Shown in pieces: positions 1 through 64,000 of a DNA stretch of 64,000 nucleotides; within the stretch, counting starts at the first letter, position 1; the number at the start of each line of letters is the position of its first letter. Source of the stretch: a virus (lineage: Duplodnaviria > Caudoviricetes); IMG/VR virus record IMGVR_UViG_3300037851_000941, positions 13,801 to 77,800 of that record; one strand, 5' to 3'. The notes beneath the pieces are model-generated. The model worked only from the letters and a program-made list of their open reading frames with translations. It did no database searches and had not been told where the DNA came from. Made by a program: the position numbers and the translations under genes.

Positions 1-692
1 AAGGTCGTTACCAGGTCGCGGAGCACCTGAATGCTGGCTGCGAGGTCGTCCGGGTCCATGGCGCCAGGTAGTGGCAAAGGCGGTAGCCCGATGAGGTCGA
101 GGAAGGCGTTGACCAGCTCGATGAACGGGCTCAGAGCACCGAGGGCCTCCTCGAGCACGCTGAACTGCGTGGCCACGTTCAGCTCGCCCGCATCGATGAC
201 GCACTGGAGCGCGGGCACCTCCGCGACCACCAGCCGGGCCTCCTCGATCCGCGCCAGCTGCTCCTGGAGCGCCTCTAGCTCGGACACCAGCCCGTCGAGG
301 GCCTGGATGATCGCGTCGATGATGCCGACGACCATCAGCGGGACCGACAGCTGCGGCACCAGCGCCAGGATCTTGTCCACCTTGCTGGTCAGCTCCTCGA
401 TGGCCTCGACCAGCACTGTTGGGTCGGGCGGCGGGCCGAGCGAGTCCGGCACGGCGTCGGCGAACTTCTTGAGCGCCAGCAGGACCTCGATGATGCTGAA
501 GACGGGCGCCAGCGGGGCCAGCGCCGCGTTGACCTGCGCGATGAGCTGCCGGCTAAGCTGAAGGCCGCTCGGGGGCGACATGGTGCTGGGCAGCTGGGCG
601 CAGATGACGTTGCCGCCCGGCAAGGTGACGCAGAGCCCGCTCGGCCCCGGCGTGATCTCGGCGGTGATCTGACAGAGGTCCGGCAGCGGCAT
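1..692 (-). CDS. Hypothetical helical protein after the baseplate spike gene (partial, runs off left edge)
   Basis: Read manually: ATG at 692 with AGGAGG SD; MPLPDLCQITAEITPGPSGLCVTLPGG...; open for 230 codons to the edge; absent from the ORF track. Confidence 0.8.
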   Translation of the reverse strand, partial: MPLPDLCQITAEITPGPSGLCVTLPGGNVICAQLPSTMSPPSGLQLSRQLIAQVNAALAPLAPVFSIIEVLLALKKFADAVPDSLGPPPDPTVLVEAIEELTSKVDKILALVPQLSVPLMVVGIIDAIIQALDGLVSELEALQEQLARIEEARLVVAEVPALQCVIDAGELNVATQFSVLEEALGALSPFIELVNAFLDLIGLPPLPLPGAMDPDDLAASIQVLRDLVTT

Positions 693-708
693 GACGTGCT
701 CCTCCTGG

Positions 709-1290
709 CTAGATCGGGTCCGTGCCCGCGCGCACGACGCGCCCGTTGATCTGCACCTGCAGGGCGCGGATGTCCACGAGCCCCAGCGTCTCGATGCGCA
801 CGGCCGCCCGGCTCTTGACCGTGATGCCCTCGTTGGTGCCGTCCAGCTCGATCTGGTTCCCGTTGTTCTTGTCCTCGAGGATGAGCGAGGCAGTGGCAGC
901 GTTGTCGTCGAAGACTACGCGCCATCGCTCGGTCTCCAGCACCCCCACGCTCGCCGCCTCCTCCGGCGGTCGGTCGGCCACCTTGCCGGGCGTCTCCACG
1001 ACGCCGCCGGGCATGCCCCAGTTCGCGCCGATGTAGTAGGGGTGGTCGGGGTCACCTTGGTTGAAGAGGACGGCCACGTCGGCCCCGACGGCGGGCACGA
1101 CGTGCAGCCCGCGCCCCGCGCTGCCGCCTCCGATGGTCAGCGGCCAGACCCAGCCCGACTCGGGCTCCAGCAGGCCCGGTATGCGCACCCGCACCCGGTG
1201 CAGCTTCAGCGGGTCCACCCGGTTGGTCACCACCCCTATCGCCACGCCCGGGAGCCTCGGTCCCGCCTCGGTGTCGTCGAATGCCGGCAT
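709..1290 (-). CDS. Baseplate spike/hub protein (gpV/Gp5 OB-fold)
   Basis: GVVTNRVDPLKLHRVRVRIP, VPAVGADVAVLFNQGDPDHPYYIG; position after gpD-like gene. Confidence 0.85.
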   Translation of the reverse strand: MPAFDDTEAGPRLPGVAIGVVTNRVDPLKLHRVRVRIPGLLEPESGWVWPLTIGGGSAGRGLHVVPAVGADVAVLFNQGDPDHPYYIGANWGMPGGVVETPGKVADRPPEEAASVGVLETERWRVVFDDNAATASLILEDKNNGNQIELDGTNEGITVKSRAAVRIETLGLVDIRALQVQINGRVVRAGTDPI

Positions 1291-1332
1291 CTACCGTCTC
1301 GCCTCCCGGCCGACATCATGCCTGGCCGCGCC

Positions 1333-2736
1333 TCAGTCGGGAATGCTCATCAGCGCCTCGCCCTCGGTGGTCGTGCTCATGAGGACGGCGGGCCGGTCCA
1401 CGTACTCGTAGACGGGCAGGCCCGACTCCGGGTCAATGGAGATGCGCGGCTCGAGCGATGCCTGCACCTGCCCCGGGGCAGCCTCGGCGGCATCGCCGGC
1501 TGCCGCGCGGTTGTTGCGGTTGCCGCGCTGTGACGGGCCACCATCCAGCAGCTCCAGGCCGGAGACGGTACGGCTCGTGGTGCTGTGCCCGCCGTGACCA
1601 TCCGAGACCATGGTCAGCTGCATCTTGTAGCCGCCCGAGGCCGCGATGGTGTGCTTGACCGACCGCACGTAGTAGCGCACCGACAGGCGCTTGCCGAAAC
1701 CCCGAAGCTCCACGATGGACTTTGCCAGGAGCATTGGGTCGCCGATGGCGGTGAGCTTCATCTTGACCGCCACCTGCTGCGCGCGCCTGGCCAGCCCCTC
1801 GGCCTCCCGGGTGGCCGACAGGGCGTCGGCAGTGGGGCCGGCGTCCTCGGACTCGATTTCGTGCTCCCGCAGCGTGACGGCGCGGGTCTCCGGGTCGATC
1901 ACGATGTCGGGCTCGCCAGGCCCAGGCGGTGCAGTCATTGCGGCGACCTGCTGCGTGGCCCCAATGCCCAGCAGCTCCTGCACGGCCGTCAGCACGTCAC
2001 GCTCGGGCGCCTCGGTGTCGCTGTCGCCCTCTACCGTCTCCTTCGCCAGCGGGTCCCGCGCCGCCCGCCGTACCCGGCCAGGCTTGGCCGTGATGTCATT
2101 CTCCACCTCGAAGCTGACGACCTCGCCCATGCCCGGGTCGGTGTACCACTGGAAGACACGGGTGGGCGGCGCCCCGAAGTCTCGCTTGTGGTAGTGCAGC
2201 CCGGCGGCATCCACGTAGAACTGGAAGCCTTCCAGGCGAGCCAGCCGCATGATGAACTGGGCATCCGTCATGGCTGCCTGATGAATATGGGGCAGCCGCA
2301 CGCCTGTCTCCTCGATCACCTGGGCGCTCTCGCCCCAGCCATACTCGGTGGCGATCTCGCGCACCACGTCCGAGCGAGTCTTGCTCTCGAAGGTGCGCGA
2401 GCGACGCCGGCGGTTCATCAGCTCAGCCACGCTGCGGCCCTCGATCTTCAGCGCCAAGGACCCCTGGACCTTGCCGATGACCACCTCACGCGGCACCGCC
2501 ATGCGCCCCGGGTAACCCCAGCTCACGATGAGCCGGTTGCCCTTCTTCCAGACGGGATCGTCGAAGTGTGCGAGGTCCCGGTTGTCCACGGTCAGGACGC
2601 ACTTGTCCGCGCCGCGCTCCGTGTCCTCGAACTCGAAGCCGAGCAGGCGGTCGCCGAGGTAGAGCCGGTGCTCGCCGGCATCGGACAGCAGGCGCACCCA
2701 GAAGCGCGGTGCGCTCCGGTCGAACTCGACGCTCAC
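1333..2736 (-). CDS. Late control D / baseplate hub (gpD-like)
   Basis: GTG start overlaps stop of the upstream gene; FEFEDTERGADKCVLTVDN, QAAMTDAQFIMRLARLEGF, GDPMLLAKSIVELRGFG. Confidence 0.8.
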   Translation of the reverse strand: MSVEFDRSAPRFWVRLLSDAGEHRLYLGDRLLGFEFEDTERGADKCVLTVDNRDLAHFDDPVWKKGNRLIVSWGYPGRMAVPREVVIGKVQGSLALKIEGRSVAELMNRRRRSRTFESKTRSDVVREIATEYGWGESAQVIEETGVRLPHIHQAAMTDAQFIMRLARLEGFQFYVDAAGLHYHKRDFGAPPTRVFQWYTDPGMGEVVSFEVENDITAKPGRVRRAARDPLAKETVEGDSDTEAPERDVLTAVQELLGIGATQQVAAMTAPPGPGEPDIVIDPETRAVTLREHEIESEDAGPTADALSATREAEGLARRAQQVAVKMKLTAIGDPMLLAKSIVELRGFGKRLSVRYYVRSVKHTIAASGGYKMQLTMVSDGHGGHSTTSRTVSGLELLDGGPSQRGNRNNRAAAGDAAEAAPGQVQASLEPRISIDPESGLPVYEYVDRPAVLMSTTTEGEALMSIPD

Positions 2737-3077
2737 TCGCCGCGCCTCCGCTCGGACAAGATCTCCTCCAGCAGCGTGCGGGTGGACGGCACAAACAGGG
2801 TGCGCCCCGTCTCCAGGCGCAGCGTGGGGTCCTGGATCGGGTCGGGCTGGAAGTCGGCCACGACCCACCAGAGGCCGGCCGGCCTGGGCAGCCCGCGAAA
2901 GTACCGGGCGGCGATGTTCCAGAGCGTGTCGCCGTCCTTGACCACATGCGTTCGGTTGTCCGCGAGGGCTCGATAGGCGTAGGTCACCCGGTCGGTCAAG
3001 AACACGGGCTCCTGCTCGTCGGCCGAGAGCCGGATGCCCTGCGTGAACGTGTGTCGGCTGTACCTGCGTGGCGGCAT
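2733..3077 (-). CDS. LysM-domain tail protein (gpX-like)
   Basis: HVVKDGDTLWNIAARYF...LWWVVADFQ...IQDP LysM pattern. Confidence 0.85.
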   Translation of the reverse strand: MPPRRYSRHTFTQGIRLSADEQEPVFLTDRVTYAYRALADNRTHVVKDGDTLWNIAARYFRGLPRPAGLWWVVADFQPDPIQDPTLRLETGRTLFVPSTRTLLEEILSERRRGE

Positions 3078-3081
3078 GTTC

Positions 3082-3591
3082 CTAGCCCAACCTCAGCTCG
3101 TCGTCGTCGTATGCCTGCTCGGAGGTCAGGCGTCGGTCACGAATCTCTGCCACCTGCAGCTGGGCACGGAACTCCACCGACTGCGCCCGGCGGTTGAACC
3201 GCTGGTGCGCGATCTGCACGCTGCGCACCGTACAGGTCAGCGAGAGCATGTGCGGCCACACCAGGAGCACGCGCGGCGGGCCGGCACTGCCCACCTCGTC
3301 GGCCATGCCTATCGGGTAGGCGAGCGAGAGCAGGAAGCGCCGGGCTCGCTCCGCGTCGGCCATGGCGTTGATGCTGCTCACCATGTAGTGCAGCTCGAAG
3401 CTGACGGCGAAGTTGCTGGTGTGCGAGAACTGCGACGGCTGGTGGGACAGGCCGGGCACCGTCTCGTCCTGCCAGTTGGCGGTCACGGACTCCGTGAGCG
3501 TGACCGGGTTGGCCTGCGCCTCGAGCGTCTCGCCGGACGTGATGTTGGTCAGGCTCATGCGCGGCGGGCGGTAGTAGGTCTCGTCGCGCAT
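3082..3591 (-). CDS. Tail tube initiator (gpU/CIS-tube-like)
   Basis: Between TMP and LysM genes; QANPVTLTESVTANW..., VLLVWP pattern. Confidence 0.65.
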   Translation of the reverse strand: MRDETYYRPPRMSLTNITSGETLEAQANPVTLTESVTANWQDETVPGLSHQPSQFSHTSNFAVSFELHYMVSSINAMADAERARRFLLSLAYPIGMADEVGSAGPPRVLLVWPHMLSLTCTVRSVQIAHQRFNRRAQSVEFRAQLQVAEIRDRRLTSEQAYDDDELRLG

Positions 3592-3594
3592 GGC

Positions 3595-6228
3595 TCAGCC
3601 CTCCTCCCCGATGGAGACCTGCTCGAATCCAGCGGAGGACATGCTGCGCACGGCGCGCTGGTTGGCCGTTGCGAGCACCTCCCCGTCCACCGCCACCGTG
3701 GAATAGAGGTTGATGGTCGCCTGCTCGCGCGGGCGGCTCGATACCGCCGCCAGCAGGTCGCCCATGGTGGACTGCCGGGTCTCCTCGGCCTCGAAACGAC
3801 TCATGGCCTCGGCGCCGGCCGGGAATGCCCCGGCGAGCGAGGGCGCGCTCACAATGGCGGGCGTCTTGGCCTCGGCCACCGTCTCACCTTTCGCAACGAA
3901 CTGACCGCGCTCCTTCGCGAGCCCCAGGCCCTCCAGCGCCGACGCGAGCAGGCGGAACGGCCCCGAGGTCACGAAGGACACCAGCTCCTTTAGGCGGGTC
4001 AGCACCCATACAACCGCGCCGGCGAAGGCCATGAACGCCGAGAAGCCTATGGACACGATGTTGACCACCACGCCCAGCACCACGGCCACGCCCTTGGCGA
4101 TGGCGATGATCGCCCCGAGGTTGTCGGCGAACCCGTCCGCGCTCTCGCCGGTCAGCCCGAGGTTGTCCATGAGCTGCGTGAACAGGAACCCCATCATGGT
4201 CACGAACACGTCCATGAAGGGCTGGATGACGCTCCAGAACACGCCGGCCACCTCGACGAACCCGTCGATAAGCTGGCGCACCACCGGACCCCACTTCTCC
4301 CAGATGGACTCGCCGGCCGCCCACATTGCCTGGCCGGCACCGACCGCCCAGGTGGCGAACTCGGTGAGCCGCGTAACCACGTCGAGCACGGCCACGGCCA
4401 CCTTGCCCAGCACCTCGCCCATCACGCGCCCTCGACCGGCCACCTCCTCGGACGGCCCACCGGCGAAGGACTGCGCCGACTCGCTCACGAAGCCCAGGGC
4501 GCCACCGAGCGCGGTGACGGCAGTCACCAAGGCGTCGAAGGCGCCACGGTTGTTCTCCATGAACGTGCCGAAGCCCTCGGTGATGCCCTGGATGAAACGC
4601 TGGATGCGGAACCCCGCCGCGTACAGGGTGGAGATGAGGCGCAGCACGCCCGCGTTCTCCACGCGCTGAAGCTCCGATGCCACCTCGCCGGAGATGGCGC
4701 CGGAAGCGAACAGCTGCGTGAGGCCGTGGAACGCCAGCCGGCCCGCGTTGTAGAGGCGGTCGAAGGTATCGCCCAGCCCCCCGATGTTGCGCCGAATGGC
4801 GAGGGCCATCGAGGCCACCGCCACGCCCACGGCCGCAGCAGCAGCGATGAGCGGGATGGCCGCCGCCGCGATCCCCGCCATGACCGTGAGCAGCGTCTGG
4901 AGCACCGGCAGGAGCAGCGTGATAGTGAGCCCGACGACGGCCAGGCCACCGAAGGCGAACATGGCGAGGCCGACCGCGCCCGCCGTGCCTGCCATCGCGG
5001 TCTGCACGGCCTTCGGCAGGGCGTCGAACAGGCGAATGACGGTGTTTAGACCGTTGGTCAGCACCTCGATGAGCGGCTTGAAGACCCGCGCCGCCGGCTC
5101 GCCGAACACCACGCCCATGGTCTGCAGGGTGCCCTCGAGCAGCGTCTTCTGGCCCTCGAAGGTGTCGAGGAGCCTGGCCCGGAAGCCGGCCGCCGTGCCC
5201 CCGGCATCGGCCATCGCGTCGCGCAGGGCGGCGATGGCGTCCCGGCCCTGCAGCGTCACTTGACGCCCGTCGCGCATGGTCGTGAAGGCGGCGCTTTCCA
5301 TGGCCGAGAAAGCCAGCAGGCCGCGCGCCCCGGCCGCCTGCACGACGATGCGCCCCTTCTCCTCGTCGGTCATGGAGCGCGTCGCGTCCACCAGGTCCAG
5401 CATGATGTCCACCACGCTGCGCATCTCGCCGGACTGCTCCTCGAAGATGCGCACGCCGGCTGCCGCCACCGCCTCCTGGGCGCCCTGGTCGGAGGCGAGG
5501 CGCCGCGTGGCCTCCCGGAACGCGGTGGCCGACGAGCTGGCGTCGATGTTCCGGTTGCGCAGCATGCCGACCGTGATGAGCACGTCGTCCAGGCTGGTGC
5601 CGAAGGTCGCGCCCGCAGCCGCCGCCTTGGCCAGGCCGATCTCGAAGTCCCGTGCCTGGAAGTTGGTGAGCTGCGTGATGCGCAGCAGCTTGTCGGTGAC
5701 GGTCGTGGCGCGCTCGGCCGCCATCCCGTAGGCATTCAGCGTGCCCACCACGGCCGATGCCGCCTCGCCGACGGCCAGCTGCCCCAGAGAGCCGGCTGCC
5801 AGATCGAGGACGGGGATGAGCGTCGCCGTGGCCTGCTGCGCGGTCTGCCCGGCCGTGGCCAGGCTCAACAGGCCCTCAACCGCCTGGTCCGGCGAGAACT
5901 GCGTCGCGATGCCCGCGTCGATGGCCGAGCGCCGAAGGGACTCGAGGTCCGCTGCTGTGGCCCGCGTAACCGAGGCCACCCCGGCCAGGCTGCGCTCGAA
6001 GTTGCCAGCGAGGTTGGCCAGGCTGAAGAGGCCCGTCATGGTCCCGGCGCCGGCAGCCATGGTGGCCAGCGCACCGCCCAGACCCAGGGCGGCGGCCTGC
6101 ATCACGCTCGCCGTCGTGGAGGTCTGGCGCTGCACCCCGACCAAGGACTGATTAACGGTGCGCATCTGCGCCGACGCCTGGTCGGTCGCACTGAATACGA
6201 ACCCGAGACCGTAGGAGTTCAGAGCGAT
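3595..6228 (-). CDS. Tape measure protein (TP901-type), start extended to an ATC codon
   Basis: Ala/Gly-rich helical protein, [19 protein letters not shown] core; in-frame upstream [19 protein letters not shown] begins at ATC 6228 with GGAGG 8 nt upstream; first in-frame ATG is at 6165. Confidence 0.9.
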
Positions 6229-6269
6229 GGGGGCACCCTCCAGCGCACCATCTTACCTGGCGCCGGCCT

Positions 6270-6545
6270 CTACTCCAACGAGGACGGCTGACCCTTCAGC
6301 GCCCTGGTCTCCCGCCGCCGCTGCTCGACGAGCCACTCCACGTGGGACTCGATCTCCCCGAGGCTCATCTCCAGCACGTCGGCGCGGGTGAAGCAGTAGC
6401 CCGACCCGCCGTGCTGGTGATAGCAGAGGTTGCGGATCATCTGATGCACGTCCCGCTCGTCCACGAACGGGAAGAGGCCGGCTACCGAGCTGCGCCGGAC
6501 CTCCGGCTCCGAGATCGCGGCAGGAAGAATCCCGAGTCGAAAGGG
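6270..6545 (-). other. -1 frame extension of tail assembly chaperone (G-T product) with slippery heptamer C CCT TTC
   Basis: X XXY YYZ heptamer at 6539-6545 in the chaperone frame; -1 frame open to 6270 (...HGGSGYCFTRADVLEMSLGEIESHVEWLVEQRRRE); directly upstream of TMP. Confidence 0.8.
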
Positions 6546-7246
6546 AGGTTCACCTCGGCGTGCTCGCGGCAGCGCGGGCAGTAGACCTCCAGGGCCGTGT
6601 CGATCCCCCCGTCGACCTCCTCGAAGCGGTCGAACATCCGGGTAAGCTCCGGGGCCGGCAGCTCCTCCAGGAAGGCCGTCACGTCCCGAGCCCGGGTCAG
6701 CTCGGCCCCGCCCCTCATCCTGACCTTGACGATGCGCGTGGCCAGCACCGAGATGAAGTCCACCTCGCGCTGAAGCATGGCGATGGCGGCCTTCTCGTCC
6801 GCGCCCACGTTGAGCCGGAACACGACCTCGGCGCCGTCGTCCCCGATCGGCATCGCGAAGGCGTTGCCCGCCCGGAACACGGCCACGCTCTCCGGCGGCA
6901 GCGGCTTGACCGGCAGGCTGTCCAGGGGCAGGTCCCACCAGAACTTCTTGCCCCGACACTGGCGGCTCTGGCACGAGACCTGGAACTCGTAGGTCGGCCC
7001 GTGCGTGGCGATGCGGATCTGGAGCAGCGCATAGAAGCGGTCACACGTGAGAACGGCCGACCATCGTGGCCGGCCGTCGAAGCCGTAGGGTCCCTGGTCC
7101 TTCGTCTCGACCCAGCAGGCGTCCAGGATCTTGTCGAACGCGGTGCCGTCGGACACCTCCTGCTGGTTGGACAGGAGCCTAAGCTCCGCGCCCTTGAGGT
7201 GCCTCACCTCGCCGGTCAGCCCCGACGGGCAAACAATGATGCTCAT
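6482..7246 (-). CDS. Tail assembly chaperone (G)
   Basis: MSIIVCPSGLTGEVR...; CxxC motifs; between tube and TMP genes. Confidence 0.75.
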   Translation of the reverse strand: MSIIVCPSGLTGEVRHLKGAELRLLSNQQEVSDGTAFDKILDACWVETKDQGPYGFDGRPRWSAVLTCDRFYALLQIRIATHGPTYEFQVSCQSRQCRGKKFWWDLPLDSLPVKPLPPESVAVFRAGNAFAMPIGDDGAEVVFRLNVGADEKAAIAMLQREVDFISVLATRIVKVRMRGGAELTRARDVTAFLEELPAPELTRMFDRFEEVDGGIDTALEVYCPRCREHAEVNLPFDSGFFLPRSRSRRSGAAR

Positions 7247-7318
7247 CCTCTCCGTTCTCCCTTCCGTGGCTGCCCGGGGGTCGTGCCCCGGGCCGTCCAA
7301 GGAAGGGAGCCTAGCTCA

Positions 7319-7780
7319 TCAGGCCAGGTCGAAGAAGTCCTGCACCAGCACCACCTGGCGCATGACGTTCTCGTCGGCGGTGTTGTCCCACTGGCCGGCC
7401 ACGAACTTCTTGACCCAACAGGACTGCACGCGCCAGCGCATCAGCTCGGAGTTGTCGCGGTCGAGCTGCACGATGTCCGCGATGCGCCGGTAGAACGGGT
7501 CCACCAGGCCGCCGTTGGCCGAGGCGTCGGCGCACTCCTTGAACCAGCTCCACAGCTCGAGGTCCTGCGTGGCGCCCTGCGAGAGCGTGATGTCGGGGAA
7601 CGAGAGCCGGCCGGGGTCCTTCGCCAGAGCGATGATGCCCCCGCCCTCCCACTGCTCCACGGTGGCCAGCTCCCCGGACAGCTCGGAGCAGTCCTGGAAG
7701 CCGGCGTAGCCGAGCCCATCGATCTCGACCACGAACTTGAACTTCTTGTGGAACGTGCGCGGTGTCCCGAAAACAGGCAT
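7319..7780 (-). CDS. Tail tube protein (T4 gp19-like)
   Basis: KFKFVVEIDG..AGFQDCSELS, PGRLSFPDITL, W.KKF.AG.WD; follows sheath. Confidence 0.92.
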   Translation of the reverse strand: MPVFGTPRTFHKKFKFVVEIDGLGYAGFQDCSELSGELATVEQWEGGGIIALAKDPGRLSFPDITLSQGATQDLELWSWFKECADASANGGLVDPFYRRIADIVQLDRDNSELMRWRVQSCWVKKFVAGQWDNTADENVMRQVVLVQDFFDLA

Positions 7781-7799
7781 GCGTCAATCTCCTTCTTCC

Positions 7800-10052
7800 T
7801 CAGAGCCCGGCAGACGCCAGCTCCTCCTCGAGCGCCCTGGTGTCCTGGCTGACCTTGATGATGATCCACTCGGTCGGCTTGTTGGTGGCGAGGCCGATTG
7901 CGACGTTCATGCGCTGCGCGAACACCTCGCTGGCCGGGTTGATGCCCGGCCCGACGTCGGAGTAGAAGGAGTCGCTCGGCGTGTCCCCACGGAAGGCGCC
8001 CTTGCGCCACTGCTGGAGCAGGAAGAGGTCGATGGACCGCTTCACGCTGGCCCGCAGCGAGGTCGTCTGGTTGGCGTGCCGGGCGTACTCGATCCCGCTG
8101 CGCACCGAGAACTCGATGTGGATGACCCCGCGCCGCTCGCCGATGGAAGGGAAGTTGCCGTCCTGCTTCAGCGTCTTCGTGCCGTCCAGGTAGCCCGGGG
8201 ACACGATGGGGTTGATGCACTCGGGATACAGGAGATCCCGGACGGCCTCGTCGTTCACCTCGTCGGTCTCGAGGCCCGCGAGGCCCGCCAGGCGCATGCC
8301 CGAGCCGAAGCCGGCCGGCTGGTCGTAGATGCCCCCGTCTCGCGCCGCCGCGATCTTGCCGTAGAAGCCCGCGATGTGCCCCGAGGGCGGGCACACGATG
8401 GTCTCGTCGTTGCCGTAGACCGTCGAGTCGGGGTTGAGCACCTTCAGGTGCGGCCAGTAGGTGGCCCCGTACTCCGACAGCCCCTTCAGCGCGGCGGTCG
8501 TGAGCACGTAGGTCTTGGCCTGGTCCTTGGTGTAGCCCGAAGGCAGGTCGATGATGGCGAAGCAGCCCCCGGCGCGCTCATTCTCGCAGTAGGAGATCAT
8601 GGCCGAGGCCACGGCCGGCGTCGGCTGCTCGGGCACGCAGAGCAGGCGCACGTCCGACTTCGTGTTGAAGCTCTGCAGGCCCGTCTTGCTGACGGACGAG
8701 CCAATGAAGTCAGTGTCGGCCAGCGCGGTCAGGCCATCGTCCCCGCTGGTCATGGGACCGTACGGGTCGGGGGCACCGCCGACCAGCGGGCTGTTGGCCG
8801 GACGCAGACCGAGCGCCAGGTCGGTCGCCACCACGTAGTCGGAGCCCGTGTCGGCGTGGTTGATGATCGTGGCGAAGTAGCGATCTGCCGTGGAGAGCAT
8901 CGACAGGTTGGGGAACAGCTCGACCGTCACGCCCTTGAAGACCACGCCGAGGTTGAAGTCGTCCGTGACCCCGTTCGTGGCGTTGGAGACCACGAACTCC
9001 ACCTCGTTGCCATAAGCGCCGTAGGACTTGCCGTCGAAGCGGACGGTGGGCGCCGCCGCGCCGCTGCCGCCGGAGTGGACCGCGTTGTCGAGCCCGATCT
9101 CGTCGTCGGCCGTGCTGATAGCCTCCACCTGGATGCTCGAGAGCACCCCGGTCGTGTTCGAGGTGATGCGCGCCGACCCGCCGACATCGGTGACGGTGCA
9201 GCCGGTCACAGCGGCCTCGACCACGCTCTTGACCTCGGCGACCGCCACCGCGTCGATGTTGGCCACGTTGCCCGTGCCCGCGATCAGGCCGGTGACGAAG
9301 CCCAGGCGGTTGACGCCGCCGCTGTTCGCCGTGCCGCCGGTCACGTTGATGGCAGAGCCGGTGCCCCGCGTGTCCGAGGTGATGATGGGGGCGCCGCCTG
9401 CCACGGTGGCGTGGGCGCCGACGATCTTGGCGTTGATGACCGCCGCCACCTCCAGCGCCGTGGCGGCCACGATGCTCACGAACTCGGCCGTCAGGAAGGT
9501 GATCGTCTGGGTCGGCCCGCCGTCCACCTGGACCAGCAAGGTGAGCCCGTCCGCCAGGTCGTAGGTCTCGACGTTGCCGGCCGTTCTGCTGGCGGCCGTC
9601 GCGGCGAAGGTGGCCGCTGCGGCACCTCCCCCGTCCACCTTCACGCTCAGCGTGTCGCCGGGCTCCAGGTCGAACGGGGCAGTTGCCGTGCCCTGCACGT
9701 AGCCCGCCGTCGGCGCGGTCGCGGCGCTGCTGAGCTGGAGCGTGGCCTTGGCCGCCGTCGCCAGCGTGCCCAGGTCCAGGTTCGAGTAGTGCGCGGTGCG
9801 GGTGAACCAGAGGGCCTGCCCCCCGTTCTGGAAGAAGCCGCGAACGGCGCTCGCCGAGATGCCCGCCGCCACGTCGCCGCCGAACTCCTTGAACCACTCC
9901 GCGAAGGAGGTGGCGTACTTCGCCACGCCGATGGCGCCGCGCTCGGCGATGCCGACCATGGCGGCGATGCTGAGGGGGAGCCCGACGATCTGACGGATCT
10001 TGGGCGTCTCCTCCTGAATGACGATCTTGCTAGCCAGTAACTCGCGACCCAT
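7800..10052 (-). CDS. Tail sheath protein with a large beta-rich insertion
   Basis: N-term AAMVGIAERG...SFAEW..FGG; C-term ATYWPHL, PPSGHIAG, INPI, IGERRG..HIE. Confidence 0.93.
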   Translation of the reverse strand: MGRELLASKIVIQEETPKIRQIVGLPLSIAAMVGIAERGAIGVAKYATSFAEWFKEFGGDVAAGISASAVRGFFQNGGQALWFTRTAHYSNLDLGTLATAAKATLQLSSAATAPTAGYVQGTATAPFDLEPGDTLSVKVDGGGAAAATFAATAASRTAGNVETYDLADGLTLLVQVDGGPTQTITFLTAEFVSIVAATALEVAAVINAKIVGAHATVAGGAPIITSDTRGTGSAINVTGGTANSGGVNRLGFVTGLIAGTGNVANIDAVAVAEVKSVVEAAVTGCTVTDVGGSARITSNTTGVLSSIQVEAISTADDEIGLDNAVHSGGSGAAAPTVRFDGKSYGAYGNEVEFVVSNATNGVTDDFNLGVVFKGVTVELFPNLSMLSTADRYFATIINHADTGSDYVVATDLALGLRPANSPLVGGAPDPYGPMTSGDDGLTALADTDFIGSSVSKTGLQSFNTKSDVRLLCVPEQPTPAVASAMISYCENERAGGCFAIIDLPSGYTKDQAKTYVLTTAALKGLSEYGATYWPHLKVLNPDSTVYGNDETIVCPPSGHIAGFYGKIAAARDGGIYDQPAGFGSGMRLAGLAGLETDEVNDEAVRDLLYPECINPIVSPGYLDGTKTLKQDGNFPSIGERRGVIHIEFSVRSGIEYARHANQTTSLRASVKRSIDLFLLQQWRKGAFRGDTPSDSFYSDVGPGINPASEVFAQRMNVAIGLATNKPTEWIIIKVSQDTRALEEELASAGL

Positions 10053-10060
10053 GGTTCACC

Positions 10061-10432
10061 TCACCCTTCGTCCTTGCCACCAGAGAGCTTCCCACCCCGC
10101 GCATGACGCGGCGGCAGCACCGTCGATGGCGCGGTGACGCTCGCGGCCCGGGTGGGTACCGACTGCACGGAGAGCTTCCCGGAGCGCACGAAGGCGGCGA
10201 CCGCCTCCACCTGCAGCACCTCGTCGGGCAGGTCGCAGGTGCTCGTCCTCGGCGGCACCCGCAGCGCCCCGGGGTGGACGCGCCGCACGGTGCGCGGCGC
10301 CACGGTCCCGTTCCTGCGCTTGTCGTAGACCTGGATGGCTCGCTGCTCGAAGCCCCAAGCCCCGCGATGGAAGGTGGGGTGGTCGAGCAGAACGATCACG
10401 GCCTGGTTCGTCTCATTGGTCAGCTTTACCAT
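10061..10432 (-). CDS. Hypothetical protein (neck/tail region)
   Basis: 123 aa ORF with SD, co-oriented and tightly packed. Confidence 0.65.
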   Translation of the reverse strand: MVKLTNETNQAVIVLLDHPTFHRGAWGFEQRAIQVYDKRRNGTVAPRTVRRVHPGALRVPPRTSTCDLPDEVLQVEAVAAFVRSGKLSVQSVPTRAASVTAPSTVLPPRHARGGKLSGGKDEG

Positions 10433-10450
10433 CGTCTCCTCCGGGTCCGG

Positions 10451-11677
10451 TCAATCGATCCCCAGCGGGGTCAACATGATCTCCTCGACCTCGGCCGAGC
10501 GGTCGATGACGCCCTCGCCAACGATGCCCGGCAGATCTTCCACATCGAACCCACGGATGACGAACGTACCAGAGAAGGAGCGCAGGTTCGAGTCACTCGC
10601 GCCCCCGGCCACCTTCGGCACCCCGCCGGATGCCCAGTCCATCTCATAGGCGACCTGGCGCCCGCCGGGGTCGGCCGGGTCGGCTGCCATCCGAAGGTAC
10701 TTGTTCCGGTGGAAGAACTTGACCACCAGGGCCAGCAGGGTCAGCAGCTCGGCCTTTCGCTCGGACATCCCGACCAGGGAGAACGTCAGGTCGACCGTGA
10801 ACGGGGCGCGATGGGCCAGGTGCTCCAGGGCCTCCCCGTCCATCGATGGCTCCGTCATCTGCTCGCACGTCGCATAGACCCGGTTCTCGTCCAGCTCGGG
10901 GCCGACGACGGCGATGCCGGGCAGCTCGGCCAGCTCCACTGCCTGCAGGTTCAGCGGCTCGGCGTCGAAGTCGGTGTGCGTCGAGGTCGAGACGTTGGCG
11001 ATGATGCCCAGGCGCATCTGCCGCACCAGCTCGCGCACCAGGCGCTGGAGGTCGTCCTGCTCCGCGAGCTGCACGCGCCGGTAGCGGAGCGCCAGCGGGG
11101 CCGTGACCGCCTCGCCCGGGATGGGCACGCCGTTGTCGTCCAGGTTCTCGACGGTGAGGTCGGCCTTGCCCTCGCCGTAGGTGCGGCACGTCACCGTGCA
11201 GGCGACCGCCGCCTCGTCGGTCAGTGCCTCGTGCGCATCGAGCACCAGCGAGAGGGCCGAGACCGAGCCCACCGAGTAGCTCCGGTTGGCGCGGTCGCTG
11301 TCGTTCGAGGCCGAGCCGGCCACGGTCACGCGCGACCCGGCCACGAACCCGTCGGTCACGAACGAGCCCGAGGCCCGTCCGATGGTGCGTGTGGCGGCGG
11401 TGAAGCTGTGCTGCGCCGCGCTCGACCTGACCAGCACCGGGGGCACGGGGGACGGCGGCAGGCGGAAGAGGAGCCGGTTGGACCTGGGCACCAGCACGTG
11501 CTCGGACACCGCGTCGCCGACCGTCACCCGTACCGTGGGGCCGGGCGTGGGCACCGGCCCCGAGATGACGTCGGGGGTCTCGCGCACGCGGAAGCCGTCC
11601 CCGTAGACTGTCACGAGGTAGCCGCCCGAGGTGGAGACCTCCGACGGCGAGACGGTGAAGATCGATGGGGCGGTCAT
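10451..11677 (-). CDS. IPT/TIG-domain tail completion/terminator-like protein
   Basis: N-term IFTVSPSEVSTSGGYLVTVYGDGF (IPT/TIG-like); position before sheath. Confidence 0.6.
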   Translation of the reverse strand: MTAPSIFTVSPSEVSTSGGYLVTVYGDGFRVRETPDVISGPVPTPGPTVRVTVGDAVSEHVLVPRSNRLLFRLPPSPVPPVLVRSSAAQHSFTAATRTIGRASGSFVTDGFVAGSRVTVAGSASNDSDRANRSYSVGSVSALSLVLDAHEALTDEAAVACTVTCRTYGEGKADLTVENLDDNGVPIPGEAVTAPLALRYRRVQLAEQDDLQRLVRELVRQMRLGIIANVSTSTHTDFDAEPLNLQAVELAELPGIAVVGPELDENRVYATCEQMTEPSMDGEALEHLAHRAPFTVDLTFSLVGMSERKAELLTLLALVVKFFHRNKYLRMAADPADPGGRQVAYEMDWASGGVPKVAGGASDSNLRSFSGTFVIRGFDVEDLPGIVGEGVIDRSAEVEEIMLTPLGID

Positions 11678-11702
11678 GGCCCGCCGATGATAGCATCCCG
11701 GC

Positions 11703-12317
11703 TCAGCGACCCAGCAGCCCCATGGCCGCGTCGACGACGCGCTCCATGATGCGCTCCTGCACCTCCCGCCTGGTGCGGTAGTGCTGGGCGAACACCGGAC
11801 GCAGGAACGGCCGGGCCGGGATCACGATGTAGCGCGTGCTCGGCTTCAGCGAGACGTGGAACACGGCGCGAAAGTAGGCGCGCATCTTGGGCGTGACGGC
11901 GATCTTCTTGCCGTACTCATGGATCTCGCCGAGGTTGGCCAGGCGCTTGCCGTCGCGGGAGCGCGCCGACCGCTTGAGGCCGACGAAGCAGGCCATCGAC
12001 GGGCCGTTGGGCTCGACCACCACGCTCTTGATCAGCTCGCCAGACCGAATGAGTATCTTGGAGCCACGGAACCGCTGCAGACGACGAGCCAGGAGCGTCA
12101 GCCCGGAGTGCGGCTTGAACGCCTGGCCGCCCGGGGCCTGGCTCTTGATTCCCTCGACGATCTGGCGCCGCGCCCAGGCCGCCTCCTGGTAGGTGGCGCG
12201 CATGATGGCGGCCCGGAGCCTGCGCTCGAAGGCGGTGGGCTGCGTGGCATCCAGGGCGCGCTTCCAGTCCCCGACCGGGCGCAGGTTCAAGGACAGCTTC
12301 GGCGCGATGCGGGCCAT
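11703..12317 (-). CDS. Virion morphogenesis / tail completion protein
   Basis: LIRSGELIKSV, EIHEYG, IPARPFLRP motifs. Confidence 0.75.
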   Translation of the reverse strand: MARIAPKLSLNLRPVGDWKRALDATQPTAFERRLRAAIMRATYQEAAWARRQIVEGIKSQAPGGQAFKPHSGLTLLARRLQRFRGSKILIRSGELIKSVVVEPNGPSMACFVGLKRSARSRDGKRLANLGEIHEYGKKIAVTPKMRAYFRAVFHVSLKPSTRYIVIPARPFLRPVFAQHYRTRREVQERIMERVVDAAMGLLGR

Positions 12318-12326
12318 TGGTGTGCC

Positions 12327-12875
12327 CTACGCCCGCGTGGACAGGTCCCGGCTGGCGAAGGTCATCAGGAGCAGGTTGCGCCGGCGGTCGAGCCAGCCCC
12401 AGGCCGGCCTCACCGAGGTCGCGTACATGCCCGGCGGGTCGCGGAAGGTCTCCACCAGGGCGCCGGAGCGCAGGTCGCGCAGCTCGGCCAGCCTGTCGCC
12501 GATCTTCAGGGCCGGCGTGCCGTCGGCCTGCACCAGCCCCTTCGTTTCCAGCTCCGAGTAGTGGAGCACCAGCTCCAGGGTCGAGGAGGGCGCGGCGCCG
12601 GTCAGGCCGGCCTGCAGGCGCTCCACGTCGGCCGGCTCGACCTGGGCCAGCACGTCCACGAGGACCTCCTGCCGAGAGCTGGACCCGGGCTCCGAGCCCG
12701 CGCTGGCCGAGACCTCGGCGACGGTCTCCCGAAACTCGTCGTCGAGCCCGCTCTCCAGGGGTCCGGCCCCGTCCGGGTCCGCCACCGTGGCCACGGGGTC
12801 CAGCCGGGCTATCCGGGCCACGAGCGGGAAGATGAGCCGCCCCCGGGTCACGCCAGCCCCCGGCCCCTGGGGCAT
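12327..12875 (-). CDS. Head closure / head-tail adaptor
   Basis: RGRLIFP..ARIARLD N-term; neck-module position; start may be GTG at about 12851. Confidence 0.55.
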   Translation of the reverse strand: MPQGPGAGVTRGRLIFPLVARIARLDPVATVADPDGAGPLESGLDDEFRETVAEVSASAGSEPGSSSRQEVLVDVLAQVEPADVERLQAGLTGAAPSSTLELVLHYSELETKGLVQADGTPALKIGDRLAELRDLRSGALVETFRDPPGMYATSVRPAWGWLDRRRNLLLMTFASRDLSTRA

Positions 12876-13018
12876 CGACGGGGGGCGCTGGCCCAGCCCA
12901 GGCTGCCCCCGACAGGCTCACCTGAGGGCCTGGGGCACCCCGACACCCCGGGGGCGTCCTGGGGGCTCTGGGGGGCGGTTACAGTGCGGTGCAGTGCGGC
13001 CATATAAATGAATGAGGG

Positions 13019-14080
13019 TCAAACGAACCCGAGGCGCATGGGGCGCCGGTGGGCCAGGAGGATGCGGTCAATCTCCGGGTCGCCCGTGAGCGGGCCGGCG
13101 CCGATGCGGCCGAGCTGGGCGGGGTTGCCGTAGGTGATCTGCTGGTCCCGGGTCCTCACCGAGGCCACGATCCCCGAGCCCGCCTCGCCGGTCTGGCTGC
13201 CCCAGCGCCCCTCGACGAAGCGCATGGAGAGGAGCGTCGCCGCGTAGCGGATGGCCGCCGGGGTCCTGCCCTGGCTCGTGCCGTCGTACTCGGTGAAGCC
13301 GAAGACGCCCTTGACCCGCACGTTCTGCTCGCCCTGCGGGAACACGCGACGCCCGTACACGTTGCGCCAGTAGACCGTCTCCGGCCTGGGCTGGGTGATG
13401 ACGATGCGCGGGTTGGCCCGGTCGTCCGGGTCCAGGAGGTTCTGCGTCAGGTGGCGGTTGTAGACGGCGAAGTCGAGCAGGTCGGCGGTCACGTCGTCGA
13501 TGCCGATCTCCTCGACGGCAATGATCGGCTGCTCCAGAAACATCTGCGCGCCGCCGGAGCCGTCCAAGTAGAACTCCAGCGCACGCGGCTCGAAGAAGCG
13601 CCCGGTGAGCCGGTCGATCTCCCTGGAGGCCAGGTCAATGGCGCGCACCAGCCTGTCGTCCGGGTAGGTGCTCGGCACGCCCTCGGCGCGCAGGTCGCTC
13701 ACGTAGCAGTAGCCGATGGTGCTGGGCGCGGCCTCGCTCAGCACCTCGAACTCCTCGGTGTACGACTGCTCCGGCGACAGCGGCAGCAGCCGGAAGAACC
13801 ACCGCACCTCGTGCGTCCCGATGGGCTCGGTGACGGGCACCTCCCACGACGCGACGTAGTGGCCGGTGCCGAGCTTCTCGCCGATGGGGCACGCGGTGGC
13901 GATGTCCACCGTCTCCCGGCCCGACAGCGGGTACACCTGCACGGGGCTCGCGCCGGTGACCCGCTCGAAGACCTGGAACTCGAGCTGCGAGACGTCGGTC
14001 AGCACGCCGTCAACCGCAACGTACAAGTCGAGCACGGGGTTGGCGCAGTCGCTCGTCTCGCCCCGGGTCAATGCGGGCAT
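13019..14080 (-). CDS. Head-tail connector (gp6/gp36-like)
   Basis: YCYVSDLRAEG, IDLASREIDRLTGRFF, P.AIRYAATLL. Confidence 0.7.
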   Translation of the reverse strand: MPALTRGETSDCANPVLDLYVAVDGVLTDVSQLEFQVFERVTGASPVQVYPLSGRETVDIATACPIGEKLGTGHYVASWEVPVTEPIGTHEVRWFFRLLPLSPEQSYTEEFEVLSEAAPSTIGYCYVSDLRAEGVPSTYPDDRLVRAIDLASREIDRLTGRFFEPRALEFYLDGSGGAQMFLEQPIIAVEEIGIDDVTADLLDFAVYNRHLTQNLLDPDDRANPRIVITQPRPETVYWRNVYGRRVFPQGEQNVRVKGVFGFTEYDGTSQGRTPAAIRYAATLLSMRFVEGRWGSQTGEAGSGIVASVRTRDQQITYGNPAQLGRIGAGPLTGDPEIDRILLAHRRPMRLGFV

Positions 14081-14100
14081 GACGAGGAAGGTAGCACGCC

Positions 14101-14406
14101 CTAGGCGGTGGGATCTATGCCGCTGGCCCGCACGAGCAGGTAGGCCGCCTCGGAGTCGTCGGCCTCGTACTGGACCTGCAGGGTGTCACCGACGCGGGGC
14201 GCCGCCGCCATCTGGAAGGTCGTCTCGTCCTGCTCCTCGAAGTCATCGCCCCCGACGAGGCTCCCGCCGAGCAGTCGCACACCGTTCAGGTGGACCAGCA
14301 GCGAGTCGACGACCATCGGCCCGGTGACCGTGAACGTCGCGGCGATGCCGTCCACCTGCGAGCCCAGGTCCTCGGTGACCGTGCGCTTCGGGAAGCCGTT
14401 GGTCAT
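14101..14406 (-). CDS. Small beta-rich virion protein
   Basis: 101 aa; SLLVHLNGVRL, DFEE..TTF pattern. Confidence 0.55.
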   Translation of the reverse strand: MTNGFPKRTVTEDLGSQVDGIAATFTVTGPMVVDSLLVHLNGVRLLGGSLVGGDDFEEQDETTFQMAAAPRVGDTLQVQYEADDSEAAYLLVRASGIDPTA

Positions 14407-14421
14407 GGCCGCTCAGCCGGT

Positions 14422-14970
14422 TCAGTCGGGATCGCTCAGCGCCTCTTGCAGCTCGGCCAGCACCTCGGCCTTCGTGCCGCGCGGATCGATGTCGAGGCCC
14501 TGCTCCCGCGCGTAGGTGAGCATCTGGGTGCGGCTCATCCCGGCGAGGTTGGGCATGGCCTTGGCGACCGGCTTGCCCGGGGTGGGCAGCGGGCTGGCGG
14601 GGACACCGAGCCGCTTCGGGTCCACCTCGCGGATCTTCGGCATGCCCGCAAAGGCGCTCTTGACCGGGCCTTCCTTCGGGGCCGGTGACGGCGGGGGCAG
14701 CGCGGCCCCGGGCATCGCGCGGCCCGCCATCATGTAGGCGGCGGCGATCTCGGCCCGGGAGATGTTCTCGAACTCGTCGGCGGCAACGATCTGGAAGTAC
14801 GGCACGCCGCTGCTCTGCACCTCGCCCTTCAGGCGCTCGGCCCATTCTTGGGGGACCTCGTACCAGCGCCCGCCCTCGAACGTCCGGCTGCCGATGGTGT
14901 AGCGCAGGGCATGTGCGCCCTTGCGGGGGTCATGCGGGGTCAGCCGAACGTGCAGGGTCTCCATGTCCAT
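14422..14970 (-). CDS. Hypothetical protein with C-terminal HeH/Rho-N-like motif
   Basis: LAGMSRTQMLTYAREQGLDI..GTKAEVLAEL; Pro-rich linker. Confidence 0.65.
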   Translation of the reverse strand: MDMETLHVRLTPHDPRKGAHALRYTIGSRTFEGGRWYEVPQEWAERLKGEVQSSGVPYFQIVAADEFENISRAEIAAAYMMAGRAMPGAALPPPSPAPKEGPVKSAFAGMPKIREVDPKRLGVPASPLPTPGKPVAKAMPNLAGMSRTQMLTYAREQGLDIDPRGTKAEVLAELQEALSDPD

Positions 14971-15025
14971 CCTCCCTCTGTCTGTCTTCGCTCTATCTCC
15001 CCGTCACTCTGCCGCAACGGGGCCC

Positions 15026-15076
15026 AGAAAACGAACTACCCGCCCAGCGCCTACACGTCAAGCACCGGGCGGGTAG
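15026..15076 (-). terminator. Probable intrinsic terminator after the capsid genes
   Basis: 10-bp arms ctacccgccc (15036-15045) and gggcgggtag (15067-15076), followed on the minus strand by ttcgttttct; the loop is long (21 nt). Confidence 0.55.
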
Positions 15077-15090
15077 CTCCCCCGCCTAAC

Positions 15091-15477
15091 TCAGCCCTTG
15101 AGAGTCCTCACGGAGGCCGGCGCCGGCGACAGGAGCACCGCCGCCGCCGTCACCGCATCGGCCGCATTGAAGGTCAAGGTGGCGACACCGGCCGCGAAGG
15201 TGACGCGCACGTACCCGGCAGCCGGGGCCGCCGAGTACTGGATCTGCATGACGCCGGTGGCGGCGCCAGCAGTGGCCTCGACGGCCACGGGCACCCCGGC
15301 CCGCGCCATCGTGACCGTGTGGGAGGCGACCACGACGGTCGTCCAGGAGGACAGGCCGCCGGCCAGGTCGCCGAGGTCGTCCGCCACGTCCCGGAGGGCG
15401 TCGGCGAGCGATGGGGAGCCGTGGCCTGGAACCAGGTGCCGGCCGCCCTTGCCAAAGTCAGTGGTGATCGAGGACAT
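15091..15477 (-). CDS. Putative head decoration protein
   Basis: 128 aa Ala/Val/Thr-rich ORF downstream of MCP. Confidence 0.55.
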   Translation of the reverse strand: MSSITTDFGKGGRHLVPGHGSPSLADALRDVADDLGDLAGGLSSWTTVVVASHTVTMARAGVPVAVEATAGAATGVMQIQYSAAPAAGYVRVTFAAGVATLTFNAADAVTAAAVLLSPAPASVRTLKG

Positions 15478-15497
15478 GGCTCGTCAGGTCTCCCAGC

Positions 15498-15821
15498 CTA
15501 CTGGAGGACGATGCCCTCGATGATGAGGTTCGTGTGACCGGACAGGTTCGTTGCTGCCCCCGTCTCGGCCCCCGGCGCGCCGGAGGTGTTGACGTAAGAG
15601 ATGACCTTGCCGGCCGAGGTGACCTTGAACCAGCGCAGGGCCGCGCCGTCGTAGTGCGGCACGGTGGGCGAGGACACGACCGTCCCGCCGCCGAGCTGCG
15701 ACGTGATGTCGTAGCCCCCGGTCGGGTACGAGGCGTCTAAGGACACGTTGATCTTCGCGTGGCGCACGGGCGCGGAGGGCTGCCCGGTGCTGAGCGCGGC
15801 GCTGTTGATGGTGATGGCCAT
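15498..15821 (-). CDS. Putative head decoration/cement protein
   Basis: 107 aa right after MCP; LDASYPTGGY motif. Confidence 0.6.
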   Translation of the reverse strand: MAITINSAALSTGQPSAPVRHAKINVSLDASYPTGGYDITSQLGGGTVVSSPTVPHYDGAALRWFKVTSAGKVISYVNTSGAPGAETGAATNLSGHTNLIIEGIVLQ

Positions 15822-15852
15822 TATTATGTCTCCTTCGTTTGCTGGCCCGAGG

Positions 15853-16785
15853 TTACACGGCGCGAACGGCAGTGGCCTTCACGACCGCCGGCTCATGGGC
15901 GAACTTGAAGTCCACCCGGAGGCTGACCACGATGACGTAGACGCCGGCCTGAATGTCGCGGTCGGTGTCGAAGCGAATGTTCCGCCACACGCCAAAGAGC
16001 ATGTTGCTTGGGTCGGTGAGCAGCATGTCGGTCTGGTTGGCGCCGCCGCCCAGGTTCGTCGGGAACACCGGCACGTCCACCACCGGGATGCCCTCGAACG
16101 GACCGACCATCGGCGCCTGCACATGCTCGTCGCCCTGCGGCGTCATGCGGTCGGCGATGGACTCGTGGTAGTCGATGACCGCCTCGTCGGCCGTCATGAA
16201 GCGCAGGGCGCGCTTGTCGCGCCGGAACTCGCTGGGCATGGTCTTGAGAGTGTCCTTCAGGACCGTGCGGCTCAGCGTGGCACCGCCCGCGTTGACCGTG
16301 TTCGTGACGGTCTGCACCCGGAAGCCGTTGAGCAGCTTCAGCAACTCGTCGGCCGAGGTGGTGTCGCCATTGATGGCCACGTCCTCGAGGTCCAGTGAAA
16401 CGCGCTCGGCCAGCGTGTCCCGCACCGTCTGCTCGAAGGCCCCGCGCTCGATGGAGTCCTCCAGGGCCTCGAAGCTGACGCGCGTCTCCGCCTTGGCGAG
16501 CTTCGCGTCCAGCTCCACCTTGCTGGTGTCCGGGGCGGCCCGCTGGGCGACCGGGAGCGCCACCGCCTCGGCACCCGCGCGCAGGGCACGAGAGCCGTAG
16601 CGGATCTTCTCCCGCAGCTCCTTGGGGGCCTTCATGTCCACGCGCGTCATGAGCGGCAGGACGGCGCTCCGGTCAATCGCCAGCCGGATGAACCGGTCGG
16701 CCTGTGCTGGCTCGAGCAGTCCTCCGGGCGCGAGCTGCGCGAGGAGGAAGTCGGCCTTCTGAACGAGGTCTCTGTTATCACGCAT
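15853..16785 (-). CDS. Major capsid protein (HK97 fold)
   Basis: GGLLEPAQADRFI, SFEALEDSIERGAFE, LLTDPSNMLFGVWRNIRFDTDRD. Confidence 0.9.
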   Translation of the reverse strand: MRDNRDLVQKADFLLAQLAPGGLLEPAQADRFIRLAIDRSAVLPLMTRVDMKAPKELREKIRYGSRALRAGAEAVALPVAQRAAPDTSKVELDAKLAKAETRVSFEALEDSIERGAFEQTVRDTLAERVSLDLEDVAINGDTTSADELLKLLNGFRVQTVTNTVNAGGATLSRTVLKDTLKTMPSEFRRDKRALRFMTADEAVIDYHESIADRMTPQGDEHVQAPMVGPFEGIPVVDVPVFPTNLGGGANQTDMLLTDPSNMLFGVWRNIRFDTDRDIQAGVYVIVVSLRVDFKFAHEPAVVKATAVRAV

Positions 16786-16839
16786 GTTGTCTTCTACCTC
16801 TCTATTTCAGGGCGACCTTAGGTCGAAACCTTCCCTTCA

Positions 16840-17898
16840 TCACCAGACCCACGGCCCGCCCTGACGACTGCCCCGGCGAGTCCGTTCCTTGTCACCGCCC
16901 TTGACGGGCGGAACATCTGCCTCGGGCCGGCTGCCCTGCGGCATCGGCGTGCTGGCGATCTGTGCGACCTGCGTGCCCAGGGTGTCGAGCCGCTTCATCA
17001 GCTCGGCCAGCTCGGGCACGTCCTGCTGGATCTTCGGCCCAGCCTTGCCGTCCGTGGTGTCGCCGCCGCCACCGATGTTGCCCATCTCGGCCGCCGGCTT
17101 GGGGTCGGGCGTCTGCGGGGTGCTCTCGGCCAGGCGCTTCTCCTCGGGCACCGACGGCTCGACCTCGGAGAGGATGCGCATGAAGCGGGCAAAGGCGTCC
17201 TCGAGGGACTTGACCGCCTCCTTGTACTGGGCGAGGCGACGCACGCCGAGGCGCGCCGTCTTCTCCACGTCATCGGGCGCGACCTGCGGCTCCGGCGAGG
17301 CCGGTGCCGGGGGAGCATCGCCAGCGGCGACCAGCGCGGTGGTGAAGTCCGACACGAAGGAGCGCATCTTGGCCAGCTCGTCGACCGATGCCTTCTCGGT
17401 GCTCGTCACCTCCAGGGACAGCCTGCCCAGCGCTTCGGCCAGCTCGGCCAACCGGATGCCGATGCCGGCCGGCTGCGGCGTCGCGGCCTTCTCGGCCATG
17501 GACGTGGGCGACGGGTAGCGGCTCAGCGCACCGGTGAGCAGCTCGGCGATGGAGCGCATCTCCGACGCGAACTCCGGGGGCATCGGCTCGGCCATCTGCT
17601 CGGCCGTCTCCTCGGCCTCCTTGATCATGTTCGTGAGCGAGACGCCCCGCTCCAGCACCTCGGTCAGGACGCGCAGGACGCTCTCCTTCACGGGGGTCGG
17701 GATCGGGCCTTTCTTCGTTTCGGTGGCTGCACTCTTGTCACTCATCTGGTGTCCTCCAGCGTGTTTCGCGTCCTTGATGACGAGGAACCGTCGGCGATTG
17801 GCGGCACGGTCCACGTAGGACACCTCCTCGGGTAGGATGTCATGGAGCCGAAAACGGGCCTCCGACTCCTCCGTCTCCTTGTCCCTGTCCGTGCTCAT
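16840..17898 (-). CDS. Capsid scaffold-like protein beginning with an XkdF-type EVSxVDxxAN motif
   Basis: ATG 17898 with GGAG SD; EEVSYVDRAANRRRFLVIK then charged helical region; directly upstream of MCP. Confidence 0.7.
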   Translation of the reverse strand: MSTDRDKETEESEARFRLHDILPEEVSYVDRAANRRRFLVIKDAKHAGGHQMSDKSAATETKKGPIPTPVKESVLRVLTEVLERGVSLTNMIKEAEETAEQMAEPMPPEFASEMRSIAELLTGALSRYPSPTSMAEKAATPQPAGIGIRLAELAEALGRLSLEVTSTEKASVDELAKMRSFVSDFTTALVAAGDAPPAPASPEPQVAPDDVEKTARLGVRRLAQYKEAVKSLEDAFARFMRILSEVEPSVPEEKRLAESTPQTPDPKPAAEMGNIGGGGDTTDGKAGPKIQQDVPELAELMKRLDTLGTQVAQIASTPMPQGSRPEADVPPVKGGDKERTRRGSRQGGPWVW

Positions 17899-17953
17899 CT
17901 CCACCGCCTTCGCCGTGCAAATATAGCCGACGACGGGCGGACTAGGGAACAGG

Positions 17954-20900
17954 TCACTTCGAGCGGGCAGCCCGCAGGGCCTCCTTGACCGCCGTGCCGC
18001 CGATGGAATAGCCGTCCAGAGAGCCATTCTTGACTTGCTCCCAGACCTCATCTGGGCCGGCTCGCGTAGCGAGGAACCAGGTGCCGACAGGGAAGTCCTC
18101 CCCACCGTGGCTCTCGGTCACCTTCGACACATACGACTCGAGGACCTTGATGCCGTCTAGCGGCTTGCCGGCGTGCATGATGCGCATGTGCCCGCCGAAG
18201 TGCTCCAGGAAGGCGTGGGCGGCCTTGCGCACCGTGGCCGCGTCGTAGATGTCCCCTTGCGCGTCCACCTCGTCCGGCACCAGGACGACACCGAAGACAT
18301 AACGCTCCTCGGTCTCCGGCGTCGGCTGCTCGGCTTTGAGCAGGCGCACCGGGCGCTCGGCCTTCGCCAGCGAGCCGGGCATGGACTCACCCGCGCGCAG
18401 CAGGCCCAGCACCTCCGGGATCGTGCTGGGCGGGCCGTCCACCACGTCGATGGCCTGCGCCGGGCCGAACCACGAGACGCTCCTGGGCTCCAGGGAGCGA
18501 TGTAGGAACTCCAGCGAGTAGACGCGAATCACGTCCCCGACGTCGGCGGCGAGCCTCCTGTTGCCGGTGGTGCCGATGACGACCCAGGACTTACCGTCGC
18601 GCTCCACGGTGCCCTCCCAGGCGCCATCCTCCGGGCGCACCGGGCCGATGGCGCCCACGAAGTTGTAGACGCCGGGCGAGCCCGCGACCTCGTGGCGCTC
18701 CACGACCAGCGCCCGCAGCTCGCGCACGAGCTTGACCTTGGCCCAGAGGTCATTCTCCCCGCCGAGGCTCAGCGTGGAGCCGATGGCCTTCAGCATCGCG
18801 CCCTCGCTCCCGGGCTGCCGCGCCGCCCAGTCGATGGCATCGCGCAGGCTCGGGCGATCTGCGACGACCCGGAACTCGTCCAGGCAGATGTGCTGCAGCT
18901 GGGCCTTGTGCCGCTCGATCCATCCGTTGAGCGCAGCGCGGCGTACGCTCAGGGGCGCCGTCGTGAGGTTCTTCTGGTCCGGCAGGTACAGGGCGTCGAA
19001 GACGACGAACCGCAAGCCCCGGTCGTCTGGCTCCATGCCGCGCAGGTCTGCCAGCTCGCGGCGCGGCTTGTACGCGCCCGCGTCGGCGTCCCACTCCATC
19101 ACCTCGCCGTCCAGGATGAGGTCGCCGGGCAGCGCAAGCACCTCGCGCTCCAGGCTCGGCCACCGGGCGAGGATGTTCTCCTCCGGCGAGTCCTCGGTGA
19201 AGGCCATTGCGCCGTGCTCGCCCCATCGCTGAAGCACCACGCGGAACCCGTTGAGCTTGGGCTCGACCTGCACCCCCGCCGCCACCAGCTCGTCGGTGAA
19301 CGCCTCGCGGGCAGCCGACTCCGCGTCGGAGAAGGCGGCCGTCCGGCGCGGGGCGGGCTTCGTCGGCGTGAACCGGGCCGGCGGCCGAAGCAGCTCGCGG
19401 TCGCCGCCCCTGTCATCGCCCTCCGTGCGCTCTGCGGGGTCCCACACCTGCACCTCGCCGTCCATGCGCAGGCGCTTGGTGGCGGCATCTGCCTCGGCCG
19501 GCGCCTGGGGTCCCATGGTCCAGATGGCACCGCCGGGCTCCTCGGCCCGGAACTCGTAGGTGCCCTGGAGCTTCGGGCCGCCGAAGCGCACGAGCAGCCT
19601 GCTGCCGGGCTCGTGCTCCAGCAGCTCGGCGTCGCCGCGCTCCTGGATCGTCAGACGCGACGGCGTGGCCCGCGTGGGGTTCAGCGCGATGGTGCCCACG
19701 ACGGTCCCGGGCGGCACGTCGCCGCTCAGCGCCAGCAGCTCGTCGTTGACCGCCGCATGGCGCACGGCGAGCACCTGGGCATCACTAGCCAGTGGGTCCG
19801 TCTGGAGCTGGTAGTTCCAGAGGCCGCCCTCGGGCCGACCGATGATGACGTGGAACACCTCCCGGCCCACCCCGCGCACCACGGTCTGACCCTTGAATCG
19901 CTGCCAGGACAGCGTGTACGGGACGCGGACGGGCAGCGCGACTTTCTCGGCCTCCACGAGCGCGGCGTCGTTGAGCGTCCAGTCGTCGCCGAGCGCCTCG
20001 GTGAGGCTCTTCTCGACGAGGTCGTAGTTCGAGACGAGGAGCGTCGTGAGCACCTTGGGCCCGCCGACGCCGCGCATGGAGCCGATGGTGCGGCTCGGCC
20101 GGATGCGCTTGACCCGGAAGCCCTCCTTCTCGAACCGCGCGGGCAGCTCGCCCCGTGTCCCGTAGGTCACAAGGAACTTGCCCTTGATGGACTTGAGCAG
20201 CGCGAGGAAGCGCGCCTCGTCGAAGTCCGACTCGCCGACGTCCACGTTGTAGCCGGGGTACGGCGGGTCCAGGTAGAAGGCGGTGTCCTTGCCGTCGTAC
20301 TTGCGGACGACCCGTTCGTAGTCGCCGCAGTGGATGCGGACGTTCTTCAGGCGCGGGCCGAACTTCTCGATGCGATCGACGGTCGCGGCCTCGATGCCCT
20401 CGCCCGAGGGGCTGAAGGACCGGCCGCGCAGCTTCCTGTAGGAGAAGTGGGTGACGTACAGGAACCGGTGCAGCTTCTCGACGTCGTCCTTGGGCCGGGC
20501 GTCGAACAGGCGCTTGAAGGTCGCCTCATCGCCGGTCCAGGTCATCTTGCGCAGCCGCGCCACCTGCTCGGGCTTGAGCCGCTTGATGAGCCTGTAGGCC
20601 TCGACGATCTCCGGGTCGGCGTCGTTGATGACCTCGGTCTCGGCCGGGTCCTTGGCGAAGAGCACGGCGCCGCTCCCGGCGAAGGGCTCGACGTAGGTCT
20701 TGTGGGCCGGCAGCAGCGCGACCAGCCGCTCGGCGAGCTTCTTCTTGCCGGCGGGCGAGCCCCAGATGGTCTTGTCGACCAGTGTGGCCTTGGTCCGTGG
20801 TTCCGACCCCTTCAGCACGAACTGACCAGCCTCGACGGCCACGGTGTCCGCAGTGAACAGTCGCGCGGCCACCAGGGCGTCGCGCACGGCGCGCGCCCGC

Positions 20901-23638
20901 GCCTGGTCCGGCTCCTCCCAGTAGCGATACTCGGCGGGGGTCGCGGCCATCAAGGACTCGGGCATCCCGGAGCGCCCCGGCGGCGGCATCACGCGCCGCT
21001 CCACCGAGCGACGGTCCAGCACCGACGGCAGGGCGTTCCGCGCGAAGCCGACGGTCCAGAAGACCTCGCCGGCGGGCACGCCCGGTGCCACGGGGCCGCC
21101 CTCCTCCTCATCGAGGGCGCGGTCGCCGACGAGCGCCCGGAAGACCAGGCGACCGGAGAACCGCTCGTCGCCGGTCAGGAAGTACTCGTGCGAGTAGGGC
21201 TTCTGGAGGCCCCACTCCACCGTCGGGTGCGCCACGGCCACCATCACGCCGCGCTCGTACCGCGTGGCTCCGATCTCGCCCTCGCCGAACACCTCGCCCT
21301 CCACGTCGAGCCAGCCCTTGGGCTGCCGGGACTTGGGCGCCGCCATGATGCGCTCGGGCAGCCGGAAGGGCTTGGTGTACCGGGAGCCCTCGGCGCCGAA
21401 GTCGGCGGCCACGTCGCGCGCCGCCTCCAGCGTGTCCACGTCGGGCACGACATCGGGCCTCTGGAGCATGAGCGTCCAGCCGACGAGGTAGTCGCCCACG
21501 TCGACCCGGAGGTCCCCATGCACGCTCCGTCCCCGGAAGTGCAGCTGGAGCACCCCGGGCCGGGGGCCGGGCTCCCTGGGCCAGTCGAGCATCGGGTCGT
21601 CGGCCTTGGTGGCGAGCGCCATCTGCTTGAGCGACCGGTCCTCGTGAGGCACGAGCACCAGGTCGTAGAGCTTCACGAAGCTCGTGAACGGGCCGCCCAT
21701 CGGGTCGTGGTGGTAGCTCACGCGGCGCGACAGGTCCGGCGGCAGCGCCCGGCCAAGGCGGAACTTCACGACGTGTAGCGTGTCCTCGTCGAGCGGCCCG
21801 CGCACCAGAACGTCGATGTCGTTCTTGCTCACGCCGTCGTTGCAGAGCGAGCCCACGAGGCACACCGCCGCGTCTCGCAGCCGCATGGGCTTGTCGTAGC
21901 AGGCCAGCACGTCGGGCAGGCTCACCGGCTCCAGGGCGCCGTTGCTGCCGGCATGAATGGGCGCGAACTCGCCGGTGGCCGCCTGCTTCCAGGTGGCGGT
22001 CTCCTGCGCCAGCTGGTCGTCCTCGGGCATGGAGATCTCACGCCGGGCCATCTCGCGCAGAAGGAAGGCGTGCGCGTTGATCACCTGCTCCCGGCTCGCC
22101 CCGTCCGCCTCGGCGATGCCTGTCGGGAAGGCGTCGGCGAACCAGGCGTGCATGGCGCGGTCGAGCACTCGCAGGTCCTCGTCGCTGAGCGCGGCCAGGG
22201 CCTCGTCGCTGGGGCCGGCCACGAGGGCGTCGAGCTGCGCCTCCACGCCGTCCCGGAAGACCTTGGCAAAGGGCAGCCCGAGCTGACGCGCCCGGGCGAC
22301 AGCAGTGCTCAGCTCGATGTCGGGGCCGAAGCGCCGGCCGGGCAGCGGCGCCAGCAGACGGAGCGGAGGGTCGAACTCCACCAGGAGCCGAAGGGGCATA
22401 TGGAAGAACCCGCGCACGGCGGCGAACTCCTCGAGGCTTGGCTTGTCGATGCCCGCGAGCACGGCCTCGGGCAGCGCCTCGATCCCCACGTAGGGCTCGG
22501 GCTCGCCCTGCTCGACAACCGCCCAGACGAAGGTGCCTCCGCCGTCGGGCACCTCGTTGACCAGCGCCTGCGGCTTACCCACTCTCCCCACCCGACGCAC
22601 GCGGGAGAGGAACCCGGTGGGCTGGCCGGAGCGCAGGCGGTCCAGGTTGAACGCCGGGGCGGGCAGCTTGAGGACGGGCAGGGTGCCCCGTGGGGGCTCG
22701 GCCCGCCAAACGGCCACGGCACCCTCGCGCCTGGCCCTCTCGCAGGCGGCGTCGAGCGTCATCGGGGCGCCGGCGTCCGGCGTCTGCTCAACCTCTTCGG
22801 TCTGCGCCGCGCGGCACCAGGGCCACGCCTGCTCCGGCGTCAGGCTGCGCACGGCGCCCCAGGGCAGCGCGAGCCCGTGCTGGTGCGCCCCGCTGCCCGG
22901 CAGCATCGAGCCCCCGAGCAGCGCGTGACGGTGCGGCTCGCCCTCGTCGGTGTAGTGGTCCTCGCCGTCCACGATGACGTGGTGCGAGTGCATGCCGTTC
23001 TCCTCCGTCGTGGCGGCGTCGTGCGTCGGGATCGCGTGGGCGTGGGCGCCGTCCAGAGACGTGACCACAATGCGCGGGGCCGCCTCGCCCTCCCTCGCCG
23101 GCAGAACGAAGAAGTGCCGATGGGCGCCGTCCTCGCGCGTCGAGAGCTGCTCGCGCACCAGCTCGTGGCCGTGCGCCCCGCCGGCGAGCATCCGCGCCAG
23201 CCCGGCCCCGCGCCCGAGCAACGGTGGCAGCGAGGGCCAGTGGCCCTCCTCGCCTTCCAGGAGCGCGTTGATGATGCGCGCCGCCTTGCCCGCATCCTCG
23301 GCCCACGGCGCCAGGGCGGGGTCGACAACGGCGCGCTCCCCCAGCATCTTGGCAACGCCCTCGGCCGCCGCGCCTATGTCATCAATCTGCGCGCTGTCCG
23401 ACGATTCGCCAGAGAGCTTTTCCACAGCCGAGAACAGGACGGGGAGCCCCGCCAAAGCCTCTTCCGCTTCCGGGGGCACCCGGCCCTTGAACGAGCCCAG
23501 GGCGCCCGGCAGGCGGGCGGCCAGCGCGCGGCAAACGGCCGCCACGTCGACGGGGGCGGGGGCGGGGGTCGGGCTCTGGGCTGGGGTCAGAAGCTGGCGT
23601 GCGGCCTTGATGGCGCGTTCGGCCCGTTCGATGTCCAT
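17954..23638 (-). CDS. 1894-aa multidomain protein: His-rich region, nucleotidyltransferase-like, LigD phosphoesterase-like, Dam-type adenine methyltransferase, ATP-dependent DNA ligase, C-terminal XkdF-type prohead protease
   Basis: LVGSL..NDIDVLV; QLHFRGRSVHGDLR; YVEPFAGSGAV and FYLDPPY; EPKLNGFR, LDGEV, VFDAL, EGAMLK, WAKVK; VFGVVLVPDEVDAQGD...GTW...VKNGSLDGYSIGG. Confidence 0.85.
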   Translation of the reverse strand: MDIERAERAIKAARQLLTPAQSPTPAPAPVDVAAVCRALAARLPGALGSFKGRVPPEAEEALAGLPVLFSAVEKLSGESSDSAQIDDIGAAAEGVAKMLGERAVVDPALAPWAEDAGKAARIINALLEGEEGHWPSLPPLLGRGAGLARMLAGGAHGHELVREQLSTREDGAHRHFFVLPAREGEAAPRIVVTSLDGAHAHAIPTHDAATTEENGMHSHHVIVDGEDHYTDEGEPHRHALLGGSMLPGSGAHQHGLALPWGAVRSLTPEQAWPWCRAAQTEEVEQTPDAGAPMTLDAACERARREGAVAVWRAEPPRGTLPVLKLPAPAFNLDRLRSGQPTGFLSRVRRVGRVGKPQALVNEVPDGGGTFVWAVVEQGEPEPYVGIEALPEAVLAGIDKPSLEEFAAVRGFFHMPLRLLVEFDPPLRLLAPLPGRRFGPDIELSTAVARARQLGLPFAKVFRDGVEAQLDALVAGPSDEALAALSDEDLRVLDRAMHAWFADAFPTGIAEADGASREQVINAHAFLLREMARREISMPEDDQLAQETATWKQAATGEFAPIHAGSNGALEPVSLPDVLACYDKPMRLRDAAVCLVGSLCNDGVSKNDIDVLVRGPLDEDTLHVVKFRLGRALPPDLSRRVSYHHDPMGGPFTSFVKLYDLVLVPHEDRSLKQMALATKADDPMLDWPREPGPRPGVLQLHFRGRSVHGDLRVDVGDYLVGWTLMLQRPDVVPDVDTLEAARDVAADFGAEGSRYTKPFRLPERIMAAPKSRQPKGWLDVEGEVFGEGEIGATRYERGVMVAVAHPTVEWGLQKPYSHEYFLTGDERFSGRLVFRALVGDRALDEEEGGPVAPGVPAGEVFWTVGFARNALPSVLDRRSVERRVMPPPGRSGMPESLMAATPAEYRYWEEPDQARARAVRDALVAARLFTADTVAVEAGQFVLKGSEPRTKATLVDKTIWGSPAGKKKLAERLVALLPAHKTYVEPFAGSGAVLFAKDPAETEVINDADPEIVEAYRLIKRLKPEQVARLRKMTWTGDEATFKRLFDARPKDDVEKLHRFLYVTHFSYRKLRGRSFSPSGEGIEAATVDRIEKFGPRLKNVRIHCGDYERVVRKYDGKDTAFYLDPPYPGYNVDVGESDFDEARFLALLKSIKGKFLVTYGTRGELPARFEKEGFRVKRIRPSRTIGSMRGVGGPKVLTTLLVSNYDLVEKSLTEALGDDWTLNDAALVEAEKVALPVRVPYTLSWQRFKGQTVVRGVGREVFHVIIGRPEGGLWNYQLQTDPLASDAQVLAVRHAAVNDELLALSGDVPPGTVVGTIALNPTRATPSRLTIQERGDAELLEHEPGSRLLVRFGGPKLQGTYEFRAEEPGGAIWTMGPQAPAEADAATKRLRMDGEVQVWDPAERTEGDDRGGDRELLRPPARFTPTKPAPRRTAAFSDAESAAREAFTDELVAAGVQVEPKLNGFRVVLQRWGEHGAMAFTEDSPEENILARWPSLEREVLALPGDLILDGEVMEWDADAGAYKPRRELADLRGMEPDDRGLRFVVFDALYLPDQKNLTTAPLSVRRAALNGWIERHKAQLQHICLDEFRVVADRPSLRDAIDWAARQPGSEGAMLKAIGSTLSLGGENDLWAKVKLVRELRALVVERHEVAGSPGVYNFVGAIGPVRPEDGAWEGTVERDGKSWVVIGTTGNRRLAADVGDVIRVYSLEFLHRSLEPRSVSWFGPAQAIDVVDGPPSTIPEVLGLLRAGESMPGSLAKAERPVRLLKAEQPTPETEERYVFGVVLVPDEVDAQGDIYDAATVRKAAHAFLEHFGGHMRIMHAGKPLDGIKVLESYVSKVTESHGGEDFPVGTWFLATRAGPDEVWEQVKNGSLDGYSIGGTAVKEALRAARSK

Positions 23639-23641
23639 GCG

Positions 23642-23980
23642 TCACTCTCCCTTGTCGTCCACGGTCCACGCCCGGTCGGCGGGGGCAGGCGTCCAATCTA
23701 CCCCATCCAGGGTCGCCCGTAGAGCCTTGGGCAGAACGTCCAGGGCGTGCGTGGTGGAGTAGCCGCACTCGCGCAGGAGCGTCATGAAGCGGTCGTAGAG
23801 GATGCCCGTCCTGCGGGCCACCTCGTGTTGCGTGCGCCCCATCGGGCGCGCCAGCCGGGCGTCCTCCAGGAAGCTGTCCCGCACGATGTCCGTGAACCGC
23901 ACGGCGACCCGGGTCGCCTGGATGGGGTCCCCGAGGGCGCTGACGAGGACCTCGTGCCTGCTTCTGGTAACGTGTGCCAT
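23642..23980 (-). CDS. Hypothetical protein
   Basis: 112 aa ORF filling the gap between MuF and the giant gene. Confidence 0.6.
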   Translation of the reverse strand: MAHVTRSRHEVLVSALGDPIQATRVAVRFTDIVRDSFLEDARLARPMGRTQHEVARRTGILYDRFMTLLRECGYSTTHALDVLPKALRATLDGVDWTPAPADRAWTVDDKGE

Positions 23981-24010
23981 GGGGCGGCAGCATACCGCCC
24001 GGGGGCGTCA

Positions 24011-25279
24011 TCACAAGACGGGCAGCAGGGTGCAGCGGCACCCCTCGTGCGCCGGGGGCATCGTCACGCCCTCGGTGCCCCGGATGGGCGTCAGGGCGCG
24101 AAAGCCGGTGGGGGCGCCGTCGTCGTCGCGGCGGAACCGGGCAACCTCGGTGCCGGAGCTGCGGACCACGATGCGGTCGCCGCGCACCGAGTAGAAGCTG
24201 TCCATGGCCGCCGCCGCGTCCGGGCTCGGCGCCGCCTCGACCCGGGCCATGCGCGCGATGGCGTCCGAGGTGCTGAAGATCTGGCCGTCCAGGAAGGCGC
24301 AGACGGGGCACGTCACCTCGTCCATGACCGCCGACCACTGGTACTCCAGCACCGCGCCGTCCCGGAAGCCCGTGAGCTGTCCATAGCTGCGCCCCCGGGT
24401 CATGGCGACGTTGGCCACGGTGCGGAAGTACGCCTCCGAGCGCCCGGAGACCCGACGGCCCAAGGCCGCCTGCAGGTCGGTGGCGATGGTGCGCGCGTCG
24501 AGGCCCTGCGCCAGGCCGTCGCGGATGATGGGGGCGGCGTCGCGAGCCCACGCCCTCGCGCGTCGGCCGTACTCGTTCATCACCCAGAAGGTCTGATCGC
24601 GCCCGATGCGCGCCACGGCCGCCCGATCTGCCACGTCGAGGAGCGGCTTCACGGACTCCTTGCGCGCCGCGCGCCGGCTGTCGGCGGCAACCCGGAGCGC
24701 GCGGGACACCAGCGGCCCCTCCACCACCCGGGCCAGCGCGGGACTGCGGGCGATGCCCAGGACGACCTGGGCCACCTCCTCGATCTGCCGGGCCGTGGCG
24801 CGCGGCCCCAGGTCGTTCCAGCGCCGCTTGAGCTTGGCCGCCGCACGGGTCATCGCCTCACGCTCGGCCCTACGGGCACCGCGCAGGAGCTGCCGATGCA
24901 CCTCGTCCACGATCCGGGCGAAGTCGCGGCGGTTCAGCGGGGACAGGCGCCGGGCCTTGTCGAGGTCGACGACATGCCGCGCCCGCACGTAGAGCCGGGA
25001 GCCCGACCGGAGCTGCACGTGGCCCCTGAAGACCAGGGCGGTGCCGTCGCCCTCGGCCGCCAGGCGCAGCGCGCGGGCACCAGCCTCGCCGGGGCCGAGC
25101 GGGGCGGCCTCCAGGCGCCCGAGGTGCGGGGAGACGGCGGTCCAGCCCGTGCAGCAGACGAGCACCGGCGGGTCGTCCGACAGCTCCCGGGGCTCGGCCA
25201 CCAGGCGCCACGGGGGGCCAAGGACGGCGACGTGCTCGGGCCTCGGCCCCAGGGCTAGGAGACTCGGCCCGGTATCCAT
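24011..25279 (-). CDS. MuF / SPP1 gp7-like head morphogenesis protein (start uncertain)
   Basis: YQWSAVMDEVTCPVCAFLDGQIF and PPAHEGCRCTLLP. Confidence 0.85.
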   Translation of the reverse strand: MDTGPSLLALGPRPEHVAVLGPPWRLVAEPRELSDDPPVLVCCTGWTAVSPHLGRLEAAPLGPGEAGARALRLAAEGDGTALVFRGHVQLRSGSRLYVRARHVVDLDKARRLSPLNRRDFARIVDEVHRQLLRGARRAEREAMTRAAAKLKRRWNDLGPRATARQIEEVAQVVLGIARSPALARVVEGPLVSRALRVAADSRRAARKESVKPLLDVADRAAVARIGRDQTFWVMNEYGRRARAWARDAAPIIRDGLAQGLDARTIATDLQAALGRRVSGRSEAYFRTVANVAMTRGRSYGQLTGFRDGAVLEYQWSAVMDEVTCPVCAFLDGQIFSTSDAIARMARVEAAPSPDAAAAMDSFYSVRGDRIVVRSSGTEVARFRRDDDGAPTGFRALTPIRGTEGVTMPPAHEGCRCTLLPVL

Positions 25280-25653
25280 TCGCCGCTGACGGCCACGATG
25301 TCCACGGTGGTCGCGGCGCCCAGCGTGATCGCCGTGATGCGCACCGCCATCTCGTGCCCGTGGTTGGCCACCGTGGTCACCGCCTCGTCGGTCAGCCCCG
25401 CGACGGGCGTCAGCTCGCGCCAGACGCGCCCAGCAACCGGGTCGTTGATGGCGATCAGCGGCGTGATGTCCACGTCGGTCCCGTCCACGATGGCGCCCAG
25501 GCCGTTGCGGAAGACGGGCGTCACGCGCACCGCCTCCCACTCGCGGGCGTCGAGCATATCCGCCGCCGCGCTCGGGAGCCAGTTGGCGGCGTCGGCCACG
25601 GCTCGCAGGGATCGGATCGTGACTGTCGCGTCGGTGTTGTAGAGTCGTTGCAT
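25255..25653 (-). CDS. Hypothetical protein (probable virion component)
   Basis: 132 aa, coupled to the portal stop codon. Confidence 0.6.
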   Translation of the reverse strand: MQRLYNTDATVTIRSLRAVADAANWLPSAAADMLDAREWEAVRVTPVFRNGLGAIVDGTDVDITPLIAINDPVAGRVWRELTPVAGLTDEAVTTVANHGHEMAVRITAITLGAATTVDIVAVSGEWIPGRVS

Positions 25654-27482
25654 CAGAGCCCAGCCCCTTCCTCGTTGGCGGCGCCGTCGCGAGCATGGCG
25701 GCGCGCGGCGTCCACGGCCCGCTCCATCTCACGCTCCCACCGCTCGCCGCCGGCATCCTCGACGGCCGCCTGGGCCTCGAGCATCAGGTCGCGCAGTCGG
25801 TCCTCACGCGCCGACACCACCTCGTCGGCCTCGGGCATGATGCCCGCCATGGTGATCGGCAGGGGCTGCCTGGCAAACGGGCGGTCGAACGGCGGCAGCT
25901 CCCGGCCCACCACCTCGGCCACGATGGAGCGGGCCTCGTTCGGCGTGAGCACGGCGGCCTTCGTGAGCCGCTCGGCGGCCTCCACGATGGAGTCGAGGTC
26001 GCGCGTGCGCGGCCCCAGGCTCCTGAACTCCAGGAGCGAGATGCCCAGCTCGGGCAGCACCACCCGGTTCATGAAGGCGTCGAAGTCGTTGCGCTCGGGC
26101 TCGAACACCTGCTCGTCAGCGAACTTCAGGGCGCTCTCGCTCGTGGCGCGGTTGAAGTCCCGGGAGTCGCCGCGCAGGAGCCGGGGCAGGCGGAAGGCGC
26201 TGCCCACCTTGTCGATGTTCCGCTCGTCGTAGTTCTGGAAGAGGGCGTCGCCTTGCTGCGCGTCCACCAGGCGCTCGAACTTGAGCCGGGGCACCACGGC
26301 CTGCTCGCCGGGCATCAGCTCGTTGTCGGCGCCGATGGCCTCGATGACCAGGACCTTGTGGAAGTTCTCCCGGCCCCGGGCACGGTCGCGGAAGTGGTCC
26401 TCGATCCGCTTCACGGCGTCCGGCGACAGCTCGCCGCCCTGTACCAGGAGCGCCATGGGCGGCACGGCCTTGTTGTCGAAGTAGTCGAAGTTCACCTCGT
26501 CGGCGGCGCGGCTACCGAGCACGGACAGGAGCACGCCCATCCAGCGCGGCACGCCGTAGGCGCTGCCCGAGTCCTCGATCTTGAAGTGGATGACCTCGTT
26601 GGCGGGCCTGTCGCCTTGTTGCGCCCGACGCTCGAAGTCCGCCAGGTCGGTGTAGATGGCCCCGGTCTGCTGGGAGACGATGCGCGGGTCGCCAAACTGC
26701 TTGAACCACGTAACGCGCCGCCCCACCACCTGCACGTAGCGGCGGAAGAACCGATGCTGCTTCACCGGGCTCCACTCCAGCAGGTCAAAGGGCATGCGCT
26801 CGTCGACGAGCACCGGCTCCTCGTCCAGCTTGGTGCAGCGCACGTCCTCGTGCGGGACATGGACGAGGCGGGCCAGTTCCCCGCGCTTCGTCCGCAGCAC
26901 CTCCCAGTAGGCGTTGCCGCTCTCCTCGAGGTCGCGGCGCGTCTTCACCCGCAGCGCGACGAACGTCCCGTCCGGGTTCGCCGAGCGAAGGAACGCCTCC
27001 AGGCGCACCCGCTCCATGCGCGCCTGCTTGGTCAGGCGCTTGACCGCCGCGTCGACCTCCAGGTCGCTGGGCTCGCACGCCTCCGGGTCATGCACGGCCC
27101 CGCCGCGCCGCTCCTCGGTCCGCATGGCAGAGCGCCAAAGAGACTCCTTGACCACCCACCACGCCTCGTCGGAGTCGAAGTCCACGGCGCTCTTGATGCG
27201 GTGCCCCTGCCCGTCGATGTTGGTGGCGTATGCCTGGATGTTCTGGTTCAGGCACGAGCTGTTCTGCCTGATGCGCTTGAGGGTCCCGGGGTCGAACTCG
27301 GGCTGCACGACGGTCGAGCCCAGCAGCGAGCCGAGGTCGTCGGTGCCGTCCTGGGTGGCCGACGAGGCGGGGATGGCGAGCGGGGCCAGCTCGCGCACCT
27401 TCACCACCAGGCGCCGGGTGGCGCTGGCGAGTGGCTCGGGGGAGCGGGCGTCCTGGCTGCTGGGGCGGGTCACGTGGGGCAT
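25653..27482 (-). CDS. Portal protein (PBSX family); start may be GTG 27473
   Basis: GNAYWEVLR, NEVIHFK, YGVPRW, YFDNKAVPPMALLVQGG, AFRLPRLL. Confidence 0.92.
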   Translation of the reverse strand: MPHVTRPSSQDARSPEPLASATRRLVVKVRELAPLAIPASSATQDGTDDLGSLLGSTVVQPEFDPGTLKRIRQNSSCLNQNIQAYATNIDGQGHRIKSAVDFDSDEAWWVVKESLWRSAMRTEERRGGAVHDPEACEPSDLEVDAAVKRLTKQARMERVRLEAFLRSANPDGTFVALRVKTRRDLEESGNAYWEVLRTKRGELARLVHVPHEDVRCTKLDEEPVLVDERMPFDLLEWSPVKQHRFFRRYVQVVGRRVTWFKQFGDPRIVSQQTGAIYTDLADFERRAQQGDRPANEVIHFKIEDSGSAYGVPRWMGVLLSVLGSRAADEVNFDYFDNKAVPPMALLVQGGELSPDAVKRIEDHFRDRARGRENFHKVLVIEAIGADNELMPGEQAVVPRLKFERLVDAQQGDALFQNYDERNIDKVGSAFRLPRLLRGDSRDFNRATSESALKFADEQVFEPERNDFDAFMNRVVLPELGISLLEFRSLGPRTRDLDSIVEAAERLTKAAVLTPNEARSIVAEVVGRELPPFDRPFARQPLPITMAGIMPEADEVVSAREDRLRDLMLEAQAAVEDAGGERWEREMERAVDAARRHARDGAANEEGAGL

Positions 27483-27494
27483 CCTAGCACGCGC

Positions 27495-27728
27495 TCACAC
27501 CTCCCAGGGAGAGCCACGGCGACGCGGGCGACGCCGCCGCACCGGGCGCCCGTGGCGGCGCAGGTTGGTCTTGCCTATCGGGCAGCTCGCGCACGACGAC
27601 AGAGCCGGGTCGGCCTCGGCTCGCTTGGAGGCGTGGTGTCTGGCGGCGCACGCCTGCTCGCTCAGTACCGCCGCGAACACCTTGCATCTCACGTATCCAG
27701 CCGAGGCGGGGTTGATCACCTCGGCCAC
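27495..27728 (-). CDS. Small Cys-containing hypothetical protein
   Basis: 77 aa; C..C..CxxC pattern. Confidence 0.5.
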   Translation of the reverse strand: MAEVINPASAGYVRCKVFAAVLSEQACAARHHASKRAEADPALSSCASCPIGKTNLRRHGRPVRRRRPRRRGSPWEV

Positions 27729-27737
27729 GACGGCGAC

Positions 27738-27992
27738 CTATCCTCGCGGCACGGCCACGCAGCGGAACGCGCCGTCCACGCCCATGGACAGGCTGCGCAC
27801 CCGGAGGCCGTCGCGCTCGACCAGTCTGGCCACCTCGAGCCGCGCCGCGTCCAGGTCGGCAGCGAGCACGTGGCAGTCCCGATGCGGCTCGAGCCACTGC
27901 TTCGGTCGCCCGGGCGCCCCGGCACCGCGCCCGCTCGTCCCGGCCGCCGACCGAGAGCTGGTCACGGACACGATCACCCGGAACCTCCTCAC
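27738..27992 (-). CDS. Hypothetical protein
   Basis: 84 aa, abuts the upstream stop. Confidence 0.5.
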   Translation of the reverse strand: MRRFRVIVSVTSSRSAAGTSGRGAGAPGRPKQWLEPHRDCHVLAADLDAARLEVARLVERDGLRVRSLSMGVDGAFRCVAVPRG

Positions 27993-28178
27993 CTACGCCA
28001 CCTCATCGACGGCGACGCTTGCACGCTCCTGGAGCTTCCGCAAGACCTCCCCGATCGTGCAGCCCCATGCCTCGACCCCGGGCATGCCACGGACCCAGCC
28101 ATGCAGGAGCCCGCCGCGCTCCCGGACGACGGCGTGTCCGGCCCATCCGTTGACCATCACCTCCACCACCGCGTGCAT
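27993..28178 (-). CDS. HicB-like small protein
   Basis: ATG with GGGAGG SD; GMPGVEAWGCTIGEVLRKLQE resembles the HicB N-terminal PGxxxxGxTxxE motif. Confidence 0.5.
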   Translation of the reverse strand: MHAVVEVMVNGWAGHAVVRERGGLLHGWVRGMPGVEAWGCTIGEVLRKLQERASVAVDEVA

Positions 28179-28202
28179 GGTTGGCCTCCCTTGTGATGCT
28201 AC

Positions 28203-28251
28203 TGTGAGCGGCCTCACATTACACGGTAGGGTCAAGACCCGGTGGAGTCAA
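28203..28251 (-). promoter_or_regulatory. Sigma70-like promoter with an overlapping TGTGA-N6-TCACA palindrome
   Basis: TTGACT (28246-28251)-N17-TACCGT (28223-28228) on the minus strand; tgtga-gcggcc-tcaca at 28203-28218. Confidence 0.55.
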
Positions 28252-29093
28252 CCGTGCCGGGAGCCTTGCTCGCCGTTCCGCGAGATGCGGACCGCGCCGT
28301 GGCCGCGCCAGCCCCATTCCTCTTCTTCGGCCTCTTGCCCTGTGGCTGTGCCCGGGCCGTGCCTGCCTGCCGCTCCTCAGTCGGCGGGGGTGCGACCTGG
28401 GCCAGCGCGACGGACAGCGCGGCAACCAGCGCGGCGCCTTTCTCATCGAAACCGGGCACGTCAGGGTTCTCTGCCAAGAACTCGAGGCCTCGATGCGCGA
28501 ACGCCCGCAGCGCGGGCTCCACTACCCGGTCCGCCGTGGCCGTGGCCACGGTCAGCTTGTAGGTCCGCACGGGCGTCACACGGCTATCAACGCGGGAGTT
28601 GGCAGGGTCCGCTGCCGCCTCCATCTCGCGCAGGTACTGCTCGGGCACCGAGATGGCATCGCGCAAGACCAACAGGTCGTCCTCCGTCAGGCCCATGGCA
28701 GGCAGGTCCTGGATCACGCCACCCGTCCAACTCCTCGATGGACGCTATCAGGGCAGCGAGCCCGTCCACGTCGAACTCGCCCTCAATCTCGTTCAGGCCC
28801 ACGTTGAGCTTCCTGACGTCGGCTGCGCCGAGGTCGTCGCGGAAGATCACCGGGACCTTCTGGTCCTTTGGGATCGCGCCGGCCTCGACCATCTCCTGCA
28901 CCGCGACCAGGCGCTGGTGTCCGCCAATCACGGTCATCGTTCCCCGCTCCACGACCATCGGGACCGTGAAGCCGAACCGCAGCAGAGAGGCCCGCAGCTC
29001 GTCCCGCTTGCGACGCGACATCCGACGCGGGTTGTAGTCGGCAGGCACCAGCTTGGACCAAGGAACCAGCTCGACCTTGTTGAACAGTCTCAC
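28232..29093 (-). pseudogene. ParB-N-domain protein split by a 1-nt frameshift near 28722-28724
   Basis: LVPADYNPRRMS...IGGHQRL ParB-N motifs; removing one G joins ...IEELDG to GVIQDLPAMGLTEDDL... (286 aa). Confidence 0.7.
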
Positions 29094-30169
29094 GTCTCTT
29101 CTCCTTCTTCTGCGCACCCCGCGCCCGGACGCGCGCCCTCGAGCCCGTCGCGTCGCGCGACGAGCCCAACTGCCATCTTGTAGGCCTCGACCACGCGGTT
29201 CACGTTGCGGTCGGCCACGAAGAAGATGAAGCCGCGCGAGTTGCGCTGGTCATAGTACCGCTCCATCTTGGCGATGTGAACGACCGAGACAGCCGAGCGA
29301 TATGTTAGGTCCTCCAGCACGCGCCGCACGGAGAATCGGTGGCGCACGGCCAGGTCACGGACCTTCTCTGGCCTGAAGCCCCGAAAACCCGCCTGCTTGG
29401 ACACCAAGGTTATTCCATCGGCTGTTCTCTTACTCACCCGACGCTGCGTGGCCCGCGTACCGCCCAGGTGGCAGGCGAGCTTTTGACCGTCCCACAACCA
29501 CAACACCCCGTAACGCTGCACCGCCGCCAACATCGACGCATCCGCCGAGGCCCAGTCGAACGAGCGCATCAGCTCGCCGGCACCGCCTGTGCCGAGCGCG
29601 TGCAGTCGGGTCCCGTAGCGATACGCGAGCGAGTGGACGCGATGATACCAGCGCAGTCGGCGCAGGTACGCCTCGCGATTGTGCAAGAACTCCGTCTGAT
29701 TGTCCGTAGCAAGCCCAGTCCCCGAGTTCCCGACGGCGCACCAGCGATAGGCATCGCAGACCGACTCCACCTGCGCGTCGGTCATGAAGGGATGCAGGAC
29801 CGGCCAGGTCCTGCCCGCGCCCAGCGCGAGCCGGAGCGTCGCGGTGTGCCGCTTCACTATCTCGTGGTCGGACGGGTAATCGACGTCAATGGCCGCCTGC
29901 AGGAACCGACCCCAGTTCCTGGTCCTCAACCAGCCAGCATACCCTTCTACGCCGATCGCCACATTCTTCTGGCGGGCCGAGTAGACCCCGGAGTCGATCA
30001 GAAACCGGGGGACGCGCAGCCCTGCGCCCGAGAACTTCCTCGCTGCTTCCTGTGGATCGAACTGCCCGGACAGCAGCCAGTAGGACATCAGGAGGCCGCG
30101 CGCGGTCGGCTGTCCCCGATCAGCCGACCGCGCCGAGGCGATGCCAGTGCTCTGCGATGACTCGATCAC
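29090..30169 (-). CDS. TGT-fold DNA guanine transglycosylase (DpdA-like); alternative start 30088
   Basis: FLIDSGVYS, PVLH, LHALG, SADAS motifs of TGT/DpdA-like proteins; adjacent to folE/queD/queE. Confidence 0.75.
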   Translation of the reverse strand: MIESSQSTGIASARSADRGQPTARGLLMSYWLLSGQFDPQEAARKFSGAGLRVPRFLIDSGVYSARQKNVAIGVEGYAGWLRTRNWGRFLQAAIDVDYPSDHEIVKRHTATLRLALGAGRTWPVLHPFMTDAQVESVCDAYRWCAVGNSGTGLATDNQTEFLHNREAYLRRLRWYHRVHSLAYRYGTRLHALGTGGAGELMRSFDWASADASMLAAVQRYGVLWLWDGQKLACHLGGTRATQRRVSKRTADGITLVSKQAGFRGFRPEKVRDLAVRHRFSVRRVLEDLTYRSAVSVVHIAKMERYYDQRNSRGFIFFVADRNVNRVVEAYKMAVGLVARRDGLEGARPGAGCAEEGEET

Positions 30170-31142
30170 CTGCCCTCACTCCTTCCCCCGTGGCACCAGA
30201 TCCGTCGTGCCACACTCCGACGGGGTCAACAGCGTACCCGGACAAGACCCGACCGATGGCCCCGACCATGTCCTCAACAGTGTCGACCTCGGCGAAGCAC
30301 CCTTCCGCGAACAGCTCCGGGTAGCTGAGGCGGCGCGGCACGATCACCCGGCACCCCATCTGGGCGGCCTCGACCATCGCGATGCCGAACGTCTCCTGGA
30401 GGGCGGCAGAGACGCACAGGTAGGCGGACCCGAGGAGGGCGTGATACTCCGCCTTGGAGCCGGTGGCCTCGAGCGTCTCGACGAACCGCCAACCCGGCCA
30501 CGACGGTCGCAGCTGATCGACGGCCGCGCGCCAGATCCACGTCTGCTTCTCGGGCACCGCGCGGTGGGGCCAGACCACCAGCCGCTCTCGGCGACCTCCC
30601 CGCGCGGTCGGCGCCATCCTGACCGGCAGCGGGCTCACGGTCACGCGTTCGACGGGCAGCCCAGCCGAGGCCAGAAGCGTGCGGTGGTACCGGGTGGCGA
30701 CCACCGCGTCGTCCAGCGATCGCAGCACAGAGTCCTCGAACCCACGCGCCCACGCGCCGCAGCCGGCCTGGGCGAGGCGGTCGTGGGGGTCGTAGGTGCC
30801 GGCGTGCAGGATGCCGACCAGGCGCAGCGGCAGACCCGCCACATCGCGCATGTACGCGGCAGAGATCACCCCGGGATGCCAAGCATCGAGGAACACGACC
30901 GTGCTCGGCACGCCAGCGCGAGCCGCCGCCACCAACATCTCGACCTGGGCCGCCTTGTAGGCGTGCGTCTGCAGCGGGTCCAGGAACTGCTCCGCAGACA
31001 GGCTGCCCGAGCCCACGTCCGGGTGAAGCACGCCGACGTCGAACCCCGCCGCCGACAACGCGGCCGGCCACCACTCGAGCCACTGCGCCGTGTATCGCTG
31101 CTCGATGGGCTCGATGGGGAGCAGGAGGCAGCGGGCTCTCAC
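30120..31142 (-). CDS. GT-B fold glycosyltransferase
   Basis: GILHAGTYDP, LVVWPHRAVPEKQ, QETFGIAMVEAAQMGC..IVPRRLSYPE. Confidence 0.85.
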   Translation of the reverse strand: MRARCLLLPIEPIEQRYTAQWLEWWPAALSAAGFDVGVLHPDVGSGSLSAEQFLDPLQTHAYKAAQVEMLVAAARAGVPSTVVFLDAWHPGVISAAYMRDVAGLPLRLVGILHAGTYDPHDRLAQAGCGAWARGFEDSVLRSLDDAVVATRYHRTLLASAGLPVERVTVSPLPVRMAPTARGGRRERLVVWPHRAVPEKQTWIWRAAVDQLRPSWPGWRFVETLEATGSKAEYHALLGSAYLCVSAALQETFGIAMVEAAQMGCRVIVPRRLSYPELFAEGCFAEVDTVEDMVGAIGRVLSGYAVDPVGVWHDGSGATGEGVRAGDRVIAEHWHRLGAVG

Positions 31143-31498
31143 GCTACCTCGGCGGCAAGGGCGACGCGGGCGCCGTTCTCACCGTCCTCGTCAACCTCGA
31201 CCGTGGCCCAGCCGAGGCCGTACCTTCCGATCATCTGCTCAGCGAGCTGGCCAGCCAGGGCCTCACATGACATCGCCCCAAGCTCGCCGCCCGGCCAGGT
31301 ATCGGCAACGTGCCGCGACAGCTCCCTCTTCGTTGTAATGAACTCTATGTCGCGGTCGACGTGCGACACTGGAACCTCCACCCTCACATTGAACAGGTGG
31401 CGGTGGCGGCTGGAGAGGAACCCGCACCACTCGGGTGCCTCGGGCCAGCGGTGAAAGCCCTCGAACGAGAAGGTGAACCAGACGCTGGTGCGCTTCAC
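31139..31498 (-). CDS. QueD-paralogous T-fold protein (DpdL-like)
   Basis: GTG start overlaps upstream stop; FEGFHRWP, LSSRHRHLF (LxxxHRHxF), SCE, EDGENGA. Confidence 0.75.
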   Translation of the reverse strand: MKRTSVWFTFSFEGFHRWPEAPEWCGFLSSRHRHLFNVRVEVPVSHVDRDIEFITTKRELSRHVADTWPGGELGAMSCEALAGQLAEQMIGRYGLGWATVEVDEDGENGARVALAAEVA

Positions 31499-32169
31499 AG
31501 CGCTCTCCTCTCTCCGTCGTAGTCGCCCCAGTCCAGAGGGGAGTCGAAGACGTAGCCCGCGCACCGGCGGCAGAGGTCCAGGCTGCCTGTGGCCTCCACA
31601 TCGTTGCAGCACAGCGCGACCGAGCCGTCCCAGCACACCGCCCGCCACCCGTCAACGAGGAACGAGCACCGCGCCGACCGCGAGAGGTCCTCGCCCTCCA
31701 CATCGACGAAGCCTGCATACGACTGCAGCTCCTTCTTCGGCGCGTCGCTCTTGACCAGCAGCCGGTGCTCGGTCGCCAGCAGCGAAGGTGGAATCGAGAA
31801 CGTCGACAAACGCACGCCGAACGGGTCGGTGTGCAGTCGGAGATAGGACAGTCCGGCGTCCACCAGCGCGTTCAGCCGCTCCTGGGTCAGGCCCCGACCG
31901 TGCGTCGAGAACCCGACGGTGAAGCCGCGACCGGACGCCATGGACACGAGGCGCTCCAGCCCACGGTGCAGGAGCGGCTCCCCGAAGTGGTGCATCGACA
32001 TCACGCGGTTCGTTGCCACGTCCAGGACGCAGGAGAAGGTCTCCCCCGTGATGAACCCGCGCTTCCGCTGGTGCCGCGAGTGCGGGCAGTATGAGCAGCG
32101 GGCGTCGCAGTGGTTGGTCACCTCGACCTGGTACACCTTCAGCGCGGACGTGTCCCAGACCGAGGTCAT
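31495..32169 (-). CDS. Radical SAM protein with SPASM/twitch-like C-terminus
   Basis: EVTNHCDARCSYCPH (CX3CX2C), HHFGEPLLH, CSF...WDGSVALCCND...CRRC. Confidence 0.88.
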   Translation of the reverse strand: MTSVWDTSALKVYQVEVTNHCDARCSYCPHSRHQRKRGFITGETFSCVLDVATNRVMSMHHFGEPLLHRGLERLVSMASGRGFTVGFSTHGRGLTQERLNALVDAGLSYLRLHTDPFGVRLSTFSIPPSLLATEHRLLVKSDAPKKELQSYAGFVDVEGEDLSRSARCSFLVDGWRAVCWDGSVALCCNDVEATGSLDLCRRCAGYVFDSPLDWGDYDGERRAL

Positions 32170-32633
32170 CGCAGCACCGCATCTTCCAGGTAATCCTGCG
32201 GCCTGGTGCGCCAGCCGGACCCCACGCGGAAGGTTACGATGTTGTACGGCGCCCCCACCGACACGAGGTCGTCTGGCCGGAGCAGGTCAAGGACAGAATC
32301 GTGTGCCCGTAGCCTCGCCACCACCACTGCCCCGCGCACGAGTGATGCTGCAGTCGTGGCCGCCAGCACGTCCTCCTTGTTGGTGGCATCGCACTCGATC
32401 GTGCATGGCATACGATGCAACTCCAGCCAGGGCGCGAGCGTGTCGCGGAACCAGGCCCAGTCACGCAGCGTGTCGCGCACGAAGACGTGCCCCACCCTTG
32501 CCACCTCCAGCACCGCCGGGGCCACCGGCGAGGAGATCATCGCCGTCTGGACGCGCCACGGCGCCATCGGCCCCTCGACCTCCGGGCCGCGCCACGATGA
32601 GCCCGGGGTCATGATGCCGCGCGGGTGCGTCAT
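32166..32633 (-). CDS. Unknown protein translationally coupled inside the modification operon
   Basis: 155 aa; ATGA overlaps on both sides; WRGPEVEG motif. Confidence 0.7.
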   Translation of the reverse strand: MTHPRGIMTPGSSWRGPEVEGPMAPWRVQTAMISSPVAPAVLEVARVGHVFVRDTLRDWAWFRDTLAPWLELHRMPCTIECDATNKEDVLAATTAASLVRGAVVVARLRAHDSVLDLLRPDDLVSVGAPYNIVTFRVGSGWRTRPQDYLEDAVLR

Positions 32634-33208
32634 CTACCCAGCACCTTCAGCGCCTCGGCCCGCGCCGCAGCGTCCTCCCTCATGCTGCCGAAGAAGACCG
32701 TCGTGACCATCTCCCCCGTCGACTCGACGCCGCGCAAGCACATGCACGAGTGGACAGCCCGGACGATGACCCCGAGACCGACTGGGCAGAGCCCTTCCTG
32801 CAGCGTCCAGGCCACCTGCGCTGCGATCCTCTCCTGGACCTGGAGCCGCCGAGTGATGGCCCGGACGATGCGCGGGATCTTCGAGAGCCCGACGATTTTC
32901 CCGCTCGGGATGTACGCCACCGAGACGGTCCCGGTGAAAGGCAGGACGTGGTGCTCGCAGAGGGAGGCGAACGGGATGTCCTTGACCGCGACCATCGCGT
33001 CGCCCTCGCTCTCGAAGGTCACCAGCAACGAGCGCGGGTCCACCTCGTAGCCCGAGGTCAACTCCTGCATCGCCTTGGCCAGCCGCCGTGGCGTGTTCAC
33101 GAGCCCTTCCCGGGCCAGGTCTTCCCGACCGCCCAGCAACGCGGCCATGAACCCTCCTGCCGCATCCTGCAAGCCTGGCAAAGGGCGCTCGCTGTCAACG
33201 TGAACCAT
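32630..33208 (-). CDS. folE: GTP cyclohydrolase I
   Basis: SLCEHHVLPF, GLSKIPR, RRLQVQERI, HSCMCLRGV. Confidence 0.96.
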   Translation of the reverse strand: MVHVDSERPLPGLQDAAGGFMAALLGGREDLAREGLVNTPRRLAKAMQELTSGYEVDPRSLLVTFESEGDAMVAVKDIPFASLCEHHVLPFTGTVSVAYIPSGKIVGLSKIPRIVRAITRRLQVQERIAAQVAWTLQEGLCPVGLGVIVRAVHSCMCLRGVESTGEMVTTVFFGSMREDAAARAEALKVLGR

Positions 33209-33226
33209 GTCGCAATCCTCCTCTCG

Positions 33227-33926
33227 TTACCGAAGACCGAGCGCCTTGTGCATCTGGACCGACAGCCGCCAGCCCGGGTGCCCAAAGACGTAGTTGACCG
33301 CCGCGCCCAACACCGAGGGCTCCACGGACAGCGAGCCGTCGCACGTCGGGCAGGCGGGGGGGGGAGACGTAGAGCCGCGCGAAGCCCCCGAGGGCCGCCG
33401 CGTACTCGTGCGGGGCCGGCAGCCCGGAAGGGTACACGACCTTTAGCTCGTTCCCCGACCGAACCGCCACCCTCTCGGGCGCCGTCTTCGGGGACACGCA
33501 GACCCAGTCAACGCCCGCGGCCTCCGCAGAGCCGTCCCTGAACTGGACCGTCCCGTTCGTCTCCACGGCGATCGTGAGCCGCTGCCCGTCGCAGGCCGCG
33601 CGGATGGCATCGGTCAGGCGGCGGTCGAGCTGCAGCAGCGGCTCCCCGCCCGTGATCACGAGCAGCCCCTCGGGCCCGGGACAGGTGGCGCCGAGGTGCG
33701 CGACCTCCCGTGCGACCTCGTCGACGGCGCGGCCCCGTCGGGCAGAAACAAAGTCCGTGTCGCACCAGCGCGGGCAGTCGGCCCCGGCCCGGGAGGCGTC
33801 GCGTTCGCGGTCGGCATCGCGCCCGCTCCACAGGTTACAGCCGGCCAGGCGCAGGAACACGGCCGGCCGCCCAGCATTGGCACCTTCGCCCTGCAGCGAG
33901 CGAAAGATCTCCTGGACCGCGTACAC
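33227..33926 (-). pseudogene. queE: 7-carboxy-7-deazaguanine synthase, frameshifted in a C9 (G9 on +) tract
   Basis: EIFRSLQGEG, FLRLAGCNLW...CPRWCDTDF, ITGGEPLLQ, VETNGT, VSPK; the conserved end HPGWRLSVQMHKALGLR* lies in the +1 frame after 33356-33364. Confidence 0.88.
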
Positions 33927-33930
33927 GGTC

Positions 33931-34383
33931 CTACGCCTCGACCGTGGCGCAGCACTGCGGGGTCTCCCAGATCGTGACCCGGGAGACCCGGAGACCGCCC
34001 CCGTCATCCGCGCGCTCCAGCAGCGAGCGGGCCACGTCCAGCAAGGCGGCGGCCATCAACTCGGCCGTCGGCTCACCGTCGAGGCAGTATGGCGGGCGAT
34101 GCCCGCTCTGCTCCTCGTCCTCTTGGCACTAACGCAGGAGGCGCTCGTCGGCTCGGTTGACCAGGGTGGTGTGGTCCCAGTGGGAGTCGATCCACTGCCC
34201 GACCCTCGCCTTGATCTCTCCGAAGTCGATCACGCGCCCGCACCCGTCCAGCCGCTCGGCCGTACACGCGATCTCGGCACGGTATCGATGGCCGTGCAGC
34301 GTCGAGCACTTCGACTCGTGCCGCAGAACGCGGTGGGCAGAGTCCCACTCGAAGACCCTCGTGACGGTCGTCTGGTTCCCCAT
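33931..34383 (-). pseudogene. queD: 6-carboxytetrahydropterin synthase with an in-frame TAG at 34129-34131
   Basis: DSAHRV, CSTLHGHRY, VIDFG before the stop; PTAELMA and VTIWETP continue in the same frame after it. Confidence 0.88.
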
Positions 34384-34451
34384 GACCGCCTGGAGTACCA
34401 GCCCGGTGAACGGGACGCAACCGGGGCAGGCCGCAGCGCGTGGCTCGTTGG

Positions 34452-34943
34452 CTACCGGTCAATGAGGGCTCTGGCCCGCAACCACTGCCCCACGGCGACG
34501 AGTGCCGGGCTGGGAGGCCGCCGCTGGGCGCGGAGCAGGAGACGGATCTCGGCCAGGGCATCCTCGATCTCCCGGCTGGAGGGCTTCTTGATCGCGGGGC
34601 GCGGTGCCATCTCTACCGCGCTGGCCAGCCCGGCGACCCAGACGGCCGCGCTGCGCCCGCTGCGCGGGTTGCGGCGGCGCGCGCCCGAGTCGCGCACCCA
34701 GCCCCGGAGCACCAGCTCGCGGCGCCTGGCGCTCACGGTCTGGTGCGGCAGGCGGAGCCGGTCCTCCAGCTCCTCGTCGGTGCAGCCCCGTCGGCCGGCG
34801 TCCCGGATGGCGCTCAGCACCAGGGAGCGGAGGCGGCCAGCATGGGGCCTGATGTCCTGGGCGGCCTGCTCCGAGGTGTCGGAGTCGGCCTCGTGCGGCG
34901 GCTGCCCGTAGTAGGGCTCCCGGTAGAGCAGCACAGGGCTCAC
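34452..34943 (-). CDS. Winged-helix DNA-binding protein
   Basis: GCTDEELEDRL..HQTVSARRREL...G.VRDSG.RR. Confidence 0.7.
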   Translation of the reverse strand: MSPVLLYREPYYGQPPHEADSDTSEQAAQDIRPHAGRLRSLVLSAIRDAGRRGCTDEELEDRLRLPHQTVSARRRELVLRGWVRDSGARRRNPRSGRSAAVWVAGLASAVEMAPRPAIKKPSSREIEDALAEIRLLLRAQRRPPSPALVAVGQWLRARALIDR

Positions 34944-35149
34944 CGCTCCTCGAAGGGCAGGTCGCGGTCCTCTGCGAGCCAGCGCGGGATGGCCAGCATG
35001 CCCTCGTCGCCCTCGCTCCACACCTCGGACTCTGGACGGACCTGACTGAGCGGGATGGTGACGCGGCCGACGGCCGTGTCCGCGACGATGGCTGCCTCGG
35101 TCTCCCGAAGCACGGAGGCCCAGACGAGCACGGTGTCACCGCCGCTCAC
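34940..35149 (-). CDS. Hypothetical protein
   Basis: 69 aa, GTGA overlaps; IPRWLAEDR motif. Confidence 0.6.
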   Translation of the reverse strand: MSGGDTVLVWASVLRETEAAIVADTAVGRVTIPLSQVRPESEVWSEGDEGMLAIPRWLAEDRDLPFEER

Positions 35150-35382
35150 AGCCACGTCTCCACGATGCACGGGTCGTCGCTGGGATGACGGTCGAGGCGC
35201 ACCAGCCCATCGGGCAGGGCGGCGCGGGCCTCGGCCAGGCTGCCATGCACGGTGCGGTCGAGCGAGCGCGACAGGGCACCGTCCTCGCCGGGCACGGCCC
35301 AGCCCCGAAGGACGTGCTTGCCCGGGTAGTCCCGGGGCGAGTCGTAGATGGTCCAGATGACGAGCGGGTCGTTCGCGCTCAT
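35146..35382 (-). CDS. Conserved-looking hypothetical protein
   Basis: 78 aa; WTIYDSPRDYP...DDPCIVETWL. Confidence 0.65.
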   Translation of the reverse strand: MSANDPLVIWTIYDSPRDYPGKHVLRGWAVPGEDGALSRSLDRTVHGSLAEARAALPDGLVRLDRHPSDDPCIVETWL

Positions 35383-35636
35383 GGCCTCATCTCCTCCCCC
35401 GTGCCGTTGTCCAGCTCGCGCCGCAGCGCGGGCGCGACCACGCGGTAGCCGCGCCACTGCAGCCGCCGCATCTCGTCCCGCAGGGCGACCTCCAGCCTGT
35501 GCTGCAGGGTGGCGAGGTCGGCGGCGTCGTCGAGGCACAGGCCGTCGCTCTGCTCCAGCGCGTCCTCCATGGCGCGCACGAGCTGGCGCAGCACTTCCCG
35601 CGCTCCCAGGGTCTCGTTCCAGGCACTCTCGTTCAT
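35379..35636 (-). CDS. Hypothetical protein
   Basis: 85 aa from ATG 35636 with SD; C-terminal part of track ORF 35379..36389. Confidence 0.55.
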   Translation of the reverse strand: MNESAWNETLGAREVLRQLVRAMEDALEQSDGLCLDDAADLATLQHRLEVALRDEMRRLQWRGYRVVAPALRRELDNGTGEEMRP

Positions 35637-35668
35637 CGCGTTCTCCCTCCGTGCTCGTTCGTCCGTTG

Positions 35669-35911
35669 TCAGTTCTCCACGACGCGCTCCCAGTCCTCGG
35701 CGAGCGCCTCGATTGTCAGGTAGTAGATGGCCCCGTGCGGCAGCGGCCCGCGCAGGCCCACGATGCCCGCGACGTCCACGCTGACCACGCGCCACGTCGG
35801 GCTCATGCACCCCATCCCGCGCTGGCGCCAAAGCTCGTTCGACCGCACGGCCACGGGCACGCTGTGCCCGATGATCTCCATGTCCACTCTGCGCCTCCTC
35901 CGTCTCCGCAT
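35669..35911 (-). CDS. Hypothetical protein
   Basis: About 70-80 aa, co-oriented; start uncertain. Confidence 0.5.
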   Translation of the reverse strand: MRRRRRRRVDMEIIGHSVPVAVRSNELWRQRGMGCMSPTWRVVSVDVAGIVGLRGPLPHGAIYYLTIEALAEDWERVVEN

Positions 35912-35914
35912 CGC

Positions 35915-36712
35915 TCAGCCGACGGGCCGTCGTACCGCAGCCCCGGGCCGGGGTCCAGATCGCAGCACCGGGACGAGCTGCCGGTAGCGCGGGTCCTCGG
36001 CCAACTCGGGCGCCTCCAGGGTGGCCCAGCGCAGCGTGAGCAGATCCGGGCTCACGGTGCGGTAGCGCCCCGCGACCAGGCGCTCCCAGGCAGCGGCGCC
36101 GCCCCGGAGCCAGGCGTGCGCCCAGAGCAGCGCGACGGGCAGCGGCACCGCGACTGGCGGCAGGCCAGCGGCCTTGGACAGGTCGAGGCAGGTCTCGAGG
36201 AGGGCGGCCCGGGCGGCGCGCAGGTCCACGCCGGGCACGGCGGCCCCGACGACGGCGCAGGCGGCCGGGGCCTCCGGCGCGCAGGCCAGGTAGGTGCGAC
36301 ACATGACGGGGCGCACGTCGTAGACCGCGCAGTCGCGCCAGAGCGTCTCGAGGACGCACCGGCGGTTGGCCGCGTGCCAGCTCAGGCACGTGGCGTCCGG
36401 GCGCAGCAGCTCGTCCTCGTGCGCCGCGCAGAGCGGCAGGACGTTACGCTCCAGCCACGCGGCGCGGCCCTGCTCGCCAAGCTCGGCCACGATGACCACG
36501 GCCTCCAGCATGGAGCACGTGACCACGTAGCGGCAGCACGCATCGCAGTGACGCGCGCACACCACCCGGCGCCCGGTGGCATCGACGGACTCGGCGTTCG
36601 CTCGCTCGATGGCCGCGTCGGCCCGCCGCACCAGCTCGCGGCAGGCGTGGCGCGCCCGCCCCAGCGGGTCGCCAGTCACCCGCTCCACCTCTTCCCTCCT
36701 GCGCTCGTCCAT
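35915..36712 (-). CDS. YkgJ/CxxCxxCC cysteine-cluster protein
   Basis: CARHCDACCRY and CAVYDVRPVMCRTY. Confidence 0.82.
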   Translation of the reverse strand: MDERRREEVERVTGDPLGRARHACRELVRRADAAIERANAESVDATGRRVVCARHCDACCRYVVTCSMLEAVVIVAELGEQGRAAWLERNVLPLCAAHEDELLRPDATCLSWHAANRRCVLETLWRDCAVYDVRPVMCRTYLACAPEAPAACAVVGAAVPGVDLRAARAALLETCLDLSKAAGLPPVAVPLPVALLWAHAWLRGGAAAWERLVAGRYRTVSPDLLTLRWATLEAPELAEDPRYRQLVPVLRSGPRPGAAVRRPVG

Positions 36713-37053
36713 TCGTCCCTCCGTGCCGTGTCTTGGTTCGTGTCTGATTGACCAGGCGCGCTCGTGCCGCTAGCCTGGTGCCCTTCGGAGTCGTTCCTCC
36801 TTTCCTCGTCGTGTGTGGGGAGCGCCCCGGGGGCCACCGCTCCAGGTCCCCGGGGCGCAGGTTTTTAAGGGTCGTGCCCGAGCCGAAAGCAAGTGGAATC
36901 GTGGCATCGGCACGGAAAAGAACCCGCTCGGGGAAGCCCCCCGGCGCCCTGTAGGGGCTCCCGGGCATGTTGGGGCTAGCGGAGTAGCCCCGAGGGTGCT
37001 CCGACGCCCCTGGTGACGGCTGGGGCGCGCCCACGAGCGAGCCGGGTAGAGGG

Positions 37054-38706
37054 CTATGCCTGGGCGATGAGACGACCCCGGGGGCTGCCGCCCAGGGCGC
37101 CCAGCGGGTTCGCCAGCGCGGGGGCTACCGGGGCGTCCTCGTGCTGCCCCGTCCCGTTGCCGGCGTGGCTCCTGGCGGCGCGGCGCTCCCGGCGGCGCAG
37201 GCTGCGGCGCACCCGGCGGGCCAGCTCACGAGCGAACCAGGAGGCCATGAGGCGGTCGCCGGTGTGGGCACCCGGCTCGTAGCGGAGCATCTCGCAGAGC
37301 CACTCACGGACATCCTCGTCGCACTCCCCATGCACCGCGTCGCCGTGGCACCTGGCGCCGACGTTCGGCACGATCCAGCGGGCGGCCTCCATCTCGGCCG
37401 CCAGCGACTCGACGCCGAAGGACGGGTCGGCCTTGTTCCGGCCGGTCGTGAAGCGCGCCACCGGCAGCGTCACCTCCAGCTCGCGGGCGAACTGCACGAT
37501 GAAGTCCTGCGCCGCGTTGTTCTCCACGATGAACATGCCGCCGAAGGCGTCGTGCGTGCCCTCCATGCGGGTCAGGATCTCCCGGCCCTTCCAGCGACCG
37601 CCCTGGACGCGGATCACCTGGCGGTCGTCGTTCGGGTGAACGAACACGGAGAAGATGGTGGACACGTCGTTGTGCGCCAGCAGCCCGACGCCGAGGTCGA
37701 CGCCGTGGACCACGAACGAACCGGGCGGCAGCTCGTCGGGCAGCTCCTGGTAGGTCGGCACGCCGTCGCCCCTGAGCAGGCAGCCGTCCAGCCACTCGCC
37801 CCGGAACCGCCGGGCGGCCTCGTCGTAGGGCAGCAGCTCCATCTGGCGCCGGTACTCCAGCTCGCCGAAGTCCACCCGCTTCTCGGCCAGGCGCTCCGGG
37901 GGCCAGCGTCGCTCGTCCACTATCCTACCGTCCGCACTAACGATCGGGCACCGCTCGGTGGCCCAGCCGTCGCGCTCCAGCTCGTGCGCCAGGTCGTCGG
38001 GGTGCCAGGCGTTCGTCAGGAACATGACCTCGGCGCGCCTCGTGAGCCGGGAGAACAGCGTGGCGCGCACCCACTTGCTCACCGCCTCGCGCTGGGCGGC
38101 CGTCGCGGTGTTGTCGGCGTCCAGGATGTCGTCGAGCACCAGGATGTCGATGCGCGACCCCTGGATTGCACCGTGCAATCCGACCGCCTGCACGGTCGGG
38201 TCCCTGGTGAACACGCGCTCGCGCTGGATCACGATCTCGTTGTCGGCCCACTTCGGGCCGGGCAGCAGGTGCGGGTAGACCTCCCGCAGCTCGGCGCTCC
38301 GCTCGATCAGGCCCTTGAGCGCGCCGAGGGTCTTTTTTGCCTGCTTCTCGGTGTCGCTGACGATGGCCACGCGCAGCGTCGGGTCCTGGCCCAGCCGCCA
38401 GAGGACGCGACCGACGGCGAGCTGGCTCGACTTGCCGCTCTCCGGGAAGGCCCAGAGCACGAGGCGAGAGTGCCTCATCGCCATCTGCTGCCACCGCTCG
38501 TGATGCGGCAGCTGCACTAAGGGTTCGGCCGTCTCCTCGTCGCGGAGCACGTGCTCGACGAAGGTGCTGGGATCGGTGCGCGCCAGCGCCAGGCGCTGCA
38601 GGCGCAGCTCGGACCAGACCTCGCCCATGTCCACGCCGGCCTCGAGGTCGGGTGGCAGCGGGGCCGGCGTGGGCAGGGTGGCGTCAGCTCGCCGACGACG
38701 CGCCAC
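37054..38706 (-). CDS. Terminase large subunit
   Basis: Walker A FPESGKSSQ, Walker B ILVLDDI, nuclease VHGVDLG, HTGDRLMASWFA. Confidence 0.92.
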   Translation of the reverse strand: MARRRRADATLPTPAPLPPDLEAGVDMGEVWSELRLQRLALARTDPSTFVEHVLRDEETAEPLVQLPHHERWQQMAMRHSRLVLWAFPESGKSSQLAVGRVLWRLGQDPTLRVAIVSDTEKQAKKTLGALKGLIERSAELREVYPHLLPGPKWADNEIVIQRERVFTRDPTVQAVGLHGAIQGSRIDILVLDDILDADNTATAAQREAVSKWVRATLFSRLTRRAEVMFLTNAWHPDDLAHELERDGWATERCPIVSADGRIVDERRWPPERLAEKRVDFGELEYRRQMELLPYDEAARRFRGEWLDGCLLRGDGVPTYQELPDELPPGSFVVHGVDLGVGLLAHNDVSTIFSVFVHPNDDRQVIRVQGGRWKGREILTRMEGTHDAFGGMFIVENNAAQDFIVQFARELEVTLPVARFTTGRNKADPSFGVESLAAEMEAARWIVPNVGARCHGDAVHGECDEDVREWLCEMLRYEPGAHTGDRLMASWFARELARRVRRSLRRRERRAARSHAGNGTGQHEDAPVAPALANPLGALGGSPRGRLIAQA

Positions 38707-39406
38707 CGTCGCTCGCCCTCCCCCCGGGCAGCGCCACCAGGCCGTGCTTCACGCGCTGCACGGCGCGGCTCGTGGCCTCGAACTCGCGCACCACCTCCTC
38801 CAGCGTGGCGGTGGTGCCCACGATCTCCGTGGGCTCGCCCAGGAGCAGGCGCTCCATGCGCACCACCTCGGCGGCGGCCTCCGACGCCCGCTGAACGATC
38901 CGGGCCAGCGTGTCCATGGCGCGCATGCGCTGCGGCAGGCTGAGCACCTGGCCGTTCGAGCTGTCCTTGCCGGCGCGCAGCTCGCCCTCAAGTATGCGAG
39001 CCTGCTCGATCATTCCCCGCAGCGCGTGGCCGGTGATGCCGACCAGCGCCGCGACGTTTCCCCTTTGCGCCCGAACCAGCTCCGCTTCCTGCTTCCGGGT
39101 GCGCGCCAGGTCCTCACGGGCCTTTCGTGAGTTCTCGCGCTGGGTTCGACGCCGATCCTCGAGGTCGAGGGCGGCCTGGCGGGCGTGCTCGTCGGCCATG
39201 CTGGCGCGGGCGGCGATCTGCTCGTCGGTGATGACGCGCTGGATGGCAGGGCGGTTCACCCGTGGGTAGCCGACGGCCCAGGCGCGGCGGGCGGTGGCGC
39301 GCGACACGCCCACGATCTCGGCGGCTTGGGTGATGTTGCCGGGGTTGCGGCGGAACGCCTCGGTGAGGGCGTCGTACAGGTTGTCCGGGATGGGGCGGTT
39401 GGCCAT
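38684..39406 (-). CDS. Terminase small subunit (HTH)
   Basis: NITQAAEIVGVSRATARRAW HTH followed by coiled coil; immediately upstream of TerL. Confidence 0.7.
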   Translation of the reverse strand: MANRPIPDNLYDALTEAFRRNPGNITQAAEIVGVSRATARRAWAVGYPRVNRPAIQRVITDEQIAARASMADEHARQAALDLEDRRRTQRENSRKAREDLARTRKQEAELVRAQRGNVAALVGITGHALRGMIEQARILEGELRAGKDSSNGQVLSLPQRMRAMDTLARIVQRASEAAAEVVRMERLLLGEPTEIVGTTATLEEVVREFEATSRAVQRVKHGLVALPGGRASDGGASSAS

Positions 39407-39501
39407 TCGTGGGCTCGTTTCTGCCTCCCGCCTACTTACCACCGATGTCGTGGCGGGCAAAGTGTGCGGTGGTGGTCACGTTCGGGATGGCCGCTGGCCA
39501 G

Positions 39502-40095
39502 CTACGGGCTGGCGAACCGGGCGTGGGCGCGGCCCTCCACGCTGTCGGGGCCGGTGCCCCAGACCAGGGCGTTCGTGTGGCCGCTGTCCCACCGCTCCAG
39601 GCCGTGGATGACCTCGTGGACGGTGGGCGAGCCCCGCTCGATGCTGGCCCCGATGAGCGAGGCGCGGATGGTGGCACCGAGCGGGCCACTGCCGATGGCC
39701 CTGGGGATCTGCCCGCGCACGGCGCACGTCCGGGGTCCCATGGGGGCGAGGTCGCCCTGCCAGGCGGCCTCGTAGGCGGCGTCGGGCAGGAAGTGAAAGG
39801 TGAAGCCGGCCAGCTGGCGGCAGGGGTCGAGGCGCCCCCGGTCGTGCTCGCGCCAGGACTCCCCGGTGACCACCACGGCGCGCAGGCACGCCTGGGCGAG
39901 CCAGCGCAGCGTGGCGTCGTCGATGTCGGGCACGGCCCGGTCCACGATGGTCGTGACGCGGCCGTAGCAGGGGTGGGGCACGTCCACGCGGCGCCCGGCC
40001 GGGTAGCGCACCCGCCGGCACAGGGTCAGGCCGACGACGGCGATGGCGACGGCGCCGATGATGGTCAGGGTGAGCACGATCCACTGCGGTTCCAT
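39502..40095 (-). CDS. Membrane-anchored protein with HExxH motif
   Basis: N-terminal TM segment WIVLTLTIIGAVAIAVVGLTL; TVHEVIHGL. Confidence 0.6.
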   Translation of the reverse strand: MEPQWIVLTLTIIGAVAIAVVGLTLCRRVRYPAGRRVDVPHPCYGRVTTIVDRAVPDIDDATLRWLAQACLRAVVVTGESWREHDRGRLDPCRQLAGFTFHFLPDAAYEAAWQGDLAPMGPRTCAVRGQIPRAIGSGPLGATIRASLIGASIERGSPTVHEVIHGLERWDSGHTNALVWGTGPDSVEGRAHARFASP

Positions 40096-40122
40096 GTTTC
40101 GGGGCTTTCTGGGGAAGAGGGG

Positions 40123-40459
40123 TCAGCGGGACGGTTCGGAGGTGTTCGGAGGTGTCCGGCGGCGGCGCGGGCAGGAAGACATCGTAGCGCCAGGCCGGCA
40201 GCCGCAGGGAGCCCCGCGACTGGATGTCCACGGCGACCACGCGGAGGCGCTGGCCGGGCGGCAGCGACAGCGCGTGGAGCTGGGCGAGCAGCGGGCCAAG
40301 GGGCTCCCGGACCGGGTCGAGGAGCAGGGCGCGACCGTCGTCCAGTCGGACCACCGCCGCCGCGCCCTCCCAGGCGGTCAGGGTGCCCTCGAAGCCGTCC
40401 CCGCGCTGCCTGGGCAGCCAGGGCTCCGGGGGCATGGCGCGCACCCACCGGGCGGTCAC
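40123..40459 (-). pseudogene. Hypothetical protein whose stop is bypassed by a 10-bp duplication
   Basis: GTG 40459; ttcggaggtg x2 at 40135-40154; with one copy the ORF ends at TGA 40123 (109 codons). Confidence 0.45.
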
Positions 40460-40752
40460 CGGACCACCCTCCTGATGCGGGCCAGGCGCTCCTCGGCCTC
40501 GAGATATCGGGCTGCCCAGTCCGCGCGCTCCTTTCGGGCGGCATCGAGGTGCTCCAGGATGATGCGCACGGCCGAGGCGGCGCGCTCGTGGAACTCCCGC
40601 CCGGCCCCGCCGTAGGCTGCGTGGGCCTCGTGCCACTCGGCCAGCTCGTGGACCGTGTGCATGACGGGGTCAGTCTCCCTCGGTGTGCGATCGCTCACTG
40701 CTAGGGTCCCCGTGTCGGTGCTGCTGCCGTAGCCAGGCATCGAACTCGTCAT
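40456..40752 (-). CDS. Hypothetical protein (start uncertain)
   Basis: Helical C-terminus; stop overlaps next start. Confidence 0.5.
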   Translation of the reverse strand: MTSSMPGYGSSTDTGTLAVSDRTPRETDPVMHTVHELAEWHEAHAAYGGAGREFHERAASAVRIILEHLDAARKERADWAARYLEAEERLARIRRVVR

Positions 40753-40969
40753 CGGTGCAGCCGCAGCGCAGGGCGTGGTCGTGGCTCCGGTAGCCCAGCT
40801 CCCGCGCCCACGCTGTCCATCGGCCCATGATCCACTCCGAGTAGTGCGTCGTCCAGGGCAGGCGCACGCCGCCCACGGTCACGAGCGGCAGGTCCTCCCC
40901 GGAGCGCCGTGTGATGGCCTCGCGGGGCAGGCCGACCACTCTCAGCCAGATGATCACCCGGGGGTTCAC
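40670..40969 (-). CDS. Hypothetical protein
   Basis: 99 aa, GTGA coupling. Confidence 0.55.
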   Translation of the reverse strand: MNPRVIIWLRVVGLPREAITRRSGEDLPLVTVGGVRLPWTTHYSEWIMGRWTAWARELGYRSHDHALRCGCTDDEFDAWLRQQHRHGDPSSERSHTEGD

Positions 40970-41382
40970 GGCGCCGCCTCGTCGTCATTAGGCACGCCTT
41001 GGGGGGCGGGCGCGGGACTACTGGCGTACCAGTCCTCGTCGCGCCACGGGCACCGACCGGCCCGAATGGCGGCCCACTCCTCGTCGGTCGGGGGTCGGAA
41101 GCGCCCTCGCGGGTGCGTCGTGCAGGAGTCGGGCACGTCACAGAGTGCCGCAGACAGGCCGTCGAGCAGGTACTGTCCGGCCCAGATCGAGATGCCGAGC
41201 GGCGCGTCGTCCAGGCCCAGGTCCTCGAGCTGCACGCAACCGGTCTCCTGTTGCTCGAACTGCACGTGAGGCCCGGCGGTCCAGAGCACGCACCCGGTGC
41301 CCCCGCCGTCCGAGGCCACGACCGCGAGCGATTCGCGGTCCCAGTCGTAGTCGTTCCAGTCGTGGATGCGCGTGTCTGTCAT
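40966..41382 (-). CDS. Unknown protein, paralogue A
   Basis: LEDLGLDDAPLGISIWAG...PRGRFRPPTDEEW; ATGA coupling. Confidence 0.7.
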   Translation of the reverse strand: MTDTRIHDWNDYDWDRESLAVVASDGGGTGCVLWTAGPHVQFEQQETGCVQLEDLGLDDAPLGISIWAGQYLLDGLSAALCDVPDSCTTHPRGRFRPPTDEEWAAIRAGRCPWRDEDWYASSPAPAPQGVPNDDEAAP

Positions 41383-42080
41383 TCCCCGGCCTCCTGCTTC
41401 GCACGCTCGCGCAGCCAGCCGGCCACGACTGCCCAGGCGTCGGAGCCGGGGCGCTCGATGCTGGGGGTGGAGCGGTCGAGCACGCGCCGTTGCGGGTCGC
41501 AGTGATCGGCTGCGTCCAGCAAGGCGACGGCGCGGGCTGTCCGTAGACGCTCCTCCAGCGCCTTCCGGGCCTCGGCCTCGCGCTCCGCGAGCTTCGTCGC
41601 GTTGTTGAGCAGCACGTGCTGCTCCTCGACCGAGCCCGACTCGGGCAGTGGCTCCTGCTGCTCCTCCGTTTCCAGCGCGCACCGCTTGCAGCGGGTGGGG
41701 CCGCCAGGCGTGAGGCAGCCGCAGTCGATGCACTCCCGGACCGTGCAGCCCAGGTCGTGGACGAAGCCCTCCGTCCCGGTGTACTCGCTTGGTGTAGGGG
41801 GAGGAGGCGGCGGGTCGCATCGACGGATCTCGATCCTGCGCCGCTCGATGCCATATGCCAGGTCGCGCAGGGCGGTCTCGTGGAGGCGCGGCTCGTCGAT
41901 GCCGTGCCAGCACGGAGCGCCCAGCGCGTCGGTGCCGCACCGCTCTACGACCGAGCGGCGCACTGGGGCGCCACCGTACCCGCTGCTGTCCTCCCACGCC
42001 ACGATGCGCCAGCACGGCGCGTCGCTGATGCTGCCCCACTGCACCACGACGTGGCGCGGCCTACATTCCTGCTCGCTCAT
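41379..42080 (-). CDS. Hypothetical protein with CxxC zinc-finger-like motifs
   Basis: CIDCGC...RCKRC. Confidence 0.6.
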   Translation of the reverse strand: MSEQECRPRHVVVQWGSISDAPCWRIVAWEDSSGYGGAPVRRSVVERCGTDALGAPCWHGIDEPRLHETALRDLAYGIERRRIEIRRCDPPPPPPTPSEYTGTEGFVHDLGCTVRECIDCGCLTPGGPTRCKRCALETEEQQEPLPESGSVEEQHVLLNNATKLAEREAEARKALEERLRTARAVALLDAADHCDPQRRVLDRSTPSIERPGSDAWAVVAGWLRERAKQEAGE

Positions 42081-42280
42081 GATCTACCTCCCTTGCCCAC
42101 CTTCACGACGGTCGCCTCGATGCCGTAGTCGCCTTCCAGCTCGACGACTGACAAGATAATGGTCTTGCCATTGTCTAGCTGGAGCCACCGCACGTTCCCA
42201 AACGGACGGCCACTGGGGCTGACAGTCCGCTCCTGATGCACCTCCACGATCTTGCGCCCCACCACATCGGACGCTTTCAT
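42077..42280 (-). CDS. Hypothetical protein
   Basis: 67 aa, SD present, ATGA coupling. Confidence 0.6.
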   Translation of the reverse strand: MKASDVVGRKIVEVHQERTVSPSGRPFGNVRWLQLDNGKTIILSVVELEGDYGIEATVVKVGKGGRS

Positions 42281-42912
42281 GGCTCCTCCTTTTGCTGGTC
42301 TATCGGCCCGACCAGCTCCCGCGACAGGTCCATGGGGCGCCTGGCGCGGCCGGCCTGCTGCGCGGCGTCGTGGCAGGAGCAGGCTCCCCGGCACATGCAG
42401 GACGGCCCGTGGAAGTGATCGCACGGGTGGATCGCGCTCTCCGGCTCCCGGTCGCGCGCAGCCTCCCACGCCTCGCGCACGGCCCGTACTGCGAACGGCT
42501 CTGGGGCACCCGCATCGATCCAGTCTTGCTCGCTCCAGGGAGCGCGCCCGGCAGCCACCGAGGCCAGCTCCTCGGCCGTCAGCGGCCGGAACCCGCCGCG
42601 CGGCTCGACCTCGCCCACCGAGCTGTCCTCACGCTCCGGGAAAAACACGTACCAGCCCTCCCAGATCGATAGACCGGCCGGTGCGTCCGCGAGGCCCAGG
42701 TCGTCGAGGCGCTCAAAGCCGTTCTCCTCGACCTCGAAGGCCAGGTCGCCGCCAACCCAGTGCAGCACGGCCCCGCGATTCTGCGTGCCCCGGGCGCCGT
42801 TGGAGGCCACCACAGCGCGGGACGGCAGGCACCGCCAGCCGCGCTCGGTGGCCCACGAGTTCCACCGGGTCTGCTTGCCCGCACCGGGCAGCGAGAAGAT
42901 GTCCGTGGTCAC
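42277..42912 (-). CDS. Unknown protein, paralogue B, with Cys/His-rich tail
   Basis: LDDLGLADAPAGLSIWEG...PRGGFRPLTAEE; HPCDHFHGPSCMCRGACSCH. Confidence 0.7.
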   Translation of the reverse strand: MTTDIFSLPGAGKQTRWNSWATERGWRCLPSRAVVASNGARGTQNRGAVLHWVGGDLAFEVEENGFERLDDLGLADAPAGLSIWEGWYVFFPEREDSSVGEVEPRGGFRPLTAEELASVAAGRAPWSEQDWIDAGAPEPFAVRAVREAWEAARDREPESAIHPCDHFHGPSCMCRGACSCHDAAQQAGRARRPMDLSRELVGPIDQQKEEP

Positions 42913-43136
42913 AGAGCCCCTCCGGTGGTCGCGCCCACGGCGGGGTTGAGGTCTGCCGGAGTAAGCCAGCGCCAGGCACGAGACCCGTCGTGCCACCGCA
43001 GCGAGGCACTCTTGCCGTCCGGCCACTGCAGGGTCGCCATGTCCGAGTAGCTCGGGGAGACCGAGATAACAGCGGGCTCCCCCGCTCGCTCCCCCACTGC
43101 CATTGCCCACAACTGCTGCCACCTGTCGTCGCTCAT
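42909..43136 (-). CDS. Hypothetical protein
   Basis: 75 aa, coupled starts and stops. Confidence 0.55.
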   Translation of the reverse strand: MSDDRWQQLWAMAVGERAGEPAVISVSPSYSDMATLQWPDGKSASLRWHDGSRAWRWLTPADLNPAVGATTGGAL

Positions 43137-44197
43137 CGTTCGCCTCCTTGCTCGTCCTCTACCTGCTCGTTCTCGTGGCACGCCGCGCACACCATCTTGC
43201 CGGCAATGTCCTTGTCCTGCCCCGGCATCACGGGCTCGTCGCAGCGGTCGCAGAGCCCCAGCGGCTCCACGTCCGTCGTCTTGGGCGCCGGCAGCCGCAG
43301 CGTGCGGCAGATCATGTCGCGCTCGTTCGCGAACACCGGGGCATGGACGCACTTAATGATCTGCCGCACCCGCACCTCGGCCGAGGCCCTCTTGCTGCCG
43401 ATCTCCATCAGGCCGCACGTCTGCATCTCCATGATCGCGTCGAGTGCCCGGTCGGCCGCCACCACCAGGTTGTGATCGGTGTCCCCGAAGTCGTGCCGCT
43501 CCATCGCCGCCAGGCAGTGCTGGAGCGCCACGCGCATGTCGTCCACCACCCGCACGGCCAGGTCGCGCATGCTCTCCGCGCCGTGTCTGGCCACCTCCGC
43601 GTCCGAGAGCCGGCTGTCCTTCGACGCCTGCTCCAACGAAAGGCGTGACTCAAGGTCCCGTTTCTCGGCGAGCAGCCCGGCTATCTGCGCGGCGTCCTCC
43701 CGGTGCTTCTGCCGCGCCGCCCACGCCTCGTGCAGCGCGGGCGTCCAGCGCGGGTCCGCCTTGTCGTCGTGCGGCATCTTCGGATCGCCGCACAGCTCGC
43801 TCGCCACCATCGACAGCTGCGCCGATGTCAGCGCGTGGACGGCGCGCGTCTTGTCCAGGGCCTCCTCGGCCGCTGCAGCCCTCGCGCCTAGCTCCCGGTA
43901 GCCGTCGAGCCTCTGGTCGGCTGCACGCTCGACCATGAAGCAATAGTTGGCCTGCGCCTCGTCGCGCTCCCGCATGAGCGCGCCGGCGCGATCCTCGGCT
44001 TCGCGCCACGCGAGGTGCTCGCGCAGGACCTCGACGCACCAGGCGCACGAGCTGCCGTGCTCCCCATGCTCGCGGTAACACTGGATCGGATGACCGCACC
44101 GCATGACGGCGGGCGCAGCCCCGGTACCGTCGCAGAGCAGACATCCGTTCTCGGCCGCGCTAGATGAGCCCGTGCCGTTGCAGCGCGGGCAGATCAT
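43133..44197 (-). CDS. Coiled-coil protein with DnaJ-type CxxCxGxG zinc finger
   Basis: CPRCNGTG...CLLCDGTG; C-terminal CDRC..CAAC. Confidence 0.65.
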   Translation of the reverse strand: MICPRCNGTGSSSAAENGCLLCDGTGAAPAVMRCGHPIQCYREHGEHGSSCAWCVEVLREHLAWREAEDRAGALMRERDEAQANYCFMVERAADQRLDGYRELGARAAAAEEALDKTRAVHALTSAQLSMVASELCGDPKMPHDDKADPRWTPALHEAWAARQKHREDAAQIAGLLAEKRDLESRLSLEQASKDSRLSDAEVARHGAESMRDLAVRVVDDMRVALQHCLAAMERHDFGDTDHNLVVAADRALDAIMEMQTCGLMEIGSKRASAEVRVRQIIKCVHAPVFANERDMICRTLRLPAPKTTDVEPLGLCDRCDEPVMPGQDKDIAGKMVCAACHENEQVEDEQGGER

Positions 44198-44469
44198 GGC
44201 TGCCTCCCGCGCAGCGCCCGCACGCGGTCGAGAGCATCCTCCCATGTGTCGGCCGTCTGTTCGCACCCGAGGACGGTCATGAGCTGCTCCAGCATCTGGC
44301 GCGCGATCATCGTGCTCATCAACCCCACCTCGTCGGCAGGGCGCCAACCGGCATCGCGCAGGTCCTGTTCACTCGCGTACTCGATCTCATGGGGGCGTGG
44401 TGCCTCGGACGCCCTGTACGGCGCCGTGAGCAGCGCCCATGGTTGTCTGTGGTCGTACGTGATCGGCAT
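44194..44469 (-). CDS. Hypothetical protein
   Basis: 91 aa, TGATG coupling. Confidence 0.55.
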   Translation of the reverse strand: MPITYDHRQPWALLTAPYRASEAPRPHEIEYASEQDLRDAGWRPADEVGLMSTMIARQMLEQLMTVLGCEQTADTWEDALDRVRALRGRQP

Positions 44470-44702
44470 CAGGTCCTCCCGCCGCGCAGCAGGCCGGCCA
44501 GGTGCCGGCTGGCCTCGTGGCCGGTCGCAAACCCCCGGCGCTCGATCTCCACCTCCTCGATGCCGTCCCCGTCGTCGATGACCTGCTCGGTGAGCAGCAC
44601 GAGGTCGCACGGCCCTTCCAAGTCGCAGTCGTCCTCGTCCCGCCAGCCGGCGGCAGGCCGGCCTTTCGGCACCACCCGCATGATGCAGTAACGCTCGCTC
44701 AT
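44469..44702 (-). CDS. Acidic hypothetical protein
   Basis: 77 aa, ATGA coupling. Confidence 0.55.
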   Translation of the reverse strand: MSERYCIMRVVPKGRPAAGWRDEDDCDLEGPCDLVLLTEQVIDDGDGIEEVEIERRGFATGHEASRHLAGLLRGGRT

Positions 44703-44911
44703 CGTTCTTGCTCCTTTCGTTCCTCTTGCTCCTTGGCCCCGCACTCCTGCGCGTGGTCCCAGACCTCGCGCGGCCCCCGGCACCGGAAGCCGCACTCGCA
44801 CCCGTACCAGCGCGACCACGCGACCAGGTTGTCGCCGGCCGGCGCCAGGAAGCGCCCCAGCGCCATCGTCTCGGCATGCACGAACCCGCGACGCCCGTCA
44901 CTGCCGATCAT
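44699..44911 (-). CDS. Small zinc-finger-like protein
   Basis: CECG...HAQEC. Confidence 0.5.
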   Translation of the reverse strand: MIGSDGRRGFVHAETMALGRFLAPAGDNLVAWSRWYGCECGFRCRGPREVWDHAQECGAKEQEERKEQER

Positions 44912-45117
44912 GCGCCGTAGCCCTCCTCCCACTCTGCCTCGTAGAGCAGCGCCTCCCAGGCGGCCTCGTCAATGCCTGTGAGTTCGCGCGCCAGCTCGAA
45001 CGTGCGCCGGTACGTGAGCCCACGCGCTCGCAGGGCGTCAACGGCCCGCGCCGCCGCCCCGGGGCTTCGCCCGCGCACGGCGGTCTCCAGTAGCTCCTTG
45101 ATCGTCATCGCCACCAC
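44908..45117 (-). CDS. Hypothetical HTH-like protein
   Basis: 69 aa; GLTYRRTFELARELTG. Confidence 0.5.
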   Translation of the reverse strand: MVAMTIKELLETAVRGRSPGAAARAVDALRARGLTYRRTFELARELTGIDEAAWEALLYEAEWEEGYGA

Positions 45118-45520
45118 CTCCTGCTCCTTGGTTCTTACTCGTCAACTCTCGCTCCATGGCCGCCGCCAGCAGGCGACGCAGCTCGGACAGGACCAGCGCC
45201 GGCACCCGGCTGCCCACCGGGCAGTCCACGGTGCCGACGGCGCCGTCCAGCTCCACCTCCACCACCCTCTTAATGACGCGCCTCTCGTGCAGGCAGGAGA
45301 AGCGCCGGCCCGCGATGATGCCCGAGCGGGCGCGGGCTATGTGGCGACCCAGCGGCCGATACCACGGGCCGTCATACGTGGGATAGAACGCCTCGGCCAC
45401 GTTCAGGCAAGCGTGGCGAAGGCGCTCCCGGCAGGCCGCTGCCTTGCACCACGGGCAGATGAGGCGTCGTTGGTGCTCGGCGACCAGCCGCCGCCAGTTG
45501 TCCCGCAGCGTGCCGCTCAT
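45038..45520 (-). CDS. Hypothetical protein
   Basis: ATGA coupling; 3' end overlaps the next gene. Confidence 0.5.
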   Translation of the reverse strand: MSGTLRDNWRRLVAEHQRRLICPWCKAAACRERLRHACLNVAEAFYPTYDGPWYRPLGRHIARARSGIIAGRRFSCLHERRVIKRVVEVELDGAVGTVDCPVGSRVPALVLSELRRLLAAAMERELTSKNQGAGGGGDDDQGATGDRRARAKPRGGGAGR

Positions 45521-45723
45521 CGCTGCTCGGTCCGCTGGAGCATGCGCAGCGAGCGCATGAGCTGCCGGAGCATCTCCCCGTCGAGGTGGCAGCCGGCGGC
45601 CGGCTCGCTCTCGCCCCGACGACAGATGCCCAGCCAGACGCCGCGCTCGCCCTCCTCGGCCCGCAGCACCAGGCTCCCGTTCCAGCCCGGCAGCCGCACC
45701 TCGCGCGTCGCCTTGTTAGCCAC
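45517..45723 (-). CDS. Hypothetical protein
   Basis: 68 aa from GTG with SD. Confidence 0.5.
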   Translation of the reverse strand: MANKATREVRLPGWNGSLVLRAEEGERGVWLGICRRGESEPAAGCHLDGEMLRQLMRSLRMLQRTEQR

Positions 45724-45922
45724 GCCCCGCTTCCTCCTCGTAAGGGCCGAACTCACCCGCGCCGTCGAAGTCGTAGCGCCCGTCCGGGCTCTCGACGACG
45801 ACCCCATAGTGGTAGTCGTGGGCCAACCTCCTGGCCCTGTCGTAGCACTCGTCCTCAGGGCCGACGAACAACACCGCCCCGGGGGAGCCTGGCTCTATCA
45901 CCCGCACGCTGTACTGCCTCAT
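45716..45922 (-). CDS. Hypothetical protein
   Basis: 68 aa, AGGAGG SD, ATGA coupling. Confidence 0.55.
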   Translation of the reverse strand: MRQYSVRVIEPGSPGAVLFVGPEDECYDRARRLAHDYHYGVVVESPDGRYDFDGAGEFGPYEEEAGRG

Positions 45923-46332
45923 CTGTCCTCCTCCTTTCCTTCCTCCTCGTCTAGCCACGTCTCCCACCACGCCTGCGCAATGCGCATGGCCAGGTCCATC
46001 ACGGACGAGCCCACGCCGCCGCACCAGTCGCAGGTGTGCAGCGTGTCGGTCTTGCCGTCGAACAGGCACCCCTGGCCCGAGCACTGGGAGCACGCGGGCA
46101 GGCCGGCGCGCCACTCTATATGAATGGCGCGCACGCCGCCGAACCGGTCACCCGGGCGCTCGTGAACAAAGGACAGCTGCGCCGTCCCGGGATCGCCCTC
46201 GGCCCTGGGGTCGCGCCCCAGGATGCGAAGGCGCGGCATGAGCGGGTGAGCTGGCTCCGCTGCGATGGACAGATGACCGGGCCTGTGAACCCATCGCAGC
46301 TGCCGCACGGCAGCGAGGTCACGGCTCGCCAC
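45919..46332 (-). CDS. Zinc-finger hypothetical protein
   Basis: CSQCSGQG...CDWCGGVG; start uncertain. Confidence 0.55.
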   Translation of the reverse strand: MASRDLAAVRQLRWVHRPGHLSIAAEPAHPLMPRLRILGRDPRAEGDPGTAQLSFVHERPGDRFGGVRAIHIEWRAGLPACSQCSGQGCLFDGKTDTLHTCDWCGGVGSSVMDLAMRIAQAWWETWLDEEEGKEEDR

Positions 46333-46552
46333 GGTCCACCCGGCCCTTGCGCTCGCGCTCGTCCACGATGAGCCCGCCCACAAAGAACGCCAGCTCGCCC
46401 TTGCGCATGTGGTCGACGCGCATGCGCTGGCCGGTCAGCCGGTCGACCACGTTTACCACGCGGCCGGGCGACTCGGCCACGTAGCGGGACATGACGCCCT
46501 TGCGCTCGAACTCCCGATTGAGCTTGGCGCGCAGCTCAGCCATGGGACCCAT
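46319..46552 (-). CDS. Hypothetical protein
   Basis: 77 aa with AGGAGG SD. Confidence 0.55.
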   Translation of the reverse strand: MGPMAELRAKLNREFERKGVMSRYVAESPGRVVNVVDRLTGQRMRVDHMRKGELAFFVGGLIVDERERKGRVDRGEP

Positions 46553-47144
46553 GTTGCACCTCCTTCTCGGTGAGCAGGGCGTGCAGGCGCCGCACGGCGG
46601 CCAGCGCGTAGAACAGCCGCGTGCTCGGCACCCGGCCGGCCGACCACGGGGTCGAGTCGCCAAGGGTCGCCGCCTCGTTCCCCAGCACCCGCAGATATTC
46701 CTCGTGCGTCTGGCAGCCCCGTAGGTGCTCCAGCAACCGCGCCCGCTGCTGGTACTCGTGCGTGTTGCCGGCGGCAGCCGCCACCCAGTCGCCCATCTCC
46801 TCGCGCATCACGGCGTCATCCCAGTCCACCAGGTCGGCACTGCCCCCGATGGCCGCCTTCTCGGCCGCGTAGTCGAGGTGTGCCGAGGCAACCCAGGCCA
46901 CGCGATCCACCGCCCCGGGAGGTCCGTAGCCGAAGACGACGTGCTGGATGTCGCCCCCCACGTACAGCTGCCGATTGGCCAGGCACACGACCTCGAAGCT
47001 GTAGAAGCCTGTCCAGTCGTCGGGCTCGTTGCACCGCTGCACCACCCACCAGCCGTCCGCCACCTGCTGCCTGATCGAGTGCTCGGAGAATCGGCTCTCC
47101 GCGATGCTGGACCACCTGCTCACCCACTCCGTTCGCTGCGTCAT
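46536..47144 (-). CDS. Hypothetical phage protein
   Basis: 202 aa with SD; LYVGGDIQHVVF motif. Confidence 0.65.
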   Translation of the reverse strand: MTQRTEWVSRWSSIAESRFSEHSIRQQVADGWWVVQRCNEPDDWTGFYSFEVVCLANRQLYVGGDIQHVVFGYGPPGAVDRVAWVASAHLDYAAEKAAIGGSADLVDWDDAVMREEMGDWVAAAAGNTHEYQQRARLLEHLRGCQTHEEYLRVLGNEAATLGDSTPWSAGRVPSTRLFYALAAVRRLHALLTEKEVQHGSHG

Positions 47145-47668
47145 CTTCCTTGCTCCTTTCGTTGTCGTTGTTGTCGACCACCGCTCTGCCCCATACGCGA
47201 CTGCACCAGACCCCAGGCCGCGATGCACAGCGCCTCGGCCTCGTCCTCGCCGGCGACCACGCCGAAGCGTGACCGCGCGTATGCCACCGCTGCGGGCTTG
47301 CCCAGTGCCCCGTTGCCGAGCACGAGCCGGCGCCACGTCTGCGGCAGCACCCGCGAGATGCGTGCCTTGGGCACCCCCGCCAGCTCCAGCGCGAGCGCCC
47401 AGCGTCCCCAGGCAGCACCGAGCCCGAAGACGGTCTTCGAGTTGCGGGCGTACTTCGCCCAGCCCGGCGACCAGGTCTCGGCCGCCACCGCTAGCCTCCC
47501 GCCGCCGCGCTTCTCCTGGTCGGTGGCCACCTGGACGGCCGCCACGATCTCGCTGGCAGAGCGCGCGGACCCGGATGCCACCCTGGCGCCCCGAGCATCG
47601 AGCACGGCCCAGCCGCTCGTGGCCCCCGGGTCGATGCCCAGGCAGCAGGACTCAGAACAGCGAGCCAC
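47141..47668 (-). CDS. RuvC-like Holliday junction resolvase
   Basis: LGIDPGATSGWAV, VAAE, PQTWRR, DEAEALCIA. Confidence 0.78.
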   Translation of the reverse strand: MARCSESCCLGIDPGATSGWAVLDARGARVASGSARSASEIVAAVQVATDQEKRGGGRLAVAAETWSPGWAKYARNSKTVFGLGAAWGRWALALELAGVPKARISRVLPQTWRRLVLGNGALGKPAAVAYARSRFGVVAGEDEAEALCIAAWGLVQSRMGQSGGRQQRQRKEQGR

Positions 47669-47999
47669 TGTCGCCCCCCGCCTGAGTGCCCCGGCGCACG
47701 CGCGCCCGTCCTGCTGTCATGGGCACCGCGTCGCCCGGCAGCTGCGCGGCCGATGCCCGACGCCCGCGCGCCCGCCCCGGCTCGGCCCCCGGAACTGCCA
47801 AGGGCGGCCTCGCCTTGGCGGCCAGCAGCTCGGGTCGCACCGCGTGCGGTCGCACCTGGCACTCGGCGCAGTAGTGCTCCGCCGTGCGCTGCTTGCCCTC
47901 GTCGACGAAGCGCACCGTCCACTCCGGCGGCAGGGCGCCGGTCTGCCGGGAGCAGGGCGCCTCGGCCGCGCAGCCGTCGCATCGATAAATGATGCTCAT
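47652..47999 (-). CDS. Zinc-ribbon hypothetical protein
   Basis: YRCDGC...HYCAEC. Confidence 0.6.
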   Translation of the reverse strand: MSIIYRCDGCAAEAPCSRQTGALPPEWTVRFVDEGKQRTAEHYCAECQVRPHAVRPELLAAKARPPLAVPGAEPGRARGRRASAAQLPGDAVPMTAGRARVRRGTQAGGDSGSLF

Positions 48000-48724
48000 G
48001 ACGACCCCGCCAGGCGACGGCGCCGCGCTCGCCTCGGCACCGACTCCTGCGGCGCCGCATCGGCCGGCGTGTCCTCGTCATCGCTCCCGGCCCCGGTCGG
48101 GGCTGCCCGACGCCGCTGCAGGGGCAGCGGGGGCTCCGTTTTGCCGCTCGGGGCGTGGGCGCGCGGCACGTAGCGCGGTGGACGCTGCCCGTTCAGGAGC
48201 CAGGTCGGCATCACGTCCTTCCGCCGACAGGCCCGCGCGACGGTCGTCTGCCGATCGACCCGATCCCGGCACAGCAGACCATCCTCGGTCAGCTCCCCGG
48301 CGGGCCAGTACCGCTGAATGTGGGCCAGCAGCTCGTCGCGCCGCGCCTCCAGGGCACCGTCGAGCCCCCCGCTGGCCTCGATGGACCGAAAGGTCTCCAG
48401 CACGTCGAGGAGCAGACCGAGGTTGCCCGCGCTCCACGCCTCGGCCCGCGCCACGTCGCCGCGCCACTCGGAGATCTTCGCGGCCAGCCGCTTGTCCTCG
48501 CGACTGGAGCGGGCGCTCTGCCCGCGCAGCATGGCCGCCCACACGTCGTTGTCATCCTCCGGCACCACGGCCGGTCGCTCCGGGAGCGCCGATGGCCTGT
48601 ACCTGGCCAGGTCGGCCAGCACCGCGTCCGCGATCACCAGTCGGGACGCCAGCGGCACCGGGCGCCCCTTGCCCATGCCGCTCAGCGCCTCCCCGATGAA
48701 CGCGGTCCAGTTCACCCTACCCAT
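47996..48724 (-). CDS. Hypothetical protein downstream of the replication protein
   Basis: 242 aa, TAGACG-ATG junction, no P-loop. Confidence 0.6.
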   Translation of the reverse strand: MGRVNWTAFIGEALSGMGKGRPVPLASRLVIADAVLADLARYRPSALPERPAVVPEDDNDVWAAMLRGQSARSSREDKRLAAKISEWRGDVARAEAWSAGNLGLLLDVLETFRSIEASGGLDGALEARRDELLAHIQRYWPAGELTEDGLLCRDRVDRQTTVARACRRKDVMPTWLLNGQRPPRYVPRAHAPSGKTEPPLPLQRRRAAPTGAGSDDEDTPADAAPQESVPRRARRRRLAGSS

Positions 48725-48727
48725 CGT

Positions 48728-49318
48728 CTACCTCCTTGGCTTGCGCCCCATCAGTGCCTTGGCCTCGCGGTTGAGGCGGTTGTACTCTTCCACGTCCCCG
48801 GCCTGCTTGGCCGCGCGTGCCGCGTCCTCCAGCTCGCGCAGCCACTCTGCGGCCTCCCCCGTCACGGGCTCGGGCGTCGCCGAGTCCGGCAGGCGCCCGA
48901 TGCGCTCGATATGGCCCTCCACGACCTCGCAGTTGCGGAAGATCGTCCTGATGTCCAGGTAGGTGGTGCCGGTCTCGTTCTCGCCGCAGTGGTACGGTGA
49001 CGACAGCGCGCCGTCCACCGCCCGCTTGAGGTCCGCGACGCTGAAGCCGTCGCTTGCCAGGCGTGCCCGGATCTTCTGCGCACGATCGGGGCTGAGGCGG
49101 GCACGCGCCTTGCCCGTGGCCTGTCGCCAGTGCTCGTAGACCTCCTGGATCGCCGACGCCAGGTCGGACTGCGCCTTCTGGACCCGCGTCTGGTAGATGG
49201 CATCCTCGGCGTCGCGCGTAGTACCGACACGCGCGGCCGGCCTGGCTGGCCCGGCGTCGTCTGCCTCGATGAGCATGGCCAGCTCGCGCAGCAGCTCCGC
49301 GATTCTCCTCTTGTCCAT
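48728..49318 (-). CDS. Phage replication protein (conserved phage C-terminus / DnaD-like)
   Basis: GGAGGGAG SD; VYEHWRQ...RAQKIRARL..GFSVADLKRAVDG...YLDIRTIFR. Confidence 0.65.
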   Translation of the reverse strand: MDKRRIAELLRELAMLIEADDAGPARPAARVGTTRDAEDAIYQTRVQKAQSDLASAIQEVYEHWRQATGKARARLSPDRAQKIRARLASDGFSVADLKRAVDGALSSPYHCGENETGTTYLDIRTIFRNCEVVEGHIERIGRLPDSATPEPVTGEAAEWLRELEDAARAAKQAGDVEEYNRLNREAKALMGRKPRR

Positions 49319-49352
49319 CGCTCCCTCCGATGAGTGAGGGTGAGCCGGGCAA

Positions 49353-49440
49353 CCCGCCCGACGATGGCGACCAAGCGCAGCCCGATACCAGCGAGCAAGG
49401 AAAGCTGACTCGGGGTTCCTGGTCGCCATCGTCGGGCGGG
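49353..49440. repeat. Perfect 21-bp inverted repeat with 46-nt spacer
   Basis: cccgcccgacgatggcgacca (49353-49373) / tggtcgccatcgtcgggcggg (49420-49440). Confidence 0.95.
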
Positions 49441-49464
49441 CCGCCCATGGCCCGCCCCGTCTGG

Positions 49465-50004
49465 CTAGAACGGCAGGTCGTCGTCCTGGATGCCCGGGTC
49501 GCCGTCGGCGTCCCCGGGGAACCCGCCGCGCCCGAGCGCCTGCCGCTCGGCCTCGTGCTCGGCGATCCACTGGTTGATGACCTCCACCTGCTTGTCGTCG
49601 ATGTCCCGAAGGAACATCTCGATGGTCGCGTACTTCGTGATCGCGCCCTGCTGGTTCGGCTCCGACCGGATGCCGACCCGCGCCAGGAACGGGCGGAAGC
49701 ACAGCGCCTCCCGGGTCTCCATGTCGCTGTCGAGGTCGAAGGGCTCCTGGTAATCCATGGCGGCGGTCCACCGGCCGAGCTTCCACCACGTCTCCTCGTT
49801 GGTGTAGACGCGCTCGGTGAACTGGTGGTCCTTGAGCGGCCCGTGAATGACGCGGAACTTGCACTTCAAGAACGGCTTGGCGTTGCGGCTCTGGCCGCGC
49901 GAGAACCCGATGCACGCCAGCAGGTAGTCGCCGGCCACGGTCAGGTAGCGGCCGTCATTGCCCTCGTCGCCTTGGTGCTGCTTTGGATCGAACTTCCTAC
50001 CCAT
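49465..50004 (-). CDS. Single-stranded DNA-binding protein (DUF669-like)
   Basis: GDYLLAC...FLKCKFRVIHGP; acidic tail ending DDDLPF; follows Sak4-like gene. Confidence 0.72.
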   Translation of the reverse strand: MGRKFDPKQHQGDEGNDGRYLTVAGDYLLACIGFSRGQSRNAKPFLKCKFRVIHGPLKDHQFTERVYTNEETWWKLGRWTAAMDYQEPFDLDSDMETREALCFRPFLARVGIRSEPNQQGAITKYATIEMFLRDIDDKQVEVINQWIAEHEAERQALGRGGFPGDADGDPGIQDDDLPF

Positions 50005-51010
50005 GATCTACCTCTCCTTCCGTTTCGTTCGAGCGCGGCGCGGTCGCTCGCGCATCGTTCCCGTTCTGTGCCTTTCGCCTGGCGGTGGTGCGCCTGGCAG
50101 TCGCCGGCGCCTTGCCCTGATGCAGCTCCGGGTCGGTGGCCGGCTCGTAGCCGCCGAGGTCCAGCGGGGGCACCGAGGCGGCCTCGGCATCCCGGCTTGA
50201 GACCCGGGCGATCCATGCCCCGAAGTGGGGCGGCTCCACGTCGCCCAGCGGGCGCAGCGGCTTGGTGGCCATCCAGCTTGGCCCTGCGAATCGAACGAAG
50301 TGCTGGTACTCGTAGGTCACCTTGCCGTCGTCGTCCTTGCGGGCGCGCTCCTTGATCGACGCGATGCCGGCCAGGTTCGTGGCCGCCACCAGCGCGTTGG
50401 GCATCGCGCGCATCGGGCACTCGGGGCCGATCACCCGGGACTGCTCCTCGCCCTCGCCGACCGTGCGGTCGTCCAGCAGCGCCAGGAACAGGACGTGGTA
50501 GGGCAGGTCGCGCGCCGCCCGAATGAGCTTCTCGCCGCGCTCGCGCAGCACGCCCCAGTACCGCTCGTGCTTGGCCTCGAGGCCGTCCTTGCCGATCTTC
50601 TTGCCGGCCGTCCTCTCGATGTCCTCGGAGATCAGCCGGAAGATGTCGGTCATGGAGTCGAAGACCACCGTCTGCGGCCGGCGATAGGGCAGGTTGGCCA
50701 CGACCGCCGCCGCGTCCTTGTCGCCCAGCAGCTTGCGCATGATGGTCGGGATGGGCTCCACCTCGTCCACCTGCAGGACCGAGACGGCGGCCCGCAGGTC
50801 GTCCAGCGTCTGAATCCAGATCGTCGGGGGCAGGGGCACCCCGAGCCGCTGCGCGGCGTCCTTGACCGCCTTGTACCCTTGCCGCTCCGACAGCAGGATG
50901 AGCGGCTCGGGCGCCGTCACCCCCAGCGTCGTCTTGCCGACGCCGCTCCTCCCGTACACCAGCACCTTGAGGTAGTCCTCCTGGGGCGCCTCGTTCAGAT
51001 AGATTGCCAT
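49997..51010 (-). CDS. Sak4-like / AAA_24 recombination ATPase
   Basis: KVLVYGRSGVGKTTL, TVVFDSMT. Confidence 0.82.
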   Translation of the reverse strand: MAIYLNEAPQEDYLKVLVYGRSGVGKTTLGVTAPEPLILLSERQGYKAVKDAAQRLGVPLPPTIWIQTLDDLRAAVSVLQVDEVEPIPTIMRKLLGDKDAAAVVANLPYRRPQTVVFDSMTDIFRLISEDIERTAGKKIGKDGLEAKHERYWGVLRERGEKLIRAARDLPYHVLFLALLDDRTVGEGEEQSRVIGPECPMRAMPNALVAATNLAGIASIKERARKDDDGKVTYEYQHFVRFAGPSWMATKPLRPLGDVEPPHFGAWIARVSSRDAEAASVPPLDLGGYEPATDPELHQGKAPATARRTTARRKAQNGNDARATAPRSNETEGEVDHG

Positions 51011-51633
51011 GCTGCTCTCCTTTCCTGTTCTTTTGTCTCCGCGGCGGACCGGGCCGTCGTCGGCTTTTTCCGGCCAGCCAAACCTCCACACCACACCACC
51101 CGGCAACCGAGCTTGCACAGGCGCGCTGCCAGCTCCCGATGCCGCTTCATCTGGCGCTCCGAGCACCGGCAGTCCGGGCCAGGATAGCCACCGCACGGGC
51201 AGGCCACCATCGTCGCCATGAGCCGGAAGCGCGCCGGCACATTGAGGTGGTGCGTCGTGCCGTGCATCTGCACGTAGCCGTCGGCGAGCGCGCCGAGCAC
51301 GGCATCGAGCACCGGACGCCTGAACTCCGGCGCCTCGTCGAGTAGCAAGGTGCCGCCGTGCGCGAGCGAAAGCTCGCCCGGTCGCCAGCGCCAGCCGTCC
51401 TGCACGATCCCGGTGATGGCCTGGACGCTGACCGTGTGGTGCGGGGCGCGGAGCGGCGCCGCTATGCCCAGCGCGGGCAGACCCGCCGCGCGCCGAACGT
51501 ACTCGACGGCACCGCCGGCCTCCCCCGGGTCCAGGCACCAGCCGTGGTGCTCGCGCGCCCACAGCACCTTCCCCGAGCCGGGCGGCCCGACGAGCAGCAC
51601 GTGATCGATCCTCTTCTCGCTCAGCTTCGCCAT
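50995..51633 (-). CDS. Truncated ComM/YifB (Mg-chelatase-family) AAA+ module
   Basis: GPPGSGKV, RAPHHTVS, PGELSLAHGGTLLLDEAPEF, CPCG..DCRC. Confidence 0.82.
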   Translation of the reverse strand: MAKLSEKRIDHVLLVGPPGSGKVLWAREHHGWCLDPGEAGGAVEYVRRAAGLPALGIAAPLRAPHHTVSVQAITGIVQDGWRWRPGELSLAHGGTLLLDEAPEFRRPVLDAVLGALADGYVQMHGTTHHLNVPARFRLMATMVACPCGGYPGPDCRCSERQMKRHRELAARLCKLGCRVVWCGGLAGRKKPTTARSAAETKEQERRAAWQSI

Positions 51634-51655
51634 GATCTCCCTCCGTGGTCTAGTA

Positions 51656-52084
51656 TCAATCGAACAGCCCGAGCTGCCGCGCGCCCTCGATCTGCTGGTT
51701 CAGGCGGCTCTGCGCTTCCTTGCGCTTCTTGAGCAGCAGGCTCAGCGCGTCCTTCTTGCCGGCCACCGCTTCCTCTGCCTCCTGGTGCGCCGTCACGATG
51801 ACGGCCAGCTTGCGCCGGCAGTCGGCCTCCGTGCCGTCGTCGTCCGACTCGATGGCACCGCGCAGCGCCGCCTCGGCGGCCCCCACGCGGAGCGCCCAGT
51901 GCTTGCGCTCGTCCTTTATCTGCCGCACCACGGCATCCAGCGCCAGGAGGCTCTTGCCAATGGCCTTGGCGGCCTTGAGGTTGCCGAGGTCGGCGGCCTC
52001 CTCCATTGCCCGCGCCGCCCGCTGCCCGTTGCCAGCCTTGCCGCGCGCACCACGCCTCTTCGTCGTCACCGTCTCGTTCTTCAT
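51656..52084 (-). CDS. Coiled-coil protein ending in a clamp-binding-like motif
   Basis: 142 aa; C-terminus QLGLFD*. Confidence 0.65.
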   Translation of the reverse strand: MKNETVTTKRRGARGKAGNGQRAARAMEEAADLGNLKAAKAIGKSLLALDAVVRQIKDERKHWALRVGAAEAALRGAIESDDDGTEADCRRKLAVIVTAHQEAEEAVAGKKDALSLLLKKRKEAQSRLNQQIEGARQLGLFD

Positions 52085-52362
52085 GTCTCGTACCTTTCCC
52101 GATGGCCCGCCGCGACGCGGCCGAGCCATGTCCTTGTTCTCTCCGTGTCATAGTGGTCGCGTCCGAAGATGCGACCCGTGTCGTGCCACCGCTGATGACA
52201 GCGGCGGCAGAGCGGGATGGCCTGGTCGTCGGGGGCCTTCTGCCCGAGGCCGCGCCTGCCGTGGTGGCTAGCCTCGCTCGGTGGCGGCGCCTGGCAGGCC
52301 GCGCACGGCATGGTCCGCAGCCAGGCCAGGTAGGCGGCGTCGCGCGTCGGCCCCCGCCTCAC
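52081..52362 (-). CDS. DUF968/HNH-like zinc-binding nuclease
   Basis: YLAWLRTMPCAAC...EASHH...IPLCRRCH. Confidence 0.7.
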   Translation of the reverse strand: MRRGPTRDAAYLAWLRTMPCAACQAPPPSEASHHGRRGLGQKAPDDQAIPLCRRCHQRWHDTGRIFGRDHYDTERTRTWLGRVAAGHRERYET

Positions 52363-52838
52363 AGCGCACGCACCATGGCCGCATCGAGCCGGCCCAGCGT
52401 GTCCGACACGCCGGCCAGACCGAGGTCGAGCAGCGGCAGGATGCGCTGCCGGAGCGCCTCGTACAGCTCCTGACGCCTGGCCTTCCGGGCGCGCTCGAAC
52501 ACGAGCACGTCGGCGGCCAGAGCGGCGGCCAGCACCTCGCCCCGGGTGGAGACCCGGAACGCCTTCTGCAGAGCCAGCCAGACGTCTCGCGGGACCTCGT
52601 AGCCGTCGAGGGCTCGGCGCACCAGGACGGCGCAGTGAGGACGAGCGTTGGCACCGCGCCAGTAGCTCCACGGCCACGCGCGAGTCGGGGGTCGCAGGCG
52701 CCCGGTCAGGTGCCGGCCCGCGTCCTCGCGGGCACTGGGCTCCCAGCGACCACGCTTATCCCGCGATCCTTCCGGGACCGAGCGCCTGTCGCGCCGCGAC
52801 TCCCACAGCGACCGCACCGCCTCCTGCTCACTGCTCAT
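52359..52838 (-). CDS. Hypothetical phage protein
   Basis: DKRGRWEPS...PPTRAWPWSY motif; coupled. Confidence 0.6.
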   Translation of the reverse strand: MSSEQEAVRSLWESRRDRRSVPEGSRDKRGRWEPSAREDAGRHLTGRLRPPTRAWPWSYWRGANARPHCAVLVRRALDGYEVPRDVWLALQKAFRVSTRGEVLAAALAADVLVFERARKARRQELYEALRQRILPLLDLGLAGVSDTLGRLDAAMVRAL

Positions 52839-54061
52839 GCCTCACCTCCTTGCTCGCTCTCTGCCTGGACCACCTCGACGTGCGGGTCATCCACGACCCG
52901 GAACTCGGACCGCAGCGACGGGGCGTCCTCGATGCAGACGCTCCGGTAGGGGCACCGTGGGCTCCACGGCGCGTTGCACTGGCTCGGGTTGCGCGTGATG
53001 GCAAGCTGCCCGCGCAGGGCGCCACGCAGGAGACCGGCCTCTGCCAGCGCCTCGGCCCTCCATCGCTCCACGAGCGCCGGTCCGTGGAACGCCTCGTGTC
53101 GGCACAAGTAGCGCGCGTCCGAGATGGGCAGCTGCGCCAGCCTGGTCTGCTGACGCTCCTGCAGCTCGCGCCAGCGCGTCGCCTGCTTCTTCGGGTCCTT
53201 CCTGTACCAGTCCGGCTCGCCTTGCGCGGCGAGCGCGGCGCGATAGCGGTCCTGCGTCGTGTCGATGGCTGCCACACTGACCGTGCCGTCTTGGTTCATC
53301 TTGGGCTCGGACGGCCCAGTCTTGCGCACGACGTTGTAGAACACGCGCCCGGCCGCCGCCTGGCCCGGCGCCAGGAGCGCCGCCACCAGGGCACCGGAGT
53401 CCACGAGCTGGCGCAGCGCGTAGACGTAACCCGTGGTCTGTGGGTCCATGTCGAGCTTGCCCTCGGCCGACGTGGCATCGCTCGCCGTGGACTTGTGCTC
53501 CCCCAGCACGTAGTCGCCCAGATCGGGGTCGTAGAGCACCAGATCGAAGACGCCCGCATAGCGCACTCGCGGCCGGGCGCGCCCACCGGCGTCCACCAGC
53601 CGCACACTAAACGGGTACTCCACCGCGACAACCCGATAGCGCCGGGCATCGTCCTCAACGAACCGCTCAACGAAGCGCCGCACCGAGTCCGACGCCTCCC
53701 GGGAAACCGTGCGCGACTCCTCCACCACGGCCTCCGCGTCCTCGCGCCCGGACTCAATGCGCTCGAACATCTCGACGAGGTAGCGGTCCAGCCGGTGCTT
53801 TACCGACCCGGCGGCGACGCTGGCCGCCTCCGCACCGCTGACGGGGAGGTCCTTGACCTGCGCACTCATTACGTGGCGATACGCGCCGGCCAGCCCAGCG
53901 TGGATGCAGTCCCCGGTGCTGAGCGGCCTCGGTGTGTAACGCGGACGCAGCAGCTCGTGGTAGGCGAACCACCACCGCTGCCTGCACGAGCGGAAGTTCT
54001 CCAGCTCGCTGTTCGTCACCTTGAGCACCTGGCGTGCCCGTGCTGCGGTTACCTGCCCCAT
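52835..54061 (-). CDS. PD-(D/E)XK exonuclease (RecB/Cas4-like, probable Fe-S)
   Basis: NSELENFRSC, GDCIH, GVFDLV, GEHKS, QTTGY, C...CPYRSVC. Confidence 0.85.
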   Translation of the reverse strand: MGQVTAARARQVLKVTNSELENFRSCRQRWWFAYHELLRPRYTPRPLSTGDCIHAGLAGAYRHVMSAQVKDLPVSGAEAASVAAGSVKHRLDRYLVEMFERIESGREDAEAVVEESRTVSREASDSVRRFVERFVEDDARRYRVVAVEYPFSVRLVDAGGRARPRVRYAGVFDLVLYDPDLGDYVLGEHKSTASDATSAEGKLDMDPQTTGYVYALRQLVDSGALVAALLAPGQAAAGRVFYNVVRKTGPSEPKMNQDGTVSVAAIDTTQDRYRAALAAQGEPDWYRKDPKKQATRWRELQERQQTRLAQLPISDARYLCRHEAFHGPALVERWRAEALAEAGLLRGALRGQLAITRNPSQCNAPWSPRCPYRSVCIEDAPSLRSEFRVVDDPHVEVVQAESEQGGEA

Positions 54062-54080
54062 GACTCCCTCCTTTGCATCC

Positions 54081-54371
54081 CTAGCTCGCCTTGCTCGCGC
54101 GGACCAGATCCTCGACCGAGCACCCCGCGCCCTTGGCCAGGCGGGCCAGGTCGCGCGGAGTGATCTGTGCCGCGTTGACCGTGCGCGACCACCAGATGGG
54201 GGTCACGCCCGCGCGGTCGGCGGCGTCCTTGTGGCAGAGCCCTTGCTCGGCCAGCTTCACGTTCAGGACGCGGCGCAGGTTGCGCAGCACCAGCGTCGGA
54301 CGGAACGCCGACACTCGCTCGCCCACCTCCGTTACCACGTCTTCTGTTTTCTTGGCCTTCGGCACATGCAC
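54081..54371 (-). CDS. XRE/Cro-like HTH regulator
   Basis: GLCHKDAADRAGVT...LARLAKGAGCSVEDLV. Confidence 0.7.
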   Translation of the reverse strand: MHVPKAKKTEDVVTEVGERVSAFRPTLVLRNLRRVLNVKLAEQGLCHKDAADRAGVTPIWWSRTVNAAQITPRDLARLAKGAGCSVEDLVRASKAS

Positions 54372-54441
54372 CTCCTTTGGTTAGACTCGCTCACGAGAGG
54401 GCAAGCGGGACGGCGCCCACGCGCCGCCCGCCGCCCGACCA

Positions 54442-55938
54442 TCACACCGAGAACACGGCATCGAGCTTCTGGCTCGCGCCGCCCATGTCACGCCGCTCGA
54501 TCTGCACGACCTCCCGGCTCGCCTTGTAGAGGCCGGCTTGCGCCCGCGCCTCAATCGCAATCGTGTAGAGCGTGGCGCCCGCCTCGGCCAGCGCCTTCGC
54601 CGGCGTCTCCACGTCGGAGCGGTCGTCGCCGTCGGTGATGAGCACCACGTCGGCATCCTTGCCTGGACGCCAGGTCTTGTCCGCTACCAGCACGCCGGCG
54701 CGGCCCAGCGCGCTGGCGATGTTCGTCCCGCCGCCCGAGAAGTATCCCAGGCACTCCAGCAGCCGCTCGGCCTCATACCTGGCCGGGTCGAACAGGAACT
54801 CGGCCGCAACCGAGCTGTTGAAGAACACGACGGCGAAGCCGCGCTTCTGGATGCGCGCCACCTCCATCATCGCCAGCGCGCACGCCTTGGCCCACGTGTC
54901 GCGGTGACCGCTCATCGAGCCCGAGGTGTCGATGCAGAAGATGATCGGCCCACGGGTCTTCGTGGTCTTGCCCCGCAGCTCGTACTGCAGGGCTCGCTTG
55001 TCCACGAGGTGCGAGAGCAGGATGCCCCGCGTCTCCGCGCGCACCATGAGCCCGACCTCCGATGCCAGCAGGCGCTGGAGGTCGTCGCCCTTGGTGACGC
55101 CATGCACCTCGTCGCGCTCCCGGTTCGCCTTGGTGCGCTGCTTGTTCCGGGCCTGCGTGCGCAGGCGCCCGGCCAGCACCGCGATCTCGCGCAGCCTCGG
55201 GTTGCCGACCATCTGCTTCGCCATCGCGCGGCGCTGGTCCGCGCCGGCCCCCGTCCCGCAGCCGAGGCCGTCGAGGCCCGACTCCATCTGCTCCAGGAAC
55301 TCGCCGGCGGCCTTGGCCGCCTCACGGATGGCAGAGCGCACAGGCACGCCGCCGGCCGCCTGCACTTGCTCCAGTGCCTTGGCAGAGGCGGCCTTCGCCG
55401 CCTTTACCCGACGCTGCACGTTGGCCCGCTGCTCCAGCAGCTTCGGGCTCACCCGCTTGCCGCCCTGCGCCTCCGAGAACTCGCGCAGCAGGTCCGCCTC
55501 GGCCTGTAGCGCCTCCAGGTCCTCCTTCGGCAGCTCGGCGGGCAGCCGCTGGCTGAGCACGCTGGCGGCCACGCCGGCCCCCAGCCCGGCGCGCCAGGCA
55601 TCGCCCTGCACGCGCCCTTCCAGGTCCTTCCACTCGGGCACGGCGTCGGCCTGTCGATGCAGCTCGCCGGCCCACTCCGCGCCCTCGCGCACCTTGTCCA
55701 GGGGCTTGGTGCCTATGCCATAGAGCCGTCCGAACAGCTCGCGGCAGAAGGCGCCCCAGTGCCCGGTGTCCGGCCGGAGGCCGACCGCCTCCGAGAGCGA
55801 GCCGCCGGACTGCGCCTCGCCCTTGAACAGCATCCGGGGCCACCGCTGCACCTGGTAGACCAGGTCCTCGTTGGCCGCCGCCAGCTTGCCCGCCGCCGGC
55901 GCCTCGTCTTCCCGGCTCCACGCCTTAGCGGCTCCCAT
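54442..55938 (-). CDS. vWA-domain protein (ViaA-like)
   Basis: MIDAS: CIDTSGSMSG, GGTNI, LITDG. Confidence 0.87.
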   Translation of the reverse strand: MGAAKAWSREDEAPAAGKLAAANEDLVYQVQRWPRMLFKGEAQSGGSLSEAVGLRPDTGHWGAFCRELFGRLYGIGTKPLDKVREGAEWAGELHRQADAVPEWKDLEGRVQGDAWRAGLGAGVAASVLSQRLPAELPKEDLEALQAEADLLREFSEAQGGKRVSPKLLEQRANVQRRVKAAKAASAKALEQVQAAGGVPVRSAIREAAKAAGEFLEQMESGLDGLGCGTGAGADQRRAMAKQMVGNPRLREIAVLAGRLRTQARNKQRTKANRERDEVHGVTKGDDLQRLLASEVGLMVRAETRGILLSHLVDKRALQYELRGKTTKTRGPIIFCIDTSGSMSGHRDTWAKACALAMMEVARIQKRGFAVVFFNSSVAAEFLFDPARYEAERLLECLGYFSGGGTNIASALGRAGVLVADKTWRPGKDADVVLITDGDDRSDVETPAKALAEAGATLYTIAIEARAQAGLYKASREVVQIERRDMGGASQKLDAVFSV

Positions 55939-56185
55939 GGTCACCTCCTGCCCTGCGGCGGATCGAGCGCACGTTGCCATGCACCTGATAAAGGAAGTAC
56001 GCCTGCGCTACGCGGCAGATCGCCTCGAACGCCTCGGGCGTCGGGCGCTCACTCCATGCCCTGCCCCGGAGCGTCGAGAAGCCGGAGCGCGCCAGGCGCT
56101 CGGCCACCTCGGTCGGGGAGGTCTTGGGCCGCTCGCTGAGCAGCCCGTCGATGGCCCGCACGATGTCCGTCGTGGTGAGGTCCAT
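55925..56185 (-). CDS. Hypothetical HTH-like protein
   Basis: 86 aa; EVAERLARSGFSTLRGRAWS. Confidence 0.55.
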   Translation of the reverse strand: MDLTTTDIVRAIDGLLSERPKTSPTEVAERLARSGFSTLRGRAWSERPTPEAFEAICRVAQAYFLYQVHGNVRSIRRRAGGDHGSR

Positions 56186-56194
56186 GCTGCCACC

Positions 56195-56920
56195 TCAGAT
56201 CGACAGGTTCATCTCGCGCATGATGCGCTCGGTGATCTCCTGGTGGGACTTGCGCAGGGCGCCCTCGTAGCCGGCGATGCGGTTGGCCACCGCCTTGCTG
56301 GCGCCGGCACGGATCTCCTCGACCCGCTTGACGGCCTTCTTCAGCTCGGCGACCACCGAGCGGCCGGCGGTGCCCAGCTCACCGGCGCCCGGGAGCGCGA
56401 GCACCTGCTCCATGATCGCGTCGTGGATCTCCAGGGCCTCCGCGAGCGCCGGGCTCGCCGTCTTGGCGACGATGCCCGAGATCTTCACCCGGTCCTGCGG
56501 CTCGCGCCACAGGCCGTGCGTCAGCACCTCGAAGTGGATCGGGTCCACCTCGGCGTCGCCCTCGAGCCACGCCTTGGCCTGGAGCACCCGGAGGAGCTTG
56601 CGCCAGCGGCGGTCGCTCGCCACGAAGCCCTCCTTCTCCAGCTCAGCGCGCAGGGCGAACAGGGCATCGACCACCGCGTCGGACACGCCGACCCTGGCCA
56701 CCTCCAGCCTGGCCGCGTCGGGGTCCGGCGTCACCAGGGAGGCCGGGAGCCCGGCCGTTGTGAACCGCTGGCGCAGGTCGTCGCGCTCGACGTCCACGCC
56801 CGCCATCTCGACCCACACGATGTCGCCGAGGTGGGCGCCTGGGCCGCTCAGCGCCGACTGCAGATCGGCCACCGCACCGGCGGCCTTCTTCCTCTTACTG
56901 GTCGCCTTACTGGTCGCCAT
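56195..56920 (-). pseudogene. Chimeric ORF: unrelated N-terminus fused to the C-terminal part of a RavA/MoxR ATPase (no Walker motifs)
   Basis: HLGDIVW...AGLP..P then LRAELEKEGFVASDRRWRKLLRVLQAKAWLEG...LWREP; upstream of vWA gene. Confidence 0.65.
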
Positions 56921-57368
56921 CACCGCCTCCTCCCTCTTCCTCGACCTTGAGCGCACCGACCGCGAAGCAGCGGACGCGACCGTCGCGCGCCACGCTGATG
57001 TCCCAGCCCGCCTTGCGCAGCACCAGGAGGTGCTGCCGCCGCCGGCTCACGCTGATCTTCGCCCACGGGCACTGCTCTGCGAGGGCGGCGTCGATCTCCT
57101 CGCCGGTGGCGCCGCTCGTGCCGCGCTCGGCCAGGAGCGCGCCGATCACCTCGCTCGGTCGCCTGCGCGCCTCCTTGTTCTTTGCTCGGGGCCGGCAGCT
57201 CTCCAGCTCGGGCGGCCACTCGTCCCCGAGCCGGGCCAGGATGGCCTCGGCCACCGCAGTAGACGAGGCGGTCGCGGGCGGACGCCGCCCGTACCGCTCC
57301 TCGTACAGCTCCGCACGCCGCTCCGGCGGCAGGCACCTGATTGCGTCCAGTACCTTCAGCGCGTTCAT
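56907..57368 (-). CDS. Hypothetical protein with wHTH-like C-terminus
   Basis: HLLVLRKAGWDISVARDG. Confidence 0.6.
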   Translation of the reverse strand: MNALKVLDAIRCLPPERRAELYEERYGRRPPATASSTAVAEAILARLGDEWPPELESCRPRAKNKEARRRPSEVIGALLAERGTSGATGEEIDAALAEQCPWAKISVSRRRQHLLVLRKAGWDISVARDGRVRCFAVGALKVEEEGGGGDGDQ

Positions 57369-57595
57369 TCTCCTTGCTCCTTTCTGTGCATTTCAGTCAG
57401 CTCCACCACGAAGGCCACCGCGTTCCAAGGCTCCCCGCCCGGGACCGACATCGGCCTGCCCGGCCTCACCACGATGCGCCACCGCATCCTGCACTTCGGG
57501 CAGGTGCGGTCGCATACGTGCGTGGCGCTCCTGTACCCGGGAACTGATGCGAGCTTTCGCCCGCAGCGGCACCTTGGGGACAACCGCTCAACCAC
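57365..57595 (-). CDS. Small zinc-ribbon protein
   Basis: CRCG...CPKC; start uncertain. Confidence 0.5.
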   Translation of the reverse strand: MVERLSPRCRCGRKLASVPGYRSATHVCDRTCPKCRMRWRIVVRPGRPMSVPGGEPWNAVAFVVELTEMHRKEQGE

Positions 57596-57893
57596 AACAC
57601 ACCTCGCGCCGAGCACGCAGCTGGCGATGGACCGCGCCCTCGCGCTCCACGATCCAGTGCGTCCTGCCTGCGGTGACCACCACGAGGTCACCGCGATACT
57701 CGCGCCCGTGCTGACGGATGATCTCGCAGACGCGCTCGACGGCCCCTTGTGCAGGGCAGCGACGCCAGACCGGGCCGCGCATGCAGCGCACGCCGCGCTG
57801 GGCCATCTCCTTGCAGAGCGCGGTAGCGGAGATCTTGCCGGCCACTCGCACCGCATCCTGGGCCAGCGCGATCACCAGCTCCACGGAGATCAT
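57588..57893 (-). CDS. Hypothetical protein
   Basis: 101 aa, ATGA coupling. Confidence 0.55.
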   Translation of the reverse strand: MISVELVIALAQDAVRVAGKISATALCKEMAQRGVRCMRGPVWRRCPAQGAVERVCEIIRQHGREYRGDLVVVTAGRTHWIVEREGAVHRQLRARREVCCG

Positions 57894-58150
57894 CGCGACC
57901 TCACGATGGTCAGCTGGAACTCGGCATCGCCAACCGTGACCACCAGGCCGTGATTGTTGGCCAGCACGCCCGCATCGCGGAACGTGTCGACCCGCACCGA
58001 CTGCAGCATGTCGATCAGCTCGTCCAGGCGCTCGTCGTTGGGGTCGTCATCGCCCTCGTCGGCGAGGATCGTGTTCGCCACGATCTCTGGCGCCTCCTCG
58101 TTCCCGGACAACATCTCGGCGATCAACAGCTCAATGTGTTCCTCGCTCAT
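57890..58150 (-). CDS. Small highly acidic protein
   Basis: 86 aa, about 21 D/E versus 5 R and no K; TFRDAGVL..NHGLVV...EFQLTIV; AAGGA SD. Confidence 0.72.
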   Translation of the reverse strand: MSEEHIELLIAEMLSGNEEAPEIVANTILADEGDDDPNDERLDELIDMLQSVRVDTFRDAGVLANNHGLVVTVGDAEFQLTIVRSR

Positions 58151-58442
58151 GTCCTTGCTCCTTGCTCTCGGCGTCCATCGCCGTGCCTGCCGCCGACCCG
58201 TGTCGGTCAGCGACAGGCACGGCGAGACGAGCCAGCTCAGCTCGTCTGCCGCGTGTCTGTCACGTCGTCGGGGCCACCGCCTCGACCCGGGTCTCGCCGC
58301 CCTCGCTGGCGGTGCGACGACCCCGACGACTCGAGATGAGCCGGCGCCGCGCTCTCACCATCGGCGCTCGCTGCTCACCCTCGGCATCGCTCAGGCTCGG
58401 TACTGTCCACCTCGGTCCGGTCGTCCTCCGATCGATGTCGCC

Positions 58443-58568
58443 GCCGGTACGCTCCTACAGCTCCGCGCCTCGCGGCGCTCGGACTCACGCGCTCATCGAT
58501 CTCGGCGAGCCGCTCAGCAGTGGGTGCCGGTACGCTCTCCAGCTCCGCGCTCACGCGCTCGGACTCAC
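58443..58568. repeat. Imperfect direct repeat of about 45 bp (2 copies) in a long leader
   Basis: gccggtacgctc...cagctccgcg...gcgctcggactcac at 58443-58488 and 58526-58568. Confidence 0.8.
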
Positions 58569-58881
58569 CCCACCTGCTCAGCAGCTCCGACGGGTCTGGC
58601 CCAGCCGCATCGTCCCATCGGATGCGGCGCAGCCCACCTCGCCCTGCTCTGCCTCTCTCCTGCCCGCCCCGCTCTCTGACCTGCGATCCCTACCTCCCCC
58701 GGGTCTACTCCACACCTCGACCCGGTTTTGGCGGGGGCGGTATTCTGTTGTCAGTCCGACCGATGTCAGTCCGAGTCCGCTACCGGGATGCGCCGGCGAC
58801 GGGGGTGCTGCGGGTGCAGCCCTGGGGGCTCCGGCTCACGCCCCCCGTCGTCTCGCTGTCTCGCTCGCTCCTCACACCTTA

Positions 58882-58952
58882 AGTATGCCGCCTTGCCCTG
58901 GCAGGTGCAAGCCTGTATAACGAAGCACTAGCACGAAAAGCACAATGCTTTT
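58882..58952 (-). promoter_or_regulatory. Sigma70-like promoter plus upstream palindromic operator
   Basis: TTGCAC (58905-58910)-N17-CATACT (58882-58887); aaaagca-caa-tgctttt at 58936-58952; locally AT-rich. Confidence 0.55.
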
Positions 58953-59013
58953 GCAGCCCTGTTTCGGAAAAGAGCGGCAAATCTGACGAGCACCGGCAGC
59001 TGGGGGGGGGTAA

Positions 59014-60117
59014 TCAGGGCCGGGCGGGCATGATGACCGCGCCCCGCCCCGGGGCACCGGTCAGGCGCGCCGGGCTCACGGCGTCCGGCAGGGTCAGCTC
59101 GATGAGGCCGTCGGGCTCATCGGCACAGAGCGCCAGGGCGTCGAGCAGGTAGCGGGCGTCGAGCGAGACGGGCAGGGCCGGCGGCAGCGGGCCATCGGCC
59201 GGCAGCTCCACCAGCTCCCGCGCGGTGGCGCCGGTGCCGTCCTGCGCGCTCACGACGAGGCAGTGGCTCTCGTCCGCACCGAGCAGCACGTACCGGCTCA
59301 CGATGGCGGCGCGCGTGACCGCCGCGCGCAGCTCCTCGGCACCGACGCGCACCGGCTCCGCGCCGTCATCGACAGCGAAGAACCGCTCGTGGGCAGGGTA
59401 GGTGGACCATGGCTCGCCGCGGAACCGCATCGCCATCTCCCGGGGCTCGGAGCCCGCGACCGTGACGTGCTCCTTCTGGCGGCCCACCTGCACGCTCTCC
59501 CCGCCCAGGCACTCGAGCAGTCGCACGAGCGTCGGCACGACCGCGATGGGCACGAGCATCTCCAGGTCGGGGCCACCGGCCGCGTCATCGATCACGCGGG
59601 CCATGCGGTGCCCGTCGGTGGCCACGGCAAGCAGGTGCTTCCGTGTTCGCTGCACCGCCACGCACGCGATGTGCGAGCGGTCCATCTGCGTGTAGGCGGC
59701 ATGCCGCACGGCCGAGATGGCAGCGAGCAGCGGTGCTCGGGGCACGTCGCCGCCAACGACGGCCCCGATGCGATGCGCCGCACTGTACTGCACCTCGGAG
59801 GCGGCCAGGCGGTAGCGCGACGAGCCCGCAACGATCAGCCCTCCCGGACCGAGGCGCAAGGTGGGTGCCCGCATCTCATGCACAGTCTTGCGGAACACGT
59901 CGGCCGCGACCACGCAGCGAAACTCTTCGGCGTTGCCTTCGGCCGGCAGCGTGGCGCGCACCGAGCCGTAAACGCTGGCAGCGAACACGTCCAACTCGCC
60001 ACGGACCACGCTCAGCTCAACGTGCCCGCTAGGTCCGATGCTGGTCACGACCCCGACCACCTGCTCCAGGTCGCGCGCCCTGACCTCGACCCCGACCGTC
60101 TTCTTCTCACGCGCCAT
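59014..60117 (-). CDS. dnaN: DNA polymerase III beta sliding clamp-like protein
   Basis: 367 aa; VATDGHRMA, YPAHERFF, SLDARYLLDAL; three-domain length. Confidence 0.8.
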   Translation of the reverse strand: MAREKKTVGVEVRARDLEQVVGVVTSIGPSGHVELSVVRGELDVFAASVYGSVRATLPAEGNAEEFRCVVAADVFRKTVHEMRAPTLRLGPGGLIVAGSSRYRLAASEVQYSAAHRIGAVVGGDVPRAPLLAAISAVRHAAYTQMDRSHIACVAVQRTRKHLLAVATDGHRMARVIDDAAGGPDLEMLVPIAVVPTLVRLLECLGGESVQVGRQKEHVTVAGSEPREMAMRFRGEPWSTYPAHERFFAVDDGAEPVRVGAEELRAAVTRAAIVSRYVLLGADESHCLVVSAQDGTGATARELVELPADGPLPPALPVSLDARYLLDALALCADEPDGLIELTLPDAVSPARLTGAPGRGAVIMPARP

Positions 60118-60275
60118 GGCCTCCCTCCTCTTCTTCTTCTTCGCACCAGAAATCAAAAGCACCGTCGAGTCCGACTAAGGGGGGCCGGATGCCGACGGTG
60201 CTGTTGAGCCACGGAGGGAGTCCGGGCACGGACGCTATAGCCCGCGCGGCCCGCCGTGTCCAGCCCCGCATGCGC

Positions 60276-60776
60276 TCACCGTGCATCCGCCGCCTTGGCC
60301 GCAGCGAACCCCTTGCGCACCTCGGCCAGCACGTCCGGCGGCAGCTCCCAGACCTTGCGCGCACCGAGGCACGCCACGGGCGCCCGCAGCGTCACCACCT
60401 CGTCGAACGCCCAGCACCAGGGACCGGACGCCCAGATCGACCAGCGCGGGTTGTCCCGGCCCCAGCCCGCTAGAGAGCCGCGCGGACCCCAGGCATGCTC
60501 CAGCACCGTGCCGTAGTCATCGACCCGGAAGCACCCGGCCAATCGGGCCACCGCGACGACGGCCCCCAGGTGCAGGTTGGCCTGCGCCACCTCCGGCACC
60601 ACGCGGGCCAGCTCCAGCATGCTCTCGCCGAGCGGGCGCTTCTTGCCGGCCGTGATCGCCAGCCACTCCCCCAGCATCGAGGCGCCGGGCGCCCAGGTGC
60701 GGTTCTCCAGCGGCTTGTGCCCGGAGGAGATCGCCCAGGCCCACGGCTGCCAGAGCGTCAGCGCACGCAGCGTCAT
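60276..60776 (-). CDS. ASCH-domain protein
   Basis: ALTLWQPWAWAI..GHKPLENRTW, GAVVAVARL. Confidence 0.85.
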   Translation of the reverse strand: MTLRALTLWQPWAWAISSGHKPLENRTWAPGASMLGEWLAITAGKKRPLGESMLELARVVPEVAQANLHLGAVVAVARLAGCFRVDDYGTVLEHAWGPRGSLAGWGRDNPRWSIWASGPWCWAFDEVVTLRAPVACLGARKVWELPPDVLAEVRKGFAAAKAADAR

Positions 60777-61651
60777 CGCACGGCCTCCGCGCTCGGCCAC
60801 TCGCGGACTCGCACCTCCGGCGCCCACGCTCCCGGGTCGTTGCCCTTGCCGGCGAACGGCGCCACGAGCGGCGGCCCGCCACCCCAGCCCCGCCGGACGG
60901 CGGCGCCGGGCGCTAGGTCCCCGGGAGACCGCGCGACCGACCGTGCCCCCATCTGCTTCACGAACGCGGGCACCCCGGCGGCGCGGCACTGCTCGACGAG
61001 GCCGCGGATCCAACCGACCTCGCACGGCCTGGCACGCGGCCCGCTCTCGCCCCCGACGATCACCCAGAACAGCCCGCCGAGGCCGCTCCAGCTCGCCCCC
61101 ACCTCGTCATCGCGCGGTCGGTCCAGGCGCACCGGCCCGAGCAGCGGCTCGCAGCTCACGAAGCGCATCCGGGCGTTGCACGCCAGCAGCACCGGCACGC
61201 GCTCGTCGGCCGACGCCTGGTCCTCCACGCTGGTCCCGAGCCAGATGTGGCCCGGCAGCTGCCCGAGCCGCGACCGGGCGAGCCAGGTCACCATGCGCTC
61301 CGGGCGCTTGGTGAGGAGCTGGTAGGTGTGCTGCGGCGTCTCCTCCATGACCGCGAACATGCGCTCCAGGAAGTCATCGGGCACGAGCGCGTGGAACGGG
61401 TCGGACATGGAGGCCACGAAGACCATCCTCGGCCGCCGCCACCGGCGCGGCGCGTCGAGCAGCTCCGGCAGCAGGCGCACTGCGCCAGACCAGCGCCCGT
61501 CCTGTACGAGCCCCGCGTACGGCTGCCCGGGGCCGGCAAAGCGCGCCGCCTGCCGCTCGGCGTAGCACTCGCGACACCCGGCCGAGACCTTCGTGCAGCC
61601 ACGCAGGCAATTCCACGTCTGGTCCGTCCACTCTATCTTCGACCGCCCCAT
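60773..61651 (-). CDS. DUF5131 / phage Gp37Gp68 family (radical-SAM-like)
   Basis: SKIEWTDQTWN..GCTKVSAGCRECYAE, MSDPFH, LLTKRPERM, VSCEPLLG, GGESG. Confidence 0.9.
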   Translation of the reverse strand: MGRSKIEWTDQTWNCLRGCTKVSAGCRECYAERQAARFAGPGQPYAGLVQDGRWSGAVRLLPELLDAPRRWRRPRMVFVASMSDPFHALVPDDFLERMFAVMEETPQHTYQLLTKRPERMVTWLARSRLGQLPGHIWLGTSVEDQASADERVPVLLACNARMRFVSCEPLLGPVRLDRPRDDEVGASWSGLGGLFWVIVGGESGPRARPCEVGWIRGLVEQCRAAGVPAFVKQMGARSVARSPGDLAPGAAVRRGWGGGPPLVAPFAGKGNDPGAWAPEVRVREWPSAEAVR

Positions 61652-62040
61652 CAGCGCCCCTTTCGCCGTGCTGTCGCTTTGGCCGTGTTTGCATAGTGCA
61701 TTCCGAGTTGTTCTGCAAGCCGAAGATTCTGCGCGGGGCGGCTTGCCCTTCAGCGCGGCCGGGACTAAATGGGCATCGGGCACCCAGTTCTGCGCATGGA
61801 GCGCACCTGTGGTGGCCAGGAACTAAGGGACCCTGGCAGGCGGTCGAGGCGGGGCCGAGGGGCAGACGGGGCAGACCCGGACCTGACGCACGCTGACATC
61901 GCGCTCTCACTTACCTCGCTCGAGGCAGTCTGGGGGGGGGGTAAGGGGGGGGCGATCTCAGCAGGACCTTCAGGGCTCCGGGTGCAGTGGGCAGCGGCAG
62001 TGCTCGGGTGCAGCGGGGCAGCTAGCACAGTGAGCGGTGC

Positions 62041-62751
62041 TCACAGAGCATAGAAGCGGTTGGCGGTGTCCCCACAGTCCACCTCCACCAGCCCGCGACG
62101 CTCCGCGAGCCAGCGATCCATCTCGCCGCCCCAGGCGATCACCCGTCGCTGCCCCTCAGCGCCGCACTGGGGCGAGTGCCGACCAGAGGCCACCAGGGAG
62201 CGGGCCAGGGAGCGAACCCGCCCCCAGGCGCCAGCGTGCGCGCGCCACGTGCCATCGCAGCCGGTCTCCGGGGGGAGCTGGCCGCACTCCCGCCAGCCAG
62301 GTGGAGGCGCGCTGGAATCCTGCAGCGTGGCCGTCCAGCGTTGCCGCGCGGAACGTGGGCCGGAGTGGCCGGTGGTGGAGCGGGACAGGCGGCGCATGGC
62401 GCTTAGCAGCGTCTCCTGGGCGCCGGCGGCCGGGGACCGGGCCGGGGCGAACCTGGAGCCGTCCTCGGCCTCGCACTCGGTCACGGGCACCTCGCCGGGC
62501 CTGGCGCGCGTCGGGTCGCAGCGACGCGAGCGGACGTTCAGCACCACGCTCCAGATAGCCCGGCAGTCGGCCTCGCTCCAGTCGGCCTCGTTCACGCAGA
62601 TGCGCGCCAGCATGAGCGCCTCGACCTTGGCGCCGGGCTCGGCGAGGATGGCCGCCTGGCTGTGCGTTTCCGCACCGTCGGCTCGAAGTGGCCCGGGTAG
62701 GACTGCGGCCACGACGGCCAGGCAGGCTACGATGATGGTCTTCCTTGGCAT
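62041..62751 (-). CDS. Secreted protein, possible SleB-like cell-wall hydrolase
   Basis: Signal peptide MPRKTIIVACLAVVAAVLP; LARICVNEA resembles the LARxxxxEA catalytic helix. Confidence 0.45.
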   Translation of the reverse strand: MPRKTIIVACLAVVAAVLPGPLRADGAETHSQAAILAEPGAKVEALMLARICVNEADWSEADCRAIWSVVLNVRSRRCDPTRARPGEVPVTECEAEDGSRFAPARSPAAGAQETLLSAMRRLSRSTTGHSGPRSARQRWTATLQDSSAPPPGWRECGQLPPETGCDGTWRAHAGAWGRVRSLARSLVASGRHSPQCGAEGQRRVIAWGGEMDRWLAERRGLVEVDCGDTANRFYAL

Positions 62752-62781
62752 GGCGAGAGATGGTAGGAGGCGGCGGGGGCG

Positions 62782-62961
62782 ATGACAACGGCGGGCGAGA
62801 CGGTCTGGGTGGTCTGGCGGGACGGCCGCGAGGCGTTCCTTTCGCCCTCGGCCTTCGAGGCAGAGCCCAGGACCGCGCTGCAGGATGCGCAGGTCAGCGT
62901 GCTGCCGCTGGCCTGGGTCGAGGACAGGCGCGGCACCGAGCGCCCGCCGGCGCCGACGTGA
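62782..62961 (+). CDS. Small hypothetical protein (59 aa)
   Basis: AGGAGG SD at 62765-62770, ATG 62782; stop overlaps next GTG; below the track cutoff. Confidence 0.6.
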   Translation: MTTAGETVWVVWRDGREAFLSPSAFEAEPRTALQDAQVSVLPLAWVEDRRGTERPPAPT

Positions 62962-63305
62962 CCTTCAAGCTCGCCACCTGGACGTGCGAGTCGTGCGACG
63001 AGGCCGTGACTCTCCGCTACCACGTCGAGACGGACGGCGAGCCCGGGGACCCGCCGGCGCCCTGGATGGCCGTGGCACCGGGGCGCTACCGCTGCCCCTC
63101 GTGCTCGGTGCCGGCCCCGGAGGACTTCCACCGCCTGACCAGGACCGACGTGCCCGAGGACGAGGCCGTGGCGGCGCACCGGCGCGAGCACCTCTGCACG
63201 GCCTGCCTGCACCGCGCCGTCTGCCGCTATGCCCCGGAGGCGCACGGCGAGCGACCCATCCTGGCCACCATCTCCCGCTGCCGGGAGTGGGTGCCGGACG
63301 TCTGA
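62958..63305 (+). CDS. Multi-Cys zinc-finger protein
   Basis: CESC, CPSC, CTACLHRAVC, C; GTG start. Confidence 0.65.
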   Translation: MTFKLATWTCESCDEAVTLRYHVETDGEPGDPPAPWMAVAPGRYRCPSCSVPAPEDFHRLTRTDVPEDEAVAAHRREHLCTACLHRAVCRYAPEAHGERPILATISRCREWVPDV

Positions 63306-63314
63306 GTCGGCCTC

Positions 63315-63460
63315 GTTCCGGTCAGCTCCGGTCAGCTCCGGTCAGCTCCGGTCAGCTCCGGTCAGCTCCGGTCAGCTCCGGTCAGCTCCGGTCAGCTCCG
63401 GTCAGCTCCGGTCAGCTCCGGTCAGCTCCGGTCAGCTCCGGTCAGTTCCGGTCAGTTCCG
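63315..63460. repeat. 10-bp tandem repeat array (gtcagctccg x12, gtcagttccg x2, plus a partial unit)
   Basis: Directly visible at 63321-63460. Confidence 0.98.
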
Positions 63461-63948
63461 GCTCGCTCGGACTCGCGCCGCTCCAGCCACGTCCGGCCGT
63501 CGACGAGGGCCGTCTGCGCGTAGGCGCTGCGCTCGTGCTCCGCGTCCAGGTAGGCGTGGCCGCCGGCGAGGATCGCCCCGGCGTAGTGCGGCACGAGGTA
63601 TAGCGGCCCCGAGAGCCACAGCAGCAGGGCGAGCACGGGGGAGTCGGCCAGCCAGGCGGCGCCGGCCAAGCAGAGCGCCAGCAGCCCCGCGTCGCGGAAC
63701 TGCCGGACGTGGACCAGCTCGTGCTGCAGCACCCTGGCGCCGTGCTCCGGGTGCATGACGATGGCGAAGCCGACCGTCGTCGAGTAGCGCCAGCGCGCGG
63801 CGAACCACGGGCGCCACCGGCCCACCGGCAGCCACGGGCGCAGAAACCTCCACCGGGGCTCGGCCAGGCCGCAGCAGACGCACAGCGCGAGCCAGAGCCA
63901 GCCGACAACCAGCACCCCGGGGCACAGCAGCGGCACGAGCCAGGTCAC
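63442..63948 (-). CDS. Membrane protein with HExxH metallopeptidase-like motif
   Basis: Hydrophobic segments; VLQHELVHVRQF and AYLDAEHERSAY. Confidence 0.65.
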   Translation of the reverse strand: MTWLVPLLCPGVLVVGWLWLALCVCCGLAEPRWRFLRPWLPVGRWRPWFAARWRYSTTVGFAIVMHPEHGARVLQHELVHVRQFRDAGLLALCLAGAAWLADSPVLALLLWLSGPLYLVPHYAGAILAGGHAYLDAEHERSAYAQTALVDGRTWLERRESERAGTDRN

Positions 63949-64000
63949 GCGGCGCCACCCGTCTTCTTCGGGCGAGGACCCTTACGGAGCTTCACCGTCT

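Follow-up and report, generated by a model that had tools for sequence, protein, structure and literature searches.

Polyvalent proteins, described by Iyer, Burroughs, Anand, de Souza, and Aravind in 2017, carry many effector domains per polypeptide, are encoded beside the portal/MuF packaging genes, and are predicted to enter the head, to be processed there or later by a peptidase of their own, and to reach the recipient together with the DNA (PMC5512222). Their assemblin-like peptidase is always C-terminal, their methylases are EcoKI/TaqI-like and accompanied by SF2 helicases rather than being of the Dam/D12 type, and ligases are reported never to have been seen alongside their 2H domains; XkdF, DNA ligase, the LigD phosphoesterase (PE), and ASCH go unmentioned in the main text of that paper, which treats phage P1 DarB and the T4 Alt and internal proteins (IPs) as packaged and injected (PMC5512222). 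DarB and the T4 proteins are packaged in the head, leave it with the DNA, and protect that DNA or modify the host. DarB, a cis-acting virion protein that contains a methyltransferase, has a helicase and is not fused to a protease. The T4 cargo carries a short N-terminal targeting peptide that is cut by gp21. We know of no ligase or phosphoesterase cargo in either system. Outside the virion, bacterial LigD combines a PE, an ATP-dependent ligase, and an AEP polymerase in one chain and is associated with Ku. Finally, the HK97 gp4/XkdF prohead proteases (e.g., Lactococcus phage 28201 gp33 and the gp3+gp4 pair of Pseudomonas phage PAK_P3) share a core consisting of a His residue and a GxS[IV]G nucleophile motif, occupy the slot ahead of the scaffold and major capsid protein (MCP) genes, and are tied to an EVSxVxxxAN hairpin that lies in the same chain in HK97 gp4 and 28201 gp33.

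The window analyzed here, 64,000 nucleotides from the 77.8-kb record of an uncultured phage whose host is probably a myxobacterium, encodes an 1894-aa protein (P0001) that, like the polyvalent proteins, has several effector domains, an in-built peptidase, and a phage packaging-gene neighborhood (Table 1). Its enzymes comprise an ASCH-like reader, an MNT-like nucleotidyltransferase (NTase), a LigD-type PE, a Dam methyltransferase, an inactive PE-like module, and an ATP-dependent ligase. They precede an XkdF-type protease core and are thus, in contrast to the T4 cargo, covalently part of the protease protein. All six elements that the initial annotation had named (NTase, PE, second PE copy, methyltransferase, ligase, and protease) were found where it had placed them.

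Table 1. Features of the polyprotein gene and its neighbors (positions in the window)
Feature	Position	Strand	Basis
Portal gene	25653-27482		
MuF-like gene	24011-25756		
Conserved 112-aa gene between MuF and polyprotein	23642..23980	(-)	Syntenic in many loci
Polyprotein gene P0001, whole (1894 aa)	17954..23638	(-)	Uninterrupted ORF
Helical N-terminal region, aa 1-140	23219..23638	(-)	Alignment; helices in model, pLDDT low to medium
Beta-rich module with six G-x-H-x-H motifs, aa 150-290	22769..23191	(-)	Alignment
ASCH/PUA-like domain, aa 319-445	22304..22684	(-)	Predicted model, pLDDT >90
Minimal (MNT-like) Pol-beta-superfamily NTase, aa 575-680	21599..21916	(-)	Motif and weak fold match
LigD-type 3'-phosphoesterase (PE), aa 692-866	21041..21565	(-)	Fold and invariant motif
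Conserved helical segment that extends the PE and ends in FVLK946, aa 870-945	20804..21031	(-)	Model; conservation
Dam/D12 N6-adenine DNA methyltransferase, aa 950-1225	19964..20791	(-)	Pfam, 2.7e-21
Second, degenerate PE-like domain, aa 1237-1385	19484..19930	(-)	Profile matches
ATP-dependent DNA ligase adenylation domain and OB-like region, aa 1450-1750	18389..19291	(-)	Pfam, profile
XkdF-type prohead serine protease core (H1822, S1878), aa 1761-1887	17978..18358	(-)	Pfam, 1.3e-24
Scaffold-like gene (352 aa)	16840..17898	(-)	Synteny; ATG at 17898 with SD
Scaffold hairpin, scaffold aa 17-42, RLHDILPEEVSYVDRAANRRRFLVIK	17773..17850	(-)	Conserved; resembles HK97 gp4 strand after nucleophile
MCP gene	15853-16785		

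The initial annotation had described a single uninterrupted ORF between the MuF and scaffold/MCP genes, and this description stands: the frame has zero internal stops, its GC3 of 0.93 (vs a GC2 of 0.48) marks it as strongly coding, and its ATG at position 23638, 3 nt past the stop codon of the preceding gene, has a Shine-Dalgarno (SD) sequence, GGGAGAG, 8 nt upstream. High GC content creates many long spurious ORFs in the window, but the possibility that the polyprotein is itself a chance frame in 70% GC DNA, or a product of a frameshift or of the assembly error that the initial annotation had allowed for, is negligible and was rejected: the GC3 of 0.93 holds throughout the frame, Pfam domains share this one frame over the entire length, and the fusion recurs in many divergent relatives, with full-length collinear homologs in dozens of independent assemblies.

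A survey of homologs for swappable domain content, as proposed in the initial annotation, revealed modular cargo across ~75 loci. The gene order portal-MuF-(small ORF)-[cargo-XkdF]-scaffold-MCP is kept in these ~75 IMG/VR viral loci, which bears out the assignment of the gene to the head module; XkdF is the terminal domain in 121 of the 121 proteins having it, and XkdF-less relatives (NT-LIG-PE-X2) are likewise encoded between the portal and scaffold/capsid genes in all 3 contigs examined. The product of the small 112-aa gene gave no match in family searches. Relatives carry such cargo as methyltransferases with nothing else (one to three of them), a C5 methyltransferase, a 2H phosphoesterase, a metallo-beta-lactamase, or inteins, and the ligase can be present or absent (L052 and L068 are without its adenylation domain); split forms of the fusion are rare (L006 and L082). 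The NTase-PE profile matches 1525 protein clusters (at 50% identity). None of the cultured phages in INPHARED has the large fusion, a contig search with a single sequence returned zero relatives and one with an alignment returned MAG contigs only, and a BFVD structure search with the NT-PE model produced one clear structural relative only. In the parent record, which is ~74% complete and for whose available part all such negative results hold, no second prohead-protease family, ligase, or D12 methyltransferase was found, and neither was a kinase, Ku, or an AEP polymerase, so the locus does not provide a full NHEJ kit; an AEP domain is also absent from the Pfam scan of the polyprotein.

The C-terminal protease that the initial annotation had recognized as XkdF-like is assigned with high significance to Pfam family PF14550 (Peptidase_S78_2; aa 1775-1886, E value of 1.3e-24, 87 bits, or 93 bits in a second scan, vs the cut-off of 24), the match covering profile positions 9 to 125 of 126. 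Neither of the catalytic residues, H1822 and S1878, varies among 24 sequences, and the S1878 region aligns weakly (E value of 0.068) with the Ser114 region of HK97 gp4. Unlike the HK97 gp4/XkdF proteases, this core bears ~1750 aa of N-terminal enzymes. In addition to what had been noted before, the XkdF fold seems to need a strand that the following gene encodes in order to be complete. A regular-expression search of the polyprotein for the E-[IV]-S-x-V-x-x-[PA]-A-N strand finds none, and an EVSxVDRAAN strand, at aa 24-34 of the scaffold in the present locus, is found at the scaffold N terminus in every locus having the strand (~65 distinct loci). The scaffold hairpin resembles residues 132-151 of HK97 gp4, which follow Ser114 and have the pattern R-I-x3-I-x4-E-I-S-V-C-x2-P-A-N. 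The statistics of the link between the hairpin and the protease are weak (hhalign E values of 0.5 and 0.068; Pfam S78 matches in 2 of 27 members, E value of 0.034), and the likeness is otherwise one of pattern and position. In Lactococcus phage 28201, the hairpin motif is found at the N terminus of gp33, the single-chain XkdF-scaffold protein itself, whereas in the present locus it is on the next protein; in phage PAK_P3, a similar motif is found at the N terminus of the gene that follows the XkdF-only gp3. These patterns suggest that the protease could be completed in trans by the scaffold, an arrangement by which the cargo would become tethered to it.

The scaffold gene starts at ATG 17898 with an SD sequence, so that it does not overlap the polyprotein gene; elsewhere in the family, it is often ATGA-coupled to the XkdF stop codon. 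Since all three relative frames occur, the polyprotein and the scaffold are separate polypeptides. A programmed frameshift or readthrough joining them was rejected on the strength of these three frames and the many ATGA overlaps with their own SD sequences. An internal start producing the protease only was also rejected, as the family consensus has no conserved Met ahead of the XkdF core.

For the PE, the initial annotation had pointed to a LigD-PE-like QxHx6HxDxR motif, and the fold strongly backs that reading: VIA aligned 117 of 118 residues with 3p4h (Z score of 13.8, rmsd of 2.1) and gave a Z score of 12.2 against 3n9b, and ranks 1 to 7 in Foldseek are all LigD PE. In 24 divergent sequences, Q698, H700, H707, D709, and R711 never change, and the metal/phosphate motif looks intact. 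The identity of this domain comes from fold searches only; sequence-profile searches failed: the Pfam LigD_N family (PF13298) matched 2 of the 24 members with a best E value of 0.084, below the family threshold, and the PE-domain profile found no match among PDB sequences. Like LigD, the polyprotein unites in one chain a PE of the same fold (Z scores of 12 to 14), an ATP-dependent ligase, and a domain that would add nucleotides. Unlike LigD, it carries an extra degenerate PE and inserts in the PE, whose His-His spacing is one residue longer (7 vs 6 in Pseudomonas aeruginosa LigD); its ligase reads KxNGxR in motif I, the search of the record for Ku came back empty, and its NTase has a ~100-aa MNT-like Pol-beta fold instead of AEP.

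For the NTase, in which the initial annotation had seen a Pol-beta-like GS..DID motif, G596-S, D607xD609, and D659 (aa 586-661) are conserved among relatives, and D607 and D609 are kept in at least 90% of 24 divergent sequences and invariant in the NTase-domain alignment. The fold match is weak and MNT-like (VIA Z scores of 5.7 against 1no5 and 5.6 against 8xeh), the best non-PE fold matches all being MNT proteins with similarly weak Z scores of 4.1 to 5.7. [quoted passage not shown]

Profile searches support the possible second, degenerate PE copy suggested by the initial annotation as a copy without metal ligands: its profile matches 3p43 (E value of 7.7e-4) and 3p4h (0.009), Pfam LigD_N picks up 4 of 17 members (E value of 0.0034 at best), and its consensus includes SWQxWKGQ, with the His/Asp metal ligands absent. 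An hhalign comparison of the two PE-like domains with each other showed no relationship (prob of 0.2), and single-sequence PDB searches with the NTase/PE and second-PE regions gave chance matches only (ubiquitin-like proteins, DHFR). The matches of the second PE profile to "Pizza" designer proteins were discarded as repeat-summing artefacts.

The Dam-family methyltransferase, previously recognized by its FAGSG and DPPY motifs, matches the D12 family (PF02086) at aa 964-1156 with an E value of 2.7e-21 (77 bits vs the cut-off of 22), and both motifs are present. Among relatives it behaves as a mobile cassette that is absent, relocated, or multiplied. The ligase is recognized by PF01068 (aa 1450-1636, 5e-16, 59 bits vs the cut-off of 26), and in the PDB its family profile retrieves human LIG1 and archaeal ligases, with E values as low as 2.8e-16, along with LigD and the ASFV ligase. 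Motifs I, III, IIIa, IV, and V, which the initial annotation had listed, are indeed conserved (K1461-L-N1463-G-F-R1466, D1510/E1512, F1547/Y1551, EGAMLK1617 spanning E1612-K1617, and K1634/K1636, respectively), with N1463 and G1464 invariant in 24 sequences and K1461 and R1466 retained in at least 90% of them. The same annotation had noted N at the usual D position of motif I, and this point can be corrected: the motif I Asp (KxDGxR) is replaced by Asn throughout the 24 sequences, and the ASFV ligase, which is active, has Asn153 at the position of Asp570 in human LIG1 (PMC6344480). Given its invariance across the family and this active precedent, the Asn does not point to decay. The resemblance to the ASFV ligase (6imj is among the profile matches) and, through the NTase motif, to Pol X is only distant (E values of 3e-5 and 0.14, respectively), and the ASFV enzymes, which belong to a eukaryotic virus, are separate proteins without a virion anchor. 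Motif V is followed by a conserved OB-like region of 110 aa that has no match to Pfam DNA_ligase_A_C.

We lean modestly towards interpreting this protein as a head-module cargo polyprotein, in which the enzymes form an N-terminal extension of the sole detectable prohead protease and would be docked, packaged, cut free, and ejected with the DNA. According to this model, the XkdF core would dock on the scaffold, whose hairpin (EVSxVDRAAN..FLVVK) would supply the strand after the nucleophile as in HK97-type proteases, so that docking would both complete the protease and pull the cargo into the procapsid. The protease would then cleave the scaffold and the polyprotein, the candidate sites being Lys residues that are conserved although the linkers around them vary (K946, K1388, and K1768, and K42 of the scaffold), and the freed folded enzymes would remain in the head and exit with the DNA, which is where the likeness to P1 DarB and to the T4 internal proteins and Alt would lie. 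In the recipient cell, the PE would heal 3' ends, the NTase would perhaps add a nucleotide, the ligase would seal breaks or cohesive ends, and the Dam enzyme would methylate the incoming genome, a logic equivalent to LigD without Ku or an AEP polymerase combined with a DarB-like protective methylase, with DNA rather than RNA as the presumed substrate. A more specific version of the model can be offered only tentatively, as possible but doubtful: an incomplete XkdF core, completed by the scaffold hairpin and switched on only inside the procapsid, would by the same interaction load a modular, LigD-like repair and methylation kit made as one polypeptide, which would be ejected with the genome and, ahead of any phage gene expression, would reseal and protect DNA that restriction or CRISPR nucleases had cut. 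Two considerations run counter to packaging: many copies of a 205-kDa cargo would occupy an appreciable part of the capsid volume, and a methylase or ligase made late could just as well work on progeny DNA inside the cell that produces the virions.

In an alternative that appears unlikely, the polyprotein is a late product that is processed in the cytoplasm and left unpackaged, the fusion ensuring no more than late co-expression and self-release and the enzymes methylating and sealing progeny DNA in the producer cell before or during packaging. Phage Dam methylases ordinarily work in that cell, and, as the record has no other ligase or D12 methyltransferase, any housekeeping need would fall on this polyprotein. 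However, separate genes in an operon would suffice for co-expression, which leaves the strictly terminal position of XkdF and the rarity of split forms without a ready reason, and the placement of the XkdF-less relatives in the head module is hard to reconcile with co-expression.

The packaged cargo could also mend RNA, healing and resealing tRNAs, or other RNAs, that host anticodon nucleases or abortive-infection RNases had cut, in the manner of T4 Pnkp/Rnl1 and differing in being delivered with the genome. An RNA substrate is possible given the 2H/LigT phosphoesterase in one relative (P0034) and the fusion of phrog_14859, annotated as an RNA ligase, to XkdF. Both 3' ribonucleotides and 2',3'-cyclic phosphates are substrates of LigD PE, MNT-like NTases are similar in fold to CCA-adding and tailing enzymes, and ASCH domains are often RNA-directed, with ZmASCH and YqfB among the top fold matches. 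On the other hand, all the families that the ligase matches are those of DNA ligases (PF01068 and, in the PDB, archaeal, human LIG1, LigD, and ASFV enzymes) and is followed by an OB-like region, DNA methyltransferases are the commonest co-cargo, and no 5' kinase is present, which makes RNA repair improbable. It is less probable still that the enzyme domains serve mainly as ballast, an exapted internal head or scaffolding mass whose activities have decayed or become irrelevant: one PE copy is clearly degenerate and the two relatives noted above are without the ligase adenylation domain, but the PE, ligase, methyltransferase, and NTase motifs are invariant or nearly so among sequences that are 35 to 59% identical, which argues for selection on activity.

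The combination of an XkdF protease anchor with LigD-like cargo appears to be undescribed in the literature searched, which contained nothing relevant on XkdF-ligase or XkdF-methyltransferase fusions or on LigD PE in capsids; the idea of packaged effectors is itself known from P1 DarB and polyvalent proteins. If the cargo is truly packaged, phages would deliver ready-made DNA end-repair enzymes, beyond inhibitors and methylases, and the family would represent a new class of counter-defense that works before gene expression. Completion of the protease by the scaffold in trans would, if true, be a new way to time capsid maturation, and the XkdF core with the scaffold hairpin may amount to a natural capsid-loading tag that could load foreign proteins into phage heads. 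With its 1525 clusters, modular and almost wholly unannotated, the family is also a rich source of compact ligases, phosphoesterases, and NTases.

The N-terminal third of the polyprotein includes two modules, the ASCH-like domain and the six-fold G-x-H-x-H module, that are additions to the domain list of the initial annotation. The ASCH assignment comes from the predicted model: VIA gave Z scores of 8.8 (rmsd of 3.6, 127 aa) against ZmASCH (5guq), 8.3 against 6kir, and 7.5 against 9kyf, and Foldseek gave a prob of 1.0 against 2kku, 9kyf, and 2dp9 (E values of 0.014 to 0.04). The profile of this region had no match in PDB or Pfam sequence searches, the ESM Atlas returned nothing for it, and the helical linker that follows (aa 457-545) had generic helical fold matches only. 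A search for short carriers of the G-x-H-x-H module came back empty, with no relative under 1041 aa. The helical region at the very N terminus is shared with the closest relatives only (L008 and L009), and all six G-x-H-x-H motifs are kept in these two and in L010, L015, and L050.

The parent IMG/VR record is linear, 77.8 kb long, and ∼74% complete according to CheckV; the window has a GC content of 70%, with almost all confidently coding open reading frames (ORFs) on the minus strand. As the initial annotation had proposed, a single stop-free ORF (GC3 of 0.93 versus GC2 of 0.48) encodes an 1894-aa polyprotein at the prohead protease slot between MuF and the scaffold/major capsid protein (MCP) genes, in a head module recognizable with PHROGs. 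The gene order is portal, MuF-like, 112-aa gene, polyprotein, scaffold-like, and MCP, followed by adaptor, sheath, and tail genes. The polyprotein starts with an ATG codon behind the Shine-Dalgarno (SD) sequence GGGAGAG, 3 nt past the stop codon of the upstream gene. The 112-aa gene, which yielded no family match, is syntenic in many related loci. An apparent overlap of the scaffold and polyprotein genes is merely an open frame in GC-rich DNA, the true scaffold start being the ATG at 17898 with its own SD. The polyprotein carries the sole prohead protease detectable in the record, which is ∼74% complete; no other ATP-dependent ligase or D12 methyltransferase was detected there outside the polyprotein, and Ku was not found.

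Features of the polyprotein, the head module, and other modules (window coordinates unless given as amino acids or with a locus)
Feature	Position	Strand	Evidence or remark
Portal	25653-27482		PHROGs
MuF-like gene	24011-25756		PHROGs
Conserved 112-aa gene	23642-23980	-	between MuF and polyprotein
Polyprotein	17954-23638	-	1894 aa
Helical region	aa 1-140		closest relatives only
Six G-x-H-x-H motifs	aa 150-290 (22769-23191)	-
ASCH-like domain	aa 319-445		fold
Minimal (MNT-like) nucleotidyltransferase (NT)	aa 586-661		conserved motif, weak fold match
LigD-type 3'-phosphoesterase (PE)	aa 692-866		fold, motif
D12/Dam methyltransferase	aa 964-1156		Pfam 2.7e-21
Degenerate PE-like domain (PE*)	about aa 1237-1385		profile
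ATP-dependent DNA ligase (LIG)	aa 1450-1636		Pfam DNA_ligase_A_M 5e-16
XkdF protease	aa 1775-1886		Pfam 1.3e-24
Scaffold-like gene	16840-17898	-	352 aa
Scaffold hairpin	17773-17850	-	related: L085:3896-4945; L086:3328-4215
MCP	15853-16785		PHROGs
GTP cyclohydrolase I	32630-33208	-	Pfam 2.7e-57
Radical SAM enzyme	31495-32169	-
GT-B-like glycosyltransferase	30120-31142	-
Queuine-tRNA-ribosyltransferase-like protein	29090-30169	-	PHROG 3e-10
PD-(D/E)XK nuclease	52835-54061	-
VWA-domain protein	54442-55980	-
DNA polymerase III beta-clamp-like protein	59014-60162	-
DUF5131 protein	60773-61783	-

The N-terminal GxHxH module (∼140 aa, beta-rich) is kept in five relatives, in one of which (locus L050) it follows rather than precedes the ASCH domain; no family or fold was identified for it, and it may bind metal. 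In a model of aa 1-545 (pLDDT 70), aa 319-445 form an ASCH/PUA-like barrel (VIA Z score of 8.8 to ZmASCH; Foldseek probability of 1.0 to af2351, YqfB, and TTHA0113). The NT-PE region (aa 545-945), modeled with a 21-sequence alignment, reached a pLDDT of 84. Its first domain matches minimal nucleotidyltransferases (MNT/HI0073) weakly (Z, 5.6-5.7), in agreement with the conserved pattern G596-S...D607-x-D609...D659, and aligns with ASFV Pol X over a 40-residue motif at an E value of 0.14. On these grounds the previously noted Pol-beta-like GS..DID motif is assigned to an MNT-like nucleotidyltransferase of the Pol-beta fold and not to a Pol X polymerase. The LigD PE-like motif reported earlier lies in a clear PE fold, superimposable on 3p4h over 117/118 residues (Z, 13.8; rmsd, 2.1 Å) and similar to the Pseudomonas aeruginosa LigD PE (Z, 12.2), the best unrelated match having a Z of 5.7; the top seven Foldseek hits of the NT-PE model are all PE domains, and Q698-x-H700-x6-H707-x-D709-x-R711 is invariant in 24 sequences.

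The remaining assignments of the initial annotation, a Dam-family methyltransferase, a possible second PE copy, a ligase, and a C-terminal XkdF-like protease, were likewise borne out. The PE* profile matches 3p43 (E value, 7.7e-4) and 3p4h (0.009), and 4/17 of its members match Pfam LigD_N; because the His and Asp ligands are gone from its consensus (SWQxWKGQ...), this domain is probably noncatalytic. With a family profile, PDB searching retrieved archaeal DNA ligases, human LIG1, LigD, and ASFV ligase (best E value, 2.8e-16). The ligase retains intact motifs III, IIIa, IV, and V, and the unusual Asn of motif I (K1461-L-N-G-F-R), N1463, is family invariant. Where human LIG1 has Asp570, the active ASFV ligase likewise carries an Asn, Asn153 (PMC6344480), and the sequence suggests that the polyprotein ligase is probably not dead.

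Whole-protein matches fall into 47 clusters at 90% identity, with lengths of 1041-3315 aa, and 170 IMG/VR stretches match; the NT-PE profile retrieves 1525 clusters at 50% identity (E ≤ 1e-3), 508 of them at E ≤ 1e-30. The idea that the polyprotein joins separate genes through an assembly error is refuted. Relatives share the core (ASCH)-NT-PE-PE*-LIG-XkdF, and the predicted swapping of domains is evident among them: the methyltransferase behaves as a cassette that is missing, relocated, or multiplied; some relatives add a C5 methyltransferase, 2H phosphoesterase, metallo-beta-lactamase, or inteins; some lack the ligase adenylation domain; and in others the cargo (the enzyme domains N-terminal to XkdF) consists solely of one to three methyltransferases. 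XkdF is the last domain in 121/121 proteins that have it, and the order portal-MuF-[cargo-XkdF]-scaffold-MCP is kept in ∼75 loci. A second class, NT-LIG-PE-PE*, lacks XkdF yet lies between portal and scaffold/capsid genes in all 3 of the 3 contigs examined, which makes the repair module a head-module component independently of the protease.

The Dam cassette (19964-20791, minus strand) shares 82-94% identity with the middle methyltransferase of ∼1055-aa proteins with three methyltransferases and XkdF (P0020-P0023 and P0026, one on a 910-kb contig), whereas elsewhere the polyprotein shows no more than 59% identity to any relative in whole-protein alignment, which points to a recent cassette exchange inside one host group. 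Hint and LAGLIDADG intein domains interrupt the homologous polyproteins P0043 and P0044 and a neighboring gene (L093:1-2606), making these head modules intein targets. Homologous copies P0006 and P0009 (loci L088 and L089) occupy opposite ends of a single 105,832-bp contig of a Myxococcales metagenome-assembled genome (MAG), JACPVI010000063.1, which probably represents a phage genome, terminally redundant or concatemeric, that was binned into the MAG; this hints at a myxobacterial host.

The scaffold N terminus (aa 17-42) carries RLHDILPEEVSYVDRAANRRRFLVIK, a 26-residue hairpin motif that is by far the best-conserved part of this downstream gene and is absent from the polyprotein itself. Its consensus, RLxDhxVEEVSLVDRAANKRRFLVVK, occurs in the gene after XkdF in ∼65 distinct loci, often ATGA-coupled to the XkdF stop. 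These genes have their own SD and occur in all three relative frames, so polyprotein and scaffold are separate polypeptides, and a frameshift product is ruled out. HK97 gp4 shows this pattern as RIFKNIQALREISVCTFPAN, located after the Ser114 nucleophile within a single polypeptide, whereas here it is in the next gene; hhalign matches to gp4 are weak (E values, 0.5 and 0.068), and Pfam S78 matches 2/27 hairpin sequences (E value, 0.034). Placement relative to the protease core varies among phages: the motif is N-terminal in the single-chain XkdF-scaffold protein gp33 of Lactococcus phage 28201, a permutation of the HK97-type protease strand, and a similar motif opens the gene following the 138-aa XkdF-only gp3 of the cultured Pseudomonas phage PAK_P3 (locus L086). 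The simplest reading of these sequences is that the hairpin is part of the protease fold, given in trans by the scaffold; this would anchor the cargo-protease on the scaffold and limit its activity to the procapsid. PAK_P3 gp3 (L086:2919-3335) and 138-aa XkdF-only proteins in many Pseudomonas phage records are labeled "DNA methyltransferase" in RefSeq, probably carried over from methyltransferase-XkdF fusions.

The anatomy, conservation, and gene position of the polyprotein are established. In the best-supported reading, which is plausible and has more in its favor than at the time of the initial annotation, it would be capsid-targeted cargo. The protease would free the enzymes, which would exit with the DNA, methylate the genome, mend 3' ends, and ligate breaks or cohesive ends. 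Lys residues kept within otherwise variable linkers, K678 (ATK), K946 (FVLK), K1388 (ATK), and K1768 (RLLK), are, together with scaffold K42 (FLVIK), candidate processing sites; K1768 and K42 are invariant. Under rival explanations, the enzymes may work in the cytoplasm of the producer cell, they may repair RNA rather than DNA, or the enzyme domains may be inert ballast.

Capsid-targeted cargo shares its concept with polyvalent proteins (Iyer et al. 2017) and with the packaged effectors P1 DarB and T4 Alt. The main text of Iyer et al. 2017 does not mention XkdF, DNA ligase, LigD PE, or ASCH, and the methylases it describes belong to another family. The polyprotein resembles LigD in the fold of its PE and in the pairing of PE with a ligase but has a minimal nucleotidyltransferase in place of the polymerase, and Ku was not found in the record. 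The large fusion was found neither among INPHARED cultured phages nor in the full-text literature searched; BFVD holds one clear structural relative of the NT-PE model.

The cluster at 29090-34383 (minus strand), between the large terminase (37054-38706) and portal genes, probably encodes a 7-deazaguanine DNA-modification pathway, in which case the phage invests twice in DNA protection. A replication and recombination region spans 52835-61783 (minus strand).

Follow-up and report, generated by a model that had tools for sequence, protein, structure and literature searches.

A QueC-less, DpdL-type operon of an uncultured tailed phage that may place a sugar-bearing 7-deazaguanine in its DNA

The Cellulophaga phage phiST replaces all G in its DNA by 2'-deoxy-7-deazaguanosine (dDG) with FolE, QueD, QueE, DpdL and the transglycosylase DpdA3, and it has no QueC (Cui, Hutinet et al. 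2023, PMC10516641). The Acidovorax phage ACP17 (gp122-gp126) and the Pseudomonas phage PA5oct (gp162-gp168) likewise carry QueE and FolE but no QueC, and in both DpdL adjoins a glycosyltransferase. PA5oct DNA is resistant at G-containing restriction sites and contains a modified G (PMC12191111). Enterobacteria phage 9g has Gat-QueC and inserts its base, dG+, via preQ0. Among bacterial systems, DpdA of Salmonella Montevideo is a TGT-fold DNA transglycosylase with an adjoining ParB-fold partner, DpdB, an ATPase of 44 kDa that has a DGQQR motif (PMC10164549). The huimycin/dapiramicin cluster of Kutzneria albida includes FolE, QueD and QueE homologues and the GT4-type enzyme HuiG (PF13439), which places GlcNAc on the 2-amino group (N2) of a 7-deazaguanine free base (PMC7439116; 10.64898/2026.04.15.718813).

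The locus described here lies on the minus strand of a 64,000-nt stretch (the window) of an uncultured high-GC tailed phage. We read it as an operon that replaces DNA guanine post-replicatively by a 7-deazaguanine through the QueC-less, DpdL type of pathway, with a sugar-bearing deazaguanine expected in virion DNA; we give this reading a probability of roughly 0.5. Searches with Pfam, PHROG and NCBIfam placed all eight genes of the original prediction where it had put them, in the order queD, queE, folE, ORF155, radical SAM, dpdL-like, GT4/GT-B and TGT-fold gene (Table 1). The operon extends further than first described, into a coupled ParB-like gene. Translational coupling, also predicted, is seen as ATGA/GTGA overlaps at folE/ORF155, ORF155/radical SAM, radical SAM/dpdL, dpdL/glycosyltransferase and dpdA/ParB-like, the GTG starts of the dpdL-like and ParB-like genes overlapping the radical SAM and dpdA stops, respectively. 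Directly upstream of queD, the product of a MarR-like gene is a possible regulator and the gene a putative operon neighbor.

Table 1. Features of the operon and its upstream neighbor, in minus-strand order.
Feature	Position	Strand	Matches and remarks
MarR-like winged-helix gene	34452..35021	-	PF12802 E 1e-5, just under cut-off; phrog_1123 E 9e-13
queD (6-carboxytetrahydropterin synthase), interrupted	33931..34383	-	PF01242 E 6e-19; TIGR03367 E 8e-18
queE (7-carboxy-7-deazaguanine synthase), frameshifted	33227..33926	-	TIGR04508 E 5e-46; phrog_2076 E 3e-25
folE (GTP cyclohydrolase I), intact	32630..33208	-	PF01227 E 3e-57; TIGR00063 183.6 bits, above cut-off
ORF155, orphan protein	32166..32633	-	ATGA overlaps with folE upstream and radical SAM gene downstream
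Compact radical SAM enzyme, 224 aa, auxiliary four-Cys cluster, BtrN-like ("r1" type)	31495..32169	-	PF04055 E 1e-7
dpdL-like T-fold protein, QueD paralogue, motif L-S-S-R-H-R-H-L-F (LxxxHRHxF)	31139..31498	-	phrog_17812 E 6e-24
GT4-type (GT-B) glycosyltransferase	30120..31142	-	PF13692 27.0 bits (at cut-off); weaker PF00534, PF13439
dpdA-like DNA-guanine transglycosylase, 332 aa	29090..30088	-	phrog_887 E 3e-10
ParB-N-domain protein, frameshifted	28232..29093	-	PF02195 weak; phrog_498 E 1e-25, phrog_620 E 1e-22

As in phiST, the front end consists of FolE, QueD and QueE. The absence of queC, queF and arcS, first claimed for the window, extends to the whole 77.8 kb virus record, in which neither these enzymes (ArcS core) nor a DUF5591 match was found; CheckV completeness of the record is 74%, and a queC could lie in the missing part. 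Five related records, of which two reach a completeness of at least 94%, also lack QueC, QueF and ArcS.

Three genes of this copy are each disrupted once. In queD, profile matches stop after the first 72 of the 121 positions, and an in-frame TAG is found at 34129-34131; the remainder, with PTAE and ETP motifs, stays in frame until the TAG at 33931-33933. The true start of queE is a GTG at 33926, 4 nt past the queD stop. A C9 run within this gene (33356-33364, G9 when read on the plus strand) shifts the frame by +1, and the conserved tail of queE, ending HPGWRLSVQMHK, sits in another frame; a C8 run would unite the two. The ParB-like gene is split near 28715-28730 by a surplus base next to a run of G. 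Its N- and C-terminal parts, in different frames, align to residues 65-187 (E 2e-41) and 180-294 (E 8e-25) of a single protein from the nearest relative, locus L166, where this protein also follows dpdA. The copy is either decaying, or dependent on host CDG (7-carboxy-7-deazaguanine), or affected by sequence errors, and it may fail to function.

If all three lesions are real, the module of this virus could be a decaying remnant without a product. All three lie within ~6.2 kb, with no further clear lesion in the 77.8 kb, a GC3 frame scan having shown no other clear frameshift; large ORFs elsewhere are intact (1,895 aa, 885 aa, and one of 751 aa that matches a PHROG profile end to end). The L166 orthologues of queE and of the ParB-like gene are each in a single frame. 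This genome uses TAG as a regular stop, at the end of 14 of 61 long ORFs, and neither a tRNA gene nor a suppressor tRNA was found in the record. We nevertheless consider decay doubtful, as no broken gene shows damage beyond its one lesion, and the genes for FolE, the radical SAM enzyme, DpdL, the glycosyltransferase and DpdA are undamaged, with their start/stop overlaps preserved. Moreover, a C9 run is a classic spot where sequencing or assembly goes wrong and where reversible slippage occurs, and CDG could come from host QueD and QueE. Alternatively, the phage itself could have an intact operon, and the lesions could be errors of sequencing or assembly, or variants present in a minority of genomes. 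The contig was assembled from a metagenome, and both frameshifts amount to one excess base, in the 9-base homopolymer and by the G run. We hold this explanation with similar reserve: a TAG substitution is atypical of assembly errors, the other three homopolymers of at least 8 bases in the record are not linked to frame breaks, and errors would not be expected to cluster within one operon.

The assignment of the T-fold protein as DpdL-like was borne out not only by its PHROG match but also by 40% identity to the phiST protein CGPG_00067 (DpdL), which has the same LxxxHRHxF motif, with every invariant residue kept. The DpdL family is related to the QueD family (hhalign probability 95%, E 2e-8). 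As in phiST, a transglycosylase adjoins; phiST, however, carries a MazG-like gene and lacks both the glycosyltransferase and the second radical SAM enzyme. Its product dDG was measured, whereas ours is predicted from genes alone.

The glycosyltransferase has an E-x7-E motif and family-specific N-terminal motifs. It is 60% identical to the L166 protein and 30-34% identical to ACP17 gp124 and PA5oct gp167 (E ~1e-40) and Phosso 224, all of which adjoin DpdL. In a neighborhood survey of IMG/VR, DpdL was present in 72 of 80 glycosyltransferase-anchored loci, and the DNA of the remaining 8 breaks off at most 420 nt upstream of the glycosyltransferase; conversely, 47 of 80 DpdL-anchored loci contain the glycosyltransferase. 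The family is virus-specific and travels with dpdL wherever the DNA permits testing. Of 18 loci combining the glycosyltransferase with a DpdA1-like protein, 15 include a second radical SAM enzyme, and the order queD-queE-folE-dpdL-rSAM-GT-dpdA is seen again in twelve loci, L166 among them. These counts agree with the proposed partnership of both enzymes with the pathway. The combination is not special to this phage: hundreds of IMG/VR contigs have it, as do cultured ACP17, PA5oct-like phages and Phosso. ACP17 and PA5oct differ from the window in their transglycosylase candidate, which belongs to the acidic gp123/gp168 family and is remotely DpdA-like (hhalign 80%), in the presence of a gp122-family protein and in the absence of the BtrN-like radical SAM enzyme.

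This radical SAM enzyme matches SPASM-class NCBIfam families at its N terminus. C21, C25 and C28 (CX3CX2C) and C168, C187, C200 and C203 are invariant in three orthologues. The best solved relative of its family is BtrN, the 2-deoxy-scyllo-inosamine dehydrogenase of the butirosin pathway (PDB 4M7S/4M7T; E 8e-19, next best 5e-9), which is similarly compact with one auxiliary cluster. The substrate of BtrN is an aminocyclitol in antibiotic synthesis; that of the phage enzyme would be the proposed sugar.

Neither phiST-type loci nor three of the DpdA1-like loci contain the glycosyltransferase, which is therefore dispensable for deazaguanine modification as such. The strongly conserved DpdL positions are all identical in loci with and without it, and the glycosyltransferase therefore adds to DpdL chemistry rather than replacing it. 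The same identity would fit a final base that is plain dDG, as phiST makes without a glycosyltransferase (PMC10516641), the glycosyltransferase and radical SAM enzyme acting indirectly and leaving no sugar in the DNA. They might, for example, glycosylate an intermediate transiently, serve in a carrier or self-protection step, or be needed for DpdL to turn over. With a median pI of 5.7, the glycosyltransferase family is acidic, as are the small-molecule enzymes of the pathway, and the DpdA family is basic (median 9.0; 9.96 for the window protein), a weak argument given that gp168-type DpdA-like proteins are acidic too. In E. coli, ACP17 dpdL and dpdA by themselves did not yield dDG, and more enzymes may be needed, as the authors of that work suggest (PMC10516641). 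On the other hand, a dedicated virus-specific glycosyltransferase, often with a sugar-tailoring radical SAM enzyme, would be a costly route to a base for which phiST needs neither, and a literature search gave no precedent for a transient glycoside in deazapurine biosynthesis. We consider plain dDG unlikely.

That the glycosyltransferase sits in this operon by chance and serves 5-hydroxymethyl- or 5-hydroxy-pyrimidine glycosylation is highly improbable: GT-B/GT4-like enzymes do glycosylate 5hmC and 5hoC in phage DNA (PMC13326640), but a ThyA-type (thymidylate-synthase-family) hydroxymethylase was found neither in the record nor in four related ones (two at least 94% complete), and the family occurs with DpdL essentially wherever this is testable.

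The TGT-like protein is predicted to be a divergent DpdA in the family of the phage 9g (DpdA1) type, in line with the original prediction of a DNA transglycosylase. All 61 aligned relatives match phrog_887, 58 of them also phrog_7068. An AF2 model (pLDDT 85.8) gave as top structural matches ArcTGT (Z 13.2), bacterial DpdA (7ui4, Z 12.3), QTRT2, Cap10 and bacterial TGT, and D32 and D183 align with the catalytic Asp95 and Asp256 of DpdA (PMC10164549). The family HMM scores 9g DpdA1 (gp03) at 179 bits, whereas direct pairwise similarity between the two proteins is not significant. The two phages differ otherwise, 9g making preQ0/G+ with Gat-QueC and ours having DpdL, the glycosyltransferase and the radical SAM enzyme without QueC. 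Assignment to DpdA3 was ruled out, as the HMM has no match to the phiST enzyme. Action on tRNA or protein, as by Cap10 of type IV CBASS, would fit the close fold scores of archaeosine TGT, QTRT2 and Cap10 (Z 12-13, near that of DpdA) but is very improbable, since close and distant relatives all fall in phage DpdA PHROGs, the high-scoring 9g enzyme is a validated DNA enzyme, and the gene lies in a phage where no QueC/Cap9-like partner was found.

The arrangement of a DNA transglycosylase with an adjoining ParB-fold protein recalls bacterial DpdA/DpdB, although the ParB-like protein has an IGGHQR-type motif in place of DGQQR and is frameshifted. It is found only in the high-GC lineage (the window and L166), and we speculate that its role is DpdB-like. 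ORF155 has no family match in Pfam, PHROG or NCBIfam and no homologue among 5.8 billion proteins; its ESM Atlas model is poor (pLDDT 0.59), and a GxEvEG motif bears a weak likeness to the gp122 family (hhalign probability 1%). L166 lacks it, the radical SAM gene there directly following folE. Because no homologue was found and L166 lacks the gene, a part in the core chemistry appears unlikely. The earlier interpretation thus holds for the QueC-less DpdL-type pathway and its glycosyltransferase and radical SAM companions, but not for ORF155.

Taken together, we propose that FolE, QueD and QueE would convert GTP to CDG, which is established chemistry. The DpdL-like enzyme would then most likely decarboxylate CDG to 7-deazaguanine, as proposed in the literature, and the basic DpdA1-like transglycosylase, judging from its fold and catalytic Asp residues, would swap the base into DNA. 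From gene linkage we infer a sugar-bearing DNA base: the dedicated GT4 enzyme would put an NDP-sugar of the host (the 77.8 kb record has no sugar-nucleotide enzymes) on the deazaguanine, and the BtrN-like enzyme might tailor that sugar, e.g., by oxidation of a secondary alcohol. Addition to the free base before insertion is slightly favored over addition to DNA afterwards. HuiG offers a precedent for glycosylation of such a base, but its pathway belongs to bacterial secondary metabolism, needs QueC and preQ0, and yields a free nucleoside antibiotic rather than DNA.

7-Deazaguanine has no hydroxyl group; therefore, the product of a retaining GT4 enzyme must be an N- or C-glycoside, unless the enzyme acts on another intermediate. 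A literature search gave no report of a glycosylated 7-deazaguanine in DNA, as the original prediction had supposed for phages. If the proposed pathway is true, the product would be an undescribed sugar-bearing purine in phage DNA.

The record is linear and 77.8 kb long, with the window covering bases 13801–77800, and CheckV puts its completeness at 74%. The G+C content of the window is ~70%. PHROG matches to tape measure, tail sheath, head-tail adaptor, portal and large terminase proteins indicate a tailed phage with a contractile tail, and the operon lies between the terminase and portal genes. Pfam, PHROG and NCBIfam searches confirmed the run of eight genes from queD to the TGT-like gene named in the original prediction. 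The translational coupling is also seen, as ATGA/GTGA overlaps at the folE/ORF155, ORF155/radical SAM, radical SAM/dpdL and dpdL/glycosyltransferase (GT) junctions. A ParB-like gene that had been omitted is joined to the transglycosylase gene by the same type of overlap (GTGA). FolE, QueD and QueE make 7-carboxy-7-deazaguanine (CDG). QueC, QueF and ArcS, reported missing from the window, are absent from the whole record (77.8 kb, 74% complete), and QueC was not found in five related records, two of which are at least 94% complete. The MarR-like winged-helix gene located 68 nt upstream of queD may regulate the operon.

Genes, lesions and neighbouring features of the operon and of related loci (L numbers; positions without a prefix are those of the window)
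Feature	Position	Strand	Match or remark
queD		minus	PF01242, E 6e-19
queE		minus	TIGR04508, E 5e-46
folE		minus	PF01227, E 3e-57
ORF155		minus	no Pfam, PHROG or NCBIfam match
radical SAM protein, 224 aa		minus	
dpdL-like T-fold protein		minus	phrog_17812
GT4-type glycosyltransferase		minus	
TGT-like protein		minus	phrog_887 'queuine tRNA-ribosyltransferase', E 3e-10
ParB-like protein	28232-29093	minus	ParB_N domain, weak in Pfam, strong in PHROGs
MarR-like winged-helix gene	34452-35021	minus	
in-frame TAG in queD	34129-34131		
C9 run in queE	33356-33364		one-base shift
split in ParB-like gene	near 28715-28730		
frame change at membrane-protein gene start	40090-40180	minus	
G runs of 8-10 bases	59002-59010, 61932-61941, 61945-61952		
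ParB-like gene next to dpdA	L166:4584-5474		
gp123/gp168 family	L002:3689-4963, L003:7376-8998		
gp122-like family	L002:3294-3692, L086:10981-11448, L057:4836-5615		
phosphoribosyltransferase-like protein	L003:11327-11761		PA5oct gp163 family
extended FolE	L019:9073-9981, L057:3911-4846		
HD-domain deoxyribonucleoside 5'-monophosphate phosphatase	L086:12155-12772		phrog_318, E 6e-56

The T-fold protein is DpdL-like, as had been proposed. It carries the DpdL signature LxxxHRHxF, here L-S-S-R-H-R-H-L-F, as opposed to the CxxxHGH of QueD, and is 40% identical to CGPG_00067 of the Cellulophaga phage phiST (E 2e-22). When aligned with the proteins of phiST and of the cultured phages ACP17 (Acidovorax), PA5oct (Pseudomonas) and Phosso (Sinorhizobium), it keeps every invariant residue, H26, H28 and F30 among them. 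A profile of 131 DpdL proteins matched the co-encoded QueD proteins with an hhalign probability of 95%, pointing to QueD ancestry, and the genomic context is that of a DpdL: FolE, QueD, QueE and a DpdA are present and QueC is absent. DpdL was named by Cui, Hutinet et al., who proposed it as a CDG decarboxylase because phiST, which has FolE, QueD, QueE, DpdL and DpdA3 and no QueC, has all of its G replaced by 2'-deoxy-7-deazaguanosine (dDG) (PMC10516641). The activity was not reconstituted in E. coli from the phiST or ACP17 genes, and other enzymes may be needed (PMC10516641).

The GT is a conserved partner of DpdL. The window protein matches PF13692 at the cut-off (27.0 bits) and PF00534 and PF13439 below it, and has an E-x7-E motif (E250-x7-E258) that is conserved in the family alignment. 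Homologues were found by tblastn (25–34% identity, E down to 1e-40) in ACP17, eleven PA5oct-like phages, Phosso, Xanthomonas X1/BUDD and Burkholderia BCSR5. Wherever DpdL was located (ACP17, ten PA5oct-like phages, Phosso, X1/BUDD and BCSR5) the GT adjoins it or is close to it. We scanned IMG/VR with either protein as anchor, each scan giving more than 586 loci, of which 80 were fetched. The GT is present in 47 of the 80 DpdL-anchored loci and DpdL in 72 of the 80 GT-anchored ones; in the other eight the contig ends at most 420 nt upstream of the GT, where DpdL would lie. The pairing noted in the window therefore held in this neighbourhood survey, and the gene order queD-queE-folE-dpdL-rSAM-GT-dpdA (rSAM, radical SAM) recurs in a dozen loci. 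A role as a pyrimidine glycosyltransferase was rejected, since no ThyA-type enzyme, a possible supplier of a hydroxylated pyrimidine acceptor, was found in this record or in the QueC-less related records examined. All strongly conserved positions of DpdL are identical in 103 GT-linked and 16 GT-free proteins, from which we infer that DpdL has the same function with or without the GT, in which case the GT would add a step to the dDG route.

DpdA enzymes replace G in DNA by a 7-deazaguanine. Pattern scans of IMG/VR, JGI metagenomes and GTDB genomes yielded no close relatives of the window's dpdA-like protein, and only two close homologues were found among 5.8 billion proteins; an exhaustive profile search gave 312 relatives. 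All 61 aligned relatives match phrog_887 and 58 of them phrog_7068, and none has a Pfam match. An AF2 model built on the relatives' alignment reached a pLDDT of 85.8 and shows the TIM-barrel fold of TGTs. Its best five structural matches among 48,161 solved chains (Z 11.9–13.2) were archaeosine TGT (Z 13.2), bacterial DpdA 7ui4 (Z 12.3), QTRT2, Cap10 and bacterial TGT, with the next unrelated barrel at 10.0, and the best Foldseek matches were to bacterial TGT (E 5e-4). In the DpdA of S. Montevideo, Asp95 is the acid/base and Asp256 the nucleophile (PMC10164549). In a profile alignment to 7ui4, which has a weak E of 0.044, D32 of a DSG motif pairs with Asp95 and D183 of an SxDS motif with Asp256; both residues are invariant in the 61 relatives. 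Subfamily comparison covered the DpdA1 of Enterobacteria phage 9g and the DpdA3 of phiST. The HMM of the 61-member family scores 9g gp03, a validated DpdA1, at 179 bits, and the direct pairwise similarity of the window protein to 9g DpdA1 is not significant. phiST DpdA3 was matched neither by the family HMM nor by hhalign and belongs to phrog_20335, whereas the window protein belongs to phrog_887. Based on the phrog_887 relatives, the modelled fold, the aligned catalytic residues and the 9g score, the predicted transglycosylase is a divergent DpdA, probably related to DpdA1, a placement that comes from the family HMM. The original reading of the TGT-like protein as a transglycosylase of the DpdA superfamily is supported, and its activity on DNA is predicted.

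The partner transglycosylase in GT-DpdL loci is either of the window's family or of the ACP17 gp123/PA5oct gp168 family. The two families match in hhalign (80%, E 1.4e-5) with their catalytic Asp motifs in register, and by this similarity the gp123/gp168 family may be a further DpdA subfamily. It adjoins GT and DpdL in ~90 IMG/VR loci and is acidic (median pI 5.65).

In S. Montevideo the ParB-fold ATPase DpdB, with the NTPase motif DGQQR, is needed for DpdA activity (PMC10164549). The window's ParB-like protein differs in reading GGHQR and in being frameshifted. Such a gene also lies next to dpdA in L166, the nearest relative, whereas none turned up in the remaining 160-odd loci. Since bacterial DpdA needs DpdB, the ParB-like protein could by analogy be a DpdB-like helper of DpdA. 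A ParB-methyltransferase fusion was ruled out, as no methylase domain lies downstream.

In the DpdL tree, the 18 loci that have both a GT and a DpdA1-like protein all belong to one well-supported set, which includes the window protein. An extra radical SAM gene is present in 15 of these 18 loci, consistent with the suggestion that the second radical SAM enzyme is a companion of the pathway. It is of two kinds, one of ~310–460 aa (L034, L019) and the window's kind (L054, L086, L008 and L166). In the latter, the CX3CX2C motif (C21, C25, C28) and C168, C187, C200 and C203 of the window protein are invariant in four orthologues, those of L086, L008 and L054 among them; the Pfam SPASM domain is matched by the relatives in L054, L008 and L166, a match that the window protein lacks. 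The profile of the window's kind matches BtrN, a radical SAM enzyme that dehydrogenates an aminocyclitol, with E 8e-19, ten orders of magnitude better than any other solved radical SAM enzyme, and this best match fits a sugar-tailoring role. In L086 a phosphatase gene lies directly upstream of the BtrN-like gene (see table).

ORF155, by contrast, had been expected to add further chemistry, and this expectation is not supported. It has no homologue among 5.8 billion proteins and no family in Pfam, PHROG or NCBIfam, and its Atlas model is poor. L166, which was located by a GT-based metagenome scan (GC 71%; GT 60%, DpdL 56% and DpdA 43% identical to the window's), has a 324-aa radical SAM/SPASM gene directly after folE and no ORF155. 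For these reasons we treat ORF155 as a probable lineage-specific insertion rather than core chemistry. Kinship with the gp122 family, with which it shares one short motif (hhalign probability 1%), is not claimed.

The gp122-like small proteins, with G-x-E-x-E-G near the N-terminus, are a fourth conserved member of GT-DpdL clusters, seen in 70+ loci and in L057 fused to the DpdL C-terminus; an Atlas search with one family member gave no match. The phosphoribosyltransferase-like protein recurs in ~40 DpdL loci, GT-free ones included, a hint that the deazaguanine base is converted to a nucleotide in some phages. In two loci FolE has an N-terminal extension of ~125 aa with no Pfam match.

Three genes in the window's copy are broken. 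queD is interrupted by a TAG, with the remainder in the same frame and stopping 4 nt short of the queE start; queE is put out of frame by a +1 shift and is a single frame in L166; and the two parts of the ParB-like gene align to consecutive stretches of one L166 protein. Recoding of the queD TAG was ruled out: 14 of 61 long ORFs terminate in TAG, and the record has no tRNA genes. Across the 77.8 kb, a frame scan based on GC3 gave no further clear frameshift. A candidate third frameshift was rejected because it resembles a normal gene start next to a frame that is open upstream; here the coding signal changes frame and the upstream frame is open for >200 codons, for which either loss of a stop codon or simply high GC could account. 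No frame break was detected at the other long homopolymers of the record, the G runs. That the three lesions fall in ~8% of the genome suggests relaxed selection on the module. Against this, each gene carries a single lesion, and one of the three falls in a run of the sort prone to error and slippage; sequencing or assembly error is an about equally likely explanation. If the lesions are real, the window's copy is an instance of such modules decaying. The cultured phages are better suited to testing than this damaged copy.

Taken together, the operon is an uncharacterised variant of the phage 7-deazaguanine systems, a known kind; the gene run first described stands, and its interpretation is supported in part. 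DpdL, the GT4 enzyme and the BtrN-like radical SAM enzyme would give a glycosylated, possibly oxidised 7-deazaguanine (DG) that the DpdA-type enzyme would place in phage DNA. As the record encodes no sugar-nucleotide enzymes, the sugar donor would be a host NDP-sugar. The GT family is acidic, like the small-molecule enzymes of the pathway, and the DpdA family basic (pI 9.96 for the window protein), which is weak evidence that the sugar is added to the free base and that insertion follows. As a precedent, the GT4-type HuiG adds GlcNAc onto N2 of a 7-deazaguanine base (PMC7439116). A 7-deazaguanine, free or in DNA, is the putative acceptor of the window's GT, proposed from the DpdL linkage. PA5oct is reported to have a modified G of undetermined chemistry (PMC12191111). 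No dDG was obtained in E. coli with dpdL and dpdA of ACP17; the paper names dDG as the sole product sought and does not mention inclusion of the neighbouring GT (PMC10516641). The GT-DpdL linkage bears on this negative result. We put the probability that DpdL and the GT, joined here by a BtrN-like radical SAM enzyme, yield a sugar-bearing, possibly oxidised deazaguanine in phage DNA at slightly below even (about 0.45).

In agreement with the original prediction, the literature searched did not describe any glycosylated 7-deazaguanine in DNA. To our knowledge, all established glycosylated DNA bases are pyrimidines, and the eight established 7-deazaguanine DNA modifications all have small C7 substituents. 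A deazapurine that carries a sugar would be a new class of DNA hypermodification and, if true, the first sugar-bearing purine in any DNA, and its route could yield enzymatic tools to label guanine positions in DNA. To this the window adds a high-GC lineage, a DpdA1-like partner and the BtrN-like radical SAM variant. Such a base would be present in phage lineages by the hundred, ACP17 and the PA5oct-like jumbo phages among them, and would bear on their evasion of restriction and CRISPR and on sensing by type IV and END nucleases.
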